Assembly: GCA_000002445.1 (NCBI GenBank)
Contig: CH464491.1
Span: forward strand, 1,248,001-1,312,000
Direction: 5' to 3'
Source of the DNA: Trypanosoma brucei
Lineage: Eukaryota
Length of the DNA: 64,000 bases
Shown here: positions 1 to 64,000 of the stretch, piece by piece
How positions within the stretch are numbered: the first letter of the stretch is position 1
Layout: the number at the start of each line of letters is the position of its first letter
Program-made: the position numbers and the translations under genes
Notes under the pieces: model-generated
What the model was told of the DNA's origin: nothing
The model's database searches: none
The model's input: only the letters and a program-made list of their open reading frames with translations

Positions 1-1296
1 CAAAAATGCCGCGTGAGTCCACTCCGGAAGCGATGTAGCAATGCAAACACGATCCTCCTCTGGTAGCACCTTGCGCTCTGGTGGCGGCACGTGGACCCGA
101 ATGTGATCTTCTTTCTGGAGAACCGTGGCACCAGAGGCAAAGGAAGGGCAAGACCCGTTAATGCTTAAATCACGCTTGAAAAACTCGTCCAGCTCCGATT
201 CACGTACGAGTTGTCGGTAACGCTGTGTCATGTGAGCAAGCCACTGTTCGTCCGCACTACCACGACGGTCAAACTCAGCCTCTCGCAACACCGAACGCTG
301 TTTTGCTGTTTTCACAAAACGTACTGTGAGGCCACGGTGGTCTGGAGCCGCCGAATCACCGGTAGTACCACCATCGTTCCCTCCGTCGAGAGTACAGAAC
401 TCCTCTAAAAGACGTAGGAAGATGTCGCGTGGACGGTGCATCACGCACTGAATCAACTCACAGTGCTCCACGCCGAGCACCTGCAACAGTTCTTCTATAG
501 CACGCACTCGGACCGCATCCCGCTGCTTCTGCGTTTCGCAAGCCGTCACTCTGTCAAGCGCATTAAGGATAATCCGTGTCATGTCCTCGTCGAAACGAAC
601 GTACACCTGGGACACAATGTCATCGACACTTGATAACAACAAATCCAGCGATACTTTATTATTCTCCAGGTACGCAGAGCGGCTCACTCCACCAACACGA
701 TTGCCACGGGGGGAAAGAGGCTCTCCCGTATGCGCAATCACTGTTATTGATTGATGTCGCTGCATAAACTGCCCAACAAATGAGCACGTATGTTGTCGAC
801 GTACCTCACCTTCGCGGTTACTGAAGGATGATTTCTCAGCTACCTGTAGCATCTGTAAATCATCTAAAAGACTCGTTGCGTCAGGCATGAGATGGTGACG
901 ATAGTCCTGACGAAATGGTGCAAAACTCCCAAGCACGCTTTCCAACCGCCGGACAGCATCTTGAGCACTATGATACCAGCTCGGTGACGCTGCGGAGCCC
1001 TTCCGTTCAGGTTCCTCTGCCTTGTTTCGATGTTGCTTGTCCACAGCTTTAGACCCGCCCTTAGCCCCAGCAGTTTCCGTGGCGCCTCGGCTACCGGCAT
1101 TAGGGTTACGTCTCCTATGGTTTGCTCCAATGTTGTTGCGCCTATCGTCACATCCCTCTCTGTTTTCCCATCGGCCCTTCTTTCTGCTGTCGTTATAAGC
1201 CGCCCAACAGGTGTTACAATACCACTGTCTGTCGCGTGGATCTTCAGCCCCCTCGTCGAATGACCCACATTGCATGCACGAGCCGCGGTGGGACAT
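1..1296 (-). CDS. Partial CDS of a zinc-ribbon/zinc-finger protein (N-terminal 432 codons; the C-terminus lies beyond the window start).
   Basis: My own translation of the minus strand shows one frame open from an ATG (plus-strand coordinates 1296-1294) down to base 1, with no stop. The track omits it because no stop falls inside the window. The N-terminus reads MSHRGSCMQCGSFDEGAEDPRDRQWYCNTCW, a C-x2-C...C-x2-C zinc-ribbon motif. A polyY tract and several AG dinucleotides lie just upstream on the coding strand. The track ORF 864..1268 overlaps it in another frame. Confidence 0.55.
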   Translation of the reverse strand, partial: MSHRGSCMQCGSFDEGAEDPRDRQWYCNTCWAAYNDSRKKGRWENREGCDDRRNNIGANHRRRNPNAGSRGATETAGAKGGSKAVDKQHRNKAEEPERKGSAASPSWYHSAQDAVRRLESVLGSFAPFRQDYRHHLMPDATSLLDDLQMLQVAEKSSFSNREGEVRRQHTCSFVGQFMQRHQSITVIAHTGEPLSPRGNRVGGVSRSAYLENNKVSLDLLLSSVDDIVSQVYVRFDEDMTRIILNALDRVTACETQKQRDAVRVRAIEELLQVLGVEHCELIQCVMHRPRDIFLRLLEEFCTLDGGNDGGTTGDSAAPDHRGLTVRFVKTAKQRSVLREAEFDRRGSADEQWLAHMTQRYRQLVRESELDEFFKRDLSINGSCPSFASGATVLQKEDHIRVHVPPPERKVLPEEDRVCIATSLPEWTHAAFL

Positions 1297-1350
1297 GCTC
1301 TCCCGCCTGTCGGCCTGACAGAGGCGTGCGTGAGCAGCTAATGAGGTGCC

Positions 1351-1376
1351 CCCAAAAAAAAACCTTAAAGAAAGAT
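1351..1376 (-). promoter_or_regulatory. Polypyrimidine tract and AG trans-splice acceptor region for the partial zinc-finger gene.
   Basis: The minus strand here reads ctttctttaaggttttttttt followed by several AG dinucleotides, and it lies 55-80 nt upstream of the ATG at 1296. Confidence 0.4.
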
Positions 1377-1831
1377 GTTTTCCTAAAGATAGAGTTAAGG
1401 GGGTCTTTTTGTCTTTGATATTGCTTTTCATTGTTACGATAAACGGAAAACAGGGGTCACAAATTTAAACGACACCAAGGAAAACAAATATAAATCCGTA
1501 TCCCAAGGCAACAAATAGCACCAATACAGAGCAAAAAAAAAAAAACGTTCCCAATTGTTGTTTTTTTTTTTCTAGAGGTCAGTCGTTCTCCGACTCGGTC
1601 TCCACGAGTGCCGAAGTGTTGATCCGTTTAGCACGCAACCACAAGCAATGAAACCGGTACACATCCTAATCGGTGCCACGTTCACAAATGCAAACAAAAA
1701 ACCAACGAACCCACACCCCCCAAGAGGGCACACTTCGTCCCTCTTCAGGTTACTCAGTGCGCACACTCAAATAAGAAGGAGGGAAAGTACATAGGAAAGT
1801 AACCACTCCGGGACTATCCGACGAGACAAAG

Positions 1832-3115
1832 CTAGGTGTATTGTAACACGGTAGCAGACTGCAAATGACTGAACGAGCCAACAGCACCTATATCCCACTC
1901 TTGGTTACGGTCTACCGGGGGAGCCTGTTCATCCTCCTTCACTTCTTTAGTGCCAATAGTGCCCCTTTCGCCGCGGTAAAAATCATTAGAACGAGATATG
2001 TAGCTGATGCTACAGCATGGTACAGAGAACTTCCGGTCAGCGGCGTAGCTCTTGGGACAACATTGCTTCAACAGCGCCGATACAACGTCAGCGTGTGTTA
2101 CAATCATCGTCCGAGTAGGTGGGAGTAACGCGATGCTGTTGAACGGCTGCGGGCCGAAGTCACTCATTGAGAGAGTGAGCAGTGAGGACCTCTCTCTAAA
2201 GGTACGCGGTAGTCCCTTAGCCTCTCCTTGAGCCGCCTCCCAAACGCAACGAGGGACAGAGGAGGGAGTATCGGTATCGTTGCTGAAGTGCGTCCGTACC
2301 ACCTCGGCAGCCCGTAGAAGTAAACAACCTGGACCCTCTGGGTATTTGACAGCAATCCCGTTGTTGGTAATGCTGCGACAAGGAGCATAACCCCCTCTCC
2401 GGTCTGATGGATAAGAAATAGAGGCATCCCCACAAGAGATCCCCTGGTGTAAGGACCTGCGCACAGAAGGTGAAGTCCACAGAAGGAACGAGGCATTTCC
2501 GTTGTAAAGCCCATCAAGAGTTTCCACCCACCCCGCAATGGTCGTTTCATCGACAAGGTTCCTCATCCCGTCCAACTTACGCTTACAAGCAGCGGTGCGG
2601 AAAAAAGAACTTAACGAGGCATGCAGTGATTCCCAATGAGGACAAAACAGAATGCTGTCCCCACAAAGATCGTAGCTACCACCCAAACCAGGTGCATGGG
2701 AATACAACCTCGATGACTGCCAATCACCAAGCAAAGGGTCTACAAACACCACAAGTTTCCCATCAAAGCCTGTAATGTTGACGATTATCGCTGTTTCGAG
2801 ACACCGATGAAACGGCGAAGTGAGAAGCATGGACAGCATCCCTAGTTCCCGCTGCCGAATTTTCGCATGGCGCCTTTGCTGTCGAAAAAAGAGCCCCGTT
2901 TCCAGTGCCTGCCATCGACCATCAGTGGAAAGTGGAGGATCAGTATTAGGAAGGTGCGATAGTGGAACCCCAACGTTAGACTTCCAATTACGATTAACGT
3001 GATCAAGTCTCTCACCGTGACGAAGTAGTAGAACCTCATCGCGAAACATACTCGCAGTCTGATGCCACTGAAGCGAGCGCCGCTTTGCTCTCAGAGCATA
3101 CTGCACGGACGTCAT
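1832..3115 (-). CDS. Histidine phosphatase superfamily protein (phosphoglycerate-mutase-like, branch 1).
   Basis: The track ORF 1832..3313 begins with TTG. The first in-frame ATG is at 3115 and gives MTSVQYALRAKRRSLQWHQTASMFRDEVLLLRHGERLDHVN. RHGE(R)xxxN near the N-terminus is the catalytic His motif of PGAM-like phosphatases. A purine-rich plus-strand stretch at 3200-3240 is a polyY tract on the coding strand, upstream of this ATG. Confidence 0.6.
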   Translation of the reverse strand: MTSVQYALRAKRRSLQWHQTASMFRDEVLLLRHGERLDHVNRNWKSNVGVPLSHLPNTDPPLSTDGRWQALETGLFFRQQRRHAKIRQRELGMLSMLLTSPFHRCLETAIIVNITGFDGKLVVFVDPLLGDWQSSRLYSHAPGLGGSYDLCGDSILFCPHWESLHASLSSFFRTAACKRKLDGMRNLVDETTIAGWVETLDGLYNGNASFLLWTSPSVRRSLHQGISCGDASISYPSDRRGGYAPCRSITNNGIAVKYPEGPGCLLLRAAEVVRTHFSNDTDTPSSVPRCVWEAAQGEAKGLPRTFRERSSLLTLSMSDFGPQPFNSIALLPPTRTMIVTHADVVSALLKQCCPKSYAADRKFSVPCCSISYISRSNDFYRGERGTIGTKEVKEDEQAPPVDRNQEWDIGAVGSFSHLQSATVLQYT

Positions 3116-3672
3116 GAAACGAACGGAACCGAGTTGTACACGCACTGTACACTTAGCCTGTGAACTTGTGCTCTGTAGCGTGGTTACACTCGTGCATCCT
3201 GGTCGCAAACCGAGAAGAGAGTGAACTAAATAAAGAAAACCAATCCCCAGTGCGACGGCGACGCACAAGCGGGGCAGAAGCTCGTCACCAAGTTCCACGG
3301 TCACGCGTTTCAATCTACACTACAAACGTATTAAAAAAGGGAAGAAAAATAATATCGAGACGCAAATGAGGGGCGGAGAACCAGAAAAGGCGTCTAGGAT
3401 ACACGTTAAAAGCACCTCTGTATGCGTAAGTGAGGGAATGTGGGATAGCACAGAAAGGAGACATAACTCTTGCTGTATACGGCAGAGCAGTGCAAATGTC
3501 TTGCACTACACATGCCGACCAACCGAGTGAGCAAGCAATTGGAAGTGAGACTGTGACCCGCACCGACCGTCAGTGAAACCGGAGAAAAATGCTTCGCATC
3601 AACCCTAAAGATAGGCTACAGCGCAGGAGGAAAGTAACCCTCCATCAGCCCCCGCGAACGTCTTAGAAATAA

Positions 3673-5613
3673 TCAACTCTGGGATTTCGTCTGTTGCTGA
3701 GTCTCCTCTTGCAACTGCCCGTACATCTGCATGAGCAAGTCATGCTGGGCAGCGAGAGCTGCTAGCTTTTTTCGCAGTTCCTCAACTTCATCTTTGTAAC
3801 GGCGAAGACTCTCAATCTCCACCGCTTGGCGCACCAGCTCCTTTTCCATCCGCTCTCGGCCACCACGAGAAAAGTGGCTAGTGGGCCCGTCGGTATGAAA
3901 ATGAAGCAACGCTAAACATGTGTTATTCGCGCAAACGTCAACGGGGGTTAGTGGTTGGGATGGAACAAAGGAAGGCTCGGCAGCGGCAATTGAAGACGAG
4001 CACCTCGATCCACTTCGGGGCTGAATGCCGGTGCACACAGCGTCAGCTGGTTGCTTAATCTGTTTATTGAGTGCCTCGGCTTGCGCAGCCCGTATGAGCG
4101 CATCCCCCAATTCCTTTTGTACTTGGGTATGCCTTCCCTTCCACTGTAATAACTCCTGAATGGAGGCAGTTCTCTCATCCACTGCGGCACGTAATTCGTT
4201 TTGAACACCTGCAAGTTGTTGCTTATAGCTCTCCACGACCACAACATGATCACGCTTCAAAGCAGCGCACTCCTCAGCTGCCAGCGCTGCTTCCTCCAGC
4301 AGCTGTTTCTTCTGTCGTTCCGTGTCATCGAGCGCCGCGCGCAACTCACGCAACGGATTTAGGGAGCCCCGCTCATGCTCCACGAGCCTAGTTTCCGCTC
4401 GATCCGCACGATGTTCTGCTTGAAGGAGTTTCTTCTCCAACTGCTGAATGTGGAGCTCGTACTCCATTTGGTTTCGATGTAAGGAGGAAACAAACACCTC
4501 CTTCTCCCGCTTGAGTGACTCCACCACATCATTTGCGGTGTCACAACGATGATTAAGCTCTGACACGTAACGGGACACCTCACCTTGTAACTCCTGCACA
4601 CGTCTATTCTTCTCTTCTAGCTGAATAGTGAGCTCGTTCACCTGCCTCTGCGTAGCCTCACACTGTGTCTGCCTCGCAGCTGCGATGTTCTGAAGCTCAT
4701 TGTAATCCGCTGCGCCTTGTCGGAGCTGTCGTTCCAGCGACACAACACGATCCTCAGCCTCTGCCTTTCTTTCTAAAAGTTGTTTACTCCGCTCCCGCTC
4801 CCTTCCAAGCTGTTCCGATAGCTCCACTCCCTCCCTCTCGAGGGAAGCCATTTTCTCCTTGTCTACAGTGCTCCGCTTTAGATTACGAAGGCTATTAACC
4901 TCCTTTTGAAGCGACAAAATGCTTTGAGTGAGACGCTTGTTCTCATCGTTCAGACGCTGCGATGTTTCCATTTCCTCAGCCAACAATGCTTGGAATCGGA
5001 GCAGCTGCCCGTCAGTAGCATTCGGATCACTACTGGAAACAGTGCCCCCTCCTTGTCCTTCTTGCAGATTTCTACTGTCGTGGGTGTGATCTTCCGAAGT
5101 GACTAATGATCGATTATCACCTTCCTCAGACACGACCCCACTGCTCGCTCCCTTGAAAATGCCCTCGCCTCCGCCGCGCTCCCCGGGCTTGGACAGAAAC
5201 GTAACTGGAGTCTGCTTCGTTCCCGTGACTGCAGTCTTGCCTTGCTCTCTTTCTGTCGTGTCAAACTTTTGTCCGAGCTCGCAGCTCACGTCACTCGACC
5301 GCGTTTGCAACACAGCGGGAGGTAACAACCTGTCACTAGCTTCAACTTCGCAACAATCCCCCATGCCGATAGCCGATGGAGCAACACCATGTGTACTACT
5401 ATCCTCCTGATGTGTTTCTTTCTGTTTGGTCGCTAGCTGCATAGAAATGACCCCTCCTTCCACTTCATTAAGTTCACTACCCGATAAATGCACCACGTCA
5501 TCGCTTCCATGTCCCTCTTTTTCTTCAATGCCTTCGAATTCCTCCAACTTCCCAGCTAATCCCGAGACGTTGTCAAGTGTTTTTTGGATCTCGTTCAGCC
5601 ATGAACCAAGCAT
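3673..5613 (-). CDS. Large coiled-coil protein (646 aa), function unknown.
   Basis: It starts with ATG (MLGSWLNEIQ...). The middle roughly 350 residues have heptad-like E/R/L/Q-rich composition typical of coiled coils, and there is an acidic Gly/Ser-rich region near the N-terminus. No catalytic motif is visible. Confidence 0.6.
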   Translation of the reverse strand: MLGSWLNEIQKTLDNVSGLAGKLEEFEGIEEKEGHGSDDVVHLSGSELNEVEGGVISMQLATKQKETHQEDSSTHGVAPSAIGMGDCCEVEASDRLLPPAVLQTRSSDVSCELGQKFDTTEREQGKTAVTGTKQTPVTFLSKPGERGGGEGIFKGASSGVVSEEGDNRSLVTSEDHTHDSRNLQEGQGGGTVSSSDPNATDGQLLRFQALLAEEMETSQRLNDENKRLTQSILSLQKEVNSLRNLKRSTVDKEKMASLEREGVELSEQLGRERERSKQLLERKAEAEDRVVSLERQLRQGAADYNELQNIAAARQTQCEATQRQVNELTIQLEEKNRRVQELQGEVSRYVSELNHRCDTANDVVESLKREKEVFVSSLHRNQMEYELHIQQLEKKLLQAEHRADRAETRLVEHERGSLNPLRELRAALDDTERQKKQLLEEAALAAEECAALKRDHVVVVESYKQQLAGVQNELRAAVDERTASIQELLQWKGRHTQVQKELGDALIRAAQAEALNKQIKQPADAVCTGIQPRSGSRCSSSIAAAEPSFVPSQPLTPVDVCANNTCLALLHFHTDGPTSHFSRGGRERMEKELVRQAVEIESLRRYKDEVEELRKKLAALAAQHDLLMQMYGQLQEETQQQTKSQS

Positions 5614-8349
5614 GGTAACGGAGGAACCTAGGTTTTAAATAGAAGTAGAAGGAAGAAAGAGAATATTAGTGAAGAAGAAAACATTAACCTCCGCAACTGC
5701 ACCTCTACAACACCATATCCTTGAGGGAAAGGAAGGAAACAAATGTGACGAAAACCTGCACACGACAGATATCAACCCAACGTTCACACGACAGAGACGG
5801 TCCACGACCAGGGACTCATGGTCACACCCGTGATAAGCAACAGCACGACATATGTCAAGCGACTCAATTCGACAACACGATCGAACTGGGGGGAGGGGAC
5901 AAGGTAAACTCAGCCCTGGAGGGGATAACAGTCAACGCAAGTTGCGAAAAGGTGGTAGGGATTCCGCTGATATGACGAAAAATAAAACATCCTGAGAGTC
6001 GTATGCCAGCTGGATCATGCGGTCCTCACTAAACATTAAGCCATCAGTTGATGCCCCCTCACCACGAAGGCCGCCAATAGCCACAACACGTCCAAAGCCA
6101 AGCAAACGAAAATGGATGAGAGCCGCCGTGTCACCCACCCACTAGCTTTTGACTCGTAGCCCTTCATACAATTAGATTATCTAATTTCCCTTCGCTACAC
6201 CTTTTCTATCGAGAGGCCCTGCGCGAGGAACAAAGGTTTTTACACCTTTCAGCGCAACCCGCAGCAGTGGCCCCTGGGAAACGCCACCGGCATAACAAAC
6301 GTTAACCAGCTGCCGCGAAAAATGCGTCCCCACATAAACAAAACAAAAACCCACTGAAGCGGGAGGTACACCACAGCACCAACAAGAGAAGGGAAAAGGA
6401 AAGCAACGACTGGTAAGAATGTACAGAAAATGTCCCAAGGACAAAGGCAAAAACCTCATGGCGGAGCGTTTGTTCCCACAAAGACGAGAGATTAACAGCG
6501 AAAGCAAAAAAGAAGCCTTGTTAACTTTATGTCCGCATTCCCATTTCTTATCTCTCTCAACGACGAAGCCAAATGAAGTTAGACGGCTCGTAGGGCACAA
6601 CGGTTGCTAACAAGCGAACATGGGAGGACAGTCACCTTCCTTTCCTTGCAGCAGCAACACCACCACGTTTGCATAACGTGTTAATTGCGCATTCCTTCCT
6701 TCACTCCATCAATTTTATCACACTTTATTTCCTTGCTCCTCCCCTCTGGCACAGCTTAACTCAGGCACTGGGCGGTACTTTGACCTGGAACTCATATACA
6801 GCATGTAAAAATAGGTGCGCAGTGGAAAATACGAAAGGCGCAGAGGAATCCACACAGGCGTTAAACGGCTTGGGAGCAAAAGACAGAAAAAGAACAAGCG
6901 AAAATAACAGGAACACACACAATTAAAAAAGAAAAAACGAAAAAAAAAGATATTTACTTCATTTCTACCTAATTCATGAGGTGAAGCAAGGAAGGATGTA
7001 AAATAAGAAAGGAAGTACCCCCCCCTCATATGCAGGAACACCTCCCGATTTTGTCGCAGCCACTCCGTAACTTGTGTTCCGTTGACCATCCTTTTCTTAA
7101 TATCTCCCTTTGAATTGGGATGTTTCTCTTCCTTTCTTTTAATTCATACTACTTCCTCCTTTGCTCTAAGCCCTGCCGCTCCTCCCGCTCTCGCTAATTC
7201 CCCGCTCCATCATGAAAACAATACGTATGCTCACCTGGAGAAAAGAGAAAGAAACTGGTGGTGCACATATACACAAGCACATGTTATCCCCTTTACATCT
7301 CATATATACGCACAGAGCCCTCTTCACAGAAGCATAAAAACGTGCCCACCCATGCACACACATTCGCGGTTTACTACACTATTCTCACTGGTATCATTTC
7401 TTCCTTTGATCAAAAATACCTACAAATAAAGTCAATACAAACATACAACAACATCTGCGCGGAAGCTTGTTCACATTTATATATTATTAGATGTAGTAAC
7501 CCTTCTCACAGTGTCTTATTCGTCACCGTTGACTCATTCCCCTTTCACACAAATGAACAAAAAAAACATAGTTACATTCTATAATGATAATTTGACCTCG
7601 AGACCGAGAATAAGTAGTGTAGACCTCCTCACGTTACCTCGAGCACGGTCGGCAGCCATTCCTAAACCACTTCATCCCCATGCATACTCTTCCCCCAGTG
7701 GAATGTTCACCCTTACATATTCTCTCCCCCTCCTCCTTTAATTCTTTAGGTACGGACCTCTCTCCTTTGCCCTTGTTTGCACCCTTCCCCCGCTTTTTAT
7801 TGTCTATCATGGCATTTTTTTTTTTCGCAAATCGGATTGTTCTTTCATTCTTACATGGCCTTCGTGGGGGCGAAACCGCATTCACATTTTTCCAAATGGG
7901 GAAAAGTAACACGAGAGCAAAAAGCAAACCCCCACAGAGTAAAGTAAGGGTGCATCATGCAAAGTGAGCGGACAGACTAATGAACAATGAAAAGTACATC
8001 AAGTAGTTTGTTTTTTTTTTAGGTGCGAAAGGAAAAGAAGACAAGCATCCCCGTGGTGTGTAAGTTACTCAAGGGGAAAGTAGCTTTTGGTGTGGCTGTT
8101 ATGTGAGCCCCTATTCGCACCACCTCCACTGAGACAGACAATGAGTGTTAACCTGGTAATTTATCTTGAAGCACGACAGAGCAACCTGCGCGGTGCTCCT
8201 TAACAAAAGAAGTACGGTTAGGGTTACGCAGATATGAGTGCACAACTCCTTCTCCATATACATATATATATATTTGCCTACATTGAAACACTTGTCTTCG
8301 TTTCTACACCTAAGTGCTAGAGGACAAGCACAGAGGTGGTTGTACTACC

Positions 8350-9939
8350 TCACCGAAAGTGGATCTCCTTTTTCCTACGACCCAACCTGTCAAGGTGGTC
8401 GATCTTAATCCCACCACCAGGTCTATAGGTGAATTTATCCCGTTGGCCACCGTACGAAGCTATTGCATTTCTTAGTTTCTCCTTGGCACCGCTCTTCAAG
8501 CGCTGATGCGCACTAATGACGCAGGGTTTGAACATCTTAAGAGCACGCGACACCTCCACCTCCGTGAGGGTATCAAGCATCGCACCAACACATTCCAGCA
8601 GAGCCGCAGTAAACTTCATCTCGCTAACGGACGTTTGAAGGGTGCCAGCATGTGAGGAAGCAAACTTATTCACGATATTAGCTAAGTCCGGCTCCCTAGC
8701 AGCTGCATTCAGGTCGGCTGTCACCATCTCATCACACTGATCCTGGGCGAGGGAAGGAACGAGGAAGTTCAAAAAAGATGAATGCAAAGCGACTTTGTCC
8801 GCATCTTCAAAACCAGCCTCCTTCATCCGCTTGCGAGCTTCATAAGGCAGAGCGGTGCCGCGCGATGGGTCATGGTCAACACCGATAGCAAAGTGAATCC
8901 ACAAATGATCAATCGTGTCACGAAGTTCAGACTCACCCACAAGTAACAGCGAAGAAATCGCCAAATCCTGCAGCAAATATATTTGTTCTTTGCGTTTACG
9001 GCGGAAGTTCATCACATCCTCTCGACTAAAGCTGCACAGCCTCTCACCGCGCGAGAAAGCTTCGCCAGAGAGTCTTAACCACGAGAGAACTTCATGTGAT
9101 CTGCAGCAGTTCCATTGGGTTACAATGATGTCTGCAACGGTGTTTATACTCGTTGGCACGTAAATTTCCCTTTTCGAGGGCTCCTTCTTCCTGGAGGCAC
9201 CTTGGACTTTCGCGTACGACTCACCTATATCAGGCAGCGCTCCCTCAGCCGAACTTACCATCGCTTGTTTCCGCCACTCACTCACGAGCGCATTGGTAAA
9301 TGCTTCGCTCCACTTACGATCCGAGGCTAAATTGAACCACACATACTGTGAGTTCTTGGGGATAATCGGGTACGATCCATCCAAAACAGGTGCACTGCTA
9401 AGAACAGCGTCCGAGTGATCCTCGGCATTAACCTCGCCGGGCCTCCGGCGCTTAACGTGCAGACGAAAAGAAAGGTTGGGACAAGGAAGCCCATCACCAA
9501 CAACCTGTTTGACCTCCGCTTCTGCCTCTTCGGGCTGTGTCACCGGATCTGTGTGGATAAGTACGACCGTTTCCTCGTTTTTTCCGGACTTTACTGTCGA
9601 AATGCGACAGCTACCGTAGAACATTATGTAAGGCTCCGGACGTCGAGTCGTCTCCACCACCTGCACAACCAAGACGACCATTTCCGTGCTCGGTGGAAGC
9701 TCATACTCCGTACTTGTATTGTAGAATGGAGTATTGGACCCCTCTTGTAGTGGTGACTCGTAGACACTGCCAATTGTTTCCTTCAGAAGGCTGTCGTACA
9801 AGATGAGACGCGCATACGTCGAGCACGCGCATGGATCATCCTCGGTTTGCGGGTAGTTGCGGCCACGGAGAATGTCCACATGAAGACGCACCTCCTGTGC
9901 AGAGGGGACGCTGGTTGCTTCCTTAGTTGGACGATCCAT
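8350..9939 (-). CDS. Hypothetical protein (529 aa). The N-terminal segment may be a C2-like beta-sandwich (weak call).
   Basis: It starts with ATG (MDRPTKEATS...). The composition is non-repetitive and protein-like throughout. The N-terminal run EVRLHVDILRGRNYPQ resembles the first strand of C2 domains. No other motif is recognisable. Confidence 0.5.
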   Translation of the reverse strand: MDRPTKEATSVPSAQEVRLHVDILRGRNYPQTEDDPCACSTYARLILYDSLLKETIGSVYESPLQEGSNTPFYNTSTEYELPPSTEMVVLVVQVVETTRRPEPYIMFYGSCRISTVKSGKNEETVVLIHTDPVTQPEEAEAEVKQVVGDGLPCPNLSFRLHVKRRRPGEVNAEDHSDAVLSSAPVLDGSYPIIPKNSQYVWFNLASDRKWSEAFTNALVSEWRKQAMVSSAEGALPDIGESYAKVQGASRKKEPSKREIYVPTSINTVADIIVTQWNCCRSHEVLSWLRLSGEAFSRGERLCSFSREDVMNFRRKRKEQIYLLQDLAISSLLLVGESELRDTIDHLWIHFAIGVDHDPSRGTALPYEARKRMKEAGFEDADKVALHSSFLNFLVPSLAQDQCDEMVTADLNAAAREPDLANIVNKFASSHAGTLQTSVSEMKFTAALLECVGAMLDTLTEVEVSRALKMFKPCVISAHQRLKSGAKEKLRNAIASYGGQRDKFTYRPGGGIKIDHLDRLGRRKKEIHFR

Positions 9940-11652
9940 ATCCTGATACCTTCTCGTGCTCAGTTTAAGCCTAGCTTCTTTCTCTCACACCTACACCGTC
10001 TTCTTTACTGTAAGAAACCCCCCAGAGTTACAATTGTGTGACGGGCCGGGTGTTTCGTTCACGGCAAAGGAAGTGATAAATGAATAGTGGTATGAAGAGG
10101 GGGAAAGGTCGCAAAACGAAGCAGGGCACCCCAATCACCATCAAAAGATAAATATTCTATATATTGACGAGCATACGCGCAGAGACACTTTAATTTCAAT
10201 TTACTGATGCGGTTAGAAAAGCGTCAACCATGTTTTTCCTCATGAACAACTGGTTCCGCTCAACTGCGCCGTCATCCGCTATCCTTCGATACACGCTATA
10301 CCTTTCCAACTTCCATCAACACCTTTTAGGCTAGTCCCTTCTCACTTACACCCAATAACCTTTTAAAGCAAAATGTACAAGGGACATATCTCTTAAAACG
10401 CTCAATCTATCAGCGTCGTTGTCATTTAGTTAAAGAACAGAGGTCACAAACATCTTGACGGGAAGATACCAAGCTACGTAAGGCAGGGAACGACTTCGCT
10501 TAGAAGTCGACGATAGTCTGTTCCCTTGAGCATGCACCTAGATTTTTTCCTTTGTGTGCTCTTATTTACTGGACCCTTCTTTTCTTCAATAACTCACAAC
10601 CCACTGTTGGACGGCACGTACCTGCGCATCTGTGTACATGTGGGAACTACAAACACTTTCGTGTATACCCTTGCTTCGAGAAAGGAAGTTAAGGTTACAC
10701 ATAGGCGCAGTTTAATCATTTACATTGCGAAAATAATCTCATTACCTACCCCACCAACGCACAGAGCGTCAAAAAAAAATCGAAAGAAAATATAATTCCC
10801 TGGATAGAATTGGTTCCCTCCCTTCAACTCACCAGTCTCGAAATAGATTCACGCGGGAAACTGTACTAAACGGCAAGGGAAAGGGGAAGTAACTACGTTG
10901 TATTGGAGCGAGCTTACATACGAAAAACACACAAAAAAGCAACACCGCAGATATATACATAGAGAAGAACGATGAGAGGGCATAGTGATCACAGGCAAGT
11001 GGAGACCCGGCAGTATGCTCCCGCCCAATGTCACAGCACCCTCAACCTTTCCTGCCGTTACTTGGCGTCAAAAACTCAAATACCGTAGAAAACCGTGAAA
11101 GCATGAAAAACTAACGGTAAAAGACAACCACAGTGAAAAAAAAAAGATCAAAGAGAATCGTGCAGCATTGCGAGGGAGGAAAACAAAGCAATCCTTAGGA
11201 GAAACCAACATATATATGACCTAAAAGCGAGGGTAGAAACACCTTGAAGAAAAACTAACACGAAACAACTGAGAAAAAAATCAGCAAAAACATGCTCGAC
11301 AAACGTAGAGCGACGGTGATACGGGAAGTGTTCCCACTCGCATCGCGCTGAACACTCCACCCCCGAGACAACCCTGCGTTAGCATTTGTATTAAGAAAAT
11401 AGACGAAAAGTAAAGGGCATACTGACACTTGGTAACAAAAACACAGGGACAAGAAAACGGCCCCCAGCAATAAAGAGTTGGAGGAGCAACAGTTGAAATC
11501 GAATCACAGACGCCACCAGAGATTATGTGTCACTGTTGTCGATCAGTTGTATTTACTCCCACTTACTTGCAATCACCCCGACGTCTCTGCCAAGATTACA
11601 TATGTTTTTCAGGTGATTGGCTTGTTACCTCCCACACACACTAGATTTGGTT

Positions 11653-13992
11653 TTATAATAAAAATGTTTCCTGGTGAAAGTCAACCCCAAGGGAATGGGC
11701 AACACTTCTTGCCAACTCCACGAGGACGGGGGAACCGCAGGCAAATAAGAGCACGGTTCTGGGATCTTTGCCGGCAATTACCTGCGGTATCCTGTCAAAA
11801 ATATCCATCCGTTCATTCACCACACATGTATATTCTCCATCTTCCACATTACAACCGCCGGTGAAAAACACCTGAATTCGGTCACTGGGAGCCTCCTCGA
11901 TTGTAGACGAGGTCGAAACAGCGGACAAGTCGCCTCCCTGCCAAAGCTGCGACATTAACAACAAAAGTTCCCTGTCACGCACGCTCCACAGAAGCATGGG
12001 AGTCGGACTCCTCAACCCCAGAGCCATGCGATCGCAGATATGACTATATACGGACGCGCATGGAGTTATACCGATGCCTCCTGCGACAAACAAAATGTTT
12101 TGATGTTCGTTGATATCTAGTGCACGGCCACATGGGCCTTCAACATACAGTTTAAACTTCAATCCGCGTCTACACACCAACTTACCCAGCTTTTCTGTCC
12201 ACGTGCCCTCACCCATTGATTTGATATAGAGTAAATAATAGCCTTCGTGTTCACACATTATACTGAAGGGATGCCACTGTAGCAGCGATATGTCGGGAAC
12301 GTTTACAAACACAAACTGCCCAGGTAATGCCCCCAGCGACCCATGTCGGAAACGAATCTCCACAAAGGAGCCGGACGCAGTAGCCGACACGAGGTCCACT
12401 GTCGATCCACGGCGATATATCCTCAGAAGCCAGTCTAGGAACCAAATAGTCAACCCGGGGAGGAAGTATTCCCATGCTGAGGCCGCATGCCACAACACAA
12501 CCGGTACCAACATGTAGAACGTGACGATGTGTGCGTAGTAGAAGAGCTCGTAGAAGCGGCGACGAAGGGGCTCCAATGCAAAAATGATTGTCGAAACAAG
12601 GGAAAAAAGTGTCGTAAGGGTGATAAGTGGAATTGTGTAGTCATCTCTGTTACCGGGAGGATCAACTGCTGGAATGGAAAAAATCCCTTGTGGAAAGACA
12701 CCCAGTTCAAAGCAGCGCACGTACCAACCTATCGCGTGACCAACGATACCAAGCAACGCTCCGTATCCAAGGAGCCTATGAACCCAAATGGACGACTCCC
12801 ATGAGGTCCCCAAAATTGAGTGAAGCACAGAATAACGACTCACGGGAAATATGGAAAGCGAGAGAAAAGCTACGGCCAACTGACCCATTGAACGATACCA
12901 TCGCTCGGATGATACCGTGTCATTAGAGATGTCAGTGTACCTCTGCTTAAAGTTATGACCCTGGATCCAGTACAAAAAAAATAGCACAATCATTGAAAAA
13001 GTGAGAAAAAGAAAACCCACCTCGCCGTACGTGTAATCACGCAACACTGGGCATCTCCGCTTGAGAAACCTCCGCCCGTAGCGGAAAGAACGAATCAACG
13101 CAGTGGTAAGTAGTATAACGAACAAGTAACCGTAGAATATCAGATTACTTGGGTACGCCTTCAGCACTACCTCGTCATTTATTACCAAATTTCTCGTGCG
13201 TATCCACGACCACGGCAGATCCGGGCAAGTGTATGTATGAGGCTCAGTTCGGCACAGGGTGTAGTTGTGCGAGCTGAGCATCCTGGCATTTCTTGCTATG
13301 CGCACAGGCAAAAACGATTCTAAGGAGTTCGGCATATAAAGTGATACAACGGCCCAAAACGAGACGAACGCGACGGCGAACAGGAACCTCAAAAGTGGTG
13401 CGAATCGATCTGAGACAAATCGACGGCCTTTGTGGCCTGTCCAAAAAGGGTCAACGCCGAATACACGGCGTGCGGCTTGAAAGAGGATTACAACTCCGAT
13501 CGGAACGAAGGACAAGAACGCTGCCAAACCAAGACCCGAACGGAATGCAACGCCGGCTTCTGGACGGCCACCTCGGTTCGTCGAGGCAGTGCTCCCGGTG
13601 CAAAAAACGGCAAGGCACTGCATGGTCTCGCTTCCCCACACAGCTCCTAGACCCCCTAACACGACAAACACCAAACCTAGCATCCCCATTAAAATAAGAC
13701 CCAAAATGCCACCATGTATGCAAGCGAGAGTGCTTGTCCCGACGTACAGTAGAGAAACTCCCAGTGTAGAAAACACGCCGAAGGAAAAGAGACCAATAAA
13801 GTTCAGTGCATCGTAACCCGCCCAATTACTTGGATGCGGGCCCACGTTGTTGAACATTTCAGCCTTAAACCATAACAGAAGGCCTAGCACCGCTATGCAC
13901 ACACTGATAGCACCCACAAAAAGGAGTTTTCGCGCAGCAACAAGAGTACTGACATCATACCCCGTTCTCGTTATGTGTGGGATTAAATCCAT
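11653..13992 (-). CDS. NADPH-dependent ferric reductase (NOX/FRE family) with an extended multi-pass N-terminal membrane region.
   Basis: It starts with ATG. It carries a ferric-reductase transmembrane domain with paired His residues (HRLLGYGALLGIVGHAIGW). The FAD-binding HPFS motif is present in HPFSIMCEHEGYYLLYIKS. The NAD(P)H-binding motifs are present as GPCG in LYVEGPCGRA and in FVAGGIGITP. About 10 hydrophobic helices precede these motifs. Confidence 0.8.
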   Translation of the reverse strand: MDLIPHITRTGYDVSTLVAARKLLFVGAISVCIAVLGLLLWFKAEMFNNVGPHPSNWAGYDALNFIGLFSFGVFSTLGVSLLYVGTSTLACIHGGILGLILMGMLGLVFVVLGGLGAVWGSETMQCLAVFCTGSTASTNRGGRPEAGVAFRSGLGLAAFLSFVPIGVVILFQAARRVFGVDPFWTGHKGRRFVSDRFAPLLRFLFAVAFVSFWAVVSLYMPNSLESFLPVRIARNARMLSSHNYTLCRTEPHTYTCPDLPWSWIRTRNLVINDEVVLKAYPSNLIFYGYLFVILLTTALIRSFRYGRRFLKRRCPVLRDYTYGEVGFLFLTFSMIVLFFLYWIQGHNFKQRYTDISNDTVSSERWYRSMGQLAVAFLSLSIFPVSRYSVLHSILGTSWESSIWVHRLLGYGALLGIVGHAIGWYVRCFELGVFPQGIFSIPAVDPPGNRDDYTIPLITLTTLFSLVSTIIFALEPLRRRFYELFYYAHIVTFYMLVPVVLWHAASAWEYFLPGLTIWFLDWLLRIYRRGSTVDLVSATASGSFVEIRFRHGSLGALPGQFVFVNVPDISLLQWHPFSIMCEHEGYYLLYIKSMGEGTWTEKLGKLVCRRGLKFKLYVEGPCGRALDINEHQNILFVAGGIGITPCASVYSHICDRMALGLRSPTPMLLWSVRDRELLLLMSQLWQGGDLSAVSTSSTIEEAPSDRIQVFFTGGCNVEDGEYTCVVNERMDIFDRIPQVIAGKDPRTVLLFACGSPVLVELARSVAHSLGVDFHQETFLL

Positions 13993-16900
13993 AGAACAGG
14001 AATTACTCTCAACGGTTTTGTTTCTCTATATCACTGCGTTGCAGAATATGGGGAAGTAAATGGTAGCCCTCGGGGAAGGTGAATGGCAAAAGTGGTGTCA
14101 GTACAGCAGGGGGGAAGTTCAGCTTAATCTTTTTAAAAGGTAGTAATAAGAAACCACAGACCCACAAACTGGACGCTCAACCGCGTTTAAAGTTACCGTT
14201 TAAGACGCGCAAATAAAAGTTGTCTCTCCGTTATGAGAATACTTCACTCCTATTACCCACTTTCGACGCTTTTCTCACTCCGATACTTCGAAACAGACCC
14301 TACTAATGGTCTCGTCCCAGCTGAAACATAATATCTCCATCTGCACCCAATGCCCAGTCCATTGAAAACCAGCTCAGAAATTGTCACTTCTGGCTCCCTA
14401 ATCTTTAACACAACTTGCTTAGCGGCGGATGTCATGACCCTATGTGTAAAGGAGATATCGTCTCCTACATGAATCAGTGCATTTTGCTCAACGTAAACAC
14501 ACCCTGCGTTTGACCGAGTTGAAACCGGTAGCTGATTCCCCACAAACAACTGAACCTTGCAAGTCCAACTCCCTTCCTTTCAGTACCTTCATGCCCCTTG
14601 AGAGACCTTCTACGTTTCAGTGATTCATGACCGGTGTTGTGTTTCTGCTTCTCGTCAAAACTGTAATATGGAAGGAGGTTTCCGAGCTAATGTCGGTCAA
14701 ACGCTCGAAGGCAGTTTATCACATTACGAAAGTACTGCTATAACACAGCTATACAACAAGGGAAAGTTTTTAAAAAATAAATACACCGTTAAAGCGCAGT
14801 TACCCTTTTTCCATCCCCCTAACAACTCTACAGGTAAGAAAAAAATGTGCTGCGTCGTAATGGACCCCAACATCTGGCAGTTATATGGCGTTTCCACTCT
14901 CCTCCGAAATTACAAATTGGCTGACGTTTCCATGCGTGTAACGATCATACTGCGAACAAAGCAAAGAGACCAGGTAATTTTGCGAAGCACTCCTTAAATA
15001 TACCAAAATATCCGTCAAAATGCTGACCACCTTGATAGAAAGCCTTTTTCCGCAAGAAGATAGAAATACCTCCGAAAAAATCCGGTTAAAACATAAAGCG
15101 GTAAAGGTTACGACATCGTAAAACAGATCACAAACATGCATATATAAAGTTGAAAATACAGTACATGCACGGTCTTTCAATCAAAAATTTAAAAATAAAA
15201 GCAACCAAAGTAAAGGCATTTTAAAAAAATAAAAAGAAGAAAAAGCGGCAACCAAAAAAAAATAAAATTAAGGGGTTGCACGATTTCCAACACATATACC
15301 GGCGAATGACAGACAGTGCTAACTCTTTATTCCTCTTGGCACTGCGAAGAGACAAAAAACTGTGGAAATACAACTTCCTCTTCCCAAAATGAATAATTGC
15401 CCACAACATCTTCGCTTCACGATTGTGGTTTATCACTGAACCCGTATGGCTCCCATGTTCCTCCTCTTCACCTTCCTGACTTCCACAGCTTCCCTCACAA
15501 TTATTTAATATTGTGAACACAAAACACACGTAAGTCAAAACGGTCAAATACAGACAAGTTACGGGGAAGACGGGACCACCAATCCTTCAAATATGAGACA
15601 AAACCTCTACAGCTCACTGTTCAGCATGCTGCGTAGACAGCTGAGACCACATTAGCGACAAAAGGTCAAAAAATGCACAAAGTCCCCGCCCCAATTATGG
15701 TAATCCCCTCTACAAAGATCATCTTGTACAACTGGTGTACAACACACCTCCGATGGAGTTAGATCTACTATACCACACAATCATAAAGATGGAAGACGGA
15801 CATCAAGAGAGGCACCGTTGCTCTGCCATCACAGAGCACGAGCAGCAGAAAGCAGGGCCGATGCGTAACCCCCTTGATCGCACCTGCGCAGGTGAATCGA
15901 TCGATTTAGTGAAAAAACAGTCTTTAAAAAAATATCATACACCTCATATTACCGTGTAAATTCCATTGCAACAAAGCAAAAACTTAGTAATAACGGGAAG
16001 TTGACGTTACGATCAACTGTGCCGACGGCCGTGCCACAAACAAATACCAGAAAGATATAACCATTAACGCGCCAGAAACCGCAGCCCACTGTGATCACCA
16101 AGTCAGCAACTGGCCAAAAAGACAATATTAGTTTTTGAAGAGCTAGTAAAGACATCACACGTATAACGTCAACGGCACAAAGTGGTTGTACTCCACGCAT
16201 CGGGGAATTCAAAAGAAGGTAAATTAAGTTCCCTTCATACAGAGGTAGTTTCTCCTCCATTGGCACCACCTGAGACTGACCTAGGAAACAGGGATGCCTC
16301 AAAGCCTGTTTGGTCACTCCTTATTTGTACTGTTAACCCCCCGAAGTGCCACAAAGAAACGACAGCAGAGGAAACAGATCCTGTGCGCATCACAGCCCCG
16401 TTACAGGGATGTGTCATTCAGAACGCATGCACATACACGGAGGTGTGACCGCACCGCTCACGTCCAGTTCCCCCTCGTGCCACCACCGCCACGTCCTGCA
16501 CGAGTAATGAATTCGCTAGAACACATTCCCGCACCAAGAGAACCGAACGGCAAAAACAAAGAATTGAAAAGAAACGGACCCACGCGCACTGTCGGATACT
16601 TAGATCCAATAAAAGTGATCACTGCACCTGCCTCGCCGCCGGGCGATCACGCCCTCCTTTCCCCTCGGTCGGGCGGCTCCGAGTACGCACCAAACACATT
16701 CACGGGTGTCTGGGACACCACACCCTTCACCACTGCCACCAAGCACTCACATACCGAACACCGTTGCGATCTACGGTATCCCTCTTGCTCTCCTTCGCGA
16801 AAGATGCCACACGCGACAGCGACCACAACAAACGGATCAGAGAGGCAAGACGGGGGCGACGCGAAAGCAAGGAGGCAGGAACCCACCCACTGGACGCCGG

Positions 16901-19721
16901 CGGCAAGGCCTGCAAGGCACGTGAGCCCTTCACGAACCATTTCCACCGCCCCCTGTGAAGGCCCCAGCCGCCCGACAAAGTCGCACTGCCCTTGCGGCCT
17001 GCATCGCCGGGGGAAATAGGAGAGCCGATAATACCTCTAGTGGAGGGAAGTTTTGATGACGCTGAGCACCTCCAACTTTCAACTACAAATAGGTTCCGGA
17101 GTCCCTGCGCACCGCAGACCGCAACGACAGAATACCTCAGAAAGGAACACTGTCAGCCACTTGGATAAAAGCAACACCGCCTCTTCCAATAGATGAATAT
17201 CAACCCACAAGACAGCGTGATTTCCAGATACGCCGGTCACCCCACCGCGGTGCCAACGGAAAATACTTCACAGATAAGGGAAGCCAACATCTAGCACACC
17301 ACTCGAGTCATCAACTTGGGGCTCGCACTTACGACACATCGACCAGAGCACACGCGCACAGCACTAACAGAGAATTTCGGGTAACGTATAGCCTCTAAGT
17401 ACGCACTATTCCCGACGCAATCGCGTTATCACATACCCGCGTTAATGGAATCGTCCTGTTCCTGAACACGGACGTCGAAAAGAACCAAGTTCTTATTTTC
17501 TGTGGAACAAATTAGGACGTGAGAGGACTCCTAGACGAGAAAGGTCGACCTTTACTGATGTGCCTCGCAAAAAGGTGTCTTCCTCCAGCCAACACCCGAT
17601 GCGATCCCAGCATCCCGACGGAAGTGGGGACGCTTAGTTTTTCTTGAGGGTGGGCGCTTTTCCATGACGCCACGGTGTACCGTCGGCCGTTGATGCGGTG
17701 GCGCGCTAGTTTTGTGGGTCATGGCTGCCGAGCGTCGTTATTCACCAACACGACATTCGAAGTGGTAAAACCCCTCAGCCTTTCCGTCCCGCCTTTTGCA
17801 ACAGAGTACCGGTTTTCTGAGGTTCCTCCCCAGCGCGCGTTGATCGTCAAAGTCGACGAGGGTTTCGGGGGGAGAGCGTGCGACTAGAAATTTAAAATGA
17901 TGAGTGGGCGGCCTAGCCGGACCGCGCTGGAATAAGGTGGCAACCATTCTGCGGGTGTGAACCCTTGGAGCTGCGCGTTCGCTGTCGCGGCCTGCCGGTG
18001 AGCCGGGCTGCCCGGTATACTATCGAGGGAGTAGGTACTTTTATGCCGTGCTCGTTAGGTGTTTCTGTCCGCGTTTCCTCCTTGACCGTAAGGCTCTCAC
18101 GTTCCGGCTTGGCGAGGTACCGTGTTCGTGGGAACGTGAGACTTTGGATTCCCGGTTTTGCAGCTTGGTGGTGAAGCGGGCCTTCTGTCCTTGACGGTGC
18201 CGTCTGCCGCCTGTGACAGAAGCGAGTTCCGTCGCGTCAGTGGTCCCAATCTAGAAGGGTCCAGGCAACCCCACTCTCCCTGTGCCTACCGTATCAGTGA
18301 CAGATTTGTGGGAGGGGGGGGGGGTCTCTTTCACGCGTTGCTGGACTTGCGCAAAGGACTTTTGCCAACGCTGCACACATTTCCTCTTTTACCTTTTGTT
18401 TTCCCAGCTCATCAAACTGAGTGCGTTCATGTGCGTTGTGGGTGTGACCGTTGTAGTCGAACGTTTCTGATGTAACCCAGGAAATACGTTAGACGACAGA
18501 GCTCACCAGACCGCGTCAGCGCTCCTCCGCGCTTTGGTGACAACGTGAATGTAGGGGCGGTGCTGATATTTGGTCGCCCGTGTATAGCAACGTTTTCTTA
18601 CCAAATGCATAATCGGTCAAAAAGTATGGAAGCGGAACTAGGGTGTCAAGAACATGTGCAATGTGGCAATCGGACTTTGTGGCTTGGCTTAGTTGCTATG
18701 AAATAATTAGCACTAAAATCTTTCCGTGGTTACGACGAATCTTTTCTTGATTGTGGTGTGTTTGATTGCAAACACGGAGGTGCAGACGTTCAAGCACCCA
18801 GTTGTTTGGCTATATTAAATAGGTTTGGCGGGCAGTTCGTCTGTCTCCACCCATGCTCACACCTGGTCATTAAGAAAGGAAGCTGCTTTTTCTAGGGGAA
18901 ACATGGACAGAGCTACCGATAAAGCTAACTGAGTCAACTTTTGCTTTTTCTTTTTTGAGAAAAAGTCACAGGGATCCCTAACCATATCTTTACTAGCATG
19001 AAATTTATGGAAGCCTTTCGTTGTGGTATGATTTACCGTAACCGCCAGGGGTGAAAACCGGTTAGTGGGTAAAGTGATTACCGTCTATATCACCAAAAGT
19101 GTCTATTGCCCGTAGTATGTTGATACTATAGGTAAATTTCTGTTGTTCGTTTCTTGGGCGTATTTACGAGGTGTGGTGGTTAAGTTGAAGTTTTTTTTTA
19201 ATTTCGAGAGTCCTTTTTTTTAAAAAAAAGGAGGCTCTCTCAGATGAGAAGGGAAGAATTGGTAATGACATTAGGTATGTGCGAAGCAGAATGTAACGGT
19301 GTCATTGCCTTCGTCATTGTTGCACACTCGATCAATTTAATTTAAAGACGTAGGTACCACAAGTCCTAATCAGAGGTGTGTGGTAAGGGAAAAAGCAACA
19401 ACATGTTAACCATTGAAGAGACTAAGAAATTCGGTCCTTTTTTTGTTATGTCTTGCGGGGTTTCCGTGAACCTTATCATCGGAGGTATCTCTAGTACCAA
19501 CTGTTTGTCTTGCTTGATGAGCTAATTATTTTTTAAAATGAAATGATGAACCTTTTCTTGATTGCGGTTATTGATTGGTCGCTAAGTGCTTCCTTCTATT
19601 TAGAGAATTTTGCAACATAACCCTAACCTATTTTCGCCACTGTCTACTTTACTAAGGTTTGTTAATTCTTAAGTATTTCGCACGGTATAATCACCGAAAA
19701 AAATTTATACCACGACCAAAG
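13993..19721. promoter_or_regulatory. Divergent strand-switch region between the two polycistronic units. This is the putative RNA polymerase II transcription start region.
   Basis: Every gene to the left is on the minus strand and every gene to the right is on the plus strand. There is no convincing ORF across 5.7 kb. The region is GC-rich. The plus strand is CA-rich at about 16.4-17.3 kb, which makes the minus strand GT-rich there. The plus strand is GT-rich at about 18.3-19.2 kb. There is a G11 run at 18314-18324. Confidence 0.6.
18314..18324 (+). repeat. Homopolymeric G11 run inside the strand-switch region.
   Basis: The sequence reads gtgggaggggggggggggtctc: eleven consecutive G, with three more G two positions upstream. 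Confidence 0.9.
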
Positions 19722-20075
19722 ATGTCAGAAAAAGGTGGTGACGACAGTCGCTCTTCTCAGGTTCGTGTTAGTGTTAAGCGCCGTAATTTCTCCTACGTGG
19801 ATTCCATTAAGGTCCGTCTCAGCGGAGGAAAACCGGAAGTTACCATATCTGCATTGGGTAAAGCCATATCAGATGCAGTTGCTGTCGCCGAAATACTAAA
19901 AAACCAAGGGCTTATCGATGTTAAAAAAATCACAACCTCTCGGGGCGCCGCTGAATCTGATGGCGACGCGGTGAACGACAAGATCGAAATACTGATTACA
20001 AAGTCTAAGGACTTTGACACAATATATGCCGAACAACAGAAAAGGAAGTTGGAAAACGCTGATAAAAAGGAGTAG
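19722..20075 (+). CDS. ALBA-domain protein (small Alba-type RNA-binding protein), first of a tandem pair of paralogs.
   Basis: The track ORF starts at a TTG at 19659. The first ATG, at 19722, gives MSEKGGDDSRSSQVRVSVKRRNFSYVDSIKVRLSGGKPEVTISALGKAISDAVAVAEILKNQGLIDVKKITTSR... This is the Alba fold signature with a lysine-rich C-terminal tail. It matches what I recall of T. brucei ALBA1/ALBA2, which are adjacent on chromosome 11; I cannot say which copy is which. Confidence 0.8.
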   Translation: MSEKGGDDSRSSQVRVSVKRRNFSYVDSIKVRLSGGKPEVTISALGKAISDAVAVAEILKNQGLIDVKKITTSRGAAESDGDAVNDKIEILITKSKDFDTIYAEQQKRKLENADKKE

Positions 20076-20638
20076 CGGTGATTTAACAAAAAGAGAGAAT
20101 GAACGGTAAATCCGAACTTACGTGTGCTTAGGGGGGGAGAAATAGGCTGCTGAAGGGCATGTGTGGTATACATATACATCATATGTCCCGGTGTAAAGGG
20201 GAGATAACTGGTGAAACGGAGGGTTAAGAAACAGTTCGAGAATCACACTCAGCTATGTTTTTTTTTTTAAAGGTGGGATCTCTCTTTTTCGTCTTCGATA
20301 CAATTATTGATATCGCCGTGTTTTACGGTAGCATCCAGGAAAAGAAAAGTAGAATAGGCCAGTTTATTTTTGACATCGCCTGATTTTTGAAATATTGAAA
20401 GGAAACATTCACTGCTGTATCTATTTGTTTCCTTTTTACCATTTGTATTTACCCTTCACTTCTTTTCATAATTGGTAACATAACGATCAAAATTAAAAAA
20501 TATATTGGGATAAGAACAGCGAAAATACCACACAAACACCAAACACACATACAAAAGTATATCTGCTACTTTAAAAAAAAAAAAACTTCGAAAGAACTTT
20601 GGAACAACTCAAGAAGACAAACGAGGAACTCGCTGCAT

Positions 20639-21016
20639 ATGACGACAGGAAAGAGCGACCGCCCCAGGAACTCCGTCCGGGTTGGCTATCGCGGTACTAA
20701 ATTTCTATTTGTTGATATAACCAAGCACCTTTTGCACGATGGCGAGAAGGAAGTATATGTTTCTGCTCTCGGTGGCGCCATCAACGAAGCTGTGTCCGTT
20801 GTGGAGATGCTGAAGGATCAGCAAATGGTGGTTGTAAAAAAAATCACCACCTCGCGACAGGTCAGTGAGGAACCAGACGACGGCCCTGTCGACAAAATCG
20901 AAATCGTTGTTACGAAAGCAGATGGTTTCGACGCGAAATATGAAGAGCAACAAAAGGCTCGCGAAGCTAAGAGGCTCGAAAAGGAGAAAAATGAGAAGGA
21001 GAAGGCTACAGCGTAA
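20639..21016 (+). CDS. ALBA-domain protein, second tandem paralog.
   Basis: It starts with ATG and contains ...VYVSALGGAINEAVSVVEMLKDQQMVVVKKITTSR...DKIEIVVTK... These are the same VKKITTSR and DKIEI(L/V)(I/V)TK motifs as the upstream gene. It has a lysine/glutamate-rich C-terminus. Confidence 0.8.
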   Translation: MTTGKSDRPRNSVRVGYRGTKFLFVDITKHLLHDGEKEVYVSALGGAINEAVSVVEMLKDQQMVVVKKITTSRQVSEEPDDGPVDKIEIVVTKADGFDAKYEEQQKAREAKRLEKEKNEKEKATA

Positions 21017-21036
21017 TGAAGAGCGAAACCGAAATG

Positions 21037-21066
21037 AAGAGAGGGAGAGAGAGAGAGAGAGAGAGA
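21037..21066 (+). repeat. (GA)n microsatellite in the 3' region of the second ALBA gene.
   Basis: The sequence gagagagagagagagagagagagagaga is directly visible. Confidence 0.9.
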
Positions 21067-21390
21067 ACGGAAAAAATGAAAATACACGAGGTACACGGGG
21101 AAATATGTTTTTCATTTGGGCCGGCTTTGATAACCCATATCTTTGGAGAAGATGGAAAGAGAAAGTAAAAGGATAGTGGCTCTGGGACAAGAAAAGGAAG
21201 AAATATACTAGGTATTGAGAAGTCATCCAAGGTCCGTGTTTAAACTTGATCAGTTTCACGAGTGTTAACATCTTTTCGCAAAGGAGGGAAAATATTACCT
21301 TTTCGCCTACTTTTTTCTATGCCATCTAATTCTGTTGTAGGTCACCTTTCTTTGTGGTTGTGTAGGTGCTGCTTTCCGAAAATTCGGAAT

Positions 21391-24300
21391 ATGGACAACT
21401 ATACCATAGTCGAACTTATAGGGGAAGGGTCGTTTGGAAAAGTTTACAAGGCGAGAAGAAAGGGTACGGGTCACATCGTGGCGATGAAGTTCATAGTCAA
21501 GAAAGGTAAAAATGACAAAGAACTTCTTAACCTTCGTAGTGAAATTGAAATTATGACTAAACTCAACCATGACAACATCATAACGTTGTTTGAGGCTTTT
21601 GAAACTCAACAAGAATTCGTTGTGGTAATGGAATACGCCCAAGGTGAATTATTTGAAATTCTTGAAGACGATAAAAAACTCCCCGAAGAGGTTGTCCGGC
21701 GCATCGCGAAGCAATTGTTGCAAGCACTTCATTACTTGCACTCGAACCGCATTATGCACCGCGACATGAAACCTCAGAACATCCTCATAGGACAGAACGG
21801 ATCCGTGAAACTTGCGGATTTCGGATTTGCGAGGACGATGAGCTACAATACGATGGTGCTAACCAGTATTAAGGGAACACCCCTCTATATGGCACCAGAA
21901 CTTGTGCAAGAGCAGCCATACAACCACACAGCAGATTTGTGGTCTCTCGGGTGCATTCTATATGAGTTGTTGTACGGCAAGCCGCCCTTTTATACGAACC
22001 ATCTTTATAAGCTGATCAACCAAATCGTCAACGACCCCGTAAGATTTGAAGAACCTATATCACCGGACTTCAAGTCGCTTTTGAAAGGACTTTTGACCAA
22101 ATCGTTCTCGGCCAGATTAAACTGGCCACATTTACTTAACCACCCATTTGTTGCCATCACTGGGGACGATGAGAAGTGGTTGATGGCGGTAAAACAGCAC
22201 GACACGAAGATGAAGGAACGCATGGAACGACTAGAGTGCCTGCGACATCACGCTCAACCAAACAGGGTTGTTGAATTAGATGCAGGTGGCCCGTGCCAAA
22301 CGCCCGGGAACACGCATGGGTTTCCACTGGGTTCGGAAGAAGATGAAATATTTTCACCTTCCTCGTTAAAGTGTCTACTTTCTCCTTCAGATGGCGAAGG
22401 TTGTATTGAGGCGTTCCGTGGGCTGCTAGTTGCGGTTGAAAACGCTACATCATTGCCCCTTCAGAAAACTGCTTTGTTAGAACGAATCCTACACGTTGGT
22501 GTTTTGGGACCTATAGTACGGCACTTATGTGACAAGCAGTCAGCCGAAATGAGCCGACTTGCTGTCCAGATAATCAAAACCCTCGTGTTTCCGGAGGGTA
22601 ATGCTGTGTTACCGTTTCCTTCTCAGCGACCCTTACAAGAAACAATAGATGCATCACCGCAGCCAGGCGACTTGCCACCTGTTGGCCTTCTTATTCGACA
22701 ACAGGTTTCTCTGGAGCTACTAGAAAAACCCCGAGAGTCCCTCGACTTTCTTGTGAAAGAAGTAATTGAAAATCGTCATGGGTTTCGCGTGGATTGTGTT
22801 AAAATAATTTTCCAGTGTGTGAGGTGGGGAGTAGGTTTTGGACCTGTTTTGACCCAGTTGAAGCTTTTCCCTTCATTTTGGGCGTCATTACTTGACTCCG
22901 TGACAGAGGGAAGCCATTTTCAGACGTACGCGGCACTAGCATTCCACACCGTTTCTGCGATGATTCCGCACATAAAGTTGTCCGCCCCAGATCAGATAAA
23001 TGCAGACAAGGTGTCCGCATTTGTCTCTATTGGTTTGCTAGCCGTGCGTTTCTATGATTTGTCAAAAAGTTCGGATATAGCTGCGCTTAACTCTGCCGCC
23101 GCTGCAGCTCTTCTGGCCGCATTTGTTCACCGGGAAATGAAGGACACAATGGTTTTCGAACCAGACGCGGCGTTCATGGAAGGGTTATGTGCCATAGTGA
23201 AAGATGTAAGAGGAATTGCCGATCGCAATAGTGTCTGGCGAATTCTTGGAAATGGCTATGGCTACCCGGATTACGGATTTTTGGATGGAGTAGTACATAC
23301 TTTGTCGGTGATGTTTTCTAATCCACAATCTATCGTATACCAAAATAGTGGTCAGCTCCCTTCGCGCTCATACCTTGACAGCGATCAAAAAGGACTGTTG
23401 CGCATTGCTGTTGAACTACTCCGCGATAGTGACCCAAAAACCGAACTGTCGCCTAATGGTGTGGTTGCTGCTCTTCGATGCGTGCAGCAGGCCTGCCAGC
23501 ATCAACGAAGGGATGAGCATTTTACTAGTCTTCTGTTGGAACGGATAGAAGCATATCGTGGGGACAGTGGAGGTCCAGTTTCGGTTGCCGGCGTTGTTTG
23601 TCATCAACTACGAGCAAGCTATCTAGGGCAACTTCGCTCTTGGCCCGAACATAGTGGTGGTGGCACGGTTGGAGTAAACGCGCATCTTACCGTAGTTGTT
23701 CAGATACTGCTAGCGGCACTTCAGACATCCAAACAGGGTTCGGAGTCAGACGACGAAGCCAACGCCTCTGTGCAGCAAATTTTTTACAAAGAGGGACTTA
23801 TGGAGATGCTGATTGTTGCGCTTGACTACACTCAGGTAGCATTTTGGGGTCCACCGTTCAACATTATAACAAAGCTGGTGGTAGGGTCACCGCCATTCGC
23901 CAAGGCTTTCGTTGACGGTGGTGGACTGCAGTGTGAGAGAATAGGAAAGGTCCTGGATTCGAAGAAGGCAAGCGCAGGGCTCGTGTCGGACGGACTTAAT
24001 GTTCTCTCTCAACTAGCCCGGCTTTCCAAAGATTTTTACCTGCCAATTCATAATGCAGACTTGTACAGCGCGGTTTTAGAACTGCTGCGGCACAGTGACC
24101 CAGGGATTCGGAGCAAATCATGTAACCTGGTAGGAAACCTATGTAAACACTCACCATACTTGTACGAACCCCTCGCGAGACACGGCATAATTGATATGCT
24201 GGTTGAGAGATGTAGTGACAGGGATCCCGCAACGCAGAAATTTGCAGCATTTGCTGTTGGGAATGCTGCGTTCCACAATGGCTCCCTTTACGAGAAGCTA

Positions 24301-24660
24301 AGGCCTTCGATTCCCGTCATGGTGAAGCTTTTGACTAGTAGCGATGAGAAAACGAGGCAGAACGCTGCTGGAGCCGTAAGTAACTTCGTACGAAATGGAA
24401 GCACACTTACAAACGCACTAATGGAAAACAGTGCTATCGAAACTCTTTCCCACATGCTCAAGAAAGATAAGGTGCCCCTCCGAAAAATTGCACTTATCAC
24501 CATAGGTTCCTTCTGCGCTTATGAAAATTGCAAAGCGAAGTTCCTGGCACTAGGTCTAGAGGGAACTATTAGGCAACTTGAAGAGAGTGGCATCTGTAAT
24601 GTCGATCCCTCCATCACAAAGTACGTGGCACGGATAAGGCAAAGGATTTCGTCCTCGTGA
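21391..24660 (+). CDS. Serine/threonine protein kinase of the Fused/STK36 family, with an N-terminal kinase domain and C-terminal armadillo/HEAT repeats.
   Basis: The track ORF starts at a GTG at 21262. The first ATG, at 21391, gives [34 protein letters not shown]... The kinase subdomains are present: [37 protein letters not shown]. The kinase domain matches human STK36/Fused motif for motif. ARM-like repeats follow, for example GNAAFHN and [13 protein letters not shown]. Confidence 0.85.
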
Positions 24661-24963
24661 CATTTTACTTTGGAGCATCAGGAGGGAACGGTGGCACCAT
24701 CATTGTTGTAATTGAAGAAATACAAGTAAAATACAATAGCGATACACCATCCCTAATTTCCTTGCTTTAACCCATATACGTTGGCTTCAAGTCAACAGTT
24801 TCCGTTATTTAAATCGCGACGTTAGAGGAAATGATCCCTTTCTCTCGTCTTTTTCTATTAGATTCCGTGGTTAAGGAAAACAAGTGAAGTGGAGGTGGAA
24901 AGGAGAGCCAGTTGGAGAGAAAAACCACGTACACAAGTTTTACAGAATAAATCAAGGTCAGAT

Positions 24964-26721
24964 ATGCCAGTAAATCCTGAACCACAGGATCTTGAGGCGA
25001 TGTTCGCAAGGACAAAGGCATATCTCATGTGCGCGAATAAGGACGGTGTGAGTGTTTATGATCAGCTAACACGGATGATGGAGCAACTGCTGGACCAAAA
25101 CCCACACGACATCGCCAACAACCCATCTAAGTTTAATGATATGTTCACTCTTCTGCAAAAACACAGTTTTGTAGATGGTGAAAGCACTGAGGCATGCAAC
25201 GAACCGTGCCCCGTCCCTCCATCGGAGCTGTCTCGCCTCGCGGAGAACGAGCGGCTGTTTGAACGTGCACCACCGGAAATCCAGACTACCATAGAACAGC
25301 CCGATCCCTACACGACGATAACAACAACACGCGTTGTGCCGCGCACAGCACCCTCGTATGATTCAGTTGAGCAAAACAACCTTTACTGGTGTTGGGCAGG
25401 ATGTGGTATGGCTGAAGAGGAAGCATTCCTGTTGGACAGGTCCATTACTCTTTTGGCGATGGAAAAGAACCTTGAAGAGGTTCGTTTTGTTGGGAAAATA
25501 TTTGGTACGCAAGGAAACTATTATGTTGTTTCAAGTCGCCGCTATGTGCAAGAGGGTGAGAAAATATACAAAGAGGTTAACACGATGCCCCGGCCCGCGA
25601 GACGGAGTTTGGAGGTCCCAGTACAGCCAGAACCCGGTTTCGTTGGTGTGAATCGTCTTTCATTTTGGGTGACATCAAACCCCGCCGCCCAGTGGACTCT
25701 ACTTCCAGACGTCACACCGCAACAAATATGTGCGGGTCGACGTATTAAGCGTCTTTTTAGCGGGAATCTCAATGCACCTGTTGTGTGTAGTCCCCCCTTT
25801 GAATGGAACGAGTCCGTTTACCTTCGCGTTCAGCTTAGCCGTATAGTCAGTGGCACGTACATATCTCCTCTTGGGGCTCTGGAAGAGCCTGATGAGGACA
25901 ACGAGGAGGACGAAGACGAAGATGAGGAGGAAACTCTAAGTAAACCAAAGGAGGCGAAATATCGCCCTCTCACGCAGGTGGTGAGGGGGTTTGCCACCGA
26001 AGAGGAGAGTGATGTAACGCAGTGGGCGAAGCTTGACCAGTGGGTTCATTCTGAAGGTTATATTTATGAGAATGGCCGGCAGACCAAGGTTCCAGAGAAA
26101 CTGGAGGAAGAGGAAGAGGAAGAGGAGTTCCAAAAGATGGAAGATGAAGAAGAGGAGGAGGAAGTTGAGCAGCAGGAAGAAGAGGAAAGAGAGCTGTTTA
26201 CCCCTATCCAATCCGATTATCTCTACGCAGTAGTTAATGTTCCGGAAGCACCAGTTATTGATGATGAGGAAGAGGAGGAAGAGGATGAGTACGAACCGGA
26301 AGAGGTCGCAGAACCACCGGAGGAGGAAACCGACGACCTTCCTCCAAAACCTCTAACGGATGACGAGGTGCCAGACGACGACCCAACTAGGGTGAAGATC
26401 GCGGCGTGGACGGTGCGGACTGTAAACAACAACAGCAAAATGCACCGTGTGGTAGTCATGAAATCGTTGCGGTGGCCGGGCGCCATTGCTTTCGCGGCAG
26501 AAGGTGGTAAGAGATGGGGCTGTGTTTACTTTGGGAATGGTCTAAAGAAGACAGATTTTGCTTTCACACCAACGCTCGCTCCGCCGGTGCTTTTAGAATG
26601 TGCTGACATTACCGAGGTTGATGATCCGACACCTACAATGGAGAAGCTCGCCCGCCGCGGCGAGGACCTGCCGGAACCAGATTCTGAGGATCCAGCTGAG
26701 GAAGAGGAAGAAGAAATGTAA
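24964..26721 (+). CDS. Radial spoke head protein (RSP4/6 family), an axonemal component.
   Basis: It starts at an ATG at 24964 (MPVNPEPQD...). The N-terminal SVYDQLTRMMEQLLDQNPHDIANNPSKF matches the conserved SxY(D/E)HL...ERPENAVD block of radial spoke head proteins. The C-terminal half has long poly-Glu/Asp tracts, which is typical of RSP4/6. Confidence 0.65.
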   Translation: MPVNPEPQDLEAMFARTKAYLMCANKDGVSVYDQLTRMMEQLLDQNPHDIANNPSKFNDMFTLLQKHSFVDGESTEACNEPCPVPPSELSRLAENERLFERAPPEIQTTIEQPDPYTTITTTRVVPRTAPSYDSVEQNNLYWCWAGCGMAEEEAFLLDRSITLLAMEKNLEEVRFVGKIFGTQGNYYVVSSRRYVQEGEKIYKEVNTMPRPARRSLEVPVQPEPGFVGVNRLSFWVTSNPAAQWTLLPDVTPQQICAGRRIKRLFSGNLNAPVVCSPPFEWNESVYLRVQLSRIVSGTYISPLGALEEPDEDNEEDEDEDEEETLSKPKEAKYRPLTQVVRGFATEEESDVTQWAKLDQWVHSEGYIYENGRQTKVPEKLEEEEEEEEFQKMEDEEEEEEVEQQEEEERELFTPIQSDYLYAVVNVPEAPVIDDEEEEEEDEYEPEEVAEPPEEETDDLPPKPLTDDEVPDDDPTRVKIAAWTVRTVNNNSKMHRVVVMKSLRWPGAIAFAAEGGKRWGCVYFGNGLKKTDFAFTPTLAPPVLLECADITEVDDPTPTMEKLARRGEDLPEPDSEDPAEEEEEEM

Positions 26722-27075
26722 ATACACTAACGTTGTATAAGTTGGGCTGCACGTGAATCCTTGTAGGGAACTTGTCTCATGCAGGGGACGCTTGAAGGAA
26801 GGAATGAAGTGCGTACTGAAGAGGGAAGAAGTGGAAACTTGAGACAAGCCTTCATCCCTCTCCCAGCATGCCCCCTTACAACGTCTAGAGAATGTAGACT
26901 CGAACATTAGCAGCCTTGTTGGAGTTATTGTTTTTATTTTCGTAGACTGTTATGCCTCCATCTTACGTTAGTGCCTAACGTTATGTACAACATCGGATGA
27001 ATCACTCCAAGCTCTGTGTGACCCACTTGTCCCAAGGATGTCGCCCGGTATTCAACATGGGCGTGATTCTCAATG

Positions 27076-27148
27076 CATTTTGTTTTTTCGTACTGTCTCG
27101 TCTTGTCATACGTCTTTTTTTTTAAAAAAATGAAAACGTTTACTGTAG
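27076..27148 (+). promoter_or_regulatory. Polypyrimidine tract plus AG, the likely trans-splice acceptor region for the acyl-CoA synthetase gene.
   Basis: The sequence is T-rich (tgttttttcgtactgtctcgtcttgtcatacgtcttttttttt) and is followed by tactgtAG about 95 nt upstream of the ATG at 27242. Confidence 0.4.
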
Positions 27149-27241
27149 CGCCTCGTGGCGACTTGGTATATTGAAAACAAGGAGGAAAAAAAAGTTCGGG
27201 GGCCCCGAAGGTGTGATTCGCAGGACGTTATTCGGCCTGGA

Positions 27242-29239
27242 ATGAGGCGTTTGCTCGGCCTGACCACACTCCCAGGTCGCAACAGCTTTGCGCTCCAAGT
27301 TGGCTACCGTCTTGGAACGAGTGTGGCTGGCACATTCTACTCAGAGTCGGACACCGCTGCCGGTGCTTCGATGAACAATGATATGCGGCTGGGGATAGTA
27401 ATAAAACCTCAAAGCACACTTGTTGATCTGTGGGAACAAGCCGTTAAGGCGTGGCCAATGCGCCGCTTTCTTGGGGCAAAGGTATGGGTTCGTGGACAGT
27501 TAGGTTACGTTTGGGCAACCTATGAGTCTATTGAGCAGGAGGCCTCGGTCATGCGCACACTGCTTAATCAGATGGGTGTGGGAAAGGGTGGTCGAGTCGT
27601 TGTAATTAGCGAGAACCGCTATGAGTGGGTTGTGGTTCATCTGGCGTCATTGCAGTTGGGCGCACAATTTGTAGTCCTACCCACCAATGTCACTCCAAAA
27701 GAAGCGGAGCTAGTATTAAAAAGCACTCAAGCCAGGGTTTTATTTGTCGAGTCTACGTCGGCATACACTGCTGTTAAGGGTTGGGTTGGCGAAGTTGGTC
27801 AGCTGCAGCACATTATTTGCTTTGAGGATCAAATTGGGGAGGGTAGTTATGCAGTTGCTATCAGTATAGCGTCAGACGTACCTGAAAAGACACCAGCGCG
27901 AAAAGATGTCACTTCAGAGGACACTGCTATGATCATGTTTTCGGCAGGGACCACAGGGCCACCAAAGGGAGTGATGCTCTCACACAAGAATCTTGTAGCG
28001 AACGTAAGCTCCATATACGCCCACGTTGGGGAAGCCATCACGCACACGGACATGTTTATGTCACTTTGCTCCTGGTGTGTTGCGGGAGCCTTGACAACAG
28101 AACTTTACCAGGCTATTTGTAAGGGAGCTTGCGTTTGCATTCCCCCCGAACAGCTAGAAGGGTTTCAAGATCTTCCGCTCGTCCAACCAAGTGTAATTGT
28201 TACAGTTGCCCAACCATTTCAGAGGGCTTATGCCAACATCGTTGATAACATCATGAATCGCAGTACTCTTACAAAGGACTTAACGCGCTTCACACTGGGG
28301 CGCATCACAGAAAACCGGCTGATGATGCAAAAACCGGGTTCCATCTTGCGGACCGCGTCTAATATTTTTCTCGGAAAATTCAAGGCCCAATTTGGATCGG
28401 AGCTTCGCATTGCATTTATTATCGGCAGCCAACTGACAAGAGACCAGATGGAGTTACTTGCAGACTTGGATGTTTTCACCGTCAGTACGTACGGTTGTTT
28501 GGAGGCAGGGGGGCTGATAGCTACTGACCTTGATGTCCCGCTTCGTCTCAAGGCGCTACCAGGTGTGGAAATCCGTGTTGTGAACGATAAAAACGAAATT
28601 GTGGCTCCAGGGTACGTTGGTGAGGTACTCATTGAGGCGCCGCATGCAATGCAGGGCTACTTTGACGTTCACATCGATCCTGAGGAGGCTAAGAATTCCC
28701 TTGTTGCTTATGGGGGCCGAACGTTCGTGCGCACTGGTGACTACGGGTCTATGACCGGCGGCTGGCTGACGATCAAGGGGAACAAAGACATACTTATCAG
28801 ACTCCAGAATGGGACGGTGGTGGACCCTTTGGAGGTTGAGGGGACTCTAATCAAAAGTCCCTTCATCAAACAGATATTTGTGTACGGTGAAGGTCGTCCT
28901 TACCTCTGTGCCCTGGTGGTTCCCAACGCGAAGGCAATCGCCTCTCATTTGCGGAAGGTTGAGCGGCGGGATGGTGTGCCTATCGTAAGCGAGCGCGAAA
29001 AGGCTGACTGCATCCGAGCAGAGCTCAGGCGCGTATCGCAGGGGTTGCCTACGAGGTCTCATGTTCGCCGGTTCGCATTCATTGAGGAGCTTACCCTCGC
29101 TAATGGTTTCATCACCTGCAAATATGGTTTTGCGAGACAAAGAGTGGAAAGGCACTACGTGCATTACTTTGATGCCATGTACGACGAAACGCCATTGTTC
29201 TTTGGGCACGCCGTGGACGACTATGATGATCTGTTTTGA
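27242..29239 (+). CDS. Long-chain fatty acyl-CoA synthetase (AMP-binding / ANL superfamily).
   Basis: The track ORF starts at a GTG at 27155; the first ATG is at 27242 (MRRLLGLTT...). The AMP-binding signature is present: IMFSAGTTGPPKGVMLSHKNL. The conserved TGD motif is present in ...RTGDYGSMTGGWLTIKGNKDILIRLQNG... Confidence 0.8.
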   Translation: MRRLLGLTTLPGRNSFALQVGYRLGTSVAGTFYSESDTAAGASMNNDMRLGIVIKPQSTLVDLWEQAVKAWPMRRFLGAKVWVRGQLGYVWATYESIEQEASVMRTLLNQMGVGKGGRVVVISENRYEWVVVHLASLQLGAQFVVLPTNVTPKEAELVLKSTQARVLFVESTSAYTAVKGWVGEVGQLQHIICFEDQIGEGSYAVAISIASDVPEKTPARKDVTSEDTAMIMFSAGTTGPPKGVMLSHKNLVANVSSIYAHVGEAITHTDMFMSLCSWCVAGALTTELYQAICKGACVCIPPEQLEGFQDLPLVQPSVIVTVAQPFQRAYANIVDNIMNRSTLTKDLTRFTLGRITENRLMMQKPGSILRTASNIFLGKFKAQFGSELRIAFIIGSQLTRDQMELLADLDVFTVSTYGCLEAGGLIATDLDVPLRLKALPGVEIRVVNDKNEIVAPGYVGEVLIEAPHAMQGYFDVHIDPEEAKNSLVAYGGRTFVRTGDYGSMTGGWLTIKGNKDILIRLQNGTVVDPLEVEGTLIKSPFIKQIFVYGEGRPYLCALVVPNAKAIASHLRKVERRDGVPIVSEREKADCIRAELRRVSQGLPTRSHVRRFAFIEELTLANGFITCKYGFARQRVERHYVHYFDAMYDETPLFFGHAVDDYDDLF

Positions 29240-29658
29240 CGTGGTTTTTTTGTGCTTATAAGCATCGGTCACAAATCCCTGTATTTACAGGTAAGGCGTA
29301 TGTGTGGATTCCACGGTTACGTAAGGGTCCCCGGCTAGCCGCCGATAGTCGAACTACATCATAGGAGACGTATCGTAATAGCCCTCTGTTTCCCTTTCGT
29401 CTTTGGTCTGTCAGGCTTTTGACCTTTGTGGCATTGATTCTGTAATTGAATTACTCTTGGTCGTTAATTTTGCAATTTTTCCACCCCCCTCCCTCCCTCT
29501 TGCACTACTGCCCCCCTGGCAAATACTTCGTTTCGTGCCAAGAAGGAAGCCAAAAAGCAACCCTGCAAGGAGGGTCCCACGCGCTTGAAGGGAGTTCGGG
29601 CGCCGGCCGTTGCCGTGAAGGCGCAAGAGGCGTTGGTGTCGTCACCCTAACGGGTTCA

Positions 29659-32424
29659 ATGAGTCTCTCCAATCAACTTCCGCGCTGCGCAACTCCGCTA
29701 TTTTACCAGTTAGCGGAGAATTCTGACCAATTTGAAAGTATTAACGACATGGTCATAATTTTGCAGCAACAGTTTGTTCGGCTTTTTAAGACCCCTGATA
29801 CACCGATGGGGGCGCAAAAGTCTACGGCTTCTTCTATAGCTTCCAAGGAAGAGGAGAAGCTCCTTGCAGTTCGCGCCGTCCACGCGTTGCACACAGTGGG
29901 TGCAGTGCGTCACGGTGATTTCTTTCGGAGTGAGTTGTACCACACCAACGCAGCCTTTTTTATCCAGGAGATGCTTGGGTGTCTTGTCGGGGATAGGCGG
30001 AATTGGTACCGTCAGCTACAAGTTGAGAGCCTCCGTGGGTGTTTGGCGGTAGTGCAGGCCGTAGGTTACGGTAACACCAGGCTGTGTTTACCGGGTATAG
30101 TTTCTGCATGTACAAAATACCTTGTCCGCGCACACCATGGTACGGATGCTGCAGACGTGCGCGTCGCTGCGGTTAACCTTATGCGCGTAGCACTCACGGT
30201 TTCGCTCGTACAACAACAGGACAATGAAGGATGGCTTAGGGAGACGGTTGATCACCTAGGGCGTGGCATGGGTCGGTTGCTTGCACCAGAAGAACTGGTT
30301 GGAACAGAGATCGGTCTTCCTGTTATGAAGGCGATGCTGCGTCTTGTCGTGGATCTTCTTGCGCTTCAGTCGCTGAATACACTTGTGTCGACTCAGCTGG
30401 TGAGAGAGCTCCTGGTGGGTTACTTTGTGCTGGAAAACCTTGTTCATCTTGAGGGTGAAAACACGCGTGACGAGATGAATTGTGTCCCTTCTTCTCTCTT
30501 GGAAAACGAGGAGGTTGTAAGCATGCTTCATGGGAGGCTGAAGGCTCTGCAGAAGGTAGAGTTGCTGCACTACTCCTCGTCACTGTTGCGCTGTGAGGGC
30601 ACACGCACTATCGTCTTTAGTGAAGAAACCCAGTTCCAATGCGTGATGGGCCAGTGCATCCGTGTTGCCGGGACCCAGATGGGCATGGAAGAGTTTTGTG
30701 GAGTACGAGGGAGTGCAAGTCGTATTTGCAGTATCGTAGATGGGTTTATCGAGTGTTTGGCGTACAACGTGCATCTAGTAGCGCTGGGGCCACTGAGACT
30801 AGCCACCTTTATAGATGAGTGTGAGGCGACGCTTTCCGACTGGGACCTGTATGCGCTCCATCCACCTACCATTTACGTTCTGACTCGACTCATCGTTTGG
30901 CAGTTCAAGACTCCTATGTGGGTTGTGGGAGCCTCTGCTGATGGTGCTGTGGATGGTACGGCGAAGAGGGATCTTCCAGTGGAGGATTTGATTCTCTCCG
31001 GGACATTTGAGCACCTGTGGAGTGTTGTCGCTAAACCACACTTGTGGAACATTACAGAAGATGAGGATCTATGCACTTACAAGCAACTGCAGCACCGTCG
31101 CATAGTCGCTGCGACCATCCTTAGATTTTTGGAGATCACTGCACAAACGTTGCGCGGTATCCCGAGCGGTCGAAGTGCAAAACGGAGGCGTGCGTTGCGG
31201 CGACTGAACGTACTTATGCTGTATCTTGTGCTTGAGAAAGCGGTTATTGCAGGTATCGTACACGATGTCGCGATGCGGGTTATTGATGCATTCAGTGAGG
31301 CATCCAGTCAGTCCGACACCCTTTTATTTTTCCTGGAAAGCAGTGACTTCATCGCCGATGAGGCTGCGCGGGCCGTTACGGAGGAGGAGCTCCGCATCTC
31401 AGCAGCCAATGTGCTTCACGGTGGTGTCAATTTCATTCGGTCAAGGCTTTTTGCCGTGTCTCGTAGGGATGTAATTGCTTCGAATACTAAAGAGTCACGA
31501 CGGTGGGTTCAGGTGATTAAAGGTTCCGACGTTGCCATTACTGCTTCGGAAAGCATCGTGTCGAAGGTAGCTGACTTTGTTACTTCCTCCATAAAGGTTG
31601 CAAGTGACGGGTGCCGCCGAGCCACACTTCAGGAGGATGCCGCCGGCGCACGAGCAGCCGTTATTCTACTCACAAGTTGCTTCGAGCTGAGCGCGTTACT
31701 AAACCGCTCGGTTCCGCAGTTGGGCTTTGATGAGGATCGAGACACCGTGACTACTGCAGCGCATCCTCGGGTTCAAATACTACAGCTTGCAGTGCTTGAA
31801 GCAGTGCAGATGTTACTAGCTTACTGTGCGCGAAACGACGGGGTATCGCCTTATGTCGTACGAGCCGTGGGATGCGGTCTTACTGTGTTTCTAACCACAC
31901 CTAAGGCCGCTGCATGGGAGCATGAGGATGATACCGGTGACGAAGGTCGACTGCCGTGTGTATTTCCGTGGGAAGTTGATGTCCCACCTGTTTTGTCGCG
32001 TCATCACTTGCGTACGGTGTACAGGGCGTACCTCGTGTTTTTGGCCATCCTCGCCGAGCCTGTTGCTACCATAACAGCACCAAACGCAGCAAAGCAGCGC
32101 TCCGCGGCGGAGCGTAGGGTCCTTGAGGGCGTTAGACCGAAACCTGGTGTCTTGGCGGCGTTGGATGGCCTTGAGACACTTTTCACATTGTCGACAGAGT
32201 TCCTCTCCCAACGTATGGTGGAAGAGGTTCTTCCTGCGGTTCTCACCTGGTACGAACGTGGAGCACTATCTAGGATTCCCACCGGGACAGAAGAAAAGCT
32301 GAAGCTAGCTGTGAAGAAGTTTGTTGAGTCTGTGTGTGATATTGAGCCCTCTATAACTCAAAATTTACATGAGGCATGTGCACAGCTGCTTCCCCACACG
32401 CTTTTCTCCACACTCCTGGAATAA
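29659..32424 (+). CDS. Hypothetical alpha-helical protein (921 aa), possibly a HEAT/ARM-like repeat protein.
   Basis: The track ORF begins in the polyY tract (…FFHPPPSLLHYCPPGK…). The first ATG after the tract is at 29659 (MSLSNQLPRCATPLFYQL...). The composition is complex and Leu/Ala/Val-rich helical. No catalytic motif is recognisable. Confidence 0.55.
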   Translation: MSLSNQLPRCATPLFYQLAENSDQFESINDMVIILQQQFVRLFKTPDTPMGAQKSTASSIASKEEEKLLAVRAVHALHTVGAVRHGDFFRSELYHTNAAFFIQEMLGCLVGDRRNWYRQLQVESLRGCLAVVQAVGYGNTRLCLPGIVSACTKYLVRAHHGTDAADVRVAAVNLMRVALTVSLVQQQDNEGWLRETVDHLGRGMGRLLAPEELVGTEIGLPVMKAMLRLVVDLLALQSLNTLVSTQLVRELLVGYFVLENLVHLEGENTRDEMNCVPSSLLENEEVVSMLHGRLKALQKVELLHYSSSLLRCEGTRTIVFSEETQFQCVMGQCIRVAGTQMGMEEFCGVRGSASRICSIVDGFIECLAYNVHLVALGPLRLATFIDECEATLSDWDLYALHPPTIYVLTRLIVWQFKTPMWVVGASADGAVDGTAKRDLPVEDLILSGTFEHLWSVVAKPHLWNITEDEDLCTYKQLQHRRIVAATILRFLEITAQTLRGIPSGRSAKRRRALRRLNVLMLYLVLEKAVIAGIVHDVAMRVIDAFSEASSQSDTLLFFLESSDFIADEAARAVTEEELRISAANVLHGGVNFIRSRLFAVSRRDVIASNTKESRRWVQVIKGSDVAITASESIVSKVADFVTSSIKVASDGCRRATLQEDAAGARAAVILLTSCFELSALLNRSVPQLGFDEDRDTVTTAAHPRVQILQLAVLEAVQMLLAYCARNDGVSPYVVRAVGCGLTVFLTTPKAAAWEHEDDTGDEGRLPCVFPWEVDVPPVLSRHHLRTVYRAYLVFLAILAEPVATITAPNAAKQRSAAERRVLEGVRPKPGVLAALDGLETLFTLSTEFLSQRMVEEVLPAVLTWYERGALSRIPTGTEEKLKLAVKKFVESVCDIEPSITQNLHEACAQLLPHTLFSTLLE

Positions 32425-32714
32425 GGAGATTGTGTTTCATTTCTGCACTGTCGGTCGTAGTCGACCGCTTTACACAGCATCTGTTATTTCCCATGTTGGA
32501 AACGGCAAGATTTATAGTGGCGGTATCGACGAAGTTGTGGCGCAAATTTTGCTCAACTGTATCTGTGTTTTCGCTTATTTCAATCAACATAAGGGTTGTT
32601 TGCTGGTTTATATCGTAATTCATCATTATTTCTTTCTCTTAATGGCTCGTGCCCCTTTTCTGCGGAAGTCATAACCTGGTAGGTTTGAAGAAGGCAGAGA
32701 CTCGTGTTGAGAAC

Positions 32715-35700
32715 ATGGCCTCCATCCCAAACGGCGCTGCACCCATACCACCGGATGTGACTTGCACCATCAATCCACTTCTTGACTTACTAGCAGCGTT
32801 TCCGGTGCCACAGTTGGCTGCTATACCACCAACACGATATTGTGAAAATGATGTAGCCCACTGCGAGCCTGACGCGGCGAGGGAAGAAGCGATCACAAAC
32901 ACCATTGAGGAGTCGGCCCGTACCTTAATAGCATCTAGCAGCTATGAGTTGCTGCGTGAAGCCACTGTGTGCATTGACAGTAGTGTTGCAACCGTCCCAA
33001 AAGGGGGAAGCATCCGCCCGACGCTTTCTCCACTTGCGCAGCGTATTCATGAGCGCCTGTTGCAACTGGAGAAAAATGTACGGGTGGGTGGTATACGTAA
33101 TGTGCCAGGTGGGGGGTCACCGCACAAGGGGCGTGTGCCATGGGAGCGCCAACCAGCCCGACAAATGACTCTGCGGCCTCGCCGCGAGCCGTCGCAGGAT
33201 GCTGCAAGGACGGCAGAGCAGGAGGACGGTTCGGAGAGCCCCAGGATCGAGACGAAACAATCACCGATGGCGGTGCAAAAAAACGAACAAACATATGGTG
33301 AATTCAAGACGGAGGCGTACCGTTCCATGGAGGTCGCAGATATTTTTAATGAAAAACTTATGGATTCTAAATCGCTTGACGCCCTCCTTGGCATGCTCTC
33401 GAGTGCAACGCAACCGTTCAGGGATGTTGAAGGAGAAACAATCACAGCGTTTCTTACTGCTCTTGTGCAGCCTTCTGTTTCTCCACCATCTACCAAAAAG
33501 AAGTGCCTGGATGATGTGGAGACGGATATATCTGTCGAACTAATGGAACGGGTGATTGCATGTTGTTCGTGTGTTTCACATCCTTCATTTAACCCGTCTC
33601 ACATCCCAGAGGATCTGATAAACCACCTTATCACAAAATTAGCTGTTCTTCTCCGACAAGTGGCGAGAAGAGCCTCCGGGCGCTCGAAAAAAAGCAAGGG
33701 CACCAGTACTGAACTTCAGTGCTTGCGTGCGTTGCTAGGTTGCTTTTCGTTGCTGGTGTCGGATGAGCGTCTGGACGTTTGTTCACCCGGAGAGTTGATC
33801 CGGTTGGAGGAACTCTGCTACCAGAGTTTATTTGTCGCAACTAGCGGTTTCGGTCATCAAGAGGTCGTAACTTACGCTGCGTATGTCATGAGTCACGCTC
33901 TGCAACTCTACCGGTGCTTGTGGAATCATCTGAAAGTTGAGCGCGACATAACAACTGAGCGGTTCTTTTTACAGTTGCCGCTAGGGGGAAACTTGCTTTT
34001 GCGGCTACAACAGCTTCCGTCAGGGGAGAAGGTTATGCCTCTCACAGCGGCAGTTGTGAACGCCGCGCAGTCATTGGATATCGGGACAGAGACAATCGGA
34101 CTGCGTGATGCCGAATGTTTGGTTCAGCAATGCCGGTCATGGGCCGCGCGGTTTGTCCAACACTTTGTGTTGGGCAAGCGGGAACTACAAGACCGCGACA
34201 CGGTTTGGACGTTGGTGCTTCAGTTTGTAGACGATCTCGCTAACATGTTGGGCTTACCCGAGTACCCCGCCGCAGACGCAATCTTGCAGTCGCTGCTCGC
34301 GTCACTTGCTCATTATGCCTCCGTTACCGCTGTCACCCTCGGGGAAAGAAACGCAGCCAACTTCTCCCTGCTACCGCTTTTTGTCGAGGTAATTTACAGA
34401 GTTTCCCGCGTTGCGCTTGGGGGATCCCTCCAGAAAGCACTGTGTGTGAAAGTTCCTCCGGCATCCCGTTTGTTGTCCTCTGCTCAGATGAGGCAGTGGC
34501 GTTACCTTACGTACTACGACACCACGGCGACGAAAAAAAAAGGTAGCAACATCAGCGCTGACTACGAAAACAAAAATGAAGATGATAGTTTGCAAGTGGG
34601 CTTGGATGACTACCGGGCCATATTGTACACAGCCCTTTCACAGTCGTCTAATTTGCCTCCTTCCGACTTTGGGGACGTATCACTCCACTTGCGCGCCGCG
34701 CATGTGCTCACTTGGGCGGTGCATGACAAGTGCTTTCACGAGTTAACTCTCGACAAACTTGTGCGCAGCCGGCATATTGTTGAAGGTGGTGTTTCAGTTG
34801 ACTGGGGTATGCTTCGGGCATGCTCTTTACGGTTATCGGCCGAACGGGAAAGGTCATTGCTTAACAGAGCGGCAAAAGAGCGACTCCTGTCGCTGCTGTT
34901 GTCCGTATTTCAGGTTTGGGAGGAAGAACCTCAGGGAAGCTTGGGCAGCCTGGAAGTGGCGCGCAAGAAGGCGCTCACTTATATTGCAGAACTCACCGAG
35001 TTACACCCCCCTTTGCTGGATAAAATTTGGCCGATTGTTCAACGGTGCGCCCGATGCGATAATGCACGCGTAAGGGAGGCAACCGTTGCACTGCTACTAA
35101 CACTTATTTCCGGTATATGTCGTGATACTAAGCGGGAAAGTGGTTTGACGGAGTCCGCTGTGGCTGATATGCTCACGGATGTCGTGAGTATGTTGTTGCA
35201 TTTTCTGAGGGACCACAATGCAGCTGTGGTCGCACGATCCATTGCAGCACTGGACACACTTCTCACGGAGGAGCCATATACTAAATTATTTGAACAGATG
35301 AGTAAGGTAGAACATTTGGTGACTTTTACGCAATCAAAGCTCCTCACATTAATCACTCCGTCCGCCGCTGTACTGGAGGTGCCAGATTGCCAGCACCAGG
35401 CAGCACTGCACCGTCTATTCATACGGCGTTGGACAGCGCAGATGCCGGGTGATTTTGAGCAGTATCACGTTCACATACGTGTGGCGAAAGAACTACTTCG
35501 TCTCACGGGTAGTACCATTAAGTATCCCTATGATGCATCAGAATCGCTACACCTCGTCACATTATTGCGTGGAATGTGCAGTGAGTTGACGGCTGTCAAA
35601 CCTAAGCGTCGTGGTCCAAAGAAAGCTGAAGATGCGAGAAGGCAGGCGTTGTGTGGAGTTATGGTTGGAGCCGCGAAGGCATTATGGTCGGAGTGGCAAC

Positions 35701-38084
35701 GACTTTCACCAGGGTCAGGAGCTGCGGCAGCTCTAGCTACGATTCACATTCTTTCAATGGCATGCAACGATTGGGTAGATCCGCTACTCGATGCTCTAGC
35801 GCAGGTGCTTTTACAGCAACAACAACTGTTAGTGAAGACAGATATGGCAAATGGAGACTCTGAGGTAACAGGCATCACACTTTTGCATGTTTGCCGGATA
35901 ATGCATACCGTGCTTATGGGGTCCCGGAGACCCCCGCTTCCGCTTGATCCACTTGCACAGGTGTTGACATCGTTGATCTCGCGCTACGTAGGACCACATC
36001 AACAGAAAATTCTTCTTTCGGCTACGGGGGCCTTAGTGTCAACCATAACCTGTGGGCACGATAGGCTTTCCAAGCAAGTGAACACCAAGTATTTAACTTT
36101 GTGCTACTCATTGATGAATACCTACTATGTGCACGTAGCTTCGTTTGCCCCCACACTTCGTACCAACCAATGCAACGTCGGCTACACATTACGTTTTCTT
36201 TTCCTCCTCTCGGAGTTCCTACGACTCTACCCTGGATGGAAGCACCGCCACCCGGAACTGGCCGCCCTCACAACCACGACATCATGTGCTGGCTCCGCTG
36301 GAGCGACAACTGTTCCAAACCAGCTTGCATGCGGCGATGGCATATGCGCGAATATTTACTCGGCGGTGGAATTGGTGTTGCGCGAGTGCCCCGAAAGGGA
36401 ACGGGGAAGAACCACTGTAATCGCCCTGCGAGTAATGGGTTCGTTGTGCATGCTTCAACCTACTACTTATCTACGTCATTGCGAGCCATACATTCGTCGT
36501 GCAATTCACCCTGCGAGTGATGTGCAGCAACAACTTCAGGGTCTCACATTCATACGGGATTTTCTGCGCGACGAAGATTCCAGGGTGCACGAAGCAGCCA
36601 TGGCGGCCGGCGCAACTCTGCCAATTCAATGGCAGGATAACGGCAACTGCAGCACGCAACCCGCGAGCCCCAATAATGGGTGTCGCCTACTGAAGCTTCA
36701 AGCCTCTGCAGAAACGCAGGTGGAGGAACAGAACAGTGGTATGGCAACTTGGTTACTTCAGCAGTTCCATGAGCATGTGACCCTTCTCTGTGGGAGTTAC
36801 ATGTTACCTGTGAGGGAACTGGCCATGGAAATACTTCACCTGTGTGCAGCGGGTGGGCTGCTGCCGCCGCCGAGGTACACTAAAGCGTTAATTGTGCTGG
36901 GTGCCGATCCACAGAGCGGTGACGTTAGGAGGACCGCTGTTGCTTACGTCCTGGAACAATGTGAGCGCCACGGGGACCTTATGGTAGCAAGTTCAACTGC
37001 CGGGATTGTGAAGGCATTCGACCTCCATGCCGTCTGCGGGGTTGATGTTGTGAAGAGTGCCATTGGGGTGTACGACACACAGCACCATAACGGACAGGGG
37101 GAAGGTGAGTACTGTGTTCATGCGTACCTCTTTAAATCGCTGCACAAAAAATATCGCGATGCCATCGTCTCATCGCTGATGTGTTATTTTCATGAGGAAG
37201 CCCGCGTAGGCCAATGGATGCGGGAGCATAAGCTTACTTGTAGCGGCGGCGCGGCCAGTGGATCCAAGGGCTTGATGGAACTAACACCGAGTCCACTTCC
37301 ATTTCTTATCCACTTGACAGTTGTGCTGGCCCACATTCCTTTCCAGCTCGAAAGTGATGTCGTTCATCTGTTGGACAGTTGCCGCACGGTTGTTGATTTA
37401 AGTGGACCGAGTTGCATGGAGTTCGTGCAGCAGCAGCTCGCACTGCTTCAAGCGAGTACGGGAACGGGAGCCCGCGGCTCACGAGGTGTCGGTGACGTCG
37501 GCGTTACCAAAGTTACGGATAGTGCACTTGACGTGTGGAGGTGCTATGGCGTTTCGTGCGTTCTACACCTCAATACTTTCCTGCATTCAGCGTACGACCT
37601 GCGCGGATCGAAGCGGTATCGACAGTCCGGGGTTGGCCGCCCGGTGGGGAGGGCCGCACGCAGTGACTCGCGAAGGGTGGCGTCCACGGCCTTCCTCAAT
37701 AAGATGAATGAGCTTCTGCAGAGCATGAACGTACTGTGGGGTGGGAAATCGGATGCAGAGGGAAAGCTCAATAACTGCAAAATTCAGTCAATGAAAAGCC
37801 TGCTTACCTCCCTCGCAGGCGCAGCTGGGTTGGAGGATACGGACGCCGTGCTTGAGTGCCCGAGTGGTCCACGAATGAAAACGAAAGCATCCACGCGCCA
37901 TCATAAGAAGGCAAAGAAGCGGGGCCGACCCTGTTGTCGGCTGTCAAATGTTGTGAATGACTCTTCGAGCAGCAGCTCCGAGAGAGCCACATCCGCTGAG
38001 TCGTTTCAGCGTGGTATTGACCACGCAAGACACGGTGAATGCATAAGTGAGTGGGCCGATGATTTTTTTCACACGGAGCAGTGA
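32715..38084 (+). CDS. Very large hypothetical protein (1789 aa), predicted helical-repeat architecture, function unknown.
   Basis: The track ORF starts at a GTG at 32649; the first ATG is at 32715 (MASIPNGAAP...). The reading frame is uninterrupted for 5.4 kb with complex composition. No low-complexity artefacts are present. I see no recognisable enzyme motif. Confidence 0.6.
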   Translation: MASIPNGAAPIPPDVTCTINPLLDLLAAFPVPQLAAIPPTRYCENDVAHCEPDAAREEAITNTIEESARTLIASSSYELLREATVCIDSSVATVPKGGSIRPTLSPLAQRIHERLLQLEKNVRVGGIRNVPGGGSPHKGRVPWERQPARQMTLRPRREPSQDAARTAEQEDGSESPRIETKQSPMAVQKNEQTYGEFKTEAYRSMEVADIFNEKLMDSKSLDALLGMLSSATQPFRDVEGETITAFLTALVQPSVSPPSTKKKCLDDVETDISVELMERVIACCSCVSHPSFNPSHIPEDLINHLITKLAVLLRQVARRASGRSKKSKGTSTELQCLRALLGCFSLLVSDERLDVCSPGELIRLEELCYQSLFVATSGFGHQEVVTYAAYVMSHALQLYRCLWNHLKVERDITTERFFLQLPLGGNLLLRLQQLPSGEKVMPLTAAVVNAAQSLDIGTETIGLRDAECLVQQCRSWAARFVQHFVLGKRELQDRDTVWTLVLQFVDDLANMLGLPEYPAADAILQSLLASLAHYASVTAVTLGERNAANFSLLPLFVEVIYRVSRVALGGSLQKALCVKVPPASRLLSSAQMRQWRYLTYYDTTATKKKGSNISADYENKNEDDSLQVGLDDYRAILYTALSQSSNLPPSDFGDVSLHLRAAHVLTWAVHDKCFHELTLDKLVRSRHIVEGGVSVDWGMLRACSLRLSAERERSLLNRAAKERLLSLLLSVFQVWEEEPQGSLGSLEVARKKALTYIAELTELHPPLLDKIWPIVQRCARCDNARVREATVALLLTLISGICRDTKRESGLTESAVADMLTDVVSMLLHFLRDHNAAVVARSIAALDTLLTEEPYTKLFEQMSKVEHLVTFTQSKLLTLITPSAAVLEVPDCQHQAALHRLFIRRWTAQMPGDFEQYHVHIRVAKELLRLTGSTIKYPYDASESLHLVTLLRGMCSELTAVKPKRRGPKKAEDARRQALCGVMVGAAKALWSEWQRLSPGSGAAAALATIHILSMACNDWVDPLLDALAQVLLQQQQLLVKTDMANGDSEVTGITLLHVCRIMHTVLMGSRRPPLPLDPLAQVLTSLISRYVGPHQQKILLSATGALVSTITCGHDRLSKQVNTKYLTLCYSLMNTYYVHVASFAPTLRTNQCNVGYTLRFLFLLSEFLRLYPGWKHRHPELAALTTTTSCAGSAGATTVPNQLACGDGICANIYSAVELVLRECPERERGRTTVIALRVMGSLCMLQPTTYLRHCEPYIRRAIHPASDVQQQLQGLTFIRDFLRDEDSRVHEAAMAAGATLPIQWQDNGNCSTQPASPNNGCRLLKLQASAETQVEEQNSGMATWLLQQFHEHVTLLCGSYMLPVRELAMEILHLCAAGGLLPPPRYTKALIVLGADPQSGDVRRTAVAYVLEQCERHGDLMVASSTAGIVKAFDLHAVCGVDVVKSAIGVYDTQHHNGQGEGEYCVHAYLFKSLHKKYRDAIVSSLMCYFHEEARVGQWMREHKLTCSGGAASGSKGLMELTPSPLPFLIHLTVVLAHIPFQLESDVVHLLDSCRTVVDLSGPSCMEFVQQQLALLQASTGTGARGSRGVGDVGVTKVTDSALDVWRCYGVSCVLHLNTFLHSAYDLRGSKRYRQSGVGRPVGRAARSDSRRVASTAFLNKMNELLQSMNVLWGGKSDAEGKLNNCKIQSMKSLLTSLAGAAGLEDTDAVLECPSGPRMKTKASTRHHKKAKKRGRPCCRLSNVVNDSSSSSSERATSAESFQRGIDHARHGECISEWADDFFHTEQ

Positions 38085-38830
38085 TCATGGAGCCAAGGAA
38101 GTGCTGAGAGTTTCAAACCCCCATGTGGCCGACAGAGTTGTGGTCACTACCGCAGTTCTGCACACTTGTCCTCAAACCAACTCTTTAATCGTACATGTGC
38201 GGTGCCGAACGTTGTGTATATATATATATTTATATATTACACGGGTTATATTCCTCCCCCACGTCCAGTGTAACCCTTTTGACTTTCTTTTTTTTCGAGG
38301 GTGTAAATTTAATTTCAGTCCCCACACGCTATATTGCCTACTGAGCAGAAAATGAGTGGACACACGGTGGAAGCAGATGGGTGGGATGGGCCACACAACC
38401 TACAGAATAGATAGCCATAGAATTAGCTTGGGCGAAACGTCAACAGAAACCATCGGGTAAATGAGTGCCACATTGGTCGACACAAAGGTACCCAGTGAGT
38501 TCCATTGCTATGCTGTGTAGCCTTCATTTCTGAAAGGGACTAGCGGCAATGGGAAGCGAGGGTAATGGAGAGTCGCGTCCGTATGTTTGATTCACGATCA
38601 TATCAAGTACCCCAACATTTTTTATTGCTACGACCTTGCCTTGCTTATCATCCCCTCCTTCCCTGCTATTTTGATATTGTGGGTTGGGGTTGTTATTATT
38701 GCTGTCGTTTTTTTTGTTTCAAGTGTGGCGTAAACACACATATAGGTATCATTAGAAAAAGGTGCCCCGTAGGTGTACGGGGCAGCTGTGAAGGGAGGGG
38801 GGCAGTAAAACCCTGAGGTGGCGGTGCCCG

Positions 38831-38853
38831 TTCTTTCTATTTGCTGGCTTTAG
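38831..38853 (+). promoter_or_regulatory. Polypyrimidine tract and AG immediately upstream of the ATG at 38858.
   Basis: The sequence ttctttctatttgctggctttAGgaatATG places a polyY tract and AG four nt before the start codon. Confidence 0.45.
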
Positions 38854-38857
38854 GAAT

Positions 38858-41800
38858 ATGTTCCGCGAGGCACTTGAAAGCGTTTTGGAGTTCATTGGTT
38901 ATCATAGTGAACACCGAGGGTGCAAGGGTAGCGAGCTACTTTCGTTTATCTCCACGGATGTTTTACCGCATTATGGGCTTGGGCAGCACTCTACAATGCA
39001 ACAAACGGTAATGAACCTGCTCCTGAGTGAGACCGATAGTTTCACCGTTAAAAGCGGGGGAAAGACTCTCTCTTCCGGTGAGTTGACGAGCACTGTACTG
39101 CAGTATGATTCCTGTGCCTTCTGCCCGACACGGGCACTGCAAGAAAAAACTGTTGGTTACAGTCTTCGGACCGCGACAATTCGGGCTGCAGTGAATTATG
39201 CATGTGAAAACATGCTGTTCGGTTTTCTTCGCAACCAGCCTGGCAGGAGCGTTATAGCTGGCAGGGAGGATGATGCTGCGTCAAGGGGGATGAACGCTAG
39301 CGCGTCCGGACTGAGCGTAGGTGTGCGTACCCTCCTACGCGATAAGTGGTTGAAGTGCGTTTTTGTCTTTCACAGGGTCAGTAAAGTGTTAGAATTGTGT
39401 GTCTTGCCGTATTTCGCTATGCCCGTGCCTCCTCGGCAACAGCACTTACAGCCCCTCCAGTCGTATTTGAAACGGTGCCGCGCTCACATGAGAGATTCAC
39501 GAGTTGTGATAGACATAAATGTTGTGCGCCACATTGTGCTGTCCTCTCCTGAGCGCCGACTGGTCTACCAGGATGCTCTTCATGCGGTATTCGAAGCTTA
39601 CGGTGAAACCGTGCCAGGCGGAAACGGGCGTGCATTTGGTAGATGCATCGGTCGTTTGCTTAGAGCAGCGGACTTACGTGTTGTGAGGGCCTCCATAACT
39701 ACCGGTTACCGGACTCACAGGGTCTCGGTAGTTGTGGATGCACGGGCCAGATTGAACGGAGACGGTGGACACACGGAGTGTACAGCCCGCGAGGGGGGAG
39801 AAGATGGCGAGGAAGGCAACACTGATGTTAGTTCGGACTCCGGTGGAAGCGAAGATTCAGGCTCAGCAGATGATAACCCCGGGAACGACTTTATTGAATG
39901 GAAATCAGAGGTTGAATCTGCGCAAGCGCCACTTGCTCGTATTCCCAATGGGGGCACTGGTGGCTTCCATGTGGATCCCGCGTTTCCTTTACCACTGCAG
40001 GTGGTAAAGCAAGCTGAGAGGAATCCGATTGCCCTGGAGCTAGTGCTGCCGCGTGTTGTTTTTTACGATTCGAAGAACATAACTAAGGAGCTGTACAGAT
40101 ACACGACCACCTATGAAGAGCGTTACGGGACCATCGAGAGTACAAATGCTCTGTGTGCATACGGCAAGTCTTTTACTCGTGTATTGCAGCCCAAGGGGTG
40201 GTCGGGTAAGCACAAGAGTGGTTACAACGAACAGCTTGATGGGTCATTACCAAAGGGAGTAACAGTGTGGGCTGTTAGCGCGGTGCTGGATGCTCTAAAT
40301 GCCTCGCCCCTACGGGCGATGACACTTGTGGACCTCGTGAGCGTTGTTGACCGCAGGACATTAGGTCGCGTTTTACCAGTCCTTCAACGCGAGAATCGTG
40401 TGACAACAACGGGTGTAACACTCCCCCAGGGTAGACGTCTTGGGGTTTTAGTCGTTGCCGGCGTGAAGTTAACAGATGCCGATCGTGAGGAGTTGATAAA
40501 GCGCCACAATAGCCGGTGGGGTGCCCATTCACAAGGTGGGAAGCCCCTCGTGCGACTCAATCATATACCCTCCCCAGGAGGAGGAGGAGAAAGTGGACAA
40601 GCGAATTCAGTGATCAGGCTTCCCGAGGGTTCTTCCCGAACCGCGCGCATTGTTACGAAGATCACGATGATTCGCAATGGCTACAGTCGAGTCGGTCTGT
40701 TTCGGCACTCGCGACTGCACTTGGAACTGTGTCGTGTGTGGTGCCTCCACAACCTAAATCCAACGAAGTCGCTAACGCTAGGGCAGTTGCTTCAAGAAAT
40801 GAGTCTGAGTTCCTTCTGTATAGTTGTGGGTGTGGGTGATGTGGATCTCACTTCGTACATAAGCGAACGTAGATGCAGTTGGGGCACTTCCATGCGGCAC
40901 CTTCCACCTACCCTGCAGGAACACTGTAGTCGTTCAGGTCTGCAGCCACTCATACACTCACTCTCTGTACTGCAAGCGAGGGGGCTTGTGATGTGTGACA
41001 GAGTACTGAGAGCCACTGAAGACGTAGATCCCGATGAATTATTCATTACGCTCGCCAAAAGCACTGGTCGTGTGTGTGAGATTGGTATTGACACGGGCTT
41101 TGATGATCAGCCGGATGAGTCGTGGGAATACGTATTTTTCCCCACCGGTGGTCCCGACAAGCCTCAGGAAACCTGCCGTGCAGTAATGCAATACTGGGGT
41201 GATTGTTGGAAAAAAGTTTCGAATACAAAGAGTGCCCATGACCGATTGGGTGCTTTTATCTGCGAAGCTGTCACAGTGGAGCCAAACATAACTGATGTGC
41301 AGATCTTTGCACTTTCATGGTTACTCCGCGTTGATTGCAGCATTATGGCCGAGCACCTTCTGCAGAGGTTGGGGTACATACGGACCGAAAGGTGCGCACG
41401 TCAACGGCGCGGCAGGGGACGTGGGCACATGTTATCCAAGTGCGCAACTGCTGGTTATGGACATGCTAGTTTTACCCGTCTCGGTGCGCGTCCCCGAGGT
41501 GACCTGACCGCCAAGAGTGTGGCTGACGTGATTGTGGATGGGTTACAATCTGACGAGTTAGAGGGCAACCTTGCTCGACTGGAAGCAAAATTGCTAGGTA
41601 AGAGGAGGGAAACACTTGAAGGTTACTATAGTCCTTATTGCAACCGAGTCCATGGTAGCATGCTTACCATCGTACAAGGTATGTTGAGGGTTGTACAGCG
41701 AGAAGGGGGTACACATGCAAGGAGGGAAGCATCCGCACAACCAAAGAACACAGTGGTTTCTTTTGCTTCACCTCACTTAGCTGCCGCAGAGGGGCTGAGT

Positions 41801-43069
41801 TGCGATGATAAGCGCACGTCGGTAAGGAATGCGGAGCCGGACGATCTGCGCTCCGTGTCGAGGCGCCTTTCTTCCAGTATCCCGCCTAGTTCAAGGACAG
41901 CCAATCGACCCCGAAAGGAACCACCTGAAGTGCTGCAGGATATCGTACGCATGATACTTTTGAGTGATGAGGCGCATTACGATGCGGTGGCGGCAAAGGC
42001 CCTGCTCGCGCAATTTAAAGTAGTAGAGCTGGATAATTGTATCGATTGGCTTCTGACCTTTCCGTCTTTCCGAAACCGCTCGAGTGCTTGCGGGAGGTTG
42101 CCGCGCGTTGAGCTTGCACCCCGCTGCAAACTTCTCCACCTGAAGCACGCTGAGCGGGTTACGCACCCCCAATGCGTAAGTGCAAGTTACGCGCACACCG
42201 CTACCGTTTCCATGCTCTTCTTGCCGCAGTCTAACTGCCGCCGTTGGTGCATACCACCTATCCTTCAGCCGGACAGCCTGCTCCTGCAGACTGCGCCGCG
42301 TCTCATCGAGCAACCCTTTCCTGACATACGGTTTTTGTTGAGTAATACACAAGAGGGTACTGAATTAAGTGCACTGCGAGTGCCGCGTTTTGCACCTCCG
42401 CCGCGCACCGACGAAAAGAAAATGTTTGTGACGACACGGACGGGGGTGGAGACTACTTGCGTCGCCAGCAATATAGCGACTAGTGCTACAACCGTAGGTT
42501 GCATCTCCACCTCTGCTGCAAAGGTGCCTACTGAACCTTATCCGGCGCGCTTCCTGCTACGGCCGTGGAAACGATTGCGTTATTTAGACCTTCTCGACAT
42601 TCCAGTTGATCCACCGCCCACCTCAGACCAGTGCAAGAGGGCACGCAGCGCGACAGTCACTTCAACTGAAGAAGGGAGAGATGACACGCCTACGCTGCCG
42701 CAGTATCCCAGTGTCTTTCATCACGTGGACGGTTCCTTTCATGTGTTCTTTTGGAGGTCGTTTCTATTTGCTGTGTACGCGCTAATACATAACTCACCGG
42801 GTATCACCGAAGAACGGGTTATGCAGGAACTTGTGCCAAGCGGCCTCGTGAGCCATGCAGCATGTAAAATGGCCATTAATTTTCTTAAAGCATCGTTGGT
42901 GATTACAGTGCGGAGCATCGTTCAAGCATGTGGTGAAGTGGACAGCCCGTTCCGGAGTGAGGCGTCAACCATGGCGGGTGGAGACGCGGCAAAAGCTACC
43001 ATGAAACACGTTGACTGTTACTTCTGCACGATATCACAGGATGGGCCGTGGAATGTGGTAAACTTGTAG
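38858..43069 (+). CDS. Large hypothetical protein (1403 aa). It is a candidate winged-helix-rich protein of the TFIIIC220/tau138 type; this is a low-confidence inference.
   Basis: It starts with ATG directly after a polyY tract and AG. The N-terminal MFREALESVLEFIG... and the C-terminal ...YALIHNSPGITEERVMQELVPSGLVSHAACKMAINFLKASLVI resemble, as far as I recall, the terminal winged-helix modules of the TFIIIC B-block-binding subunit (human GTF3C1 begins MDALESLLDEVALEG and ends ...[38 protein letters not shown]). The rest of the protein is not assignable. Confidence 0.55.
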   Translation: MFREALESVLEFIGYHSEHRGCKGSELLSFISTDVLPHYGLGQHSTMQQTVMNLLLSETDSFTVKSGGKTLSSGELTSTVLQYDSCAFCPTRALQEKTVGYSLRTATIRAAVNYACENMLFGFLRNQPGRSVIAGREDDAASRGMNASASGLSVGVRTLLRDKWLKCVFVFHRVSKVLELCVLPYFAMPVPPRQQHLQPLQSYLKRCRAHMRDSRVVIDINVVRHIVLSSPERRLVYQDALHAVFEAYGETVPGGNGRAFGRCIGRLLRAADLRVVRASITTGYRTHRVSVVVDARARLNGDGGHTECTAREGGEDGEEGNTDVSSDSGGSEDSGSADDNPGNDFIEWKSEVESAQAPLARIPNGGTGGFHVDPAFPLPLQVVKQAERNPIALELVLPRVVFYDSKNITKELYRYTTTYEERYGTIESTNALCAYGKSFTRVLQPKGWSGKHKSGYNEQLDGSLPKGVTVWAVSAVLDALNASPLRAMTLVDLVSVVDRRTLGRVLPVLQRENRVTTTGVTLPQGRRLGVLVVAGVKLTDADREELIKRHNSRWGAHSQGGKPLVRLNHIPSPGGGGESGQANSVIRLPEGSSRTARIVTKITMIRNGYSRVGLFRHSRLHLELCRVWCLHNLNPTKSLTLGQLLQEMSLSSFCIVVGVGDVDLTSYISERRCSWGTSMRHLPPTLQEHCSRSGLQPLIHSLSVLQARGLVMCDRVLRATEDVDPDELFITLAKSTGRVCEIGIDTGFDDQPDESWEYVFFPTGGPDKPQETCRAVMQYWGDCWKKVSNTKSAHDRLGAFICEAVTVEPNITDVQIFALSWLLRVDCSIMAEHLLQRLGYIRTERCARQRRGRGRGHMLSKCATAGYGHASFTRLGARPRGDLTAKSVADVIVDGLQSDELEGNLARLEAKLLGKRRETLEGYYSPYCNRVHGSMLTIVQGMLRVVQREGGTHARREASAQPKNTVVSFASPHLAAAEGLSCDDKRTSVRNAEPDDLRSVSRRLSSSIPPSSRTANRPRKEPPEVLQDIVRMILLSDEAHYDAVAAKALLAQFKVVELDNCIDWLLTFPSFRNRSSACGRLPRVELAPRCKLLHLKHAERVTHPQCVSASYAHTATVSMLFLPQSNCRRWCIPPILQPDSLLLQTAPRLIEQPFPDIRFLLSNTQEGTELSALRVPRFAPPPRTDEKKMFVTTRTGVETTCVASNIATSATTVGCISTSAAKVPTEPYPARFLLRPWKRLRYLDLLDIPVDPPPTSDQCKRARSATVTSTEEGRDDTPTLPQYPSVFHHVDGSFHVFFWRSFLFAVYALIHNSPGITEERVMQELVPSGLVSHAACKMAINFLKASLVITVRSIVQACGEVDSPFRSEASTMAGGDAAKATMKHVDCYFCTISQDGPWNVVNL

Positions 43070-43464
43070 CTCTGATAAGCTGTACTCTCTGCGTATATGT
43101 AACGAACTGTTCACCTGTTTAAGGCGGAGAGTTGTTGTATTTGAACATAGTGTGCCTTCCATCCGTAAATTTGCTGTTGAAGCACCTTTGAAGTCGTGCA
43201 AGTCCGCGCGTTTGCCCTCGTTCAAGCGTGCTGAAACCAGCTGCAACGCCACGCGACTCCGTTGCTGGTCCAGATGTCAACTTCCTCATGTGTTATGTTG
43301 TAGCAATTCCCGGTGTGTTTAGCTGTGTGTATATATATACAAACTTCTCGTTTTTTTGTTTTTACCCTATTTATGTGTGAATGTATGTGTGGGTGCGCAA
43401 CTGTCCGCGGAGCTCGGCAAGCACCGCGAATAAAGTAGGAAAAACGAAAGGCAGTTTTGACGCA

Positions 43465-44184
43465 ATGCAGGTGCGTCGCGCCACGATGGAAGATATGTAC
43501 CAAATGCAGCACTGCAACCTACGCTGCCTGCCCGAGAACTATAACCTGCGGTATTACCTTTACCACATTCTTTCGTGGCCACAGCTGCTGTACGTTCAGG
43601 AGGATAACAACGGCAATGTTGTAGGTTATGTTCTCGCCAAGATGGAAGAAGAGGAGCACGCAGAGAAGGTGTTTGGACACATCACAAGTATTGCCGTCCT
43701 ACGAACGCACCGGCGCCTAGGTATTGCGTCGCGGGTGATGAATGCCGCGCTGCATGAAATGGAGCACGAATACGACGCCAACTTCTGCTCTCTCCACGTT
43801 CGTAAGACAAATGATGCCGCTCTTCATCTGTACCAGAATACCCTCAACTTTCGCTGTGCTAATGTAGAAAGTAAGTACTACGTTGATGAGGAAGATGCCT
43901 ATCATATGAAGCGTTTCTTTAAGGGAACAAACCCAGGCTTCTATGTGACAGAAAGTAGGCAACTCGTACGCCAACCAAACACAGGGGCTGGTGCGGCAGC
44001 CGGGTCCGCCGCAGAAGCTAGTGGTCAACGGCCAGACAAAAAGAACTCCGTAGACAAGCAGAAGGAGCAGTTGGAACTGGCGGCAGAACTCCTTGAAGAG
44101 GATCTTAAGAGCTCCGGAAAGGGGCGGCGACAGCCGCATCAGCAACACCAAAAGGGCGGTAAGCACGGAAAAGGTAAAAAGTAA
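43465..44184 (+). CDS. NAA10: N-alpha-acetyltransferase catalytic subunit Naa10/ARD1 (NatA complex).
   Basis: The ATG at 43465 gives [63 protein letters not shown]...[21 protein letters not shown]...[20 protein letters not shown]. This is nearly collinear with human NAA10 ([47 protein letters not shown]...). It includes the GNAT acetyl-CoA motif R-x-x-G-x-A. The upstream ATG at 43381 lies before the AG acceptor and inside the polyY region, so I did not use it. Confidence 0.85.
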
Positions 44185-44506
44185 CGCTTAATGGGTGGGA
44201 ATAGTAACACCAAGGGGAAGGAGTCATGGGAACAAGTGGAAACAAAATTGTTCGACACGCACCGCTGAGGAGTGCCGGGGGTGAATGTTGGCTGTGTGCG
44301 TGTGTGTGTGTGTGTGTGAGCCAGGTTGTTGCATCCTCAATTTTGTGATATATTCACTCTTGGCTCACATTCACTTGACCATTCGCCAGTCCTTGTGTGG
44401 GTGAAGCGCTGACGCTCTCGAAGTGCATCATATGAGGTGTGCATTCCTCTGCTTTTCAATGGCCTGGGAATCCCTATTCTTTTCGGGTTCTTGTCTTTCC
44501 ACTTGC

Positions 44507-44508
<2 letters not shown>

Positions 44509-44538
<30 letters not shown>

Positions 44539-44545
44539 CATTGCT
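44509..44545 (+). repeat. (TTA)12 trinucleotide microsatellite in the intergenic region.
   Basis: The sequence ttattattattattattattattattattattatcattg is directly visible. It generates the poly-Ile, poly-Tyr and poly-Leu pseudo-ORFs in the track. Confidence 0.9.
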
Positions 44546-44635
44546 GCCGTCACTGCCTGTACTGTCAAAACTTCAAGCAACTGCTGCGATTTACTCTTTT
44601 TCATTTGTTGTTGTGGTTAATTTAAGCAACCTCTA

Positions 44636-45997
44636 ATGTACCAGCCACTCCTTGAGGCACCTGCGGGGTCGCCTAGCGCTGTTGTGGGCGACAGGCTTAT
44701 TGGTGAAGCTGCGGGGTCCCTCTTTGGTGGTAGCGACCGTGCGGCCTTCGAGGCTCAAGGCGGTGCTTACTACCCACCGTGGCGTCCGGCGAACGCAAAT
44801 GTGATATCTGGCGGCCGGTACCGAGCAGCGGGGTCCGGCATAATGGCGACGTGGCAGCGATGGCCCTTGTATAGACTGCAAACGGTGCTACGGCCTCTTA
44901 CATCATTGTTTCCTCTCCTGCGGGTGGTGTTTCCCTTCGCTGTGCCGGGTCAAGATAGGTGCCCGCAGCTGTGCGCAGCGGCGTTCGCTGAGCGTGTTAC
45001 TGCTATCTCGTTTCATCCGGTACGCATGATATTGGCTGCTGCTGTGAATGAGGGTAACGACTGCTCGCGCGTCGTTGTGTATGATGTGGCAGAGGGGCGG
45101 GAGGAGTGTGTTCTCACTCACGCTTTTCAGCGCCAAACTTGCTGCCTTGCGTGGAAGCCCTTGTCGCGTGATGTGCTTGCGGTCGGGTGTAACGGCGGTG
45201 TGCTGTTGTGGAGCCTCACCTTTAACATGTCACCAGCTGGGCAGGCTGTGCTTGGCAATGGCAATCTCACTCATAGATCTGTTGTCAATGGTACAGAGAG
45301 TAGTGCACCGTATTGTCTTTTCTATCGCTGTGCGAAGAATGTAGTTGTTACATGCATACGGTTCTCGTGCCGTGATGGGCGTTACCTTGCCTGCGGTAGT
45401 GCGAAGCATGCCGCACTACACTTCCATGACATTCGGCTGCAACCGTCAAAGTCGCTGCTGTTGCGGAACGTATCAGTTGAAGGCGCAACGCAGGACGTGT
45501 TGTTTGCCGACGACGATTCTTTCGCAATTCGCTTGGTTTGTGGCACGAGTGTGTTGGTGCTGCTGCAATTTCCGAGTTGTGCTGCCAATGTTGTGCCCAC
45601 AGCAGCACCAGTGTTGGGTGTGACGAAGGCTCGAGGGCTTGGGCCCAATTATTTCTTTCTCCACTGTCATCACGTGGAGGGTGTGTTTGTGGCGCACATT
45701 AATCCATTCGTCGGTGTGCATGTTATTGGTCTTATTTCAACAGGCATTCACCGTGGTGTCGGTGGTGCTGTACGGTGTGTTGCAAGCAGTGACAGGCGAC
45801 TGTTCGTTGCGCTAGAGACTGGCCATCTTCTAGTCATGCATTACGGACGGCGAGGTGTTTTCACCCTAATACCAGTAGGCACGGCAGAAATAGGCACTGA
45901 GTGCATGGCAGTGTTTGATGGCTGCACGTATGGGTCGTTGCTTGCTGTTGTGGAAGCGGACCAGTCTGTGTCATTTGTTCCTGCGTATCATGCATAA
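44636..45997 (+). CDS. Hypothetical protein (453 aa), possibly a beta-propeller/WD-like fold.
   Basis: It starts with ATG after a polyY tract. It has a Gly/Ala-rich N-terminus. Then it has repeated beta-strand-like hydrophobic blocks that end in short VVVYDV, LAVGC and LLW motifs, reminiscent of WD blades. No firm domain call is possible. Confidence 0.45.
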   Translation: MYQPLLEAPAGSPSAVVGDRLIGEAAGSLFGGSDRAAFEAQGGAYYPPWRPANANVISGGRYRAAGSGIMATWQRWPLYRLQTVLRPLTSLFPLLRVVFPFAVPGQDRCPQLCAAAFAERVTAISFHPVRMILAAAVNEGNDCSRVVVYDVAEGREECVLTHAFQRQTCCLAWKPLSRDVLAVGCNGGVLLWSLTFNMSPAGQAVLGNGNLTHRSVVNGTESSAPYCLFYRCAKNVVVTCIRFSCRDGRYLACGSAKHAALHFHDIRLQPSKSLLLRNVSVEGATQDVLFADDDSFAIRLVCGTSVLVLLQFPSCAANVVPTAAPVLGVTKARGLGPNYFFLHCHHVEGVFVAHINPFVGVHVIGLISTGIHRGVGGAVRCVASSDRRLFVALETGHLLVMHYGRRGVFTLIPVGTAEIGTECMAVFDGCTYGSLLAVVEADQSVSFVPAYHA

Positions 45998-46919
45998 GAG
46001 GCCACGATGATATTCGGGCGGAAGGATGGGGGAAGATTGAACGATGCCCACACCCCTTTTTTGCACAGAAAGACATGGTGGTTGGGGAAGGCGAATCACA
46101 GCATAAGGTCTGAGGGGAACTAGGGACCAGGGTGTAAGGAGTTGAAGGAAGGTACTAGAGGCGGCTGCGTGTCTGCAAGTGCATGGGGACGTCTGGAATA
46201 TGAGCAATAAGGGTTGATGTCGAGGCCGAATGGCGTGCAGGATGAGCAAGAAGTGTCTCTTCGATAAAAACACTGTATGAGATGATGTTTGTGATCATGA
46301 GCTCACAAGTAAAGCATTTCAACACTACACATCCCCACTTTTTACTTTTTATTAACAAGCATCTCTGTTTCGTACACATACATGCGCTTTTGAGAGTACA
46401 AATGCATCCCCTATGGGGGTGCATTGTTGTGTCTGCACGCTCCATGACTCTTCCTCTGATTGTTTGATGGCTTTGGTGTCACCCGTCCTTCCCTTTTTAT
46501 GCGTGTTAGCCCTTGTTTGTTACTTTACGGCTTTCGTCATAAGAGAAGTACATCCTGCCGTTATTGATCTCTCTGTATCTATGCCTGGTTGCGTTCAAGC
46601 ACGTGCAAGCCATTTGTGTGCATCCCAGCACCCATTCCCCCCCATATTGATGACTATGCATATTATCATCGGCATTCTTCTTTTTGGGTTTTCTAGGGGT
46701 GCACTTAAAGAAAGAGTTGCGAACCACAGAGGTGGGTAGTGTCCACTGTGCTGTCGGGAACTCGCAACCGCATTTGTACTCGCGTGTTAAGGCGCCGCTA
46801 CCACCAAACGGCGGCCACCGCTTTCGAGCCAACAACGGAAGGAGAAACTAGAGGAGAGAATACAAAGTGAAAGGCCCGGTTGTAACGGGGTGCCGTGGAC
46901 AATATATTACCACTAGAAA

Positions 46920-47819
46920 ATGTCGAATGCACTTGAGAGCATCACTGCGGCGACGCAGCTTCGGCGCGCGGTGATGGAGGCCCAGCGGGAGTTAGACGCC
47001 AAACGCGAGCTGTATTTGACCCGCATGGCCCGTGCGCATGAGATAGAGGAGACCATTGCGCAGGGCCGCGCGAAGCTGCAAGACAAACTTGTGCGATACT
47101 ACAAGTTTATTCAGGACAACGAGGTGAAACGTTCTCGTGCCATGCGTAAGGCAGTTACGGAGGAGCGCATTCGCAAGGAACGTGAGGCGCAGGTAGAGGA
47201 ACTTACTAAAAAGCTTCAGAATCTGCACGATCGCAGCGAAGAGCTTCGAGGGTTATACGATGTATATTCGAGGTACCAACGTTACCTTGAGGAGGTGCTG
47301 CAGCGCAATGATAGTGACGAATATCAGGGGCCGCGCGACATCATACAGCGGTGGAACACACTGCATGAAAACACAAAGGTGTTGCAGCGGCGTAAAACGC
47401 AGCTAGAGGAAGAGCTTCTGAGGAACAAGAATGCTCTAAACGTGAAACGACAGCGAAAGAACAATGAGAGTGTACAACTGCAGAACCAACTTAATGAGTT
47501 GCAGGCGAGATTTGGACAGCTCCAGAAGAATATTAAAATTAAACAGGACGAGCTTGAGCGGTGCATCAGTCAAAGAAGTACCACCTCACGTACCATTAGC
47601 CATGTGCGAATGGCTTGTAAGAACCTTTACGATCGCTGCATCACGTGGACAGCGCCGTACTCAGGCCGCGGTAAGTTTGAGTCCAGGGAGGCGGACGTGC
47701 TTTTTCAACTTCATGTTATTGGCGACTGCTTGCGTGACTTCCAGGACGTGATTGAGGCACACCATCAACGACAGCAGCAACTGGCCTTGGCACGCGCCTC
47801 CAGAGATGATGACGCGTGA
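46920..47819 (+). CDS. Coiled-coil protein (299 aa), possibly a flagellar DUF4200/CCDC42-like coiled-coil protein (weak call).
   Basis: It starts with ATG. About 250 residues are continuous heptad-pattern sequence rich in E, R, K, L and Q. There is a short non-helical C-terminal tail (…LHVIGDCLRDFQDVIEAHHQRQQQ…). Confidence 0.55.
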   Translation: MSNALESITAATQLRRAVMEAQRELDAKRELYLTRMARAHEIEETIAQGRAKLQDKLVRYYKFIQDNEVKRSRAMRKAVTEERIRKEREAQVEELTKKLQNLHDRSEELRGLYDVYSRYQRYLEEVLQRNDSDEYQGPRDIIQRWNTLHENTKVLQRRKTQLEEELLRNKNALNVKRQRKNNESVQLQNQLNELQARFGQLQKNIKIKQDELERCISQRSTTSRTISHVRMACKNLYDRCITWTAPYSGRGKFESREADVLFQLHVIGDCLRDFQDVIEAHHQRQQQLALARASRDDDA

Positions 47820-48013
47820 GACTGAAGGTGCACAGAGACATACGCGTTAATGGATATGACGCTCCTGAATATATGATTACTGTTGAGTCCGTGGCATAAG
47901 CATGGCGAAAGCGTCAGGCACGAGGCTATTTCCGAGCGACGACCGCCTTTCCTCTGTACCATGCCTGGTGAAGAGGGCCGAAGGAAGAGAAGAGATAGGC
48001 ACTGGTGGGCTTG

Positions 48014-48050
48014 TATATATATATATATATTTATTTATTTATCTATTTAG
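48014..48050 (+). repeat. (AT)n followed by (ATTT)n compound microsatellite.
   Basis: The sequence tatatatatatatatatatttatttatttatctatttag is directly visible. Confidence 0.9.
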
Positions 48051-48474
48051 TCGTTGCTGCAGCTTTTGTTACCGCACGTGGGGATGTATGGATGAATACT
48101 GTGTTTGGCAATGATACCTACACTGAACTCTGTATCAATACTGGAGAAAGTTTTATTTTTCTGCGTCTGTGGTCGTTGGTGGGATTGTGCGTTTGGGGCC
48201 TTTCTACACTTTTTGTTGATGTTTTCTCTCTATATATACCTTGTTCTTTTCGCCTCTTATCCTCTGAAATGGCGTATTCACTTCGGAAAAGAAAAGTGTG
48301 GGGAAAGGAAGTAAAGCAGTCAGAGAAGAGGAAGGGGTCCGCACCCAACCCAAATCGCAGCGGGGCAGTGGCCGACGTGCGTTTTGCAGTGTCGCCGTTA
48401 TTACCTCCACAGGGGCACTGGCAGTTGAACAAAAGGGGTAACAGTTGATCACATTCAGCTTTGGTGTGCAGTGA

Positions 48475-49344
48475 ATGATGACGTACCGGCCGTGCTGTAT
48501 TGTTTGCTGCTCAGACTGCGATACGGATGGTATCTTCACAAGTTGTCAACACTTCATATGTCCCCGCTGTGCTGGGCGTTATCCTCCGGGTCAATGTCCA
48601 CGTTGCCGGAAACCCTGTAAGGCCGTGAAGGCAGGTCCTGCCCTGCCGAAGGAAGTTGCCGACCGCGTTTCACATAACCCGCAGCATCTGTTGCAGCTGG
48701 CAGCACAGGCCCTTGACTTTCAGCGGCGACAGGAGCAGCAGTCCCTACAGCGGTTGCGGGAGCTAGTGACAACGCTGAATCAGAGCAACCGAAGCATGGC
48801 GTCACAGATTAGTGCCGCAAAGGCAGAGCGAGAGGAATTACTTACCACTATCAAACAATTGCAAAGACAATTGTATACCCAGCAACAGCAACAGAGCCAG
48901 CAGCAACTTCAGCTTCACACTTCTCAACGAACGTCGGATGTTCCGGCGATCAGTAATGACGGAAGAAGCTGTGGCGTGACAACATATAATGGAGGTGTGG
49001 CGGCCGCCGTGAAGCGGTCCACGCCCGTTCATGCCAGTGGCCCGCCCGGTTTCACAAATGGTGCACCGGCTGCCCGGGGTTGGCTTTCGTCTCCAGCCCC
49101 ATCCAATGGTGCCGCCGATGCCTTCACACCACTTGGCTGGGGTCAGTCAAAGCGGTCACGCGAGGAAGGTCCGCAGACACCAACAAACACTGAGCAGACG
49201 CGCTTCCGCCTCGCAACACCGGCGATTACATTGCGCAATGTACTTACGGGATCACGGGAGACCACCCCGCGGAATCGTATGGATTGCGTTGGTACTATGG
49301 CACCTCCCAGGCCCCTGCAGAGTCTTTTGTGCCGTGGCCCGTAA
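48475..49344 (+). CDS. RING-finger (C3HC4) protein with a glutamine-rich coiled-coil segment; a putative E3 ubiquitin ligase.
   Basis: It starts with ATG (MMTYRPCCIVCCSDCDTDGIFTSCQHFICPRCAGRYPPGQCPRC). This gives C8-x2-C11-x12-C24-x-H26-x2-C29-x2-C32-x8-C41-x2-C44, a canonical RING spacing. A coiled-coil follows (LQRLRELVTTLNQSN...) together with a QQQQQSQQQLQL tract. Confidence 0.65.
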   Translation: MMTYRPCCIVCCSDCDTDGIFTSCQHFICPRCAGRYPPGQCPRCRKPCKAVKAGPALPKEVADRVSHNPQHLLQLAAQALDFQRRQEQQSLQRLRELVTTLNQSNRSMASQISAAKAEREELLTTIKQLQRQLYTQQQQQSQQQLQLHTSQRTSDVPAISNDGRSCGVTTYNGGVAAAVKRSTPVHASGPPGFTNGAPAARGWLSSPAPSNGAADAFTPLGWGQSKRSREEGPQTPTNTEQTRFRLATPAITLRNVLTGSRETTPRNRMDCVGTMAPPRPLQSLLCRGP

Positions 49345-49345
49345 G

Positions 49346-49366
49346 GGTGTGTGTGTGTGTGTGTGG
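49346..49366 (+). repeat. (GT)n microsatellite.
   Basis: The sequence gtgtgtgtgtgtgtgtgtg is directly visible, just after the RING-gene stop codon. Confidence 0.9.
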
Positions 49367-50353
49367 AGGGAAAAGACGTTTATTCGCCATTTCAGGGGGG
49401 GGGGCATTGATGCCTTCTCACAAAATCAAGGTTGGTGAATGCACACCTGATCAAAGGCCATCAACTTTTCCACTTTTGAAATAATACTATCTTATTGATG
49501 TTGTTACTCCTTTGTTTTGTTTTCATGATGTATTCTCTCTTGTGGAACATTTATGTTTATTTTCACTCCTCGTCACTACCATAACATCAGTGCAAACCCA
49601 CATGGACGCCGCATTTGCCCAACAGTGTGGCGAGGTCCGCTCTACAGTGCCTGTGGGATGTCAACTGTTTTACTTGTTAGTCATCGTTTCCGTGATTTGC
49701 TATATTATTCTGTCATTATCACTCTGCTCCTTTTTCTTGCCAACGACATGAAACTTCTATTTGTCCCCTTCACAATCCAGCTTGTCCCCTGACCCCGATA
49801 ATGAGAAGGGAGAGGTCATAAAGTTCATATCATTGCACATTGTCGCGCTCTCCCTTAATTATCCCTTATGGCCTCTTTCTTCTTTCCCCCGTGCTGTCGT
49901 GCTCTCAATCTCTCATTGCAACCGAACTTCGCTTCCTTCCGTTCATTCCTTACTTCTATCGGGGATTAAGCAATAAACCAGAAAACAAATATATTGCAAG
50001 ACTTGGTTGCTCTTATCGGCAGGGGCTGCTACTTTTTGGGATTGCAGCTGTCACAAGGTTCCTTCACCGGTTGTTGTTCATATTACTCCGTAGCATTGTC
50101 GAGAGCTTGTGCTTACGGTGTAGCTTAATTGACGGCCGCGCGCATTAGCAGTTGAAGTAAGAAATTTCTGCCCTTCCCCTTCCCTGCTCACCCCCTTTTT
50201 TTTCTTTCTTGACATTCCACTCACCTTTCCTCGGGTGCACACATTTAAGGAGGAACGTAGGGGAAAAGGTGTGAGCTAGAGTGGACAAACGTCCCCCCCT
50301 TTTTGGCGTGCATCAATCTATTACATAGTGAGCTGGATAACTTTCTCTTGTCC

Positions 50354-50965
50354 ATGTCTGTGAAGACGCTTGCCGCCCCAACAAAGAAGTACAAAATTGT
50401 CCTTTTGGGCGATAGCGGTGTTGGTAAATCATCCCTCGTACAGCGGCTCGCGAAGAATGAGTGGTGCGACAACCAAAACTCAACGGTAGGCGCGTCTTTC
50501 CTCCGGTACGTGTGTACTGTAGGGGATACAGCTGTAAACTTCGATATTTGGGACACTGCCGGTCAGGAACGCTACAAAAGTCTGGCATCCATGTATTACC
50601 GGGGCGCTGCTGCTGCACTTGTGGTGTATGAAATCCCGTCATGGGAAACATTTGAGCGGGCGAAACATTGGGTGCGGGAACTCGCAACTAACTCACCCGA
50701 GACAATTGTCATACTTGTGGGAAATAAAAGCGACCTAAGGGGGACTAGCGGTTGTGTGAGTAGTGAAGAGGCGGCAACATATGCCCGGGAACTCAATTTG
50801 CTGTTCAGTGAAGCGAGTGCAAAAGACGGTAGTGGTGTAAGTGAAGTATTCATGCAGATTGCGCAGCGGCTTGTAGCGTCGAATAATAATAACACTGTTC
50901 ATAGCGGTGGTGTGTTGGGAGGTCAGCCGAATTCCACTAGGCGAAGTTCCGGTTGCTGTGGTTGA
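50354..50965 (+). CDS. RAB5: Rab5-family small GTPase; by local gene order it is probably the T. brucei RAB5B paralog.
   Basis: The track ORF starts at a TTG at 50303; the first ATG is at 50354 (MSVKTLAAPTKKYKIVLLGDSGVGKSS). The motifs are G1 GDSGVGKS, WDTAGQERY and YYRGAAAALVVYEI (compare Rab5 YYRGAQAAIVVYDIT), then G4 GNKSDL, SAK, and a C-terminal CC prenylation motif (…SSGCCG). Confidence 0.85.
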   Translation: MSVKTLAAPTKKYKIVLLGDSGVGKSSLVQRLAKNEWCDNQNSTVGASFLRYVCTVGDTAVNFDIWDTAGQERYKSLASMYYRGAAAALVVYEIPSWETFERAKHWVRELATNSPETIVILVGNKSDLRGTSGCVSSEEAATYARELNLLFSEASAKDGSGVSEVFMQIAQRLVASNNNNTVHSGGVLGGQPNSTRRSSGCCG

Positions 50966-53090
50966 AGCACTGCATGTTGTTGATTTCCGTTAGAGTGTTT
51001 TCGAACTCACTCACTCATGAGCGAGTTGAGTGGGTGTGTGAGTTCTTTTTTTTTTCTTTTCATCTGATTTGTTTTCTTTCATGGGAGAGGTGGTTTTCAA
51101 AGAGTGGAAGAAGAAGAAAGGATCGAGGAGGGTGAGGAAATTTCGTTAAGGGTTTTAGCTGTCCGCGTTTGGACCTTACTTTTTTGTTCTCACTCTCTTT
51201 CTTGTTTCACTTTGTTTTTTTCCTTCGTTTTACTGTTAGTTGGTGGTGTATTGTTTGTCGTGAACCTCACCTCTAAGACGCGCGGCATCCTTCTCTTTAC
51301 CTCTCACCACCGCTCGCGGGCTTATCTTTTTCTTGTTTTTTTTGTTTCGAGCCTTCTTGTTCCGCCATCATCATTATTATTGTTGTTATTATTCCCACTT
51401 CTTCCACTAGTGCTTTTACCACTTTCATTGGTTTTTTTTGCGGTGCCGCTAATGCGTTTGGTTCATTACCGTTTCATAACTCATGCCCACATAACACCAA
51501 TGAACTTTTGCCGTTTTGTTGTTGTAAAGAGAGGAAAACAGAAGAAGAAGAAAATGAAAACGTGATGAAGGCTGAAACAAAACAGTGAGAGGCGATGTAC
51601 CACCAGAGGTTGAGAAGGAACAGGAGGAATAGAAACGATAATGTGATGTTGAGGGTAACCGCCACAAGTAGTTATAACTTTTGAGAAGGTAAACATAAAG
51701 AGAAGGGAAGGGATAACAAGAGCTGATTTTCAAGAAAATAAATGCGCTTGTGTGCATGTGTATGTACTGGTGTCCCTCACTCCCTCTCCCTTTCTCTCTC
51801 TTTGTGGAGGTACTTAAGGAATTGGAGTTATAGATACAAATATGAGAGAAGAGGGAGGTAAAAAAAAAAAGAAAGAAACGGCTTTGAATTACCCACGATA
51901 CATGCATTCGTGTTCTGCCGAACTTCGCCTTCTCTTATGTGTTCAATTTCCCCTCGCTTCATTTCCATCCGTTTTGGTTCACTTTGCTTTTTTTTTTCTT
52001 TGTTATGTATAGGTACCGCCTTTAAGTGTTTTTGTGTTTGGGTGCACGGCCATCCTGTGCGATCTGCGAGTTGTTTCTGTTGCATCCGGAGGATGACCGC
52101 GCATTTCAGATTGTTATATTCATCTTTGCTTGTATCTCTCTCTCCCTCTCAAACACGTAAATACATGTATGCCTCCCCCTTTATTAAGATTGTTTTATTC
52201 GTTTCACTGTTACTCTTCCTGTCCGAATACGGTAACTTTAAACTTCTCTTTTTTTTTTCTCAAGAAAGTTCATTTTATGACGCGACAGTGAGACGGGTAC
52301 TCAAACTCTCACAGGTGTGTGCATTTAACATAGGGTTATTTTATATTGTTATGGCGTTTATGTGGTAATTTGTTACAAGTCAGCCGACAACCACTTAGTT
52401 TTAATTGCACGTGTTTGTGTGGGTCCCGGGTTTCAAAAAAGGAATTGCGAATTTTTGCTCCTCCAACATGTGGTTTCCACCAAATGTGTAGCGATACCCA
52501 CATGTTTCGGACGCCAGAGTACTCGGGGGTGTGGGAGTGGTTTCGACCAAAAAAGTGCGACGAGCGGGGGCCAAAGGACGTGCATGTCAGTATGTTTGAA
52601 CTGATGCAACTGATTTCATATTTTCTACCTCAGTGAATATCTTGACTTACGTATTTTCACTCACACTTCTGTCGCCCTCACCAATACATCGTTGCCTTGT
52701 CTTTCGATGATTGAAAGTGTTGGATGGGTTTACTGAAAGGGGCGGCTGATACTTGTCCTTGTGTTGATACTTTTGTGCGATTCAAGAATTCGACCATGTG
52801 GTAGATTCCGGAGGGCACCGCATGAATTTCCCACACCAGTACAAAAATCGGCATCGTTGATGTTTAAATTGTTTGTCTAACGGATTGGCGTTGCGCCTGC
52901 TCACCACCTCCCCTCCCACGTCTGCAAGTAACTCATTTGTGTTTCTGCTCCTGTCTATCCGTTGCTATTTCTCTCCCTTTTTTTTTTCTGTTTCGCTTGC
53001 CTTTGTTACCACCCACTTGGCTTTCCATCTTTCTTTGGATCCTCTTCAAAATGGTCGAACGAAAAGAAAGGAAGTGGGAACCCGCGACTG

Positions 53091-53924
53091 ATGCCATCAG
53101 TGTTGGTCTTCCTGCGGGATGCACTCGCTCACTACGAGTCGGGTGAGTTATGTACCGCCCGACAGGCGGCAGAAGAGGCTCTTCATGCCGCACAGCCGCA
53201 CGAACACGAAGCGTTCGCGGATTCATTGCTTCTTTTGGGGAACATTAGTGCTGCGGAGGGCGACTTCATTACGGCAGAGCGGTACGCTGCAACGTGTAGT
53301 TGCTACGTTGAGGAACATTTGGGCCCGCAACACAATGGAGCCGCAGTGGTGAGGCTTAACCGGGCTATATTTTTGTTAGAGAGCCTTCGTGTGCAATCCG
53401 TTACCACCGTGGCAGTTGTGGAGGAGGCGCATGCGCTTCTGCTGGAGGCGGAGCAGCTCCTTGTGAATGTTTGTCATGTGGGGCGACTGGTGTTAGCGGA
53501 GGTGCTTCATAACATCGGGGTGTGTTGCGCACTTCTTGGGCGTTATGTTGCAGCCTTAACGGCGTACATGCGGTCCATGCAAATACGCGTAAGGTTTAAG
53601 GATGCTGCGAGGGTTACGGATCTTAAACTCGCCTTGACAATGGAGCAGGTAGCACTGCTTTACCGTTTAATGGATGAGCCAAAGCGGCAGGAAGCCGCGC
53701 TGCTGATGGAAGTCGTAGCCTCAACCCGCAGGCAACTTCTCGGCCCACATCATCCACTTTTAGCCGCAGCCGTTCTTGCGCAGGGTGTCATTGCTGCTGA
53801 ACTCGGCCAGCGGTGTCGGGCGCAATCATTTCTTCGCAACGCCCTTGAAATGTTTTTGAGCCTTTACGGCAAGGAATCGTTCCAACTCCAATGCGCGGAG
53901 CGGCTGCTCGCTGAAGTATCGTGA
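53091..53924 (+). CDS. Hypothetical TPR-like helical repeat protein (277 aa).
   Basis: The track ORF starts at a TTG at 52962 and translates the polyY tract. The first in-frame ATG is at 53091 (MPSVLVFLRDALAHYESGEL...). It shows repeated A/L-rich helix pairs (…LLLLGNISAAEGDFITAERYAA…, …VLHNIGVCCALLGRYVAALTAYMRSMQI…), as in TPR and kinesin-light-chain-like repeats. Confidence 0.5.
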   Translation: MPSVLVFLRDALAHYESGELCTARQAAEEALHAAQPHEHEAFADSLLLLGNISAAEGDFITAERYAATCSCYVEEHLGPQHNGAAVVRLNRAIFLLESLRVQSVTTVAVVEEAHALLLEAEQLLVNVCHVGRLVLAEVLHNIGVCCALLGRYVAALTAYMRSMQIRVRFKDAARVTDLKLALTMEQVALLYRLMDEPKRQEAALLMEVVASTRRQLLGPHHPLLAAAVLAQGVIAAELGQRCRAQSFLRNALEMFLSLYGKESFQLQCAERLLAEVS

Positions 53925-54232
53925 GGGCCTGCCATACGTTGCGGAGTCATAAGCATAGAACAAACACAATTATATAAATCCATACATGCGTACATTGGTT
54001 TAAATGCCTTTCCTTTGATCCCCTGCATATGCATGTATATATATATATATACGTATTTTATTTATTTACATCTTCACTTCCTGTTCAAATACGTACTAAG
54101 GGGAGGATGCTGGGAACAGGAACAACGGTGGAACAATTCCTTTGCCCTTTTTGTTACTTATCTTTGCGTTTCGCCCTCATTGTGTGTTGGTGCTGCGTGT
54201 CCCATCCATTTGTTTGTCACCTCCTTCTCTCG

Positions 54233-54234
<2 letters not shown>

Positions 54235-54270
<36 letters not shown>

Positions 54271-54282
54271 TTATTTATTTAT
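54235..54282 (+). repeat. (AT)16 followed by (TTTA)4 compound microsatellite.
   Basis: The sequence atatatatatatatatatatatatatatatatttatttatttatttatg is directly visible. Confidence 0.9.
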
Positions 54283-54694
54283 GTATGCTTGTGTTCAGTT
54301 CTTTACCTTCTCCCTTTTTTTTTCTCTTGTATTTTGTGCTCTTCCTTTTTTTTTTACACTTGCTCTGTATATCATTCAACGAGGTGGTAAAAACGAAAAC
54401 ACACAACAGAGAAAGAAAAGAAAGGAAAGGTGAAAACAATTTCAAGGGAAATCAAGTACAACACACCCTATTACCATCGTTATCATTATTGTTGCTTAAC
54501 ACCGCAAAAAAACAAGAAAAGTGAAAAAAAAAAGACTCTGGCACCTAGGCGGATTTGAAACACCAACAGGAAGATAAGGAAAAGTAAAACAAATACAAAG
54601 GTGGACTACATATTTTTGATTGTGCACGACCGAAAGGATACTGAATCAAACGCCTTTAGGGGAAAAGAAATATAGGGAGACTCAGTGATTTTTA

Positions 54695-54716
54695 ATATAT
54701 ATATATATATATATAT
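54695..54716 (+). repeat. (AT)11 microsatellite upstream of PKAR.
   Basis: The sequence atatatatatatatatatatat is directly visible. Confidence 0.9.
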
Positions 54717-54873
54717 TCAAGGAAAAAGGCATAGGTTGAAAGGGGAAAGAAAAAGAAAAGGGTTGGGGACGAAAAAGTTTTTTAAAAAAAAACTAAGACA
54801 AAACAACGAAATAAAACCAGAAGGGTAGTTTTTCCTTTGTTTTCTTTTCTTTTTGTTTTTTTTTCTGGTTTCC

Positions 54874-56373
54874 ATGTCTGAAAAGGGAACATCGTTAAAC
54901 CTATTCCTCGCCGCCTGCCAAAAGGAGGGTGTGAAGCAACCCAACACATTTCTTGTCGAGTTCTTTACGAAAAAACCTGAACTGTCGGAAGTGGAGGAAA
55001 TAGACTTGAGCAAGAACTACATTGGGAACCGTGGTATTCTTGCCTTACTCGATGTAATTAGCGAGCTGCCATGCTTTCGCTTCCTCAACTGCTCAAACCA
55101 AAAACTGTATAACACGGACTTGAATGAGGATAGCGTTAGAGGTAACGCCACAATAGATCGCATCGTCGACGTTTTCAAATCACATCCAACAGCCAACGCA
55201 TTAGATCTCAGCCACAATCCTATTTCAAACTATGCTGGCCGTAGATTATTGTTGCTTACCCAAAATAACAAGCGCATCTGCCGTGTGGAATTGGTGGACA
55301 CTCGCATTGACTTTGAACTCCGCTCTCGCATTACGCAACAATGTGAAAAGAATACCATCGCTATTTGGGAGTCACAAGCACAAGAAAAGGAGGAGGAACG
55401 CGCCTTTGGTGAAAGTGTCACGTGGGTCCCAACACAAACGTCTGCGGACTTGACGGCAATCGGTGGCGGCCGGAAGCGACGTACTACAGTGCGAGGTGAG
55501 GGAATTGATCCTGAGAAGGCTAAATCATATGTTGCACCATATTTCGAGAAGAGTGAAGACGAAACGGCACTCATCTTGAAGTTGTTGACGTATAACGTAC
55601 TCTTCTCCTTTCTGGACTCACGCGATCTTATGACTGTGGCGGGTGCCATGTGGCGTGTGGAGTTCAAGCAGGATGATTGCATTATGGAGGCGGGGCAGAC
55701 AACATGTGACAAACTGTATATAATTCAAGATGGTAAAGCAGATATCATTAAAGAAGGACAGAAGGTATATCTCAAGGTAGAAGGTACGGCGGTAGGAGAG
55801 CTTGAACTTATGTATCAGACACCAACTGTTGCCACGGTGAAAGTTTGCACACCGGAGCTCATCGCATGGGCACTCGATCGCGACACGTATCGTCACCTCG
55901 TGATGGGTAGTGCCATCCGCCGCCGTGAGACATATATTCAATTCCTAACAAATATTCCGTTCCTCAGTGGCCTTGACAATTATGAGAAGCTGCAACTTGC
56001 GGATGCCCTCAGCAGCGACGAGTTTGAACCGGGTGATTACATCATTCGCTACGGAGAGGAGGGCGAATGGCTGTACATCATTTTGGAAGGTTCTGTTGAT
56101 GTGGTTGGGCGGGATGACGATGGAAATGAAAAGCATGTTTGGGAATTCGGGAAGGGGGATCATGTGGGTGAGCTGGAATTCCTTAACAATCACGCCAATG
56201 TAGCAGATGTTGTGGCAAAAACGCATGTTGTCACGGCGAAGCTTAACCGTAGGCACTTTGAAATGTGCCTTGGACCTGTCATTGATGTACTGAAACGAAC
56301 CTCGCAGCAGCCAAACTATGAGTACTACCAGTCGAAACTGAAAACTACTTTAAGGGCAGAGGGGAGGAAGTAG
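54874..56373 (+). CDS. PKAR: cAMP-dependent-protein-kinase-type regulatory subunit (PKA-R), with an N-terminal leucine-rich-repeat domain and two C-terminal cyclic-nucleotide-binding-like domains.
   Basis: The track ORF starts at a TTG at 54853. The ATG at 54874 gives a 499-aa product beginning MSEKGTSLNLFLAACQKEG. LRR motifs are present: LSKNYIGNRGILALLDVISELPCFRFLNCSNQKL and LDLSHNPISNYAGRRLLLL. The pseudosubstrate-like RRTTV is present. Two CNB domains carry the PBC cassettes GELELMYQTPTVATV and GELEFLNNHANVADVVA. The length and N-terminus match my memory of T. brucei PKAR. Confidence 0.9.
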   Translation: MSEKGTSLNLFLAACQKEGVKQPNTFLVEFFTKKPELSEVEEIDLSKNYIGNRGILALLDVISELPCFRFLNCSNQKLYNTDLNEDSVRGNATIDRIVDVFKSHPTANALDLSHNPISNYAGRRLLLLTQNNKRICRVELVDTRIDFELRSRITQQCEKNTIAIWESQAQEKEEERAFGESVTWVPTQTSADLTAIGGGRKRRTTVRGEGIDPEKAKSYVAPYFEKSEDETALILKLLTYNVLFSFLDSRDLMTVAGAMWRVEFKQDDCIMEAGQTTCDKLYIIQDGKADIIKEGQKVYLKVEGTAVGELELMYQTPTVATVKVCTPELIAWALDRDTYRHLVMGSAIRRRETYIQFLTNIPFLSGLDNYEKLQLADALSSDEFEPGDYIIRYGEEGEWLYIILEGSVDVVGRDDDGNEKHVWEFGKGDHVGELEFLNNHANVADVVAKTHVVTAKLNRRHFEMCLGPVIDVLKRTSQQPNYEYYQSKLKTTLRAEGRK

Positions 56374-57940
56374 GTGGCTCGTAAAATATGCATTGGATTG
56401 CTTTTCGTGTTTTTTTTGTTTGTTTTCTTGTTTTTGTTTTCTTTTGGGGAGTATTCGATTGGATTTTTTTTTGGGAGGTGGAGGCTACTGTAGAGAGGAA
56501 GAGTCGTGTAAACAAGAGGAGGAAGCAGGAAGAAATAATAATAATAATAATAGAAGAAGGGAAGGAGAGTGGCTGCAACGGAAGGTAAAGTAAAAAAAAA
56601 AAAGAAGAGAGGGAGGAGAAGAGAGGAGAACAAACAACTTATCCCGTCATTTCTTCTTCTTCTTTTTTGATCTTGCGTTATTGTATGTATATGTATTCCT
56701 GACTTCTGTTGCTTCCTTCATCAATGCAGAAGTTGTCAGTTTCGCAAAGAATGAAGGAAGTAAAAAAAGAAAAGAAAAAAGTTTATTATTATTATTAAAG
56801 AAAAAAAAAGGAGAGATGAATAAAATAGAGGAAGGGAGTATGAATCCCATTTACTGGAGGAGAAAACAAAACGAAGGGGATTAAATGAGATGATGAAATT
56901 GAAAAGTGAGAGTGAGAGTATGAGTGAATGAACTGTTGCGAAGACGTGAGACAACTGGAAGGCGAGAAAGTTGTGTGGGATAATGTTAGAAAAAATAAGG
57001 AAACATATATAGAAAAAAGAAAAGAGAAGAGAAGAGGCAAGGGGTCATGGAGTAATAAAACGAGGGAAAATAGTAATGATAATAATAATAATAATAATAA
57101 AAACAAGATGGGAACATGAAAAACGGTGAAGGCAAATATGAGACTTGTAACTGTACCGAATATGACACCTATTGTTGTTATTATTACTATTGTTGTTATT
57201 TATTTATTTTTTTAAAAAAAAAGGGGGGAAAAAGAAAAAAAAATGAGGGAATAACATTTTGGATTTGCACCAGATCCAGTTTATATGGAAGAACCCCTGC
57301 TGATGGTGGCAAGGCGTATTGTGGACTTGACGCGGCAATTTTTTTTTTTTTACGCGCAACTGCTTCGGTAGAGTAGGACAAAAAGAAAAATTACGCAAAC
57401 AAAATATTTTGGTGATTTCTCTTTTTCCCCTTTTTGGTGTTTATATTTATGTTAAAAGTGTACAGTTATGTGTCTGTAAATTGTGGTATACCGTCACTTC
57501 AGCATTTCCTTCTTGTATAACACACCAACAAAGAAAAAAAAGAAAGGGAAAAAGATTTTTTTTCTAATTTATTCTATTTATATTTTGTTGTTGTTGGTGT
57601 TATTGCGTTAGTAACGGCAGCAATGTGTGGTATTTGAAGGTTTATGTTTCATTTCTGTATGATGATAACATGTGTAACTTTCATTCATTTAATGTTAGGT
57701 CTGCCATGTCGTCTCATTATTATTATTATTATTATCATCATCATCATGTTTTAAAGTTCTCTCGTCCCTCTCGTACTCAACTTTTCGTTTTTGTTTCTTT
57801 GTTATTTTGCCGAGAATAAAGAAAAAATATGTATGTATATATTTATTTATTTAAAAGCAACACCGACCGAACCTATCCTTCCCACAGCTACGCATAAGCA
57901 AAATTCGCAAACAGCACGAACTTTATTTATTTATTTATTT

Positions 57941-57970
57941 GTGTGTGTTTGTGTGTGTGTGTGTGTGTGT
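57941..57970 (+). repeat. (GT)n microsatellite in the long region downstream of PKAR.
   Basis: The sequence gtgtgtgtttgtgtgtgtgtgtgtgtgtgt is directly visible. Confidence 0.9.
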
Positions 57971-58372
57971 TTTTTCTCCTCCCTCTTCTTTGTTTATGCC
58001 ATCTGATGTTGTAGTTGTTTTCTTTTCTTTTTTCCTTTTTTTTTTTTGTCAGCATGTGAAGGGAAAAGTTTCATCTCGTGTGTTTCCTTTCATTTGTTTT
58101 TTTTTCTCTCTTGCTTTTGTTCTTCGCTTCCTTCGCCCCATAATTCCGTTTGTTGACTCCTTTCGGCTCCTTCGCTTTTTGTTTTGTTTTATGTTTTATG
58201 TCTTTATATTTATTTGTTTAATGTTTCAATTGCCCTTGTGTTTGTATTTGTGTTTGTGTTTGTGCTCGGGAGGTTCTGTTTTTTTTTTTCCTTTTTGTTG
58301 TTTTTTTTTTTTCCCTCCCCCTTCCCCGCCGTTTGATGTTGTTTTTTCTTCACTCTTGATTTTATTCCTTTC

Positions 58373-58408
58373 CTCTCTCTCTCTCTCTCTCTCTCTCTGT
58401 CTGTCTCT
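58373..58408 (+). repeat. (CT)n microsatellite.
   Basis: The sequence ctctctctctctctctctctctctgtctgtctc is directly visible. Confidence 0.9.
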
Positions 58409-58501
58409 TCACTTGAGCAATTTTTCTTACCTTACCGTTGGATGGACACTTCCTTTTTTTTCTTAAAAAATTACTGTTTGATTTCATTTAATTCTGCACG
58501 C

Positions 58502-58525
58502 GAGGAGGAGGAGGAGGAGGAGGAG
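58502..58525 (+). repeat. (GAG)8 trinucleotide repeat.
   Basis: The sequence gaggaggaggaggaggaggaggag is directly visible. Confidence 0.9.
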
Positions 58526-59689
58526 GGAAGGTGTGTTTTGTTTTATTTGAAAGAAAAAGAGAGGAGAAGAAAAAGAAATTAATTTATTTATTAATTAATT
58601 TATTTATTTACGTATGTGTGCGTTTTGTGTGAAATGGACGTCAAGAGGAGTAATATCCCAAAGCACTTTTCCTCTTCTTTTTTTTTTGTTCCCTCTCTCC
58701 CTCTCTCTCTCTTCTTTGTTTGTTTTTTTGTTTTGTTTGTTTTTTTACTTACTTAAAAAATGAAAATAATGTTTTGAATGAAAAATATCAATATTTTTAT
58801 TCGGGCGTGTCATGCATTGCTAAAACAAAAATAAATACGCCAATAGAGAAGAGGAGGAAGAAAGAAAATGGAATGGAATGGGTTGTGAAAGTCATGTAAT
58901 ATGAAGAAAGAAAAGAAAGAAAAAATAAATAAAAAAATAAAAAAGTGACAAAGGCCGAATATAAATAGAATTAAAAACAATACTGCCACCACCCACCCCA
59001 AAAAAAAAATATATATATATATAAGAAAGAGAAGTACGAGATGCGGATATTAACAAAAAGAAATTAAAGAGATGGGAAAGAGAGAAGGGGGGAAAAAAAA
59101 AAGACAGAGAACAACATGTAAAAATTTTAATTTTGGCGGGGGCGGGGGAAGGGGGGAGGGAAATGCAAAACTGTAATTTCTATTTTAAGAAATAAAATAA
59201 AATAAAATAAGAGAGAGAAAGAGAGAGATGGAAGTGTATTTATATGTGTACGTACCGGTATTAGGAGGAAAGGTGAAGAGCTGTGCGTTATAATGTATGA
59301 ATTTGTTGTTTGAGTGAAGGAATGAAAAAAAAAAAAGATAAATATATAAATAAATTACACATATGATTATAATTATAACAGAATAATAATCAAACAAAAC
59401 AATAATAACACAAAAAAAATAGGAGGAAGAGGAAGTAAAGGAAGGCGGAGGAATGTACAAAAAAAAAGCAGAGAGAAGAAGATAAGATTAAGTTATGCTA
59501 AGTTAAGTTAAGAGGCACATTTTAGAGGAGGAGGAGGAGGATGAGGAAGAAGAAGAAGAAAAACAAGAAACTAAATTGAAAAAAATGTGAGGGAGTAAAG
59601 ACATTGCAGGGGGAGGTGGGAGAAAAAATATATATATATATATATAAGAAAAGGGGGTGAAACAATTTTTTCTTTTAACCATATGAATA

Positions 59690-59744
59690 TGAATATTTAT
59701 TTATATTTATATTTATATTTATATTCATATTTATATTTATATTG
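59690..59744 (+). repeat. (ATATTT)n hexanucleotide minisatellite, about 9 units.
   Basis: The sequence tatttatttatatttatatttatatttatattcatatttatatttatatt is directly visible. Confidence 0.85.
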
Positions 59745-60187
59745 TGTATTTGTATTAGTGGTGCCCGGGGGTATCTCGCGGTTGGCGCTTTAAAATCTTG
59801 CATTTTGTTGTCGTGTTGTCTTCTTTTTTTTTTTTCTTTTTTCCTCCTCCCCCCCCTTGCGGTCGCATTATCTGTTCAAATTTTTTTTCATGTGTCTTTT
59901 TGTCGTGTTTGTTTGTTTGTTTGTTTTTTTCTTTACTTCGCTTTATCTTACCTTATCTTATCTTATCTTTTTCTCGTCATGTTTTTTTTTTACTTTGATT
60001 CTCTTCCGTTAATTTTTTTATACTTTTTATTTTCTTCATACTAATATTTGCTGCATGGTACTTCCAATGTCGTTACGCGTTTGATCCACTTTTTTTTTCT
60101 CCCCCCCCCCATCATTCCCCCCTTCTTTTTTTTTTTCATTCTTCTCATTTTCTACACGCACACACGCCTCTTCACTTTTTCTGGTGC

Positions 60188-60211
60188 ATATATATATATA
60201 TATATATATAT
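60188..60211 (+). repeat. (AT)12 microsatellite.
   Basis: The sequence atatatatatatatatatatatat is directly visible. Confidence 0.9.
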
Positions 60212-61774
60212 TGTTATTTATTTATATACAAACACAATAAAAAAGCAAACGATGAAAGAATAAGACCGCAGAAGAGATAAACATTTTGTTGTTCAAGGAA
60301 GAAGGGGGTGACAGAAAAAAAAAAAGAAGGAAGCAAGAAGGAAGGAATGAATACAGTTTGTGTCTCTACGTGAAGCGATTATTTCATTTTGTTTTTTTTT
60401 TTAAATTATATTGTTATAACAATAATATAAAAAAAACTTATATCTTGTACCTCTATATTTACACGGACTGTGCACCGAAGTGTGTGGAAAGGAAAGCCCG
60501 CATGCTTAAGGAAGGAGAGGGGTTGTGTGTAGTGACTTTGTGAAGCCCTTTGAGGGAGTTTATTTCACGCCTTATTTTGTGTGTTGCGCTTCTCTGCTTT
60601 AAAAAAAAAAAAAAAAAAGTGGCCTCCCATCTTTTTTTTATTTATTTGTTGTTGTTGTTGTTGTTTTGGTTTTGCCTTCTCTCTCCTTGTTCTCCTTTCT
60701 CAAACAATAATTATTTTTTTTTGCTTTTGTTCTCTCTCCATTCACGTTGCAAATATATTGAAGAAAAGGGGGAATGGGGATGCACAAGTTGTTTTACTGG
60801 ATATCATTATTACAAATTTAAAGTGAAAAAACAAAGATGTCGAAAAAAAAAAAGGGGGACGGAAAAATATTATTATAATAACAATAATACTAATAATAAT
60901 AAATAGTGTACAGAAGTAATAAATAAGCAATCAAAAGGCAAGTTGTTTAAGTGATGCATTTGCTGAGGTGCATTGGCATCTGACTGACGTTTTGAACTTG
61001 TGGAGGATACGCATGCACATGTACACGTGTATGTGTGTGTAAATATATGTATATATGTTTATCAGCGCGTTCTTGTGCTTCCATTCCAAAAGAAAATAAA
61101 AAGGAGGAGGGGTTGCGGGACATCATATAACAATGTTACTGAAAAAAAAATGGAAGGGAAAAGAATATATGAGTGGATGAAAGGGTTATTATTAACAAAC
61201 CCCTGTTGCATTTACTCAGTAGGATACAAACACGTTCATCTGTAGCTGATGTCTGCTGGAAAGGTTTCGGGTGACAGGTCTCGGTGTCGGTATTGGTGCC
61301 ATTGTTTATTTTGTTTTATTGGAATCACGACACGACTGACTCACCACGGAAGTAGGCGTGCGGCGCAGAAATTATTACAGTCCCCCTTCTGACCGTTGGA
61401 TGCTATGAACGCACTCTATTTTACTCTCTCTCTTTCCCTCTTTCTCTCTTTTTCACGTCATCCCCTTTGGTATCGTTATCACTATTATTTATTTTATATT
61501 ATATGCAACTTCTACATTTTTTTTTTCATACCCTTTTTTTCATCTTTCACCCGCACTCAACTGTGATTTCTGTGGAACAACCACAATAACAACAAAATGA
61601 AGGAAACTTCGCATCTCTAAAGGGCAAAGCGGAGTATTTTGAAGAGTGTCAACCAATAAGTAAGTGCAGGCTTCCGTCGTGTCGGAAGCCTTATCTTTTA
61701 CTTATTGCTTGACTCGATATATATATATATATATATATACATATACATATTCCTCAGCGCCGTAAGCACTTGTT

Positions 61775-63097
61775 ATGCAACGGCACCAGTTATATGTTGA
61801 TGGCCTTTCGGGGTTATTGTCACCCGCTGGAATCCGTACGTACCGGCAGGCGGGTCTTGTTGTAGCGCGTGGCCTCCTTCCTGAGAAACTCGTGGAGGCT
61901 CTCACCTCAACTTGTAGCAGCATCGCATTGACTAGAGGTAAATGTGTCTTTCCAGGTATTGACGAGGCTCACAGTGGAAAGGTTGAGTTTGATGGGCGCA
62001 CCGTTCCACAACCAACGGCTAATTTAGGTGCCCAAGAGCCTCCTCCAGAAATTCAGAAGCAGCTTCGTCAGCAGGACGAGGCGCGGTCGATCGAGCGGCG
62101 GTATGAAAAGGTGCTGCTCAAATGTCGGAACCAACGGCAAGTGGAACGGGTATACGCCCGACTGGCCGCACAACGCGAGCGCTACATGAAGTTCAAACAA
62201 GTAAGGAATGTTGTTTCACCTGAGGAGGAGCTCTCCGGACGGACGAGCAACCGACGCATGCGTGAGATCGGCGAGAGTTACGAGTATGAGGATTTGAAGA
62301 GCAGTTTCGAAACGTATCGTGACAGTGGGAAGATGGAGATGGAAGTGCGACGTGACTACCACGTTGACCGGGCGATGGAGCACCTACAGAACTGGTCAAA
62401 ATGTTGGTGCCGTGTGTGGCCGGAATCAAAGGAATTGCAGGAACTTTTGTTGCGTGGCGAACTCGGTTCCATTGTCGGGCAGGCCGCTGCTGCGCTGGCT
62501 GGCGAAATTGTGATCCGTCTATTTGACGACGCGATTCACGACTACCAGAGATTTCTGAATAGCACGCCATTTCACTTCACGGGAAACTCTACCAACTTTC
62601 GCAACGTGAATGGCATGACAGTGTCAGTTGGCCTAACAGCACACGACGACGTTCGCACTTTTGTCATTCCTGGTTCCCATCACGTGATGCGAGAGTTCAC
62701 CAATGATGGTAATGATTTTAGCCGTTTTTGTGCTACCGGTGTGTTTGACACAGGCCGTGCAATTCGAGGTATCGAACCACTGAGTGAGCTTCCAGTGTTT
62801 CAACTACAACCGTTGGAACCAGGTAGCGTACTTTTTATGAACCACTACACCATTAGCGGAGCGCAGCCGACAATGTGCGGCCCCGCAGCGGATTACGTTC
62901 CACCCGCGGCGGCTCCAGTGAACGGTGTTTACCAATATTCCCTCATTCTTATGCCCGGTCGTTGTTTGTTTGATGGGCTGAGAAATTCGTGGGCGTCGCG
63001 TGACAGCCACGGTCCATTGTACAACTATAAAGCGGGACAGCCGCTAATTGATGATGCCGTGTTTCCCGTACTTCACAGAGCGCTGGATGTGGAGTAA
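61775..63097 (+). CDS. Hypothetical protein (440 aa). Its C-terminal half may be a PhyH-like 2-oxoglutarate/Fe(II) dioxygenase fold (weak call).
   Basis: It starts with ATG. The composition is complex. A possible H-x-D...H triad lies around IHDYQ, IPGSHHV and FMNHYT. The N-terminal 200 residues are Arg/Glu-rich and helical. Confidence 0.45.
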   Translation: MQRHQLYVDGLSGLLSPAGIRTYRQAGLVVARGLLPEKLVEALTSTCSSIALTRGKCVFPGIDEAHSGKVEFDGRTVPQPTANLGAQEPPPEIQKQLRQQDEARSIERRYEKVLLKCRNQRQVERVYARLAAQRERYMKFKQVRNVVSPEEELSGRTSNRRMREIGESYEYEDLKSSFETYRDSGKMEMEVRRDYHVDRAMEHLQNWSKCWCRVWPESKELQELLLRGELGSIVGQAAAALAGEIVIRLFDDAIHDYQRFLNSTPFHFTGNSTNFRNVNGMTVSVGLTAHDDVRTFVIPGSHHVMREFTNDGNDFSRFCATGVFDTGRAIRGIEPLSELPVFQLQPLEPGSVLFMNHYTISGAQPTMCGPAADYVPPAAAPVNGVYQYSLILMPGRCLFDGLRNSWASRDSHGPLYNYKAGQPLIDDAVFPVLHRALDVE

Positions 63098-63481
63098 TGT
63101 GCGTCTGTTAGGGTGAAGTGTACCGCCACTGCCCACGGGAGTGTGTCTTGTGGGTAAGGTAGGGGTTGAGTAATGTTCACAGAATAATATATATATATAT
63201 ATATAGAAGTGTTTATCCATGTGCAATCAATTGAGTAGCATTTTCTCTATCTACTCTGCACGTAACTTGAACCGCGTTGTTTAACTTGTCTGCCTCCCTA
63301 TCCCTCCACATTCCGTATTCAATTCATAAAATATGTAGCGGGTGGGCAAGGTGTCGGAAGCCCACCAGGGAGATAAAACAAAAAGAAAAACGCACTCCGT
63401 CTTTTTTTTAAAAAAAAAAAAGGAAACACACACACATAACACCGGGGTTCGGAAAAGTTGTGTGCCGGTTGCGGCCCTTAT

Positions 63482-64000
63482 ATGAATACGATCGATGCTG
63501 CTCTTGTAAGCATTCAGAATGGGCTAGCGCAGGAGAAAAAAGGTCAACTTTCCGAAGCACATGAGTTACTTATTAATGGCGTGAGGGGACTCCGCAAAGC
63601 TGTTAAGGAGTTGACACTCGATAGTTCACGGCGATTACTACTTATCGAATATGACAAAGATGCGATGAGGCACATTCAGCGAATTTCTGAGGTTTTAAAG
63701 GGGTCAAAAAAACACGTGGCTGACACCCTTCTCCCAGCACCGTCTTCAACTCACTCGTATGTGTCGTCCCGTCCGCAAACCTCGGAACACCGCTCCGGTG
63801 AGGATGACGACTACCTAAGTTTTCTCAACACTGATGTGGGAAGTCCCGTGCATACAAGTTTATTTGCCCAACCTCCCTTCCACCAAGTCTACAAGGCGCC
63901 GGCAAAACCAACTGGAACCACTGGTCTGTCGGCGTCACCGCCACGAGTTCATCGCTCCGGAGAGGAGCCCGGGAGTCCTGCCGCGCAATCCCCAACGCAG
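63482..64000 (+). CDS. Partial CDS (173 codons; the stop lies beyond the window) with an N-terminal MIT-like three-helix domain.
   Basis: By my translation the frame is open from the ATG at 63482 to the window edge: MNTIDAALVSIQNGLAQEKKGQLSEAHELLINGVRGLRKAVKELTLDSSRRLLLIEYDKDAMRHIQRISEVL... This pattern resembles MIT domains (Vps4, spastin, katanin p60 N-termini). A Ser/Pro-rich linker follows. The track omits it because no stop falls inside the window. Confidence 0.45.
   Translation, partial: MNTIDAALVSIQNGLAQEKKGQLSEAHELLINGVRGLRKAVKELTLDSSRRLLLIEYDKDAMRHIQRISEVLKGSKKHVADTLLPAPSSTHSYVSSRPQTSEHRSGEDDDYLSFLNTDVGSPVHTSLFAQPPFHQVYKAPAKPTGTTGLSASPPRVHRSGEEPGSPAAQSPTQ

What the first reader, a model, noticed from the sequence alone, without database searches (positions are those of the whole stretch)
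13993..19721. A 5.7-kb divergent strand-switch region with mirrored GT-rich strand skew and a G11 run is the likely bidirectional Pol II start site.
Gene orientation flips here: five genes to the left are on the minus strand and about nineteen to the right are on the plus strand. The gap has no credible ORF. The composition is polarised. The plus strand is CA-rich from about 16.4 to 17.3 kb (for example ccaccaccgccacgtcc and caccacacccttcaccactgccaccaagcactcaca), so the minus-strand transcript is GT-rich. The plus strand becomes GT-rich from about 18.3 to 19.2 kb (gtgcgttgtgggtgtgaccgttgtag, ggtgtggtggttaagttgaag). An 11-G homopolymer sits at the switch point (18314-18324). In T. brucei, divergent strand-switch regions are the H2A.Z/H4K10ac-marked transcription start regions, and GT-rich sense-strand elements have been reported to drive initiation. 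The mirrored skew seen here fits that picture. The coordinates where the skew flips (about 17.5-18.3 kb) predict where each unit begins.
Basis: partly seen in the sequence, partly recalled or inferred. Interest (0 to 1): 0.55.

Follow-up and report, generated by a model that had tools for sequence, protein, structure and literature searches.

The report
Known trypanosome divergent transcription start region
This 5.7-kb gap is a genuine divergent strand-switch region of Trypanosoma brucei chromosome 11 where two gene arrays start in opposite directions, but this very site was already mapped as a start region in 2010 and its strand skew is an ordinary property of trypanosome non-coding DNA.

Summary
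The window is T. brucei TREU927 chromosome 11 (window = chr11_v4 minus 1,248,000). Gene orientation flips between a ferric reductase gene (11653-13992, minus) and the first Alba gene (19722-20075, plus). GT/CA skew is mirrored. The change point is at 17,620 (support 17,488-17,638; LR 121.7, against at most 42 in shuffles). G11 is at 18314-18324.

Kolev et al. 2010, Table S14, lists Tb11.02.1990 and Tb11.02.2030 as the first ORFs of two "Divergent" Pol II units, based on 5'-triphosphate RNA-seq.

Corrections:
- The skew runs through both gene arrays. Its size in the gap (0.157) matches ordinary spacers (0.13-0.20), so only the sign change marks the site.
- Published GT-rich 10-mers partition 19:0 by strand but are no denser here than in spacers.
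- G11 lies about 700 bp right of the flip, has no minus-strand partner, and varies in length (G9-G11).
- The gap holds a mapped trans-spliced transcript, Tb11.NT.55 (15069 to 14135, minus). This confines the minus-unit start to about 15.07-17.6 kb.
- The 241-aa ORF is not a gene.

Verdict: real, ordinary, already known.

The parts
11653..13992 (-). Ferric reductase gene (Tb11.02.1990), the first annotated ORF of the minus-strand transcription unit.
   Evidence: Pfam Ferric_reduct, FAD_binding_8 and NAD_binding_6. Kolev Table S14 names Tb11.02.1990 as first ORF of a 'Divergent' minus unit. The ID was assigned from the coordinate offset, with neighbour Tb11.02.1980 fixed by its poly(A) site.
14135..15069 (-). 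Tb11.NT.55, a published trans-spliced and polyadenylated 'novel transcript' inside the gap. It is 934 nt, at 0.73 RNA per cell, with only 34-60 aa ATG ORFs.
   Evidence: Kolev Table S7 gives chr11 1263069->1262135 (-). In the window the 5' end is preceded by AG and a U-rich tract on the minus strand.
15070..15290 (-). AG acceptor and long polypyrimidine tract (an A-rich, 33-36% GC block on the plus strand) that serve the Tb11.NT.55 splice site.
   Evidence: Sequence read directly. GC is 0.33-0.36 in 15001-15400.
15070..17619 (-). Interval that must contain the minus-unit start region. It runs from the first mapped splice acceptor to the skew change point. The sense (minus) strand is GT-rich.
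   Evidence: GT skew is -0.19 to -0.27 per 200 bp. All 12 Wedel 10-mers in the left arm lie on the minus strand. The bounds are inference.
16294..17019 (+). A 241-aa ORF annotated as Tb11.02.2020. It is a chance ORF, not a gene.
   Evidence: Listed among ORFs with no detectable transcript (Kolev Table S2). No Pfam match. It has 5 in-frame stops in haplotype L002, and substitutions by codon position are 9/10/5, against 10/9/28 for the ferric reductase gene.
16400..18400 (.). GC-rich core (56% GC overall, up to 62% in 400 bp) that straddles the skew flip. It includes the two highest-GC 400-bp windows of the whole 64 kb.
   Evidence: CpG observed/expected is 1.03. It is not conserved: 3.7% divergence from L002, against 1-2% in coding sequence.
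17488..17638 (.). Support interval of the GT/CA skew change point (best estimate 17620). This is the compositional boundary between the two units.
17620..19604 (+). Interval that must contain the plus-unit start region. It runs from the change point to a candidate Alba splice acceptor (ttccttctatttAG at about 19604). The plus strand is GT-rich.
   Evidence: GT skew is +0.04 to +0.26 per 200 bp. All 7 Wedel 10-mers in the right arm lie on the plus strand. The acceptor is my reading of the sequence, not a mapped site.
18310..18324 (+). GGGA followed by G11. It is a G-run of the kind enriched at the 5' end of T. brucei start regions, and the only canonical G-quadruplex motif in the gap.
   Evidence: Wedel Dataset EV1. 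The length varies: G11 in the window, G10 in L001 and G9 in L002.
19722..20075 (+). First Alba-domain gene (Tb11.02.2030, probably Tb927.11.4450), the first annotated ORF of the plus-strand unit.
   Evidence: Pfam Alba. The published poly(A) site 1268365 equals window 20365, which is the stop codon plus the published 290-nt 3'UTR. Table S14.

Best explanation
The gap is the divergent strand-switch region between Tb11.02.1990 (ferric reductase) and Tb11.02.2030 (Alba) on T. brucei chromosome 11. It holds two oppositely oriented, dispersed RNA polymerase II transcription start regions.

Proposed mechanism:
- Pol II starts over a broad zone on each side of about 17.6 kb.
- Leftward transcripts start between about 17.6 and 15.07 kb. 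They are first trans-spliced at 15069, giving Tb11.NT.55, and then upstream of the ferric reductase gene.
- Rightward transcripts start between about 17.6 and 19.6 kb. The G11 run at 18.3 kb marks the likely 5' edge of that start region. They are first trans-spliced just upstream of the Alba gene.
- The RNA between each start and its first splice acceptor is discarded.

The mirrored GT skew records the direction of transcription on each side, so its sign change marks the boundary between the units. It is the same skew that all non-coding DNA in these arrays carries, not a promoter-specific signal.

What is shown and what is inferred:
- Shown here: gene orientation, the skew and its change point, the G-run, the splice signals of NT.55, and the absence of a real protein gene in the gap.
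- Shown by others for this locus: both flanking genes head 'Divergent' Pol II units, from 5'-triphosphate RNA-seq.
- Inferred from the known biology of these regions: H2A.Z/H2B.V/H4K10ac chromatin, the exact start positions, and any causal role for GT-rich or G-run sequence.
For: Identity of the locus: the offset of 1,248,000 fits the Tb11.02.2020 ORF, the poly(A) sites of Tb11.02.1980.2030.2040 and .2210, and the NT.55 splice site with its AG. The Alba protein has an exact match in a T. equiperdum contig with the same gene order.

Published start-site assignment: Kolev 2010 Table S14 and the text of section 10.

Orientation and real flanking genes.

Skew flip: 17620, LR 121.7, null maximum 42.3.

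Strand partition of the published coding-strand 10-mers: 19 sense, 0 antisense in the gap.

G-run: G10 is the leading 10-mer at the 5' end of start regions, and G11 is present on the plus arm.

No gene, tRNA or Rfam RNA in the gap.

Conserved boundary: Alba is also the first plus-strand gene after a gap of more than 5 kb from minus-strand genes in L. infantum. The skew flips there too (at about 4.6-5.0 kb of L009), so the boundary is old.
Against: No read-level data were available, so the nucleotide positions of starts in this gap are not shown.

The skew magnitude (0.157) equals that of ordinary spacers (0.13-0.20). The published GT-rich 10-mers are sparser here (3.3 per kb) than in most spacers (4-19 per kb). 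The sequence therefore gives no start-specific signal beyond the sign change and one G-run.

The left arm has no G-run of 7 or more on its sense strand.

G10 runs also occur at 49395 (+) and 60101 (-), where Kolev lists no start.

The gap is no better conserved between haplotypes than neutral sequence.
Confidence: 0.9

Rival explanations
1. The skew is a passive by-product and plays no part in starting transcription. Transcription-linked mutation bias, together with selection for U-rich splicing and polyadenylation signals, makes the sense strand GT-rich wherever Pol II runs. Initiation itself is set by chromatin or by short sequence-specific core promoters of the kind reported by Cordon-Obras et al. 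2022. This agrees with the best explanation on what the region is. It differs on cause.
For: Sense-strand skew is the same in ordinary spacers of both arrays (0.13-0.20, against 0.157 in the gap) and is present, though weaker, in coding sequence (0.047). Wedel 10-mers are denser in ordinary spacers. The strongest T-rich block of the left arm (15.07-15.29 kb) is plainly the polypyrimidine tract of the NT.55 splice site. Wedel et al. report that synthetic GT-rich elements gave 11.6-fold less expression than an endogenous Pol II locus.
Against: Wedel et al. showed orientation-dependent reporter activity and H2A.Z deposition for synthetic GT-rich elements. A causal contribution therefore cannot be dismissed. 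The skew persists through 15.3-17.6 kb and 17.6-19.2 kb, where no splice site is mapped.
Confidence: 0.5
2. The compositional flip reflects a replication origin. ORC1/CDC6 binds at the boundaries of transcription units, and 19 of 42 early origins sit at divergent strand-switch regions. Leading/lagging strand asymmetry would then produce or add to the skew.
For: Tiengwe et al. 2012 place ORC1/CDC6 sites and many early origins at divergent strand-switch regions. GC skew and GT skew both reach their cumulative minimum at the same point (17616 and 17619).
Against: About 80% of ORC1/CDC6 sites are not active origins. No origin at chr11 1.26 Mb is named in the text I could read. The skew follows transcription direction over the whole 64 kb and is stronger in spacers than in coding sequence, which fits RNA-level constraints better than replication.
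Confidence: 0.1
3. The GC-rich core (16.4-18.4 kb) is the decayed remnant of a gene or retroelement, so the gap is wide only because a gene died there.
For: The core has the highest GC of the window (0.62 in 400 bp), above typical spacers and like coding DNA. It contains the longest ORF of the gap. In T. theileri, retroelement fragments lie upstream of the Alba genes.
Against: The 241-aa ORF has no Pfam match. Six-frame segments of the gap gave no meaningful tblastn or blastn match to the upstream regions of T. cruzi, T. theileri, T. rangeli or L. infantum (best 26.6 bits). Substitutions show no codon-position bias. The L. infantum gap also has a GC peak (0.73) at its skew flip, which suggests the core is a feature of the boundary rather than debris.
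Confidence: 0.07

Closest known systems
T. brucei divergent strand-switch regions / Pol II transcription start regions (Siegel et al. 2009, from my own knowledge; Kolev et al. 2010, PMC2936537)
   Same: Divergent gene arrays, a several-kb gene-free gap, and a listing of both flanking genes as heads of 'Divergent' Pol II units. Sense-strand G and T excess and a G-run are present. The first splice acceptor lies downstream of the start zone.
   Different: Nothing of substance: this is one of those regions. Local details are that the G-run is on one arm only and that a trans-spliced non-coding transcript (Tb11.NT.55) precedes the first protein gene of the minus unit.
GT-rich dispersed promoters (Wedel et al. 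2017, PMC5579346)
   Same: The coding-strand 10-mers from their Dataset EV1 fall only on the sense strand of each arm (19:0). G10, their top 10-mer at the 5' end of start regions, is present on the plus arm.
   Different: These 10-mers are sparser in the gap (3.3 per kb) than in ordinary spacers of the same arrays. The minus arm lacks a G-run. Promoter activity of these particular blocks is untested.
Sequence-specific core Pol II promoters in T. brucei start regions (Cordon-Obras et al. 2022, Cell Rep 38:110221; known to me only through citing papers)
   Same: The model is the same: two oppositely oriented, direction-specific promoters inside a 5-10 kb divergent strand-switch region.
   Different: The paper is not in the library, so I could not obtain the motifs or scan for them. 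No block of the gap stands out as conserved between haplotypes.
Leishmania divergent strand-switch regions, such as L. major chromosome 1 (Martinez-Calvillo et al. 2003, from my own knowledge), and the orthologous L. infantum Alba-upstream region fetched here (L009)
   Same: Alba heads the plus-strand array after a 5.2-kb gap from minus-strand genes. GT skew flips at about 4.6-5.0 kb of L009, with a GC peak at the flip. G8 runs lie on the plus arm.
   Different: There is no sequence similarity to the T. brucei gap. The left-hand neighbour is an acetyltransferase gene, not ferric reductase.
Mammalian CpG-island bidirectional dispersed promoters
   Same: Broad initiation, sense and antisense primary transcripts, a GC-rich core with undepleted CpG (observed/expected 1.03), and H2A.Z chromatin. 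Kolev and Wedel themselves draw this analogy.
   Different: Each start feeds a polycistronic array processed by trans-splicing. No per-gene regulation is known.

Membership tests
T. brucei divergent strand-switch region with Pol II start regions | Two gene arrays transcribed away from each other, with a gene-free gap between them. | tested here: met
   Minus-strand genes run up to 13992 and plus-strand genes from 19722, all with Pfam support. The only long ORF in the gap is spurious.
T. brucei divergent strand-switch region with Pol II start regions | Primary (5'-triphosphate) transcripts begin inside the region on both strands. | tested here: met
   This was met through published data, not by reads I mapped. 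Kolev 2010 Table S14 lists Tb11.02.1990 (-) and Tb11.02.2030 (+) as heads of 'Divergent' units, and the text says 5'-PPP reads were enriched at every divergent unit. Nucleotide positions were not available.
T. brucei divergent strand-switch region with Pol II start regions | Enrichment of H2A.Z, H2B.V, H4K10ac, H3K4me3 and BDF3. | not testable with these tools
   No ChIP-seq tracks are accessible. It is expected from the general rule.
T. brucei divergent strand-switch region with Pol II start regions | G/T excess on the coding strand of each arm, switching sign between the arms. | tested here: met
   Skew is -0.175 and +0.127, with the change point at 17620 and LR 121.7 against a null maximum of 42.3. 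The feature is necessary but not specific, because spacers show the same skew.
T. brucei divergent strand-switch region with Pol II start regions | G-run on the coding strand near the 5' end of each start region. | tested here: inconclusive
   The plus arm has G11 at 18314-18324. The minus arm has no C-run of 7 or more on the plus strand. Not every start region has a G-run: there are 132 G10 words over 199 regions.
GT-rich promoter element (Wedel 2017) | Local enrichment of the coding-strand-biased 10-mers. | tested here: not met
   Strand bias is perfect (19:0). Density is 3.3 per kb, against 4-19 per kb in most ordinary spacers.
GT-rich promoter element (Wedel 2017) | Orientation-dependent reporter expression and H2A.Z deposition. 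| not testable with these tools
   This needs transfection and ChIP.
Sequence-specific core promoter (Cordon-Obras 2022) | Presence of the defined promoter motifs in the correct orientation. | not tested
   The paper is not held, so the motifs are unknown to me.
Replication origin / ORC1-CDC6 site | ORC1/CDC6 ChIP peak and an MFA-seq peak. | not testable with these tools
   The text of Tiengwe 2012 names no origin at chr11 1.26 Mb.

The most novel reading that the evidence does not exclude
The roughly 2-kb GC-rich, CpG-undepleted core that straddles the skew flip is a sequence-encoded platform that fixes where the bidirectional start domain forms. This could work through nucleosome or H2A.Z preference. 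The core includes the highest-GC 400-bp windows in the whole 64 kb, and a GC peak sits at the skew flip of the orthologous L. infantum region. On this reading, the start of the 'Alba-first' array is a boundary kept since the common ancestor of trypanosomes and Leishmania, even though the primary sequence and the left-hand neighbour have been completely replaced.
Probability: 0.15. Interest if true: 0.45.

Novelty: already known. Interest (0 to 1): 0.12.

Why it matters
It matters little beyond confirming that the scan works. A reader with no tools correctly recognised a trypanosome Pol II start region from raw sequence and placed the boundary within about 1 kb.

The useful lesson is a caution. 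In trypanosomes the GT skew marks transcription direction everywhere, so only its sign change is informative, and GT-rich 10-mers do not single out start regions in this window.

The bounds derived here are about 15.07-17.6 kb for the minus unit and 17.6-19.6 kb for the plus unit. Together with the one-sided, length-variable G-run, they give a concrete locus where public 5'-triphosphate and H2A.Z data could test how much sequence contributes to start-site choice.

Tried and rejected
1. tRNA or other RNA genes as the reason for the gap: ARAGORN and Rfam found nothing in the whole window.
2. The 241-aa ORF as a real gene: rejected.
3. A true inverted repeat between the arms ('mirrored' in sequence): only short, weak pairs, the best 26 nt at 73%. 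The mirror is compositional only.
4. A conserved element in the gap: divergence from a 97%-identical haplotype is 3.1-3.7% across the gap, against 1-2% in coding sequence, with no clearly conserved block.
5. Similarity to orthologous upstream regions in T. cruzi, T. theileri, T. rangeli and L. infantum: none of note at DNA or six-frame protein level.
6. T. congolense and T. vivax would be the best comparators. The T. congolense proteins have no contig on record, and the T. vivax contig ends inside the Alba pair.
7. Mapped splice acceptors for the Alba and ferric reductase genes: not in the stored parts of Kolev's tables, nor in Nilsson 2010.
8. Start-region coordinates in Staneva 2021: not found.
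9. Cordon-Obras 2022 and Siegel 2009: not held.
10. A named replication origin at this site: none in the readable text of Tiengwe 2012.

Full report
**Where the window comes from.**
The first Alba-domain protein (19722-20075) has an exact match on a T. equiperdum contig with the same gene order, and that 11-kb stretch is 99.7% identical to the window. Supplementary tables of Kolev et al. 2010 (PMC2936537) then fix the window on T. brucei TREU927 chromosome 11: window coordinate = Tb927_11_01_v4 coordinate minus 1,248,000. Several independent coordinates fit this offset:
- Tb11.02.2020 is given as 1264294-1265019, which is the 726-nt ORF at 16294-17019.
- The poly(A) sites of Tb11.02.2030, .2040, .1980 and .2210 fall exactly at stop codon plus the published 3'UTR length.
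- The 5' end of transcript Tb11.NT.55 lands directly after an AG that follows a long U-rich tract.

From this, the ferric reductase gene (11653-13992, minus) is Tb11.02.1990 and the first Alba gene is Tb11.02.2030. From paper titles that cite Tb927.11.4470 and .4480, the current IDs run .4450 and .4460 (the Alba pair).4470 (Fused kinase) and .4480 (radial spoke protein). That last step is inference.

**Checking the observation.**
Gene orientation flips as described. Minus-strand ORFs with Pfam domains run up to 13992. Plus-strand genes run from 19722: two Alba genes, a kinase with HEAT/ARM repeats, a radial spoke protein, an AMP-binding enzyme and more. The quoted strings and the G11 run at 18314-18324 are present. 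A G10 is expected 0.01 times in dinucleotide-preserving shuffles.

The composition is polarised:
- Left arm 13993-17619: GT skew -0.175 (z = -10.5).
- Right arm 17620-19721: GT skew +0.127 (z = +5.8).
- Cumulative GT and GC skew reach their minima at 17619 and 17616.
- A likelihood change-point fit gives 17620, with support 17488-17638 and LR 121.7. The maximum in 1000 shuffles was 20.1 (base shuffles) and 42.3 (50-nt block shuffles).

The skew is therefore real, mirrored and far beyond chance.

**What the skew does and does not mean.**
The same polarity runs through both gene arrays over the whole 64 kb. Sense-strand GT skew compares as follows:

| Region | Sense-strand GT skew |
|---|---|
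| The gap | 0.157 |
| All non-coding DNA outside the gap | 0.096 |
| Coding sequence | 0.047 |
| Left-array spacers (individually) | 0.138, 0.143, 0.164 |
| Most right-array spacers (individually) | 0.13-0.20 |

Only the left arm, taken as one 3.6-kb block, exceeds every same-sized window elsewhere, and windows of that size always include coding DNA.

I took the 10-mers that Wedel et al. [quoted passage not shown] In the gap they partition perfectly: 12 on the minus strand left of 16822 and 7 on the plus strand right of 17813, with none antisense. Their density is 3.3 per kb, lower than in most ordinary spacers, which have 4-19 per kb. GT-richness here therefore reports the direction of transcription. 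It does not single out a start site. The informative feature is the sign change.

**The G-run.**
G10 is by far the leading coding-strand 10-mer in the 5' fifth of T. brucei start regions, with 132 occurrences against 17 on the other strand. A G11 on the plus strand, 1.4 kb upstream of the first plus-strand gene, therefore fits the known signature. Four qualifications apply:
- It lies about 700 bp inside the right arm, not at the flip.
- The left arm has no run of 7 or more Gs on its sense strand.
- Its length differs among three haplotypes: G11, G10 and G9. With the preceding GGGA, G11 makes the only canonical G-quadruplex motif in the gap, and the G9 allele loses that three-tetrad motif.
- Other G10 runs occur at 49395 (+) and 60101 (-), where Kolev's table has no start. 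The next listed start heads Tb11.02.2390, which lies beyond the window.

**What else is in the gap.**
There are no tRNA genes and no Rfam families.

The 241-aa ORF (16294-17019, annotated as Tb11.02.2020) is not a gene:
- It is in Kolev's list of ORFs with no detectable transcript.
- It has no Pfam match.
- It carries five in-frame stops in a 97%-identical haplotype.
- Its substitutions fall 9/10/5 by codon position, against 10/9/28 in the ferric reductase gene.

The gap is not empty of transcripts, however. Kolev's Table S7 lists Tb11.NT.55, a trans-spliced and polyadenylated 934-nt RNA at window 15069->14135 on the minus strand, at 0.73 copies per cell. The sequence shows its AG acceptor and a strong polypyrimidine tract just upstream. 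That tract accounts for the A-rich, 33-36% GC block at 15.0-15.4 kb. Its longest ATG ORFs are 34-60 aa.

This transcript pushes the start of the minus unit to the right of 15069. The two start regions must therefore lie in about 15.07-17.6 kb (minus) and about 17.6-19.6 kb (plus). The right-hand bound is a candidate Alba acceptor that I read from the sequence and that has not been mapped.

**The core of the gap.**
The interval 16.4-18.4 kb is 56% GC, with the two highest-GC 400-bp windows of the entire 64 kb (0.62). CpG is not depleted (observed/expected 1.03). I tested whether the core is a dead gene or a dead mobile element:
- Six-frame segments of the gap have no meaningful match to the corresponding upstream regions of T. 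cruzi, T. theileri, T. rangeli or L. infantum, and there is no DNA similarity either.
- The arms are not inverted repeats of each other.
- Divergence from the second haplotype is 3.1-3.7% throughout the gap, against 1-2% in coding sequence, with no clearly conserved block.

**Related loci.**
The order Alba, Fused kinase, radial spoke protein, AMP-binding enzyme is kept in T. vivax, T. theileri, T. cruzi and L. infantum.
- In L. infantum, Alba is the first plus-strand gene after a 5.2-kb gap from minus-strand genes. The GT skew flips at about 4.6-5.0 kb of locus L009, where GC peaks at 0.73, and G8 runs lie on the plus arm.
- In T. theileri the upstream neighbours are retroelement fragments.
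- In T. cruzi no confident gene lies within 8.6 kb upstream.
- In T. rangeli the ferric reductase gene has same-strand genes upstream, and in T. cruzi it sits in a five-copy tandem array.

The right-hand array start therefore looks ancient, while the left-hand partner has changed. This rests on very few loci.

**Published evidence for the interpretation.**
[quoted passage not shown] Table S14 lists, on Tb927_11_01_v4, Tb11.02.1990->Tb11.02.1600 (-) "Divergent" and Tb11.02.2030->Tb11.02.2370 (+) "Divergent". These are exactly the two genes that flank this gap.

The general picture it invoked is also established. It comprises H2A.Z/H4K10ac-marked start regions, G/T coding-strand bias, G-runs, and GT-rich elements that can drive directional transcription. 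Wedel et al. also note that synthetic GT-rich elements reach only about one-twelfth of endogenous Pol II expression.

**Mechanism and confidence.**
I put 0.9 on this being a divergent strand-switch region that holds two dispersed, oppositely directed Pol II start regions, as described in the best explanation. Whether the GT bias and the G-run help cause initiation or merely record it is open. I give the passive reading about 0.5. A replication-origin contribution (0.1) and a decayed-gene origin for the GC-rich core (0.07) are not excluded but have little support.

**Verdict.**
The feature is real, correctly read and ordinary, and it is already known at this exact locus. Interest is low.

Noticed in passing
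window 49346-49405 (+): A (GT)n stretch followed by G10 lies on the plus strand, directly after the stop codon of the ORF 48475-49344. This is a stronger match to the Wedel 'start region' 10-mers than anything in the gap (11 sense hits in the spacer). Yet Kolev's Table S14 lists no start here: the unit runs unbroken from Tb11.02.2030 to .2370. It is either an unlisted internal start region or evidence that G-runs are not specific.
   Followed up: partly
window 56374-61774: A very AT-rich (30-35% GC) 5.4-kb stretch with many A and T runs. The published poly(A) site of Tb11.02.2210 at window 59930 makes most of it a 3.5-kb 3'UTR. It carries G10 (60101-60110) and G8 (59849-59856) runs on the antisense strand, a G-quadruplex motif at 59138 (+), and Wedel 10-mers on both strands (73 sense, 37 antisense).
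   Followed up: partly
window 18734-18757 and 19545-19568 (+): A 24-nt direct repeat, GAYGAAYCTTTTCTTGATTGYGGT, with 21 of 24 positions identical and 0 matches expected by chance. It extends weakly to about 40 nt. The second copy sits about 155-180 nt upstream of the Alba start codon and may be part of its splice-acceptor region. The first copy might mark an upstream alternative acceptor.
   Followed up: partly
window 19206-19237: A near-perfect palindrome, GAGAGTCCTTTTTTTTAAAAAAAAGGAGGCTCTC (T8A8 core, 90% complementary), lies in the right arm. [quoted passage not shown]
   Followed up: no
L001 and L002 compared with window 11000-22000: Two assemblies (GCA_001457755.2 and GCA_003543875.1) differ sharply here. 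I take both to be T. equiperdum. One is 99.7% identical to the window and the other 97.06%, with 280 substitutions and 30 gaps in 11 kb. Divergence drops to about zero right of 21 kb. This suggests two old haplotypes, or a recombination boundary near the Alba genes.
   Followed up: partly
window 51937-52368, 54033-54524 and 57996-58466 (+): Three more annotated ORFs (Tb11.02.2180, .2200 and .2220) are in Kolev's list of ORFs with no detectable transcript, so they are probably spurious. A novel transcript, Tb11.NT.56, maps to window 52265-52956 (+).
   Followed up: no
L003 (T. cruzi) 2907-19834: The ferric reductase gene is present as a tandem array of five copies in T. cruzi. In T. rangeli (L004) it is single, with same-strand genes upstream. 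The left side of the T. brucei gap is therefore not syntenic with these species.
   Followed up: no
L006 (T. theileri) 1716-5547: Minus-strand ORF fragments with RNase H and reverse transcriptase domains (a broken retroelement) lie 3 kb upstream of the T. theileri Alba pair. The plus-strand GT skew stays positive through them.
   Followed up: no
window 21041-21066: A (GA)n microsatellite (gagagagagagagagagagagaga) lies just after the stop codon of the second Alba gene, inside its 203-nt 3'UTR.
   Followed up: no

Follow-up and report, generated by a model that had tools for sequence, protein, structure and literature searches.

The question raised by this locus is whether a long open reading frame (ORF) of the window, the whole 64,000-nucleotide stretch of Trypanosoma brucei DNA analysed here, encodes the B-block-binding subunit of TFIIIC, as a sequence-only reading had proposed from the winged-helix (WH) appearance of both protein termini. 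The ORF runs on the + strand from an ATG start to a TAG stop (38858..43069, 4212 nt) and comprises the complete gene, 1403 aa plus the stop codon, with a computed protein mass of 154,952 Da (154.9 kDa). It is a real gene, T. brucei Tb927.11.4520 (TbTau138): length, strand and mass agree with the TriTrypDB entry given in the PMC10781861 supplement, and 16/16 published mass-spectrometry peptides of Tb927.11.4520 are found exactly in it. Residues M1 and F2 are invariant over the kinetoplastid orthologs, which occur throughout Kinetoplastea, including Phytomonas, Leptomonas and Bodo saltans. The description of this protein as an orphan is, thus, apt for its database annotation ("hypothetical protein"), but not for a family with such orthologs and a name since 2024.

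For a long time trypanosomatids were believed to lack TFIIIC; purification work ended that view in 2024, so that the premise of a factor hard to identify in these organisms has been out of date since January of that year (PMC10781861). Tb927.11.4520 was then named Tau138, its Leishmania counterpart LmTau138 being LmjF.13.0270 (Mondragon-Rosas et al. 2024, PMC10781861), on the basis of co-purification and of a weak central HHpred match to the extended WH (eWH), with a probability of 78.9% and E=13 for TbTau138 against the yeast eWH and of E=240 for L. major (PMC10781861). Two purifications of TbTau95-PTP yielded 101 and 116 Tb927.11.4520 peptides, placing it among the most abundant partners, with Tau131 and Tau55 also recovered (PMC10781861), while 28 and 30 Tau138 peptides were obtained upon purification of the Pol III subunit TbC82 (PMC11894013, which also uses the name Tau138). 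The identity of the protein as a TFIIIC subunit is already known since 2024; what is new here is stronger homology evidence for both halves of Tau138, including its terminal WH.

Some observations might nevertheless be taken to indicate that the likeness of the termini is coincidental and that the main role of the protein lies outside Pol III transcription, either in chromosome architecture only or in the cytoplasm. TrypTag places the protein in the nucleus, with some signal in the cytoplasm as well (PMC10781861); the neighbouring gene upstream of the ORF codes for a cohesin-loader (Nipped-B) homolog; and Tau95 pull-downs contain, at low coverage, subunits of cohesin and condensin (PMC10781861). 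On the contrary, Tau138 is one of the top partners of Tau95, and ChIP with Tau95 recovers tRNA and U2 genes (PMC10781861). The structural and profile evidence for TFIIIC220/tau138 presented below also opposes such a coincidence, which we regard as exceedingly unlikely. The genes of trypanosome polycistrons are not known to be grouped by function, which also counts against it.

An AF2 model of aa 1-850 (pLDDT 71) was compared with the PDB by Foldseek. Only four matches were retrieved at E<=1e-3, all of them TFIIIC220/tau138 chains aligned over 354-673 columns, namely 8CLI_A (the best one, E 1.4e-7, 673 columns), 9GC3_A (E 6.9e-6), 8FFZ_B (E 1.7e-5) and 8CLL_A (E 4.3e-4). The TM-scores of the Foldseek comparisons are low (0.12-0.31), which for this half stems from a relative arrangement of the domains that is not recovered. 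The fifth-ranked match, to 7DG2_C of the Nse complex, had E 4.6e-2, and chains of MAGE and C82 (7Z1L_O) had E 0.13-0.2. These matches, together with the co-purification of Tau138 and C82 (PMC11894013), are compatible with membership of another WH-array family (C82/RPC3-like, cullin/APC2-like or MAGE/Nse-like); Tau138 would in that case have entered the Tau95 pull-downs through co-purification of Pol III or chromatin. Nonetheless, the Nse, MAGE and C82 matches are several orders of magnitude weaker than those to TFIIIC220/tau138 (probability 0.09-0.77), no Pfam match backs any such family, and TbC82 is a separate known gene, Tb927.2.2990, all of which makes this affiliation highly improbable.

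Returning to the TFIIIC220/tau138 assignment, the model of aa 1-850 displays 5-6 WH-like modules and predicts for Tau138, at the fold level, the collinear N-terminal WH array of TFIIIC220/tau138 (all features described from here on lie on the + strand). The WH1-like module (aa 1-125, 38858..39232, pLDDT 85-90) contains helices 2-14, 24-38 and 45-57 and a beta-hairpin at 62-71, and falls within the 673-column match to 8CLI_A. Its first helix, MFREALESVLEFIG (aa 1-14, nt 38858-38899), had been compared by the sequence-only reading with the start of human GTF3C1; it does belong to a WH fold at the head of a TFIIIC220-like array, but its sequence similarity to vertebrate WH1 is that of chance, with an hhalign score of 13.1 versus a shuffle null of 11.9 +/- 2.3 that is reached by 18/60 shuffles. 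Three further modules bear provisional labels. The WH2-like one (aa 140-184, 39275..39409, pLDDT 80-89) is formed by helices 140-149 and 152-161 and a hairpin at 165-184, and gave no match to Pfam B-block_TFIIIC; the WH3-like one (aa 199-294, 39452..39739, pLDDT about 80-88) by helices 199-211, 220-228, 237-247 and 258-270 and a hairpin at 273-294; and the WH4-like one (aa 378-445, 39989..40192) by AF2 helices 378-388 and 405-423 and a hairpin at 426-445. Between the WH3-like and WH4-like modules lies an acidic disordered loop (aa 298-368, 39749..39961, pLDDT <50, D+E = 24%), from which spurious acidic low-complexity matches arise in profile searches.

A fifth WH module with a trailing helix follows (aa 470-558, 40265..40531), modelled as helices 470-482 and 499-511, a hairpin at 515-533 and helix 540-558. 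In hhalign its residues 499-555 pair with the vertebrate eWH region (E 0.06), and when the comparison with the vertebrate eWH is restricted to Tb 470-560, the score exceeds chance modestly (17.3 versus a null of 10.3 +/- 2.0, 0/60 shuffles). By sequence, aa 470-558 are the best candidate for a counterpart of the eWH. Nearer the end of the model, a four-helix segment (aa 769-849, 41162..41404, pLDDT 70-83) comprises helices 769-790, 795-807, 813-823 and 827-849.

Searches at the sequence level were largely negative for this half. No significant sequence-profile match was obtained between the N-terminal half and those of vertebrates and yeast, and HMM-versus-sequence searches never reached GTF3C1 or Tfc3. 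Pfam PF04182 (B-block_TFIIIC), PF23704 and PF24101, which vertebrate orthologs do carry, gave no match at E<=10 in the T. brucei protein and are likewise absent in 22 relatives (8 Trypanosoma orthologs and 14 more distant kinetoplastids). The missing B-block signature is a failure of sequence models in a very divergent lineage rather than evidence of an absent fold.

The C-terminal half was explored by the same Foldseek comparison with the PDB, using an AF2 model of aa 870-1403. The first-ranked chain was 8FFZ_B, yeast tau138 (E 8e-3, prob 0.91), and the second 8CLK_A, the tauA-embedded half of TFIIIC220 (630 columns, E 0.1), both at marginal E-values. The tauB chain 8CLI_A ranked only 44, reciprocally to the N-terminal model, which matches tauB chains. 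Pfam DUF6581 (PF20222) is the C-terminal region of yeast Tfc3 (aa ~742-1114), the verified Tfc3 segment 741-1160 covering the whole model with E 3.1e-82. It is matched by 8/8 Trypanosoma orthologs; the gathering score of 27 bits is exceeded in T. theileri (35.8) and T. melophagium (35.6), whereas the T. brucei protein itself, with 18.5 bits, stays below that threshold. A conserved helical core, EVLQDIVRMILLSDEAHYDAVAAKALL... (aa 1013-1065, 41894..42052, pLDDT 83-88), corresponds to DUF6581 positions 171-223. Tau138 has, in consequence, the C-terminal Tfc3-type region that constitutes the tauA-embedded part of TFIIIC220/tau138.

Downstream of this core, the protein ends in a WH domain with an I-x3-PGI-x-E motif (aa 1279-1390, 42692..43027). 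Alignment by hhalign of the kinetoplastid C-terminus with the vertebrate GTF3C1 profile gave a single match, Tb 1287-1371 to human 1987-2067 (E 7.6e-5), with a score of 49.3 that 0/60 column shuffles reach (null 11.4 +/- 2.6); Tb 1278-1326 aligns, in turn, with yeast 1070-1118. The C-terminal block YALIHNSPGITEERVMQELVPSGLVSHAACKMAINFLKASLVI (aa 1307-1349, nt 42776-42904), which the sequence-only reading had located around 42770-42910 and likened to human GTF3C1, is accordingly similar above chance, and the human strings quoted for both termini are exact (PDB 8CLI chain A, residues 1-15 and 2008-2045). As for the proposed spacing Y-x-I-x3-PGI-x-E, its I-x3-PGI-x-E portion is common to human, I1310 aligning with I2010, while the tyrosine is off by one (Y-x2-I in the trypanosome), Y1307 standing opposite human L2007. 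The terminal WH with its hydrophobic-x3-PGI-x-E turn (human 2008-2045 region, yeast ~1095-1105) is present in Tau138, and the terminal blocks of the protein are among the most conserved in kinetoplastids.

A kinetoplastid-specific multi-WH scaffold tied to Tau95/Pol III, resembling TFIIIC220 by convergence rather than by descent, would have to accommodate several of these observations: family-level matches above the curated threshold to DUF6581, itself the Tfc3 C-terminal region; a C-terminal WH whose alignment to the human and the yeast terminus clearly exceeds shuffle nulls; long collinear Foldseek matches (525-673 columns), each half to the correct TFIIIC220/tau138 half; and scores at least 100-fold worse for other multi-WH proteins (C82, cullins, Nse, TFIIE). 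Such convergence is, therefore, improbable. Both halves of Tau138 are homologous to the matching halves of TFIIIC220/tau138, at the fold level and partly at the sequence level, and the ORF very probably encodes a highly diverged kinetoplastid ortholog of yeast tau138/Tfc3 and human TFIIIC220/GTF3C1, the largest subunit of TFIIIC, by which Pol III is anchored at tRNA genes. The proposal of a B-block-binding subunit of this type is supported by the published co-purification, Foldseek and DUF6581, B-box binding itself being inferred; the profile and structure searches put forward as its test returned TFIIIC220/tau138 matches for both halves.

The extended WH-like central domain (aa 593-737, 40634..41068, pLDDT 80-91) is among the most conserved kinetoplastid blocks, with a conservation peak at aa 601-625, and neither the vertebrate eWH nor the vertebrate 860-1010 block matches its sequence above chance. 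Beyond it, a flexible linker separating the tauB-binding from the tauA-binding half is present at aa ~850-1018 (aa 850-1018, 41405..41911), with low conservation and low or mixed pLDDT. Orthologs of tau60 and tau91 were not found in trypanosomatids, an absence proposed in 2024, and no WD40 proteins are among the abundant co-purified proteins (PMC10781861). Taken jointly, these data leave some room for a kinetoplastid tauB that is essentially a single polypeptide, in which Tau138 would read the B box unaided by a tau60/tau91 WD40 scaffold and aa 593-737 would be a lineage-specific addition that takes the place of this scaffold or brings in a kinetoplastid-specific partner (Tb927.11.10550 or Tb927.8.770, for example). 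We hold this as a rather doubtful reading and, if it were true, its novelty would be confined to what the central domain does.

By analogy with the solved complexes of human and yeast, the N-terminal ~560-740 residues would form a chain of WHs (WH1-WH4 plus the extended WH) wrapping the intragenic B box of tRNA-type genes, direct B-box binding being suggested by the fold homology to DNA-bound tauB structures. The poorly conserved flexible linker (about aa 850-1018) would then join this array to the C-terminal third, whose DUF6581-type region and PGI-motif WH would be built into the tauA module Tau131/Tau95/Tau55, a docking of the C-terminal half that we likewise infer. Tau138 may in this way tether recognition of the B box to that of the A box and to the recruitment of TFIIIB/Pol III. 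With no tau60 or tau91 found in these organisms, their tauB must work in a way that is not identical to that of human tauB.

The assignment of Tau138 now stands on firmer ground, both halves matching the corresponding solved TFIIIC220/tau138 halves and the terminal PGI-motif WH being common to kinetoplastids, yeast and human. This firmer homology raises no new question, but it benefits annotation, the gene and its orthologs being still labelled "hypothetical", and supplies domain boundaries for work on DNA binding and complex assembly in the divergent parasite Pol III machinery.

In comparison with human TFIIIC220/GTF3C1 (PDB 8CLI, 8CLJ, 8CLK, 8CLL), Tau138 shares the N-terminal collinear WH array, an acidic loop placed as the acidic patch between WH3 and WH4 of vertebrate GTF3C1, a flexible linker, a tauA-type C-terminal half and the terminal WH with I-x3-PGI-x-E. 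Unlike GTF3C1, it has no detectable PF04182, PF23704 or PF24101 signature, its N-terminal sequence likeness is that of chance, and it is shorter (1403 versus 2109 aa, the human protein having a much longer linker). In human tauB the WD40 subunits tau60 and tau91 scaffold WH1/WH2/WH4, whereas these partners, TFIIIC90 (tau60) and TFIIIC110 (tau91), are apparently absent in trypanosomatids (PMC10781861). Yeast tau138/Tfc3 (PDB 8FFZ_B, 9GC3_A, 9GCK_A, 5AIM), with 1160 aa, is similar in size to Tau138, and the two C-terminal regions belong to the same Pfam family, DUF6581, despite about 10-12% identity in structural alignments and no significant N-terminal sequence match. By its position, the region aa 850-1018 is comparable with the flexible linker between tauB and tauA in TFIIIC220 and, at about 170 aa, intermediate in length between those of yeast (~100) and human (~550). 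Finally, the published TbTau138 (Tb927.11.4520) and the protein encoded by this ORF are the product of the same gene, with no difference in identity.

The window carries, at 38858..43069 on the forward strand, a single long ORF running from ATG to TAG and encoding 1403 aa, just as the sequence-only reading had described it, with a computed product mass of 154,952 Da. Sequence search retrieved homologs from Trypanosoma species, each annotated as "hypothetical" (e.g., T. congolense TCIL3000_11_4610). Mondragon-Rosas et al. (2024) recovered the hypothetical protein Tb927.11.4520 (155.0 kDa; 101 and 116 peptides) with tagged TbTau95, as one of its most abundant partners, and named it the Tau138 ortholog, its supplementary entry being located at Tb927_11_v5.1:1311106-1315317(+), with 1403 aa and 154.9 kDa (PMC10781861). 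Since length and strand of this entry are those of the ORF, and the 16 distinct supplementary peptides compared with it are all (16/16) found exactly in it, across aa 144-1320, the window gene is Tb927.11.4520. The protein is also recovered with the tagged Pol III subunit C82 (28 and 30 peptides; PMC11894013), and TrypTag displays a nuclear signal together with some cytoplasmic one (PMC10781861). The Tau138 assignment was thus already published in 2024. Nonetheless, HHpred values reported along with it for the central extended winged helix (eWH) of yeast Tau138 were a probability of 78.9% with E=13 for the T. brucei protein, and 30% with E=240 for the Leishmania ortholog (PMC10781861), a weak bioinformatic support that made an independent homology test worthwhile. 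The in-silico evidence here presented is considerably stronger than those published values. A 153-aa antisense ORF with a TTG start lies entirely within the Tau138 coding region (41891-42352, reverse strand); nothing points to a gene, and mechanical ORF listing is its most likely origin.

The N-terminal half was modeled with AlphaFold2 (aa 1-850, 12-sequence kinetoplastid alignment, mean pLDDT 71), the model exhibiting winged helix (WH)-like modules at about aa 1-125, 140-184, 199-294, 378-445 and 470-558. The third and fourth of them are separated by a disordered acidic loop (aa 298-368), and the last is followed by an extended WH-like domain (aa 593-737) and a helical segment (aa 769-849). 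When compared by Foldseek with 350,542 PDB chains, exactly four matches were obtained at E<=1e-3: human TFIIIC220 in DNA-bound tauB (8CLI_A, E 1.4e-7, 673 columns), yeast tau138 in tauB bound to a tRNA gene (9GC3_A, E 6.9e-6, 642 columns), yeast tau138 (8FFZ_B, E 1.7e-5, 668 columns) and human TFIIIC220 (8CLL_A, E 4.3e-4, 354 columns). The fifth match was at E 4.6e-2, and multi-WH proteins of the Nse/MAGE, C82, TFIIE and MarR types scored far more poorly than TFIIIC220/tau138. The model for aa 870-1403 was weaker (mean pLDDT 58), its confident parts being the core helices of the DUF6581 region (Tb 1019-1069) and a canonical WH at Tb ~1279-1390. Its first match was again 8FFZ_B (E 8.1e-3, prob 0.91, 525 columns), followed by the tauA-embedded C-terminal half of human TFIIIC220 (8CLK_A, E 0.098, 630 columns). 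Because the N-terminal half finds tauB chains and the tauB chain 8CLI_A ranks only 44 for the C-terminal one, each half of Tau138, as modeled, prefers the corresponding half of TFIIIC220/tau138. These top matches for both halves bear out the TFIIIC220/tau138 reading that had been proposed from the sequence, and support the ORF as encoding a subunit of this type.

The only consistent Pfam signal was DUF6581 (PF20222), matched by 8/8 Trypanosoma orthologs, in each case over the conserved motif EVLQDIVRMILLSDEAHYDAVAAKALL, at Tb aa 1013-1065 and positions ~150-225 of the 401 in the model. Two of these orthologs pass the gathering score of 27 bits (35.8 and 35.6 bits, E about 6e-9), the T. brucei score of 18.5 bits being below threshold. 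The yeast Tfc3 sequence, checked against PDB 8FFZ_B (100% identical, aa 741-1160), matches DUF6581 at E 3.1e-82 (model positions 11-400, yeast aa 742-1114). Judged by this match, DUF6581 is thus the C-terminal, tauA-associated region of tau138/Tfc3, a recognition added by the present work. Verified human GTF3C1 weakly matches the last ~50 DUF6581 positions only (residues ~1985-2031, E 7e-4), which is the C-terminal block singled out by the sequence-only reading, and PF20222 is absent from vertebrate GTF3C1 orthologs in precomputed annotations. An hhalign comparison of the DUF6581 core (Tb 1010-1100) with the single yeast sequence gave an off-register local match that was rejected, and the Pfam HMM mapping was therefore relied on instead.

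The proposal that both ends of the ORF resemble winged helices of human GTF3C1 had been based on two human strings, both exact (PDB 8CLI chain A, residues 1-15 and 2008-2045), and on two trypanosome strings, here located at aa 1-14 and aa 1307-1349 (nt 42776-42904). For the C-terminal end the likeness holds. When the kinetoplastid C-terminal alignment was compared, profile to profile, with the vertebrate GTF3C1 C-half alignment, only one match resulted, between Tb 1287-1371 and human 1987-2067 (E 7.6e-5, 81 columns). With the terminal domains alone, the Tb-vertebrate score was 49.3 versus a column-shuffle null of 11.4 +/- 2.6 (0/60 shuffles as high), and the Tb block also matched yeast Tfc3 1070-1118 (22.5 versus 11.1 +/- 2.2; 0/60). 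In the alignment, Tb I1310-x3-PGI-x-E pairs with human I2010-x3-PGI-x-E, but the "Y-x-I" spacing claimed to be shared fails for the trypanosome protein by one residue, the tyrosines near the PGI motif being out of step to that extent. The PGI-motif terminal WH is common to yeast, human and kinetoplastid proteins, and the last ~50 DUF6581 positions correspond to the human WH8 region. The human TFIIIC cryo-EM study describes WH8 as absent from yeast tau138 (PMC11811891); given that the three termini share the PGI-motif WH, yeast may lack a different one.

At the N-terminal end, hhalign recovered the proposed register between Tb 1-130 and vertebrate 1-170 at E 0.28; 18/60 column shuffles score as high, and this helix likeness was rejected as sequence evidence, being at chance level. 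The best eWH candidate by sequence is Tb 470-560 (score 17.3 versus 10.3 +/- 2.0; 0/60 shuffles). Conservation in the N-terminal half peaks at aa 601-625, inside the central domain (aa 593-737), whose comparison with the vertebrate eWH stayed at chance level in the shuffle test. Equating aa 590-740 with the conserved vertebrate "linker" block (860-1010 in the vertebrate GTF3C1 sequence P0068) first gave E 0.19 but was equaled in 27/60 shuffles, and was likewise rejected. The N-half profile gave a mere 16-residue chance match with verified yeast Tfc3 1-740 by hhalign.

Searches against all PDB sequences reached no TFIIIC chain, either by phmmer with the whole protein or by hmmsearch with family profiles, one restricted to Trypanosoma and two broader ones covering the N-half and the C-half; these profiles returned only acidic low-complexity matches or noise. 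B-block_TFIIIC (PF04182), which had been proposed as a check, found no match in a Pfam scan of 22 family members, nor did the GTF3C1 N-terminal WH and eWH families (PF23704 and PF24101), all three being present in vertebrate GTF3C1 orthologs by precomputed annotations. Exhaustive HMMER search with an aa 366-1403 profile among 1.84 billion representative proteins retrieved 24 relatives only; all of them are kinetoplastid-type, and none bridges to canonical Tfc3. A further word-indexed search based on the alignment yielded nothing more. Since these relatives include Phytomonas, Leptomonas and Bodo saltans, the family, as traced by this profile, spans Kinetoplastea. Two very long environmental/Logan relatives, P0026 (2952 aa, E 3e-8) and P0024 (1747 aa, E 1e-12), match the profile partially and have no Pfam match; they may represent divergent Tau138-like proteins of euglenozoans and could help to bridge to canonical Tfc3. 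The acidic low-complexity loop at aa 298-368 (window 39749-39961) draws spurious profile matches to QCR6, APC15, CDC45, Nop14 and DNA_pol_phi, and should therefore be masked in homology searches with this family.

The flanking genes are unrelated to Tau138, as is usual in trypanosome polycistrons. Upstream lie a weakly TTI1-like protein (29446-32424, +, sub-threshold TTI1 TPR matches) and a Nipped-B/SCC2-type cohesin loader (32649-38084, +; Nipped-B_C, E 1.7e-23, aa 1366-1580), whose mechanically assigned GTG start probably lies too far upstream; "MASIPNG" occurs in frame 23 codons in. Downstream are a GNAT N-acetyltransferase (43381-44184, +; Acetyltransf_1, E 2.8e-17), probably NatA-catalytic-subunit-like, and an Aladin-like WD40 protein (44636-45997, +; partial Aladin-propeller match, E 9e-14, below gathering score). 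Trypanosome polycistrons are not known to be functional operons, and a functional link of Tau138 with the cohesin loader or the N-acetyltransferase was therefore dismissed. No tRNA genes or Rfam matches were found in the window. ORFs of at least 200 aa are all on the reverse strand up to 13992 and all on the forward strand from 16294/21262 on, with the GC skew changing sign at about 18 kb; this divergent strand-switch region (14000-21300) resembles one from which Pol II starts transcribing two polycistrons in opposite directions. An AT-rich stretch at 56400-61800 (GC 0.31-0.37 versus about 0.50 elsewhere), which includes a short tandem array of TATTTA (59698-59756), has no ORF of at least 200 aa.

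Both halves of Tau138 are homologous to TFIIIC220/tau138, and a provisional domain map, with provisional WH1-WH4 and eWH labels, is here added. We infer, by analogy with the solved complexes, that the N-terminal WH array would directly bind the B box, and that the terminal WH, together with the DUF6581-type region, would dock into tauA (Tau131, Tau95 and Tau55), in a geometry that is itself conjectural, the poorly conserved aa ~850-1018 most likely acting as a flexible tether. Such docking would explain the near-stoichiometric recovery of Tau138 with Tau95. In human tauB, the WD40 subunits tau60 and tau91 act as a scaffold keeping WH1, WH2 and WH4 in place (PMC11811891), whereas no orthologs of them were found in trypanosomatids (PMC10781861), so the mechanism of the tauB part must differ in some way from the human one. 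Human TFIIIC220 comprises WH1 (1-163), WH2 (175-247), WH3 (253-337), WH4 (367-437) and the eWH (612-714), followed by a ~550-aa linker and then, within tauA, by a homeobox-like domain and WH5-WH8 (PMC11811891). This overall order is matched by Tau138, including the acidic loop that separates the third WH from the fourth, where an acidic patch is also present in the vertebrate consensus.

What the first reader, a model, noticed from the sequence alone, without database searches (positions are those of the whole stretch)
55795..56217. PKA regulatory subunit lacks the cAMP phosphate-clamping arginine in both phosphate-binding cassettes.
The two cyclic-nucleotide-binding domains retain the PBC scaffold (G-E-L-x-L...A-T-V), but the invariant Arg that coordinates the cyclic phosphate is replaced. 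Site A reads GELELMYQTP-T-VATV, with Thr at 55825-55827 where canonical GELALIYGTPRAATV has Arg. Site B reads GELEFLNNHA-N-VADVVA, with Asn at 56197-56199 where canonical ...KPRAASAYA has Arg. Both changes are directly visible in the sequence. Kinetoplastid PKA has been reported to be unresponsive to cAMP and to be activated by nucleoside-type ligands instead. This locus shows the structural reason for that. It is a well-defined example of a rewired second-messenger receptor.
Basis: partly seen in the sequence, partly recalled or inferred. Interest (0 to 1): 0.55.

Follow-up and report, generated by a model that had tools for sequence, protein, structure and literature searches.

The report
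Trypanosome nucleoside-gated PKA regulatory subunit
This is the well-studied regulatory subunit of Trypanosoma brucei protein kinase A: both ligand pockets do lack the arginine that grips cyclic AMP, but published crystal structures and mutants already explain this.

Summary
Window 54874-56373 (+) encodes a 499-aa protein with two cyclic-nucleotide-binding domains. Codon 55825-55827 is Thr318 and codon 56197-56199 is Asn442. In ungapped HMMER alignments these lie opposite the phosphate-clamping Arg of mammalian RIalpha in site A and site B.

The protein is Trypanosoma brucei PKAR. Residues 199-499 are 100% identical to PDB 6FLO, the inosine complex. PDB 6H4G is the E311A/T318R/V319A mutant with cAMP bound.

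The finding is already published in full (Bachmaier 2019, PMC6440977; Ober 2024, PMC10959531). T318R+N442R alone gives no cAMP activation and leaves inosine potency unchanged.

It is the Ala-to-Glu change hidden in the "x" of "G-E-L-x-L" (E311 at 55804-55806, E435 at 56176-56178). This Glu binds the ribose hydroxyls and clashes with the cyclic phosphate. So the causal reading is only partly right.

One side observation goes beyond the papers read. The same Glu/no-Arg/Val cassette, with its Y-x-Y-Y lid, also occurs in free-living euglenids and diplonemids, some as proteins with 3-5 tandem R units.

Verdict: real, ordinary, already known, low interest.

The parts
54874..56373 (+). Complete coding sequence of the PKA regulatory subunit (PKAR, 499 aa plus TAG stop). 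It is the orthologue of Tb927.11.4610.
   Evidence: ORF. ATG start and TAG stop. 100% identical over full length to P0001, T. brucei gambiense PKAR. Residues 199-499 are 100% identical to PDB 6FLO.
54874..55470 (+). N-terminal region (aa 1-199), leucine-rich-repeat-like. It takes the place of the dimerisation/docking domain of canonical PKARs.
   Evidence: Only sub-threshold Pfam LRR hits were found (LRR_6 E=0.0029). No PF02197 RIIa domain was found, although canonical homologues P0079, P0084 and P0087 carry it. PMC6440977 describes the region as an LRR domain.
55477..55491 (+). Inhibitor/substrate motif RRTTV (aa 202-206), which docks in the catalytic subunit.
   Evidence: Sequence. It aligns with the RIalpha inhibitor site 'rrrrgais'. 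PMC6440977 names it as the PKA substrate motif.
55795..55833 (+). Site A cassette GELELMYQTPTVA (aa 308-320), called 'ribose binding cassette A'.
   Evidence: Boundaries 308-320 are from PMC10959531.
55804..55806 (+). Glu311 (GAA). It replaces Ala202 of RIalpha, binds the ribose 3'/5' OH and clashes with the cyclic phosphate.
   Evidence: Codon. Role from PMC10959531.
55825..55830 (+). Thr318 (ACT), in place of Arg209 of RIalpha, and Val319 (GTT), in place of Ala.
   Evidence: Codons. Alignment. Position 318 varies among orthologues (T, V, A or C).
55981..55983 (+). Tyr370, the capping residue that stacks on the purine in site A.
   Evidence: Codon. Role from PMC10959531, Fig. 2 legend.
56167..56208 (+). 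Site B cassette GELEFLNNHANVAD (aa 432-445), called 'ribose binding cassette B'.
   Evidence: Boundaries 432-445 are from PMC10959531.
56176..56178 (+). Glu435 (GAA). It replaces Ala326 of RIalpha.
   Evidence: Role from PMC10959531.
56197..56202 (+). Asn442 (AAT), in place of Arg333 of RIalpha, and Val443 (GTA), in place of Ala.
   Evidence: Alignment.
56317..56337 (+). C-terminal alphaD 'lid' YEYYQSK. It holds Tyr482 (site B cap) and Tyr484, Tyr485 and Lys488, which seal site B.
   Evidence: Codons. Role from PMC10959531. The Y-x-Y-Y motif is co-conserved with Glu/non-Arg site B units.

Best explanation
The locus encodes the single regulatory subunit (PKAR) of Trypanosoma brucei protein kinase A. 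It works as a nucleoside receptor, not a cAMP receptor.

The protein keeps the PKA-R architecture: an inhibitor motif RRTTV followed by two tandem CNB domains. It has an LRR-like N-terminus instead of a dimerisation domain, so it forms R-C heterodimers.

Three residues in each pocket deviate from the cAMP consensus G-E-L-A-L...P-R-A-A:
- Ala to Glu (E311, E435). The Glu carboxylate hydrogen-bonds the free 3' and 5' hydroxyls of a purine nucleoside. It occupies the space the Arg guanidinium occupies in RIalpha and would clash with a cyclic phosphate.
- Arg to a small neutral residue (T318, N442). This removes charge neutralisation of the phosphate.
- Ala to Val (V319, V443). This packs against the lid.

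Tyr370 and Tyr482 stack on the purine, and a C-terminal alphaD helix (Y484, Y485, K488) closes site B. Binding of inosine, guanosine or adenosine at nanomolar affinity releases the catalytic subunit by the conserved allosteric route.

Shown here: the sequence, its alignment, its identity to the solved structure, and conservation of the cassette. Taken from the cited papers: ligand binding, mutant phenotypes and in vivo ligands.
For: Pfam finds two PF00027 domains (E=7.6e-31). Residues 199-499 are identical to 6FLO, and 6H4G differs only by E311A/T318R/V319A. The ungapped alignment to RIalpha places E311/T318/V319 and E435/N442/V443 opposite A/R/A. All codons were verified.

Conservation: E435, non-Arg442 and V443 are present in all 78 Euglenozoa-type homologues, and A/R is present in all 14 canonical ones. 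Across 234 proteins, Glu and non-Arg are tightly coupled. Site B counts are 189 E/nonR, 3 E/R, 1 A/nonR and 127 A/R.

Literature:
- cAMP up to 1 mM does not activate the kinase, in vitro or in vivo (PMC6440977).
- Inosine EC50 is 18 nM. Table 2 gives the mutant series, and the structural roles of Glu and Arg are described (PMC10959531).
- The abstract reports nanomolar nucleoside binding, the alphaD lid, and guanosine as the predominant in vivo ligand.
Against: Nothing in the sequence contradicts this. Several points remain open in the literature. The physiological source and dynamics of the nucleoside signal are unknown, and PMC10959531 puts a question mark in its heading 'Nucleosides as second messengers?'. 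No holoenzyme structure exists (section 18 excerpt). Older reports claimed micromolar cAMP binding for T. cruzi and Leishmania orthologues, which the authors dispute. The N-terminal LRR assignment reached only sub-threshold Pfam scores here.
Confidence: 0.93

Rival explanations
1. One reading: loss of the two phosphate-clamping arginines is by itself the structural cause of cAMP insensitivity, and restoring them would restore cAMP binding.
For: T318 and N442 do lie at the Arg positions. Arg neutralises and hydrogen-bonds the cyclic phosphate in RIalpha (PMC10959531). Adding Arg alone gives some cIMP response, 24 uM (mutant 4).
Against: Mutant 4 (T318R+N442R) is not activated by cAMP and keeps its inosine EC50 of 36 nM. 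cAMP response needs E311A/E435A as well, as in mutants 5 and 1. An RIalpha mutant at R333 loses only 5-fold in cAMP EC50 (PMC6440977). Positions 318 and 442 are variable among orthologues (T, V, A, C, N), whereas the Glu is invariant. This pattern points to the Glu as the selected specificity residue.
Confidence: 0.05
2. The CNB domains are degenerate, ligand-less relics. The subunit would be a constitutive inhibitor or scaffold regulated by something other than a small ligand.
For: The canonical Arg is lost in both sites. cAMP does not activate the kinase.
Against: The pockets are highly conserved, not decaying. GELEF..VADV and the Y-x-Y-Y lid are nearly invariant across kinetoplastids, diplonemids and euglenids. 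Crystal structures show inosine in both sites (6FLO, 6HYI). Nanomolar nucleoside activation has been measured.
Confidence: 0.01
3. The subunit is a cGMP receptor, that is, a 'cGMP-regulated PKA' (Shalaby et al. 2001, as cited in PMC6440977).
For: cGMP activates immunoprecipitated holoenzyme at 100 uM or above (PMC6440977).
Against: The same paper reports that membrane-permeable cGMP derivatives have no effect in vivo. It also cites evidence against cGMP signalling in trypanosomatids. The Glu that clashes with a cyclic phosphate applies equally to cGMP.
Confidence: 0.01

Closest known systems
Trypanosoma brucei PKAR (Tb927.11.4610; PDB 6FLO wild type with inosine, 6H4G mutant 6 with cAMP)
   Same: It is the same protein. 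Residues 199-499 are 100% identical to the crystallised construct. The full length is 100% identical to T. b. gambiense PKAR and to the product encoded in the T. equiperdum assembly GCA_001457755.2.
   Different: Nothing differs at the protein level. The window DNA is 99.1% identical to the T. equiperdum contig, and the differences are mostly indels in non-coding repeats.
Trypanosoma cruzi PKAR (PDB 6FTF, 6HYI, 6HYQ) and Leishmania PKAR1
   Same: They share the architecture, the Glu in both cassettes, the Val after the ex-Arg position, and the Y-x-Y-Y lid. They are activated by nucleosides.
   Different: The ex-Arg positions differ: V/T in T. cruzi and A/T in Leishmania, against T/N here. Most orthologues have an Arg one residue upstream in site B (NNH-R-T-VADV), where T. 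brucei has Ala441.
Mammalian PKA RIalpha (PDB 1RGS, 2QCS, 4MX3 and others)
   Same: It has two tandem CNB domains preceded by an inhibitor site. It aligns over 285 residues at E=2e-53 without gaps in the cassettes. Capping aromatic residues and the allosteric release mechanism are conserved (PMC10959531).
   Different: RIalpha has the A202/R209/A210 and A326/R333/A334 consensus and binds cAMP. It has an N-terminal D/D domain and forms R2C2. It lacks the alphaD Y-x-Y-Y lid.
Leishmania / T. cruzi PKAR3 (divergent paralogue)
   Same: It also lacks both Arg (N443 and A567) and has a Glu in site B (PMC11006142). Homologues with a degenerate site A but an intact GELEF..VADV site B appear in the searches here, for example P0068-P0075.
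   Different: It has a different N-terminus and a pseudo-inhibitor with Ser. Ligand-controlled release has not been demonstrated. Reference genes are absent from T. brucei according to the general literature. That absence was not tested here.

Membership tests
PKA regulatory subunit (PKAR) family | Two tandem cyclic-nucleotide-binding (CNB, PF00027) domains at the C-terminus | tested here: met
   Pfam PF00027, two stretches, E=7.6e-31, 106 bits against a cut-off of 27.5. It aligns to both CNB domains of RIalpha.
PKA regulatory subunit (PKAR) family | Inhibitor/pseudosubstrate motif R-R-x-S/T/A/G N-terminal of CNB-A | tested here: met
   RRTTV at aa 202-206, aligned with the RIalpha 'rrrrgais' region.
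PKA regulatory subunit (PKAR) family | N-terminal dimerisation/docking domain (PF02197 RIIa) | tested here: not met
   No PF02197 hit, only weak LRR hits. This is a known trait of the kinetoplastid PKAR1 subfamily, which forms R-C heterodimers (PMC6440977).
PKA regulatory subunit (PKAR) family | Binds and inhibits the PKA catalytic subunit | not testable with these tools
   Pull-downs with PKAC1, PKAC2 and PKAC3 are reported in PMC6440977.
cAMP-binding CNB domain (functional class) | Phosphate-binding cassette consensus G-E-L-A-L-x(4,5)-P-R-A-A with the phosphate-clamping Arg | tested here: not met
   Site A reads GELELMYQTPTVA and site B reads GELEFLNNHANVA. Each has Glu for Ala, Thr or Asn for Arg, and Val for Ala.
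cAMP-binding CNB domain (functional class) | Sub-micromolar cAMP binding or activation | not testable with these tools
   The literature reports no activation up to 1 mM (PMC6440977). In Table 2 of PMC10959531 the wild-type cAMP entry is a dash, and its footnotes give maxima of 2 or 5 mM.
Kinetoplastid nucleoside-binding PKAR1 (with a 'ribose binding cassette') | Glu at the position of RIalpha A202 and A326 in both cassettes | tested here: met
   E311 (GAA 55804-55806) and E435 (GAA 56176-56178).
Kinetoplastid nucleoside-binding PKAR1 (with a 'ribose binding cassette') | Small neutral residue at the Arg position, followed by Val | tested here: met
   T318-V319 and N442-V443.
Kinetoplastid nucleoside-binding PKAR1 (with a 'ribose binding cassette') | C-terminal alphaD helix lid (Y484, Y485, K488) and capping Tyr370 and Tyr482 | tested here: met
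   All residues are present. The motif is co-conserved with the Glu/non-Arg site B.
Kinetoplastid nucleoside-binding PKAR1 (with a 'ribose binding cassette') | N-terminal leucine-rich-repeat domain | tested here: inconclusive
   Only sub-threshold Pfam hits were found (LRR_6 18 bits against a 23.4 cut-off, E=0.0029). PMC6440977 states it is an LRR domain.
Kinetoplastid nucleoside-binding PKAR1 (with a 'ribose binding cassette') | Nanomolar binding of inosine or guanosine | not testable with these tools
   This has been shown for this exact sequence, through the 6FLO co-crystal and an EC50 of 18 nM (PMC10959531).

The most novel reading that the evidence does not exclude
The nucleoside-type pocket may be ancestral to Euglenozoa, not a trypanosomatid or parasite invention. 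The complete site B apparatus consists of Glu, no Arg, Val and the Y-x-Y-Y alphaD lid. It is found in free-living euglenids (Entosiphon, Ploeotia, Peranema) and in diplonemids (Diplonema, Hemistasia, Lacrimia). It is also found in dozens of unnamed metagenomic clusters. Some of these are single polypeptides with 3-5 tandem R-like units. If these proteins bind nucleosides, nucleoside-gated PKA is an old and widespread protist signalling system, and multi-R proteins are a new architecture. The papers read limit the claim to Trypanosomatida or Kinetoplastida. This concerns relatives of the locus, not the locus itself.
Probability: 0.55. Interest if true: 0.4.

Novelty: already known. Interest (0 to 1): 0.12.

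Why it matters
Trypanosome PKA is the first documented case of a CNB domain re-tuned from a cyclic nucleotide to a nucleoside, and the kinase is essential, so it is a drug-target lead. All of this is established for this exact protein through structures, ligand affinities, conversion mutants and in vivo ligands. Re-finding it in a genome scan adds nothing new. It does show that sequence reading can recover a true functional rewiring. The useful correction is that the diagnostic residue for predicting nucleoside rather than cyclic-nucleotide specificity from sequence is the cassette Glu together with the missing Arg. The missing Arg alone is not enough. That combined signature can be used to chart the system outside trypanosomatids.

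Tried and rejected
- An Rfam gathering-threshold scan and a tRNA scan of the whole window found nothing.
- A Pfam scan of the N-terminal 199 aa at E up to 10 gave only sub-threshold LRR hits, so the LRR assignment rests on the literature.
- I did not run AlphaFold or fold searches, because a crystal structure of the identical sequence exists (6FLO).
The co-crystals and Table 2 of PMC10959531 make it unnecessary.
- I considered whether a shifted alignment could put an Arg at the canonical position. Neither T. brucei cassette contains any Arg. The Arg at position 441 in many orthologues (NNH-R-T) is Ala in this protein.
- I considered the TTG start at 54853 listed by the ORF tool. I rejected it in favour of ATG 54874, which gives the 499-aa product identical to database and PDB numbering.
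- The Fisher tests on Glu/Arg coupling are descriptive only, because the sequences are phylogenetically related.
- Searches of the paper library for Euglena or Diplonema PKAR found no description of the cassette outside kinetoplastids. The library is incomplete, so this does not prove novelty.

Full report
**1. What is in the sequence**

The region lies in an ORF at 54853-56373 on the + strand. The ORF tool's TTG start is an artefact of bacterial start rules. The first ATG, at 54874, gives a 499-aa product (MSEKGTS...AEGRK, TAG stop). That product is 100% identical over its full length to the protein annotated 'protein kinase A regulatory subunit, putative [Trypanosoma brucei gambiense DAL972]' (P0001).

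The same protein is encoded in the T. equiperdum assembly GCA_001457755.2. Window 51865-59403 is 99.1% identical to that contig, and most differences are indels. The window is therefore a Trypanozoon (T. brucei sensu lato) chromosome segment. PMC6440977 gives the TriTrypDB accession of PKAR as Tb927.11.4610.

**2. Checking the observation**

Direct reading of the codons gives ACT 55825-55827 = Thr318 and AAT 56197-56199 = Asn442. The finding's span, 55795-56217, corresponds to Gly308-Ala448. Pfam finds two cNMP_binding domains (PF00027, E=7.6e-31).

HMMER against PDB sequences aligns the protein to mammalian RIalpha (E=2e-53) with no gaps inside either cassette. 'gelelmyqtptvatvk' lies over 'gelaliygtpraatvk', and 'geleflnnhanvadvva' lies over 'geiallmnrpraatvva'. 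Thr318 and Asn442 therefore occupy the positions of the two phosphate-clamping arginines. These are R209 and R333 in the bovine numbering used by the papers. Neither cassette contains any Arg, so no alternative register can rescue one.

**3. Is it more than chance?**

I aligned the 92 homologues from the 5.8-billion-protein search. All 78 Euglenozoa-type sequences have Glu435, a non-Arg residue at 442 and Val443. All but three lack Arg at 318. All 14 canonical PKAR/PKG-type sequences in the same list have Ala/Arg at both sites. The substitution is a fixed lineage trait, not noise or a strain artefact.

**4. What it is**

Residues 199-499 are 100% identical to PDB 6FLO. The next hit, 6H4G, differs only at E311A, T318R and V319A. 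T. cruzi PKAR (6FTF, 6HYI, 6HYQ) follows.

Two open-access papers describe this protein in detail. Bachmaier et al. [quoted passage not shown] They show that cGMP acts only at 100 uM or above, and that 7-deaza-nucleosides are nanomolar activators. [quoted passage not shown]

Ober et al. 2024 (PMC10959531) show the following:
- The 6FLO, 6HYI and 6H4G structures were solved.
- Residues 308-320 and 432-445 are named 'ribose binding cassettes'.
- A C-terminal alphaD helix acts as a lid on site B.
- Guanosine is the main ligand bound in bloodstream forms.

**5.

In fact x is the key residue. E311 (GAA 55804-55806) and E435 (GAA 56176-56178) replace the consensus Ala. According to PMC10959531, the Glu side chains bind the ribose 3' and 5' OH. 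They occupy the same space as the Arg guanidinium in RIalpha and clash with the cyclic phosphate.

Table 2 gives these results:

| TbPKAR variant | Inosine | cIMP | cAMP |
|---|---|---|---|
| Wild type | 18 nM | no activation | no activation |
| Mutant 4 (T318R+N442R) | 36 nM | 24 uM | no activation |
| Mutant 2 (E311A/E435A) | 28 uM (1556-fold lower potency) | not determined | no activation |
| Mutant 5 (Glu-to-Ala plus Arg) | 18 uM | 0.5 uM | 90 uM |
| Mutant 1 (mutant 5 plus V319A/V443A) | 300 uM | 0.34 uM | 33 uM |

PMC6440977 adds that an RIalpha mutant at R333 retains cAMP activation with only a 5-fold EC50 shift. My alignment agrees with this hierarchy. The Glu is invariant, whereas positions 318 and 442 drift among T, V, A, C and N. 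Arg loss is therefore a necessary part of the rewiring, but it is not the specificity switch.

The other functional residues named in the papers are all present in the window: RRTTV (202-206), C278, Y370, Y482, Y484, Y485 and K488.

**6. Membership**

The protein meets the PKAR criteria that can be tested here: two CNB domains and an inhibitor motif. It fails two features of canonical cAMP-dependent PKARs. It has no RIIa dimerisation/docking domain, with only weak LRR signals in its place. It also lacks the PBC consensus. It meets every sequence criterion of the kinetoplastid nucleoside-binding PKAR1 class, and it is identical to that class's structural type specimen.

**7. Rivals**

- 'Arg loss alone is sufficient' is refuted by mutant 4.
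- 'Ligand-less relic' is contradicted by the strong conservation of the pockets and by the inosine co-crystals.
- 'cGMP receptor' is contradicted by the in vivo data of PMC6440977.

**8. Beyond the finding**

An exhaustive HMMER search of 1.84 billion cluster representatives listed its best 150 proteins. I mapped every R-like unit in them onto the query. Of the 142 newly returned representatives, 82 carry a Glu/non-Arg site B.

Glu and non-Arg are almost perfectly coupled. Site B counts are 189 E/nonR, 3 E/R, 1 A/nonR and 127 A/R. Site A counts are 130, 15, 5 and 126. No protein mixes the two kinds of site B. These counts are descriptive only, because the sequences are not phylogenetically independent.

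The members with a source name are as follows:
- Euglenids: Entosiphon sulcatum, Ploeotia vitrea, Peranema trichophorum.
- Diplonemids: Hemistasia, Lacrimia lanifica, Diplonema papillatum.

Several are long proteins with tandem R-like units. P0093 has five units in 1787 aa, and P0094-P0103 have three in about 1000 aa. These come from transcriptome assemblies, so chimerism is not excluded.

The lid motif Y482-x-Y484-Y485 is conserved with the cassette in these units (Y485 in 182 of 184). It is absent from Ala/Arg-type units. [quoted passage not shown] PMC11006142 traces PKAR1 and PKAR3 back to Bodo saltans. None of the papers I read mentions euglenids or diplonemids. This is a modest extension and needs biochemical testing.

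**9. Verdict**

The gene is the fully characterised T. brucei PKAR. The phenomenon is already known, including the exact residues, the structures and the revertant mutants. The causal reading needs one correction: Glu311/435 is the main determinant, and T318/N442 are permissive. Interest as a scan finding is low.

Noticed in passing
Related proteins P0059-P0063, P0070, P0093-P0111 and others (not in the window): The Glu/no-Arg/Val cassette is not confined to trypanosomatids. It occurs in euglenids (Entosiphon, Ploeotia, Peranema), in diplonemids (Diplonema, Hemistasia, Lacrimia) and in many unnamed metagenomic clusters. 82 of the 142 newly returned 50%-identity representatives have such a site B.
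   Followed up: partly
P0093 (1787 aa), P0094-P0103 (about 800-1200 aa): Some euglenid and diplonemid homologues are single polypeptides with 3-5 tandem R-like units, each a CNB-A plus CNB-B pair. Site B is well conserved in all units, and site A is often degenerate in the later units. They come from transcriptome assemblies, so chimeric assembly is not excluded.
   Followed up: no
window 56317-56328 (Y482-E-Y484-Y485) and homologues: The alphaD lid motif Y-x-Y-Y, described as trypanosomatid-specific, is conserved wherever site B is of the Glu/non-Arg type, including in euglenids and diplonemids. It is absent from Ala/Arg-type units.
   Followed up: partly
window 56194-56196 (Ala441) compared with orthologues: Most orthologues read NNH-R-T-VADV in site B, with an Arg one residue before the canonical Arg position. 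T. brucei (A), T. congolense (T) and T. vivax (K) do not. I did not pursue whether this neighbouring Arg has any role.
   Followed up: no
Homologues P0059, P0072, P0078, P0094, P0105 and others: A minority of site A units combine the nucleoside-type Glu with a retained Arg (15 E/R units, for example GELELMYSQPRQATV). These resemble the engineered mutant 4 and might be natural intermediates.
   Followed up: no
window about 14000-21000: This looks like a divergent strand-switch region. Large ORFs lie on the - strand up to 13992 (ferric reductase-like, 11653-13992) and on the + strand from 16294 or 21262 onward. GC skew changes sign near 18 kb.
   Followed up: no
window 56374-61774: A 5.4-kb stretch downstream of PKAR has no ORF of 200 aa or more. 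Its GC content is low (0.32-0.37 against about 0.5 elsewhere), its GC skew is positive, and it holds many short microsatellites. Most differences from the T. equiperdum contig in the stretch compared, 51865-59403, are indels (32 gap openings).
   Followed up: no
window 21262-53924: The neighbouring + strand ORFs have ordinary eukaryotic domain content: a protein kinase with ARM/HEAT repeats (21262-24660), a radial spoke head protein (24889-26721), an AMP-binding enzyme (27155-29239), a Nipped-B/SCC2-like protein (32649-38084), a GNAT acetyltransferase (43381-44184), a Ras/Rab GTPase (50303-50965) and a TPR protein (52962-53924).
   Followed up: no
PDB 6RSX (Euglena gracilis PKA regulatory subunit): A solved Euglena PKAR described as 'cAMP-dependent' matches the query only weakly (E=8.7e-32). 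Bodo and Paratrypanosoma are reported to keep a canonical PKAR as well (PMC11006142). Early Euglenozoa may therefore have had both receptor types side by side. I did not inspect the cassettes of 6RSX.
   Followed up: no
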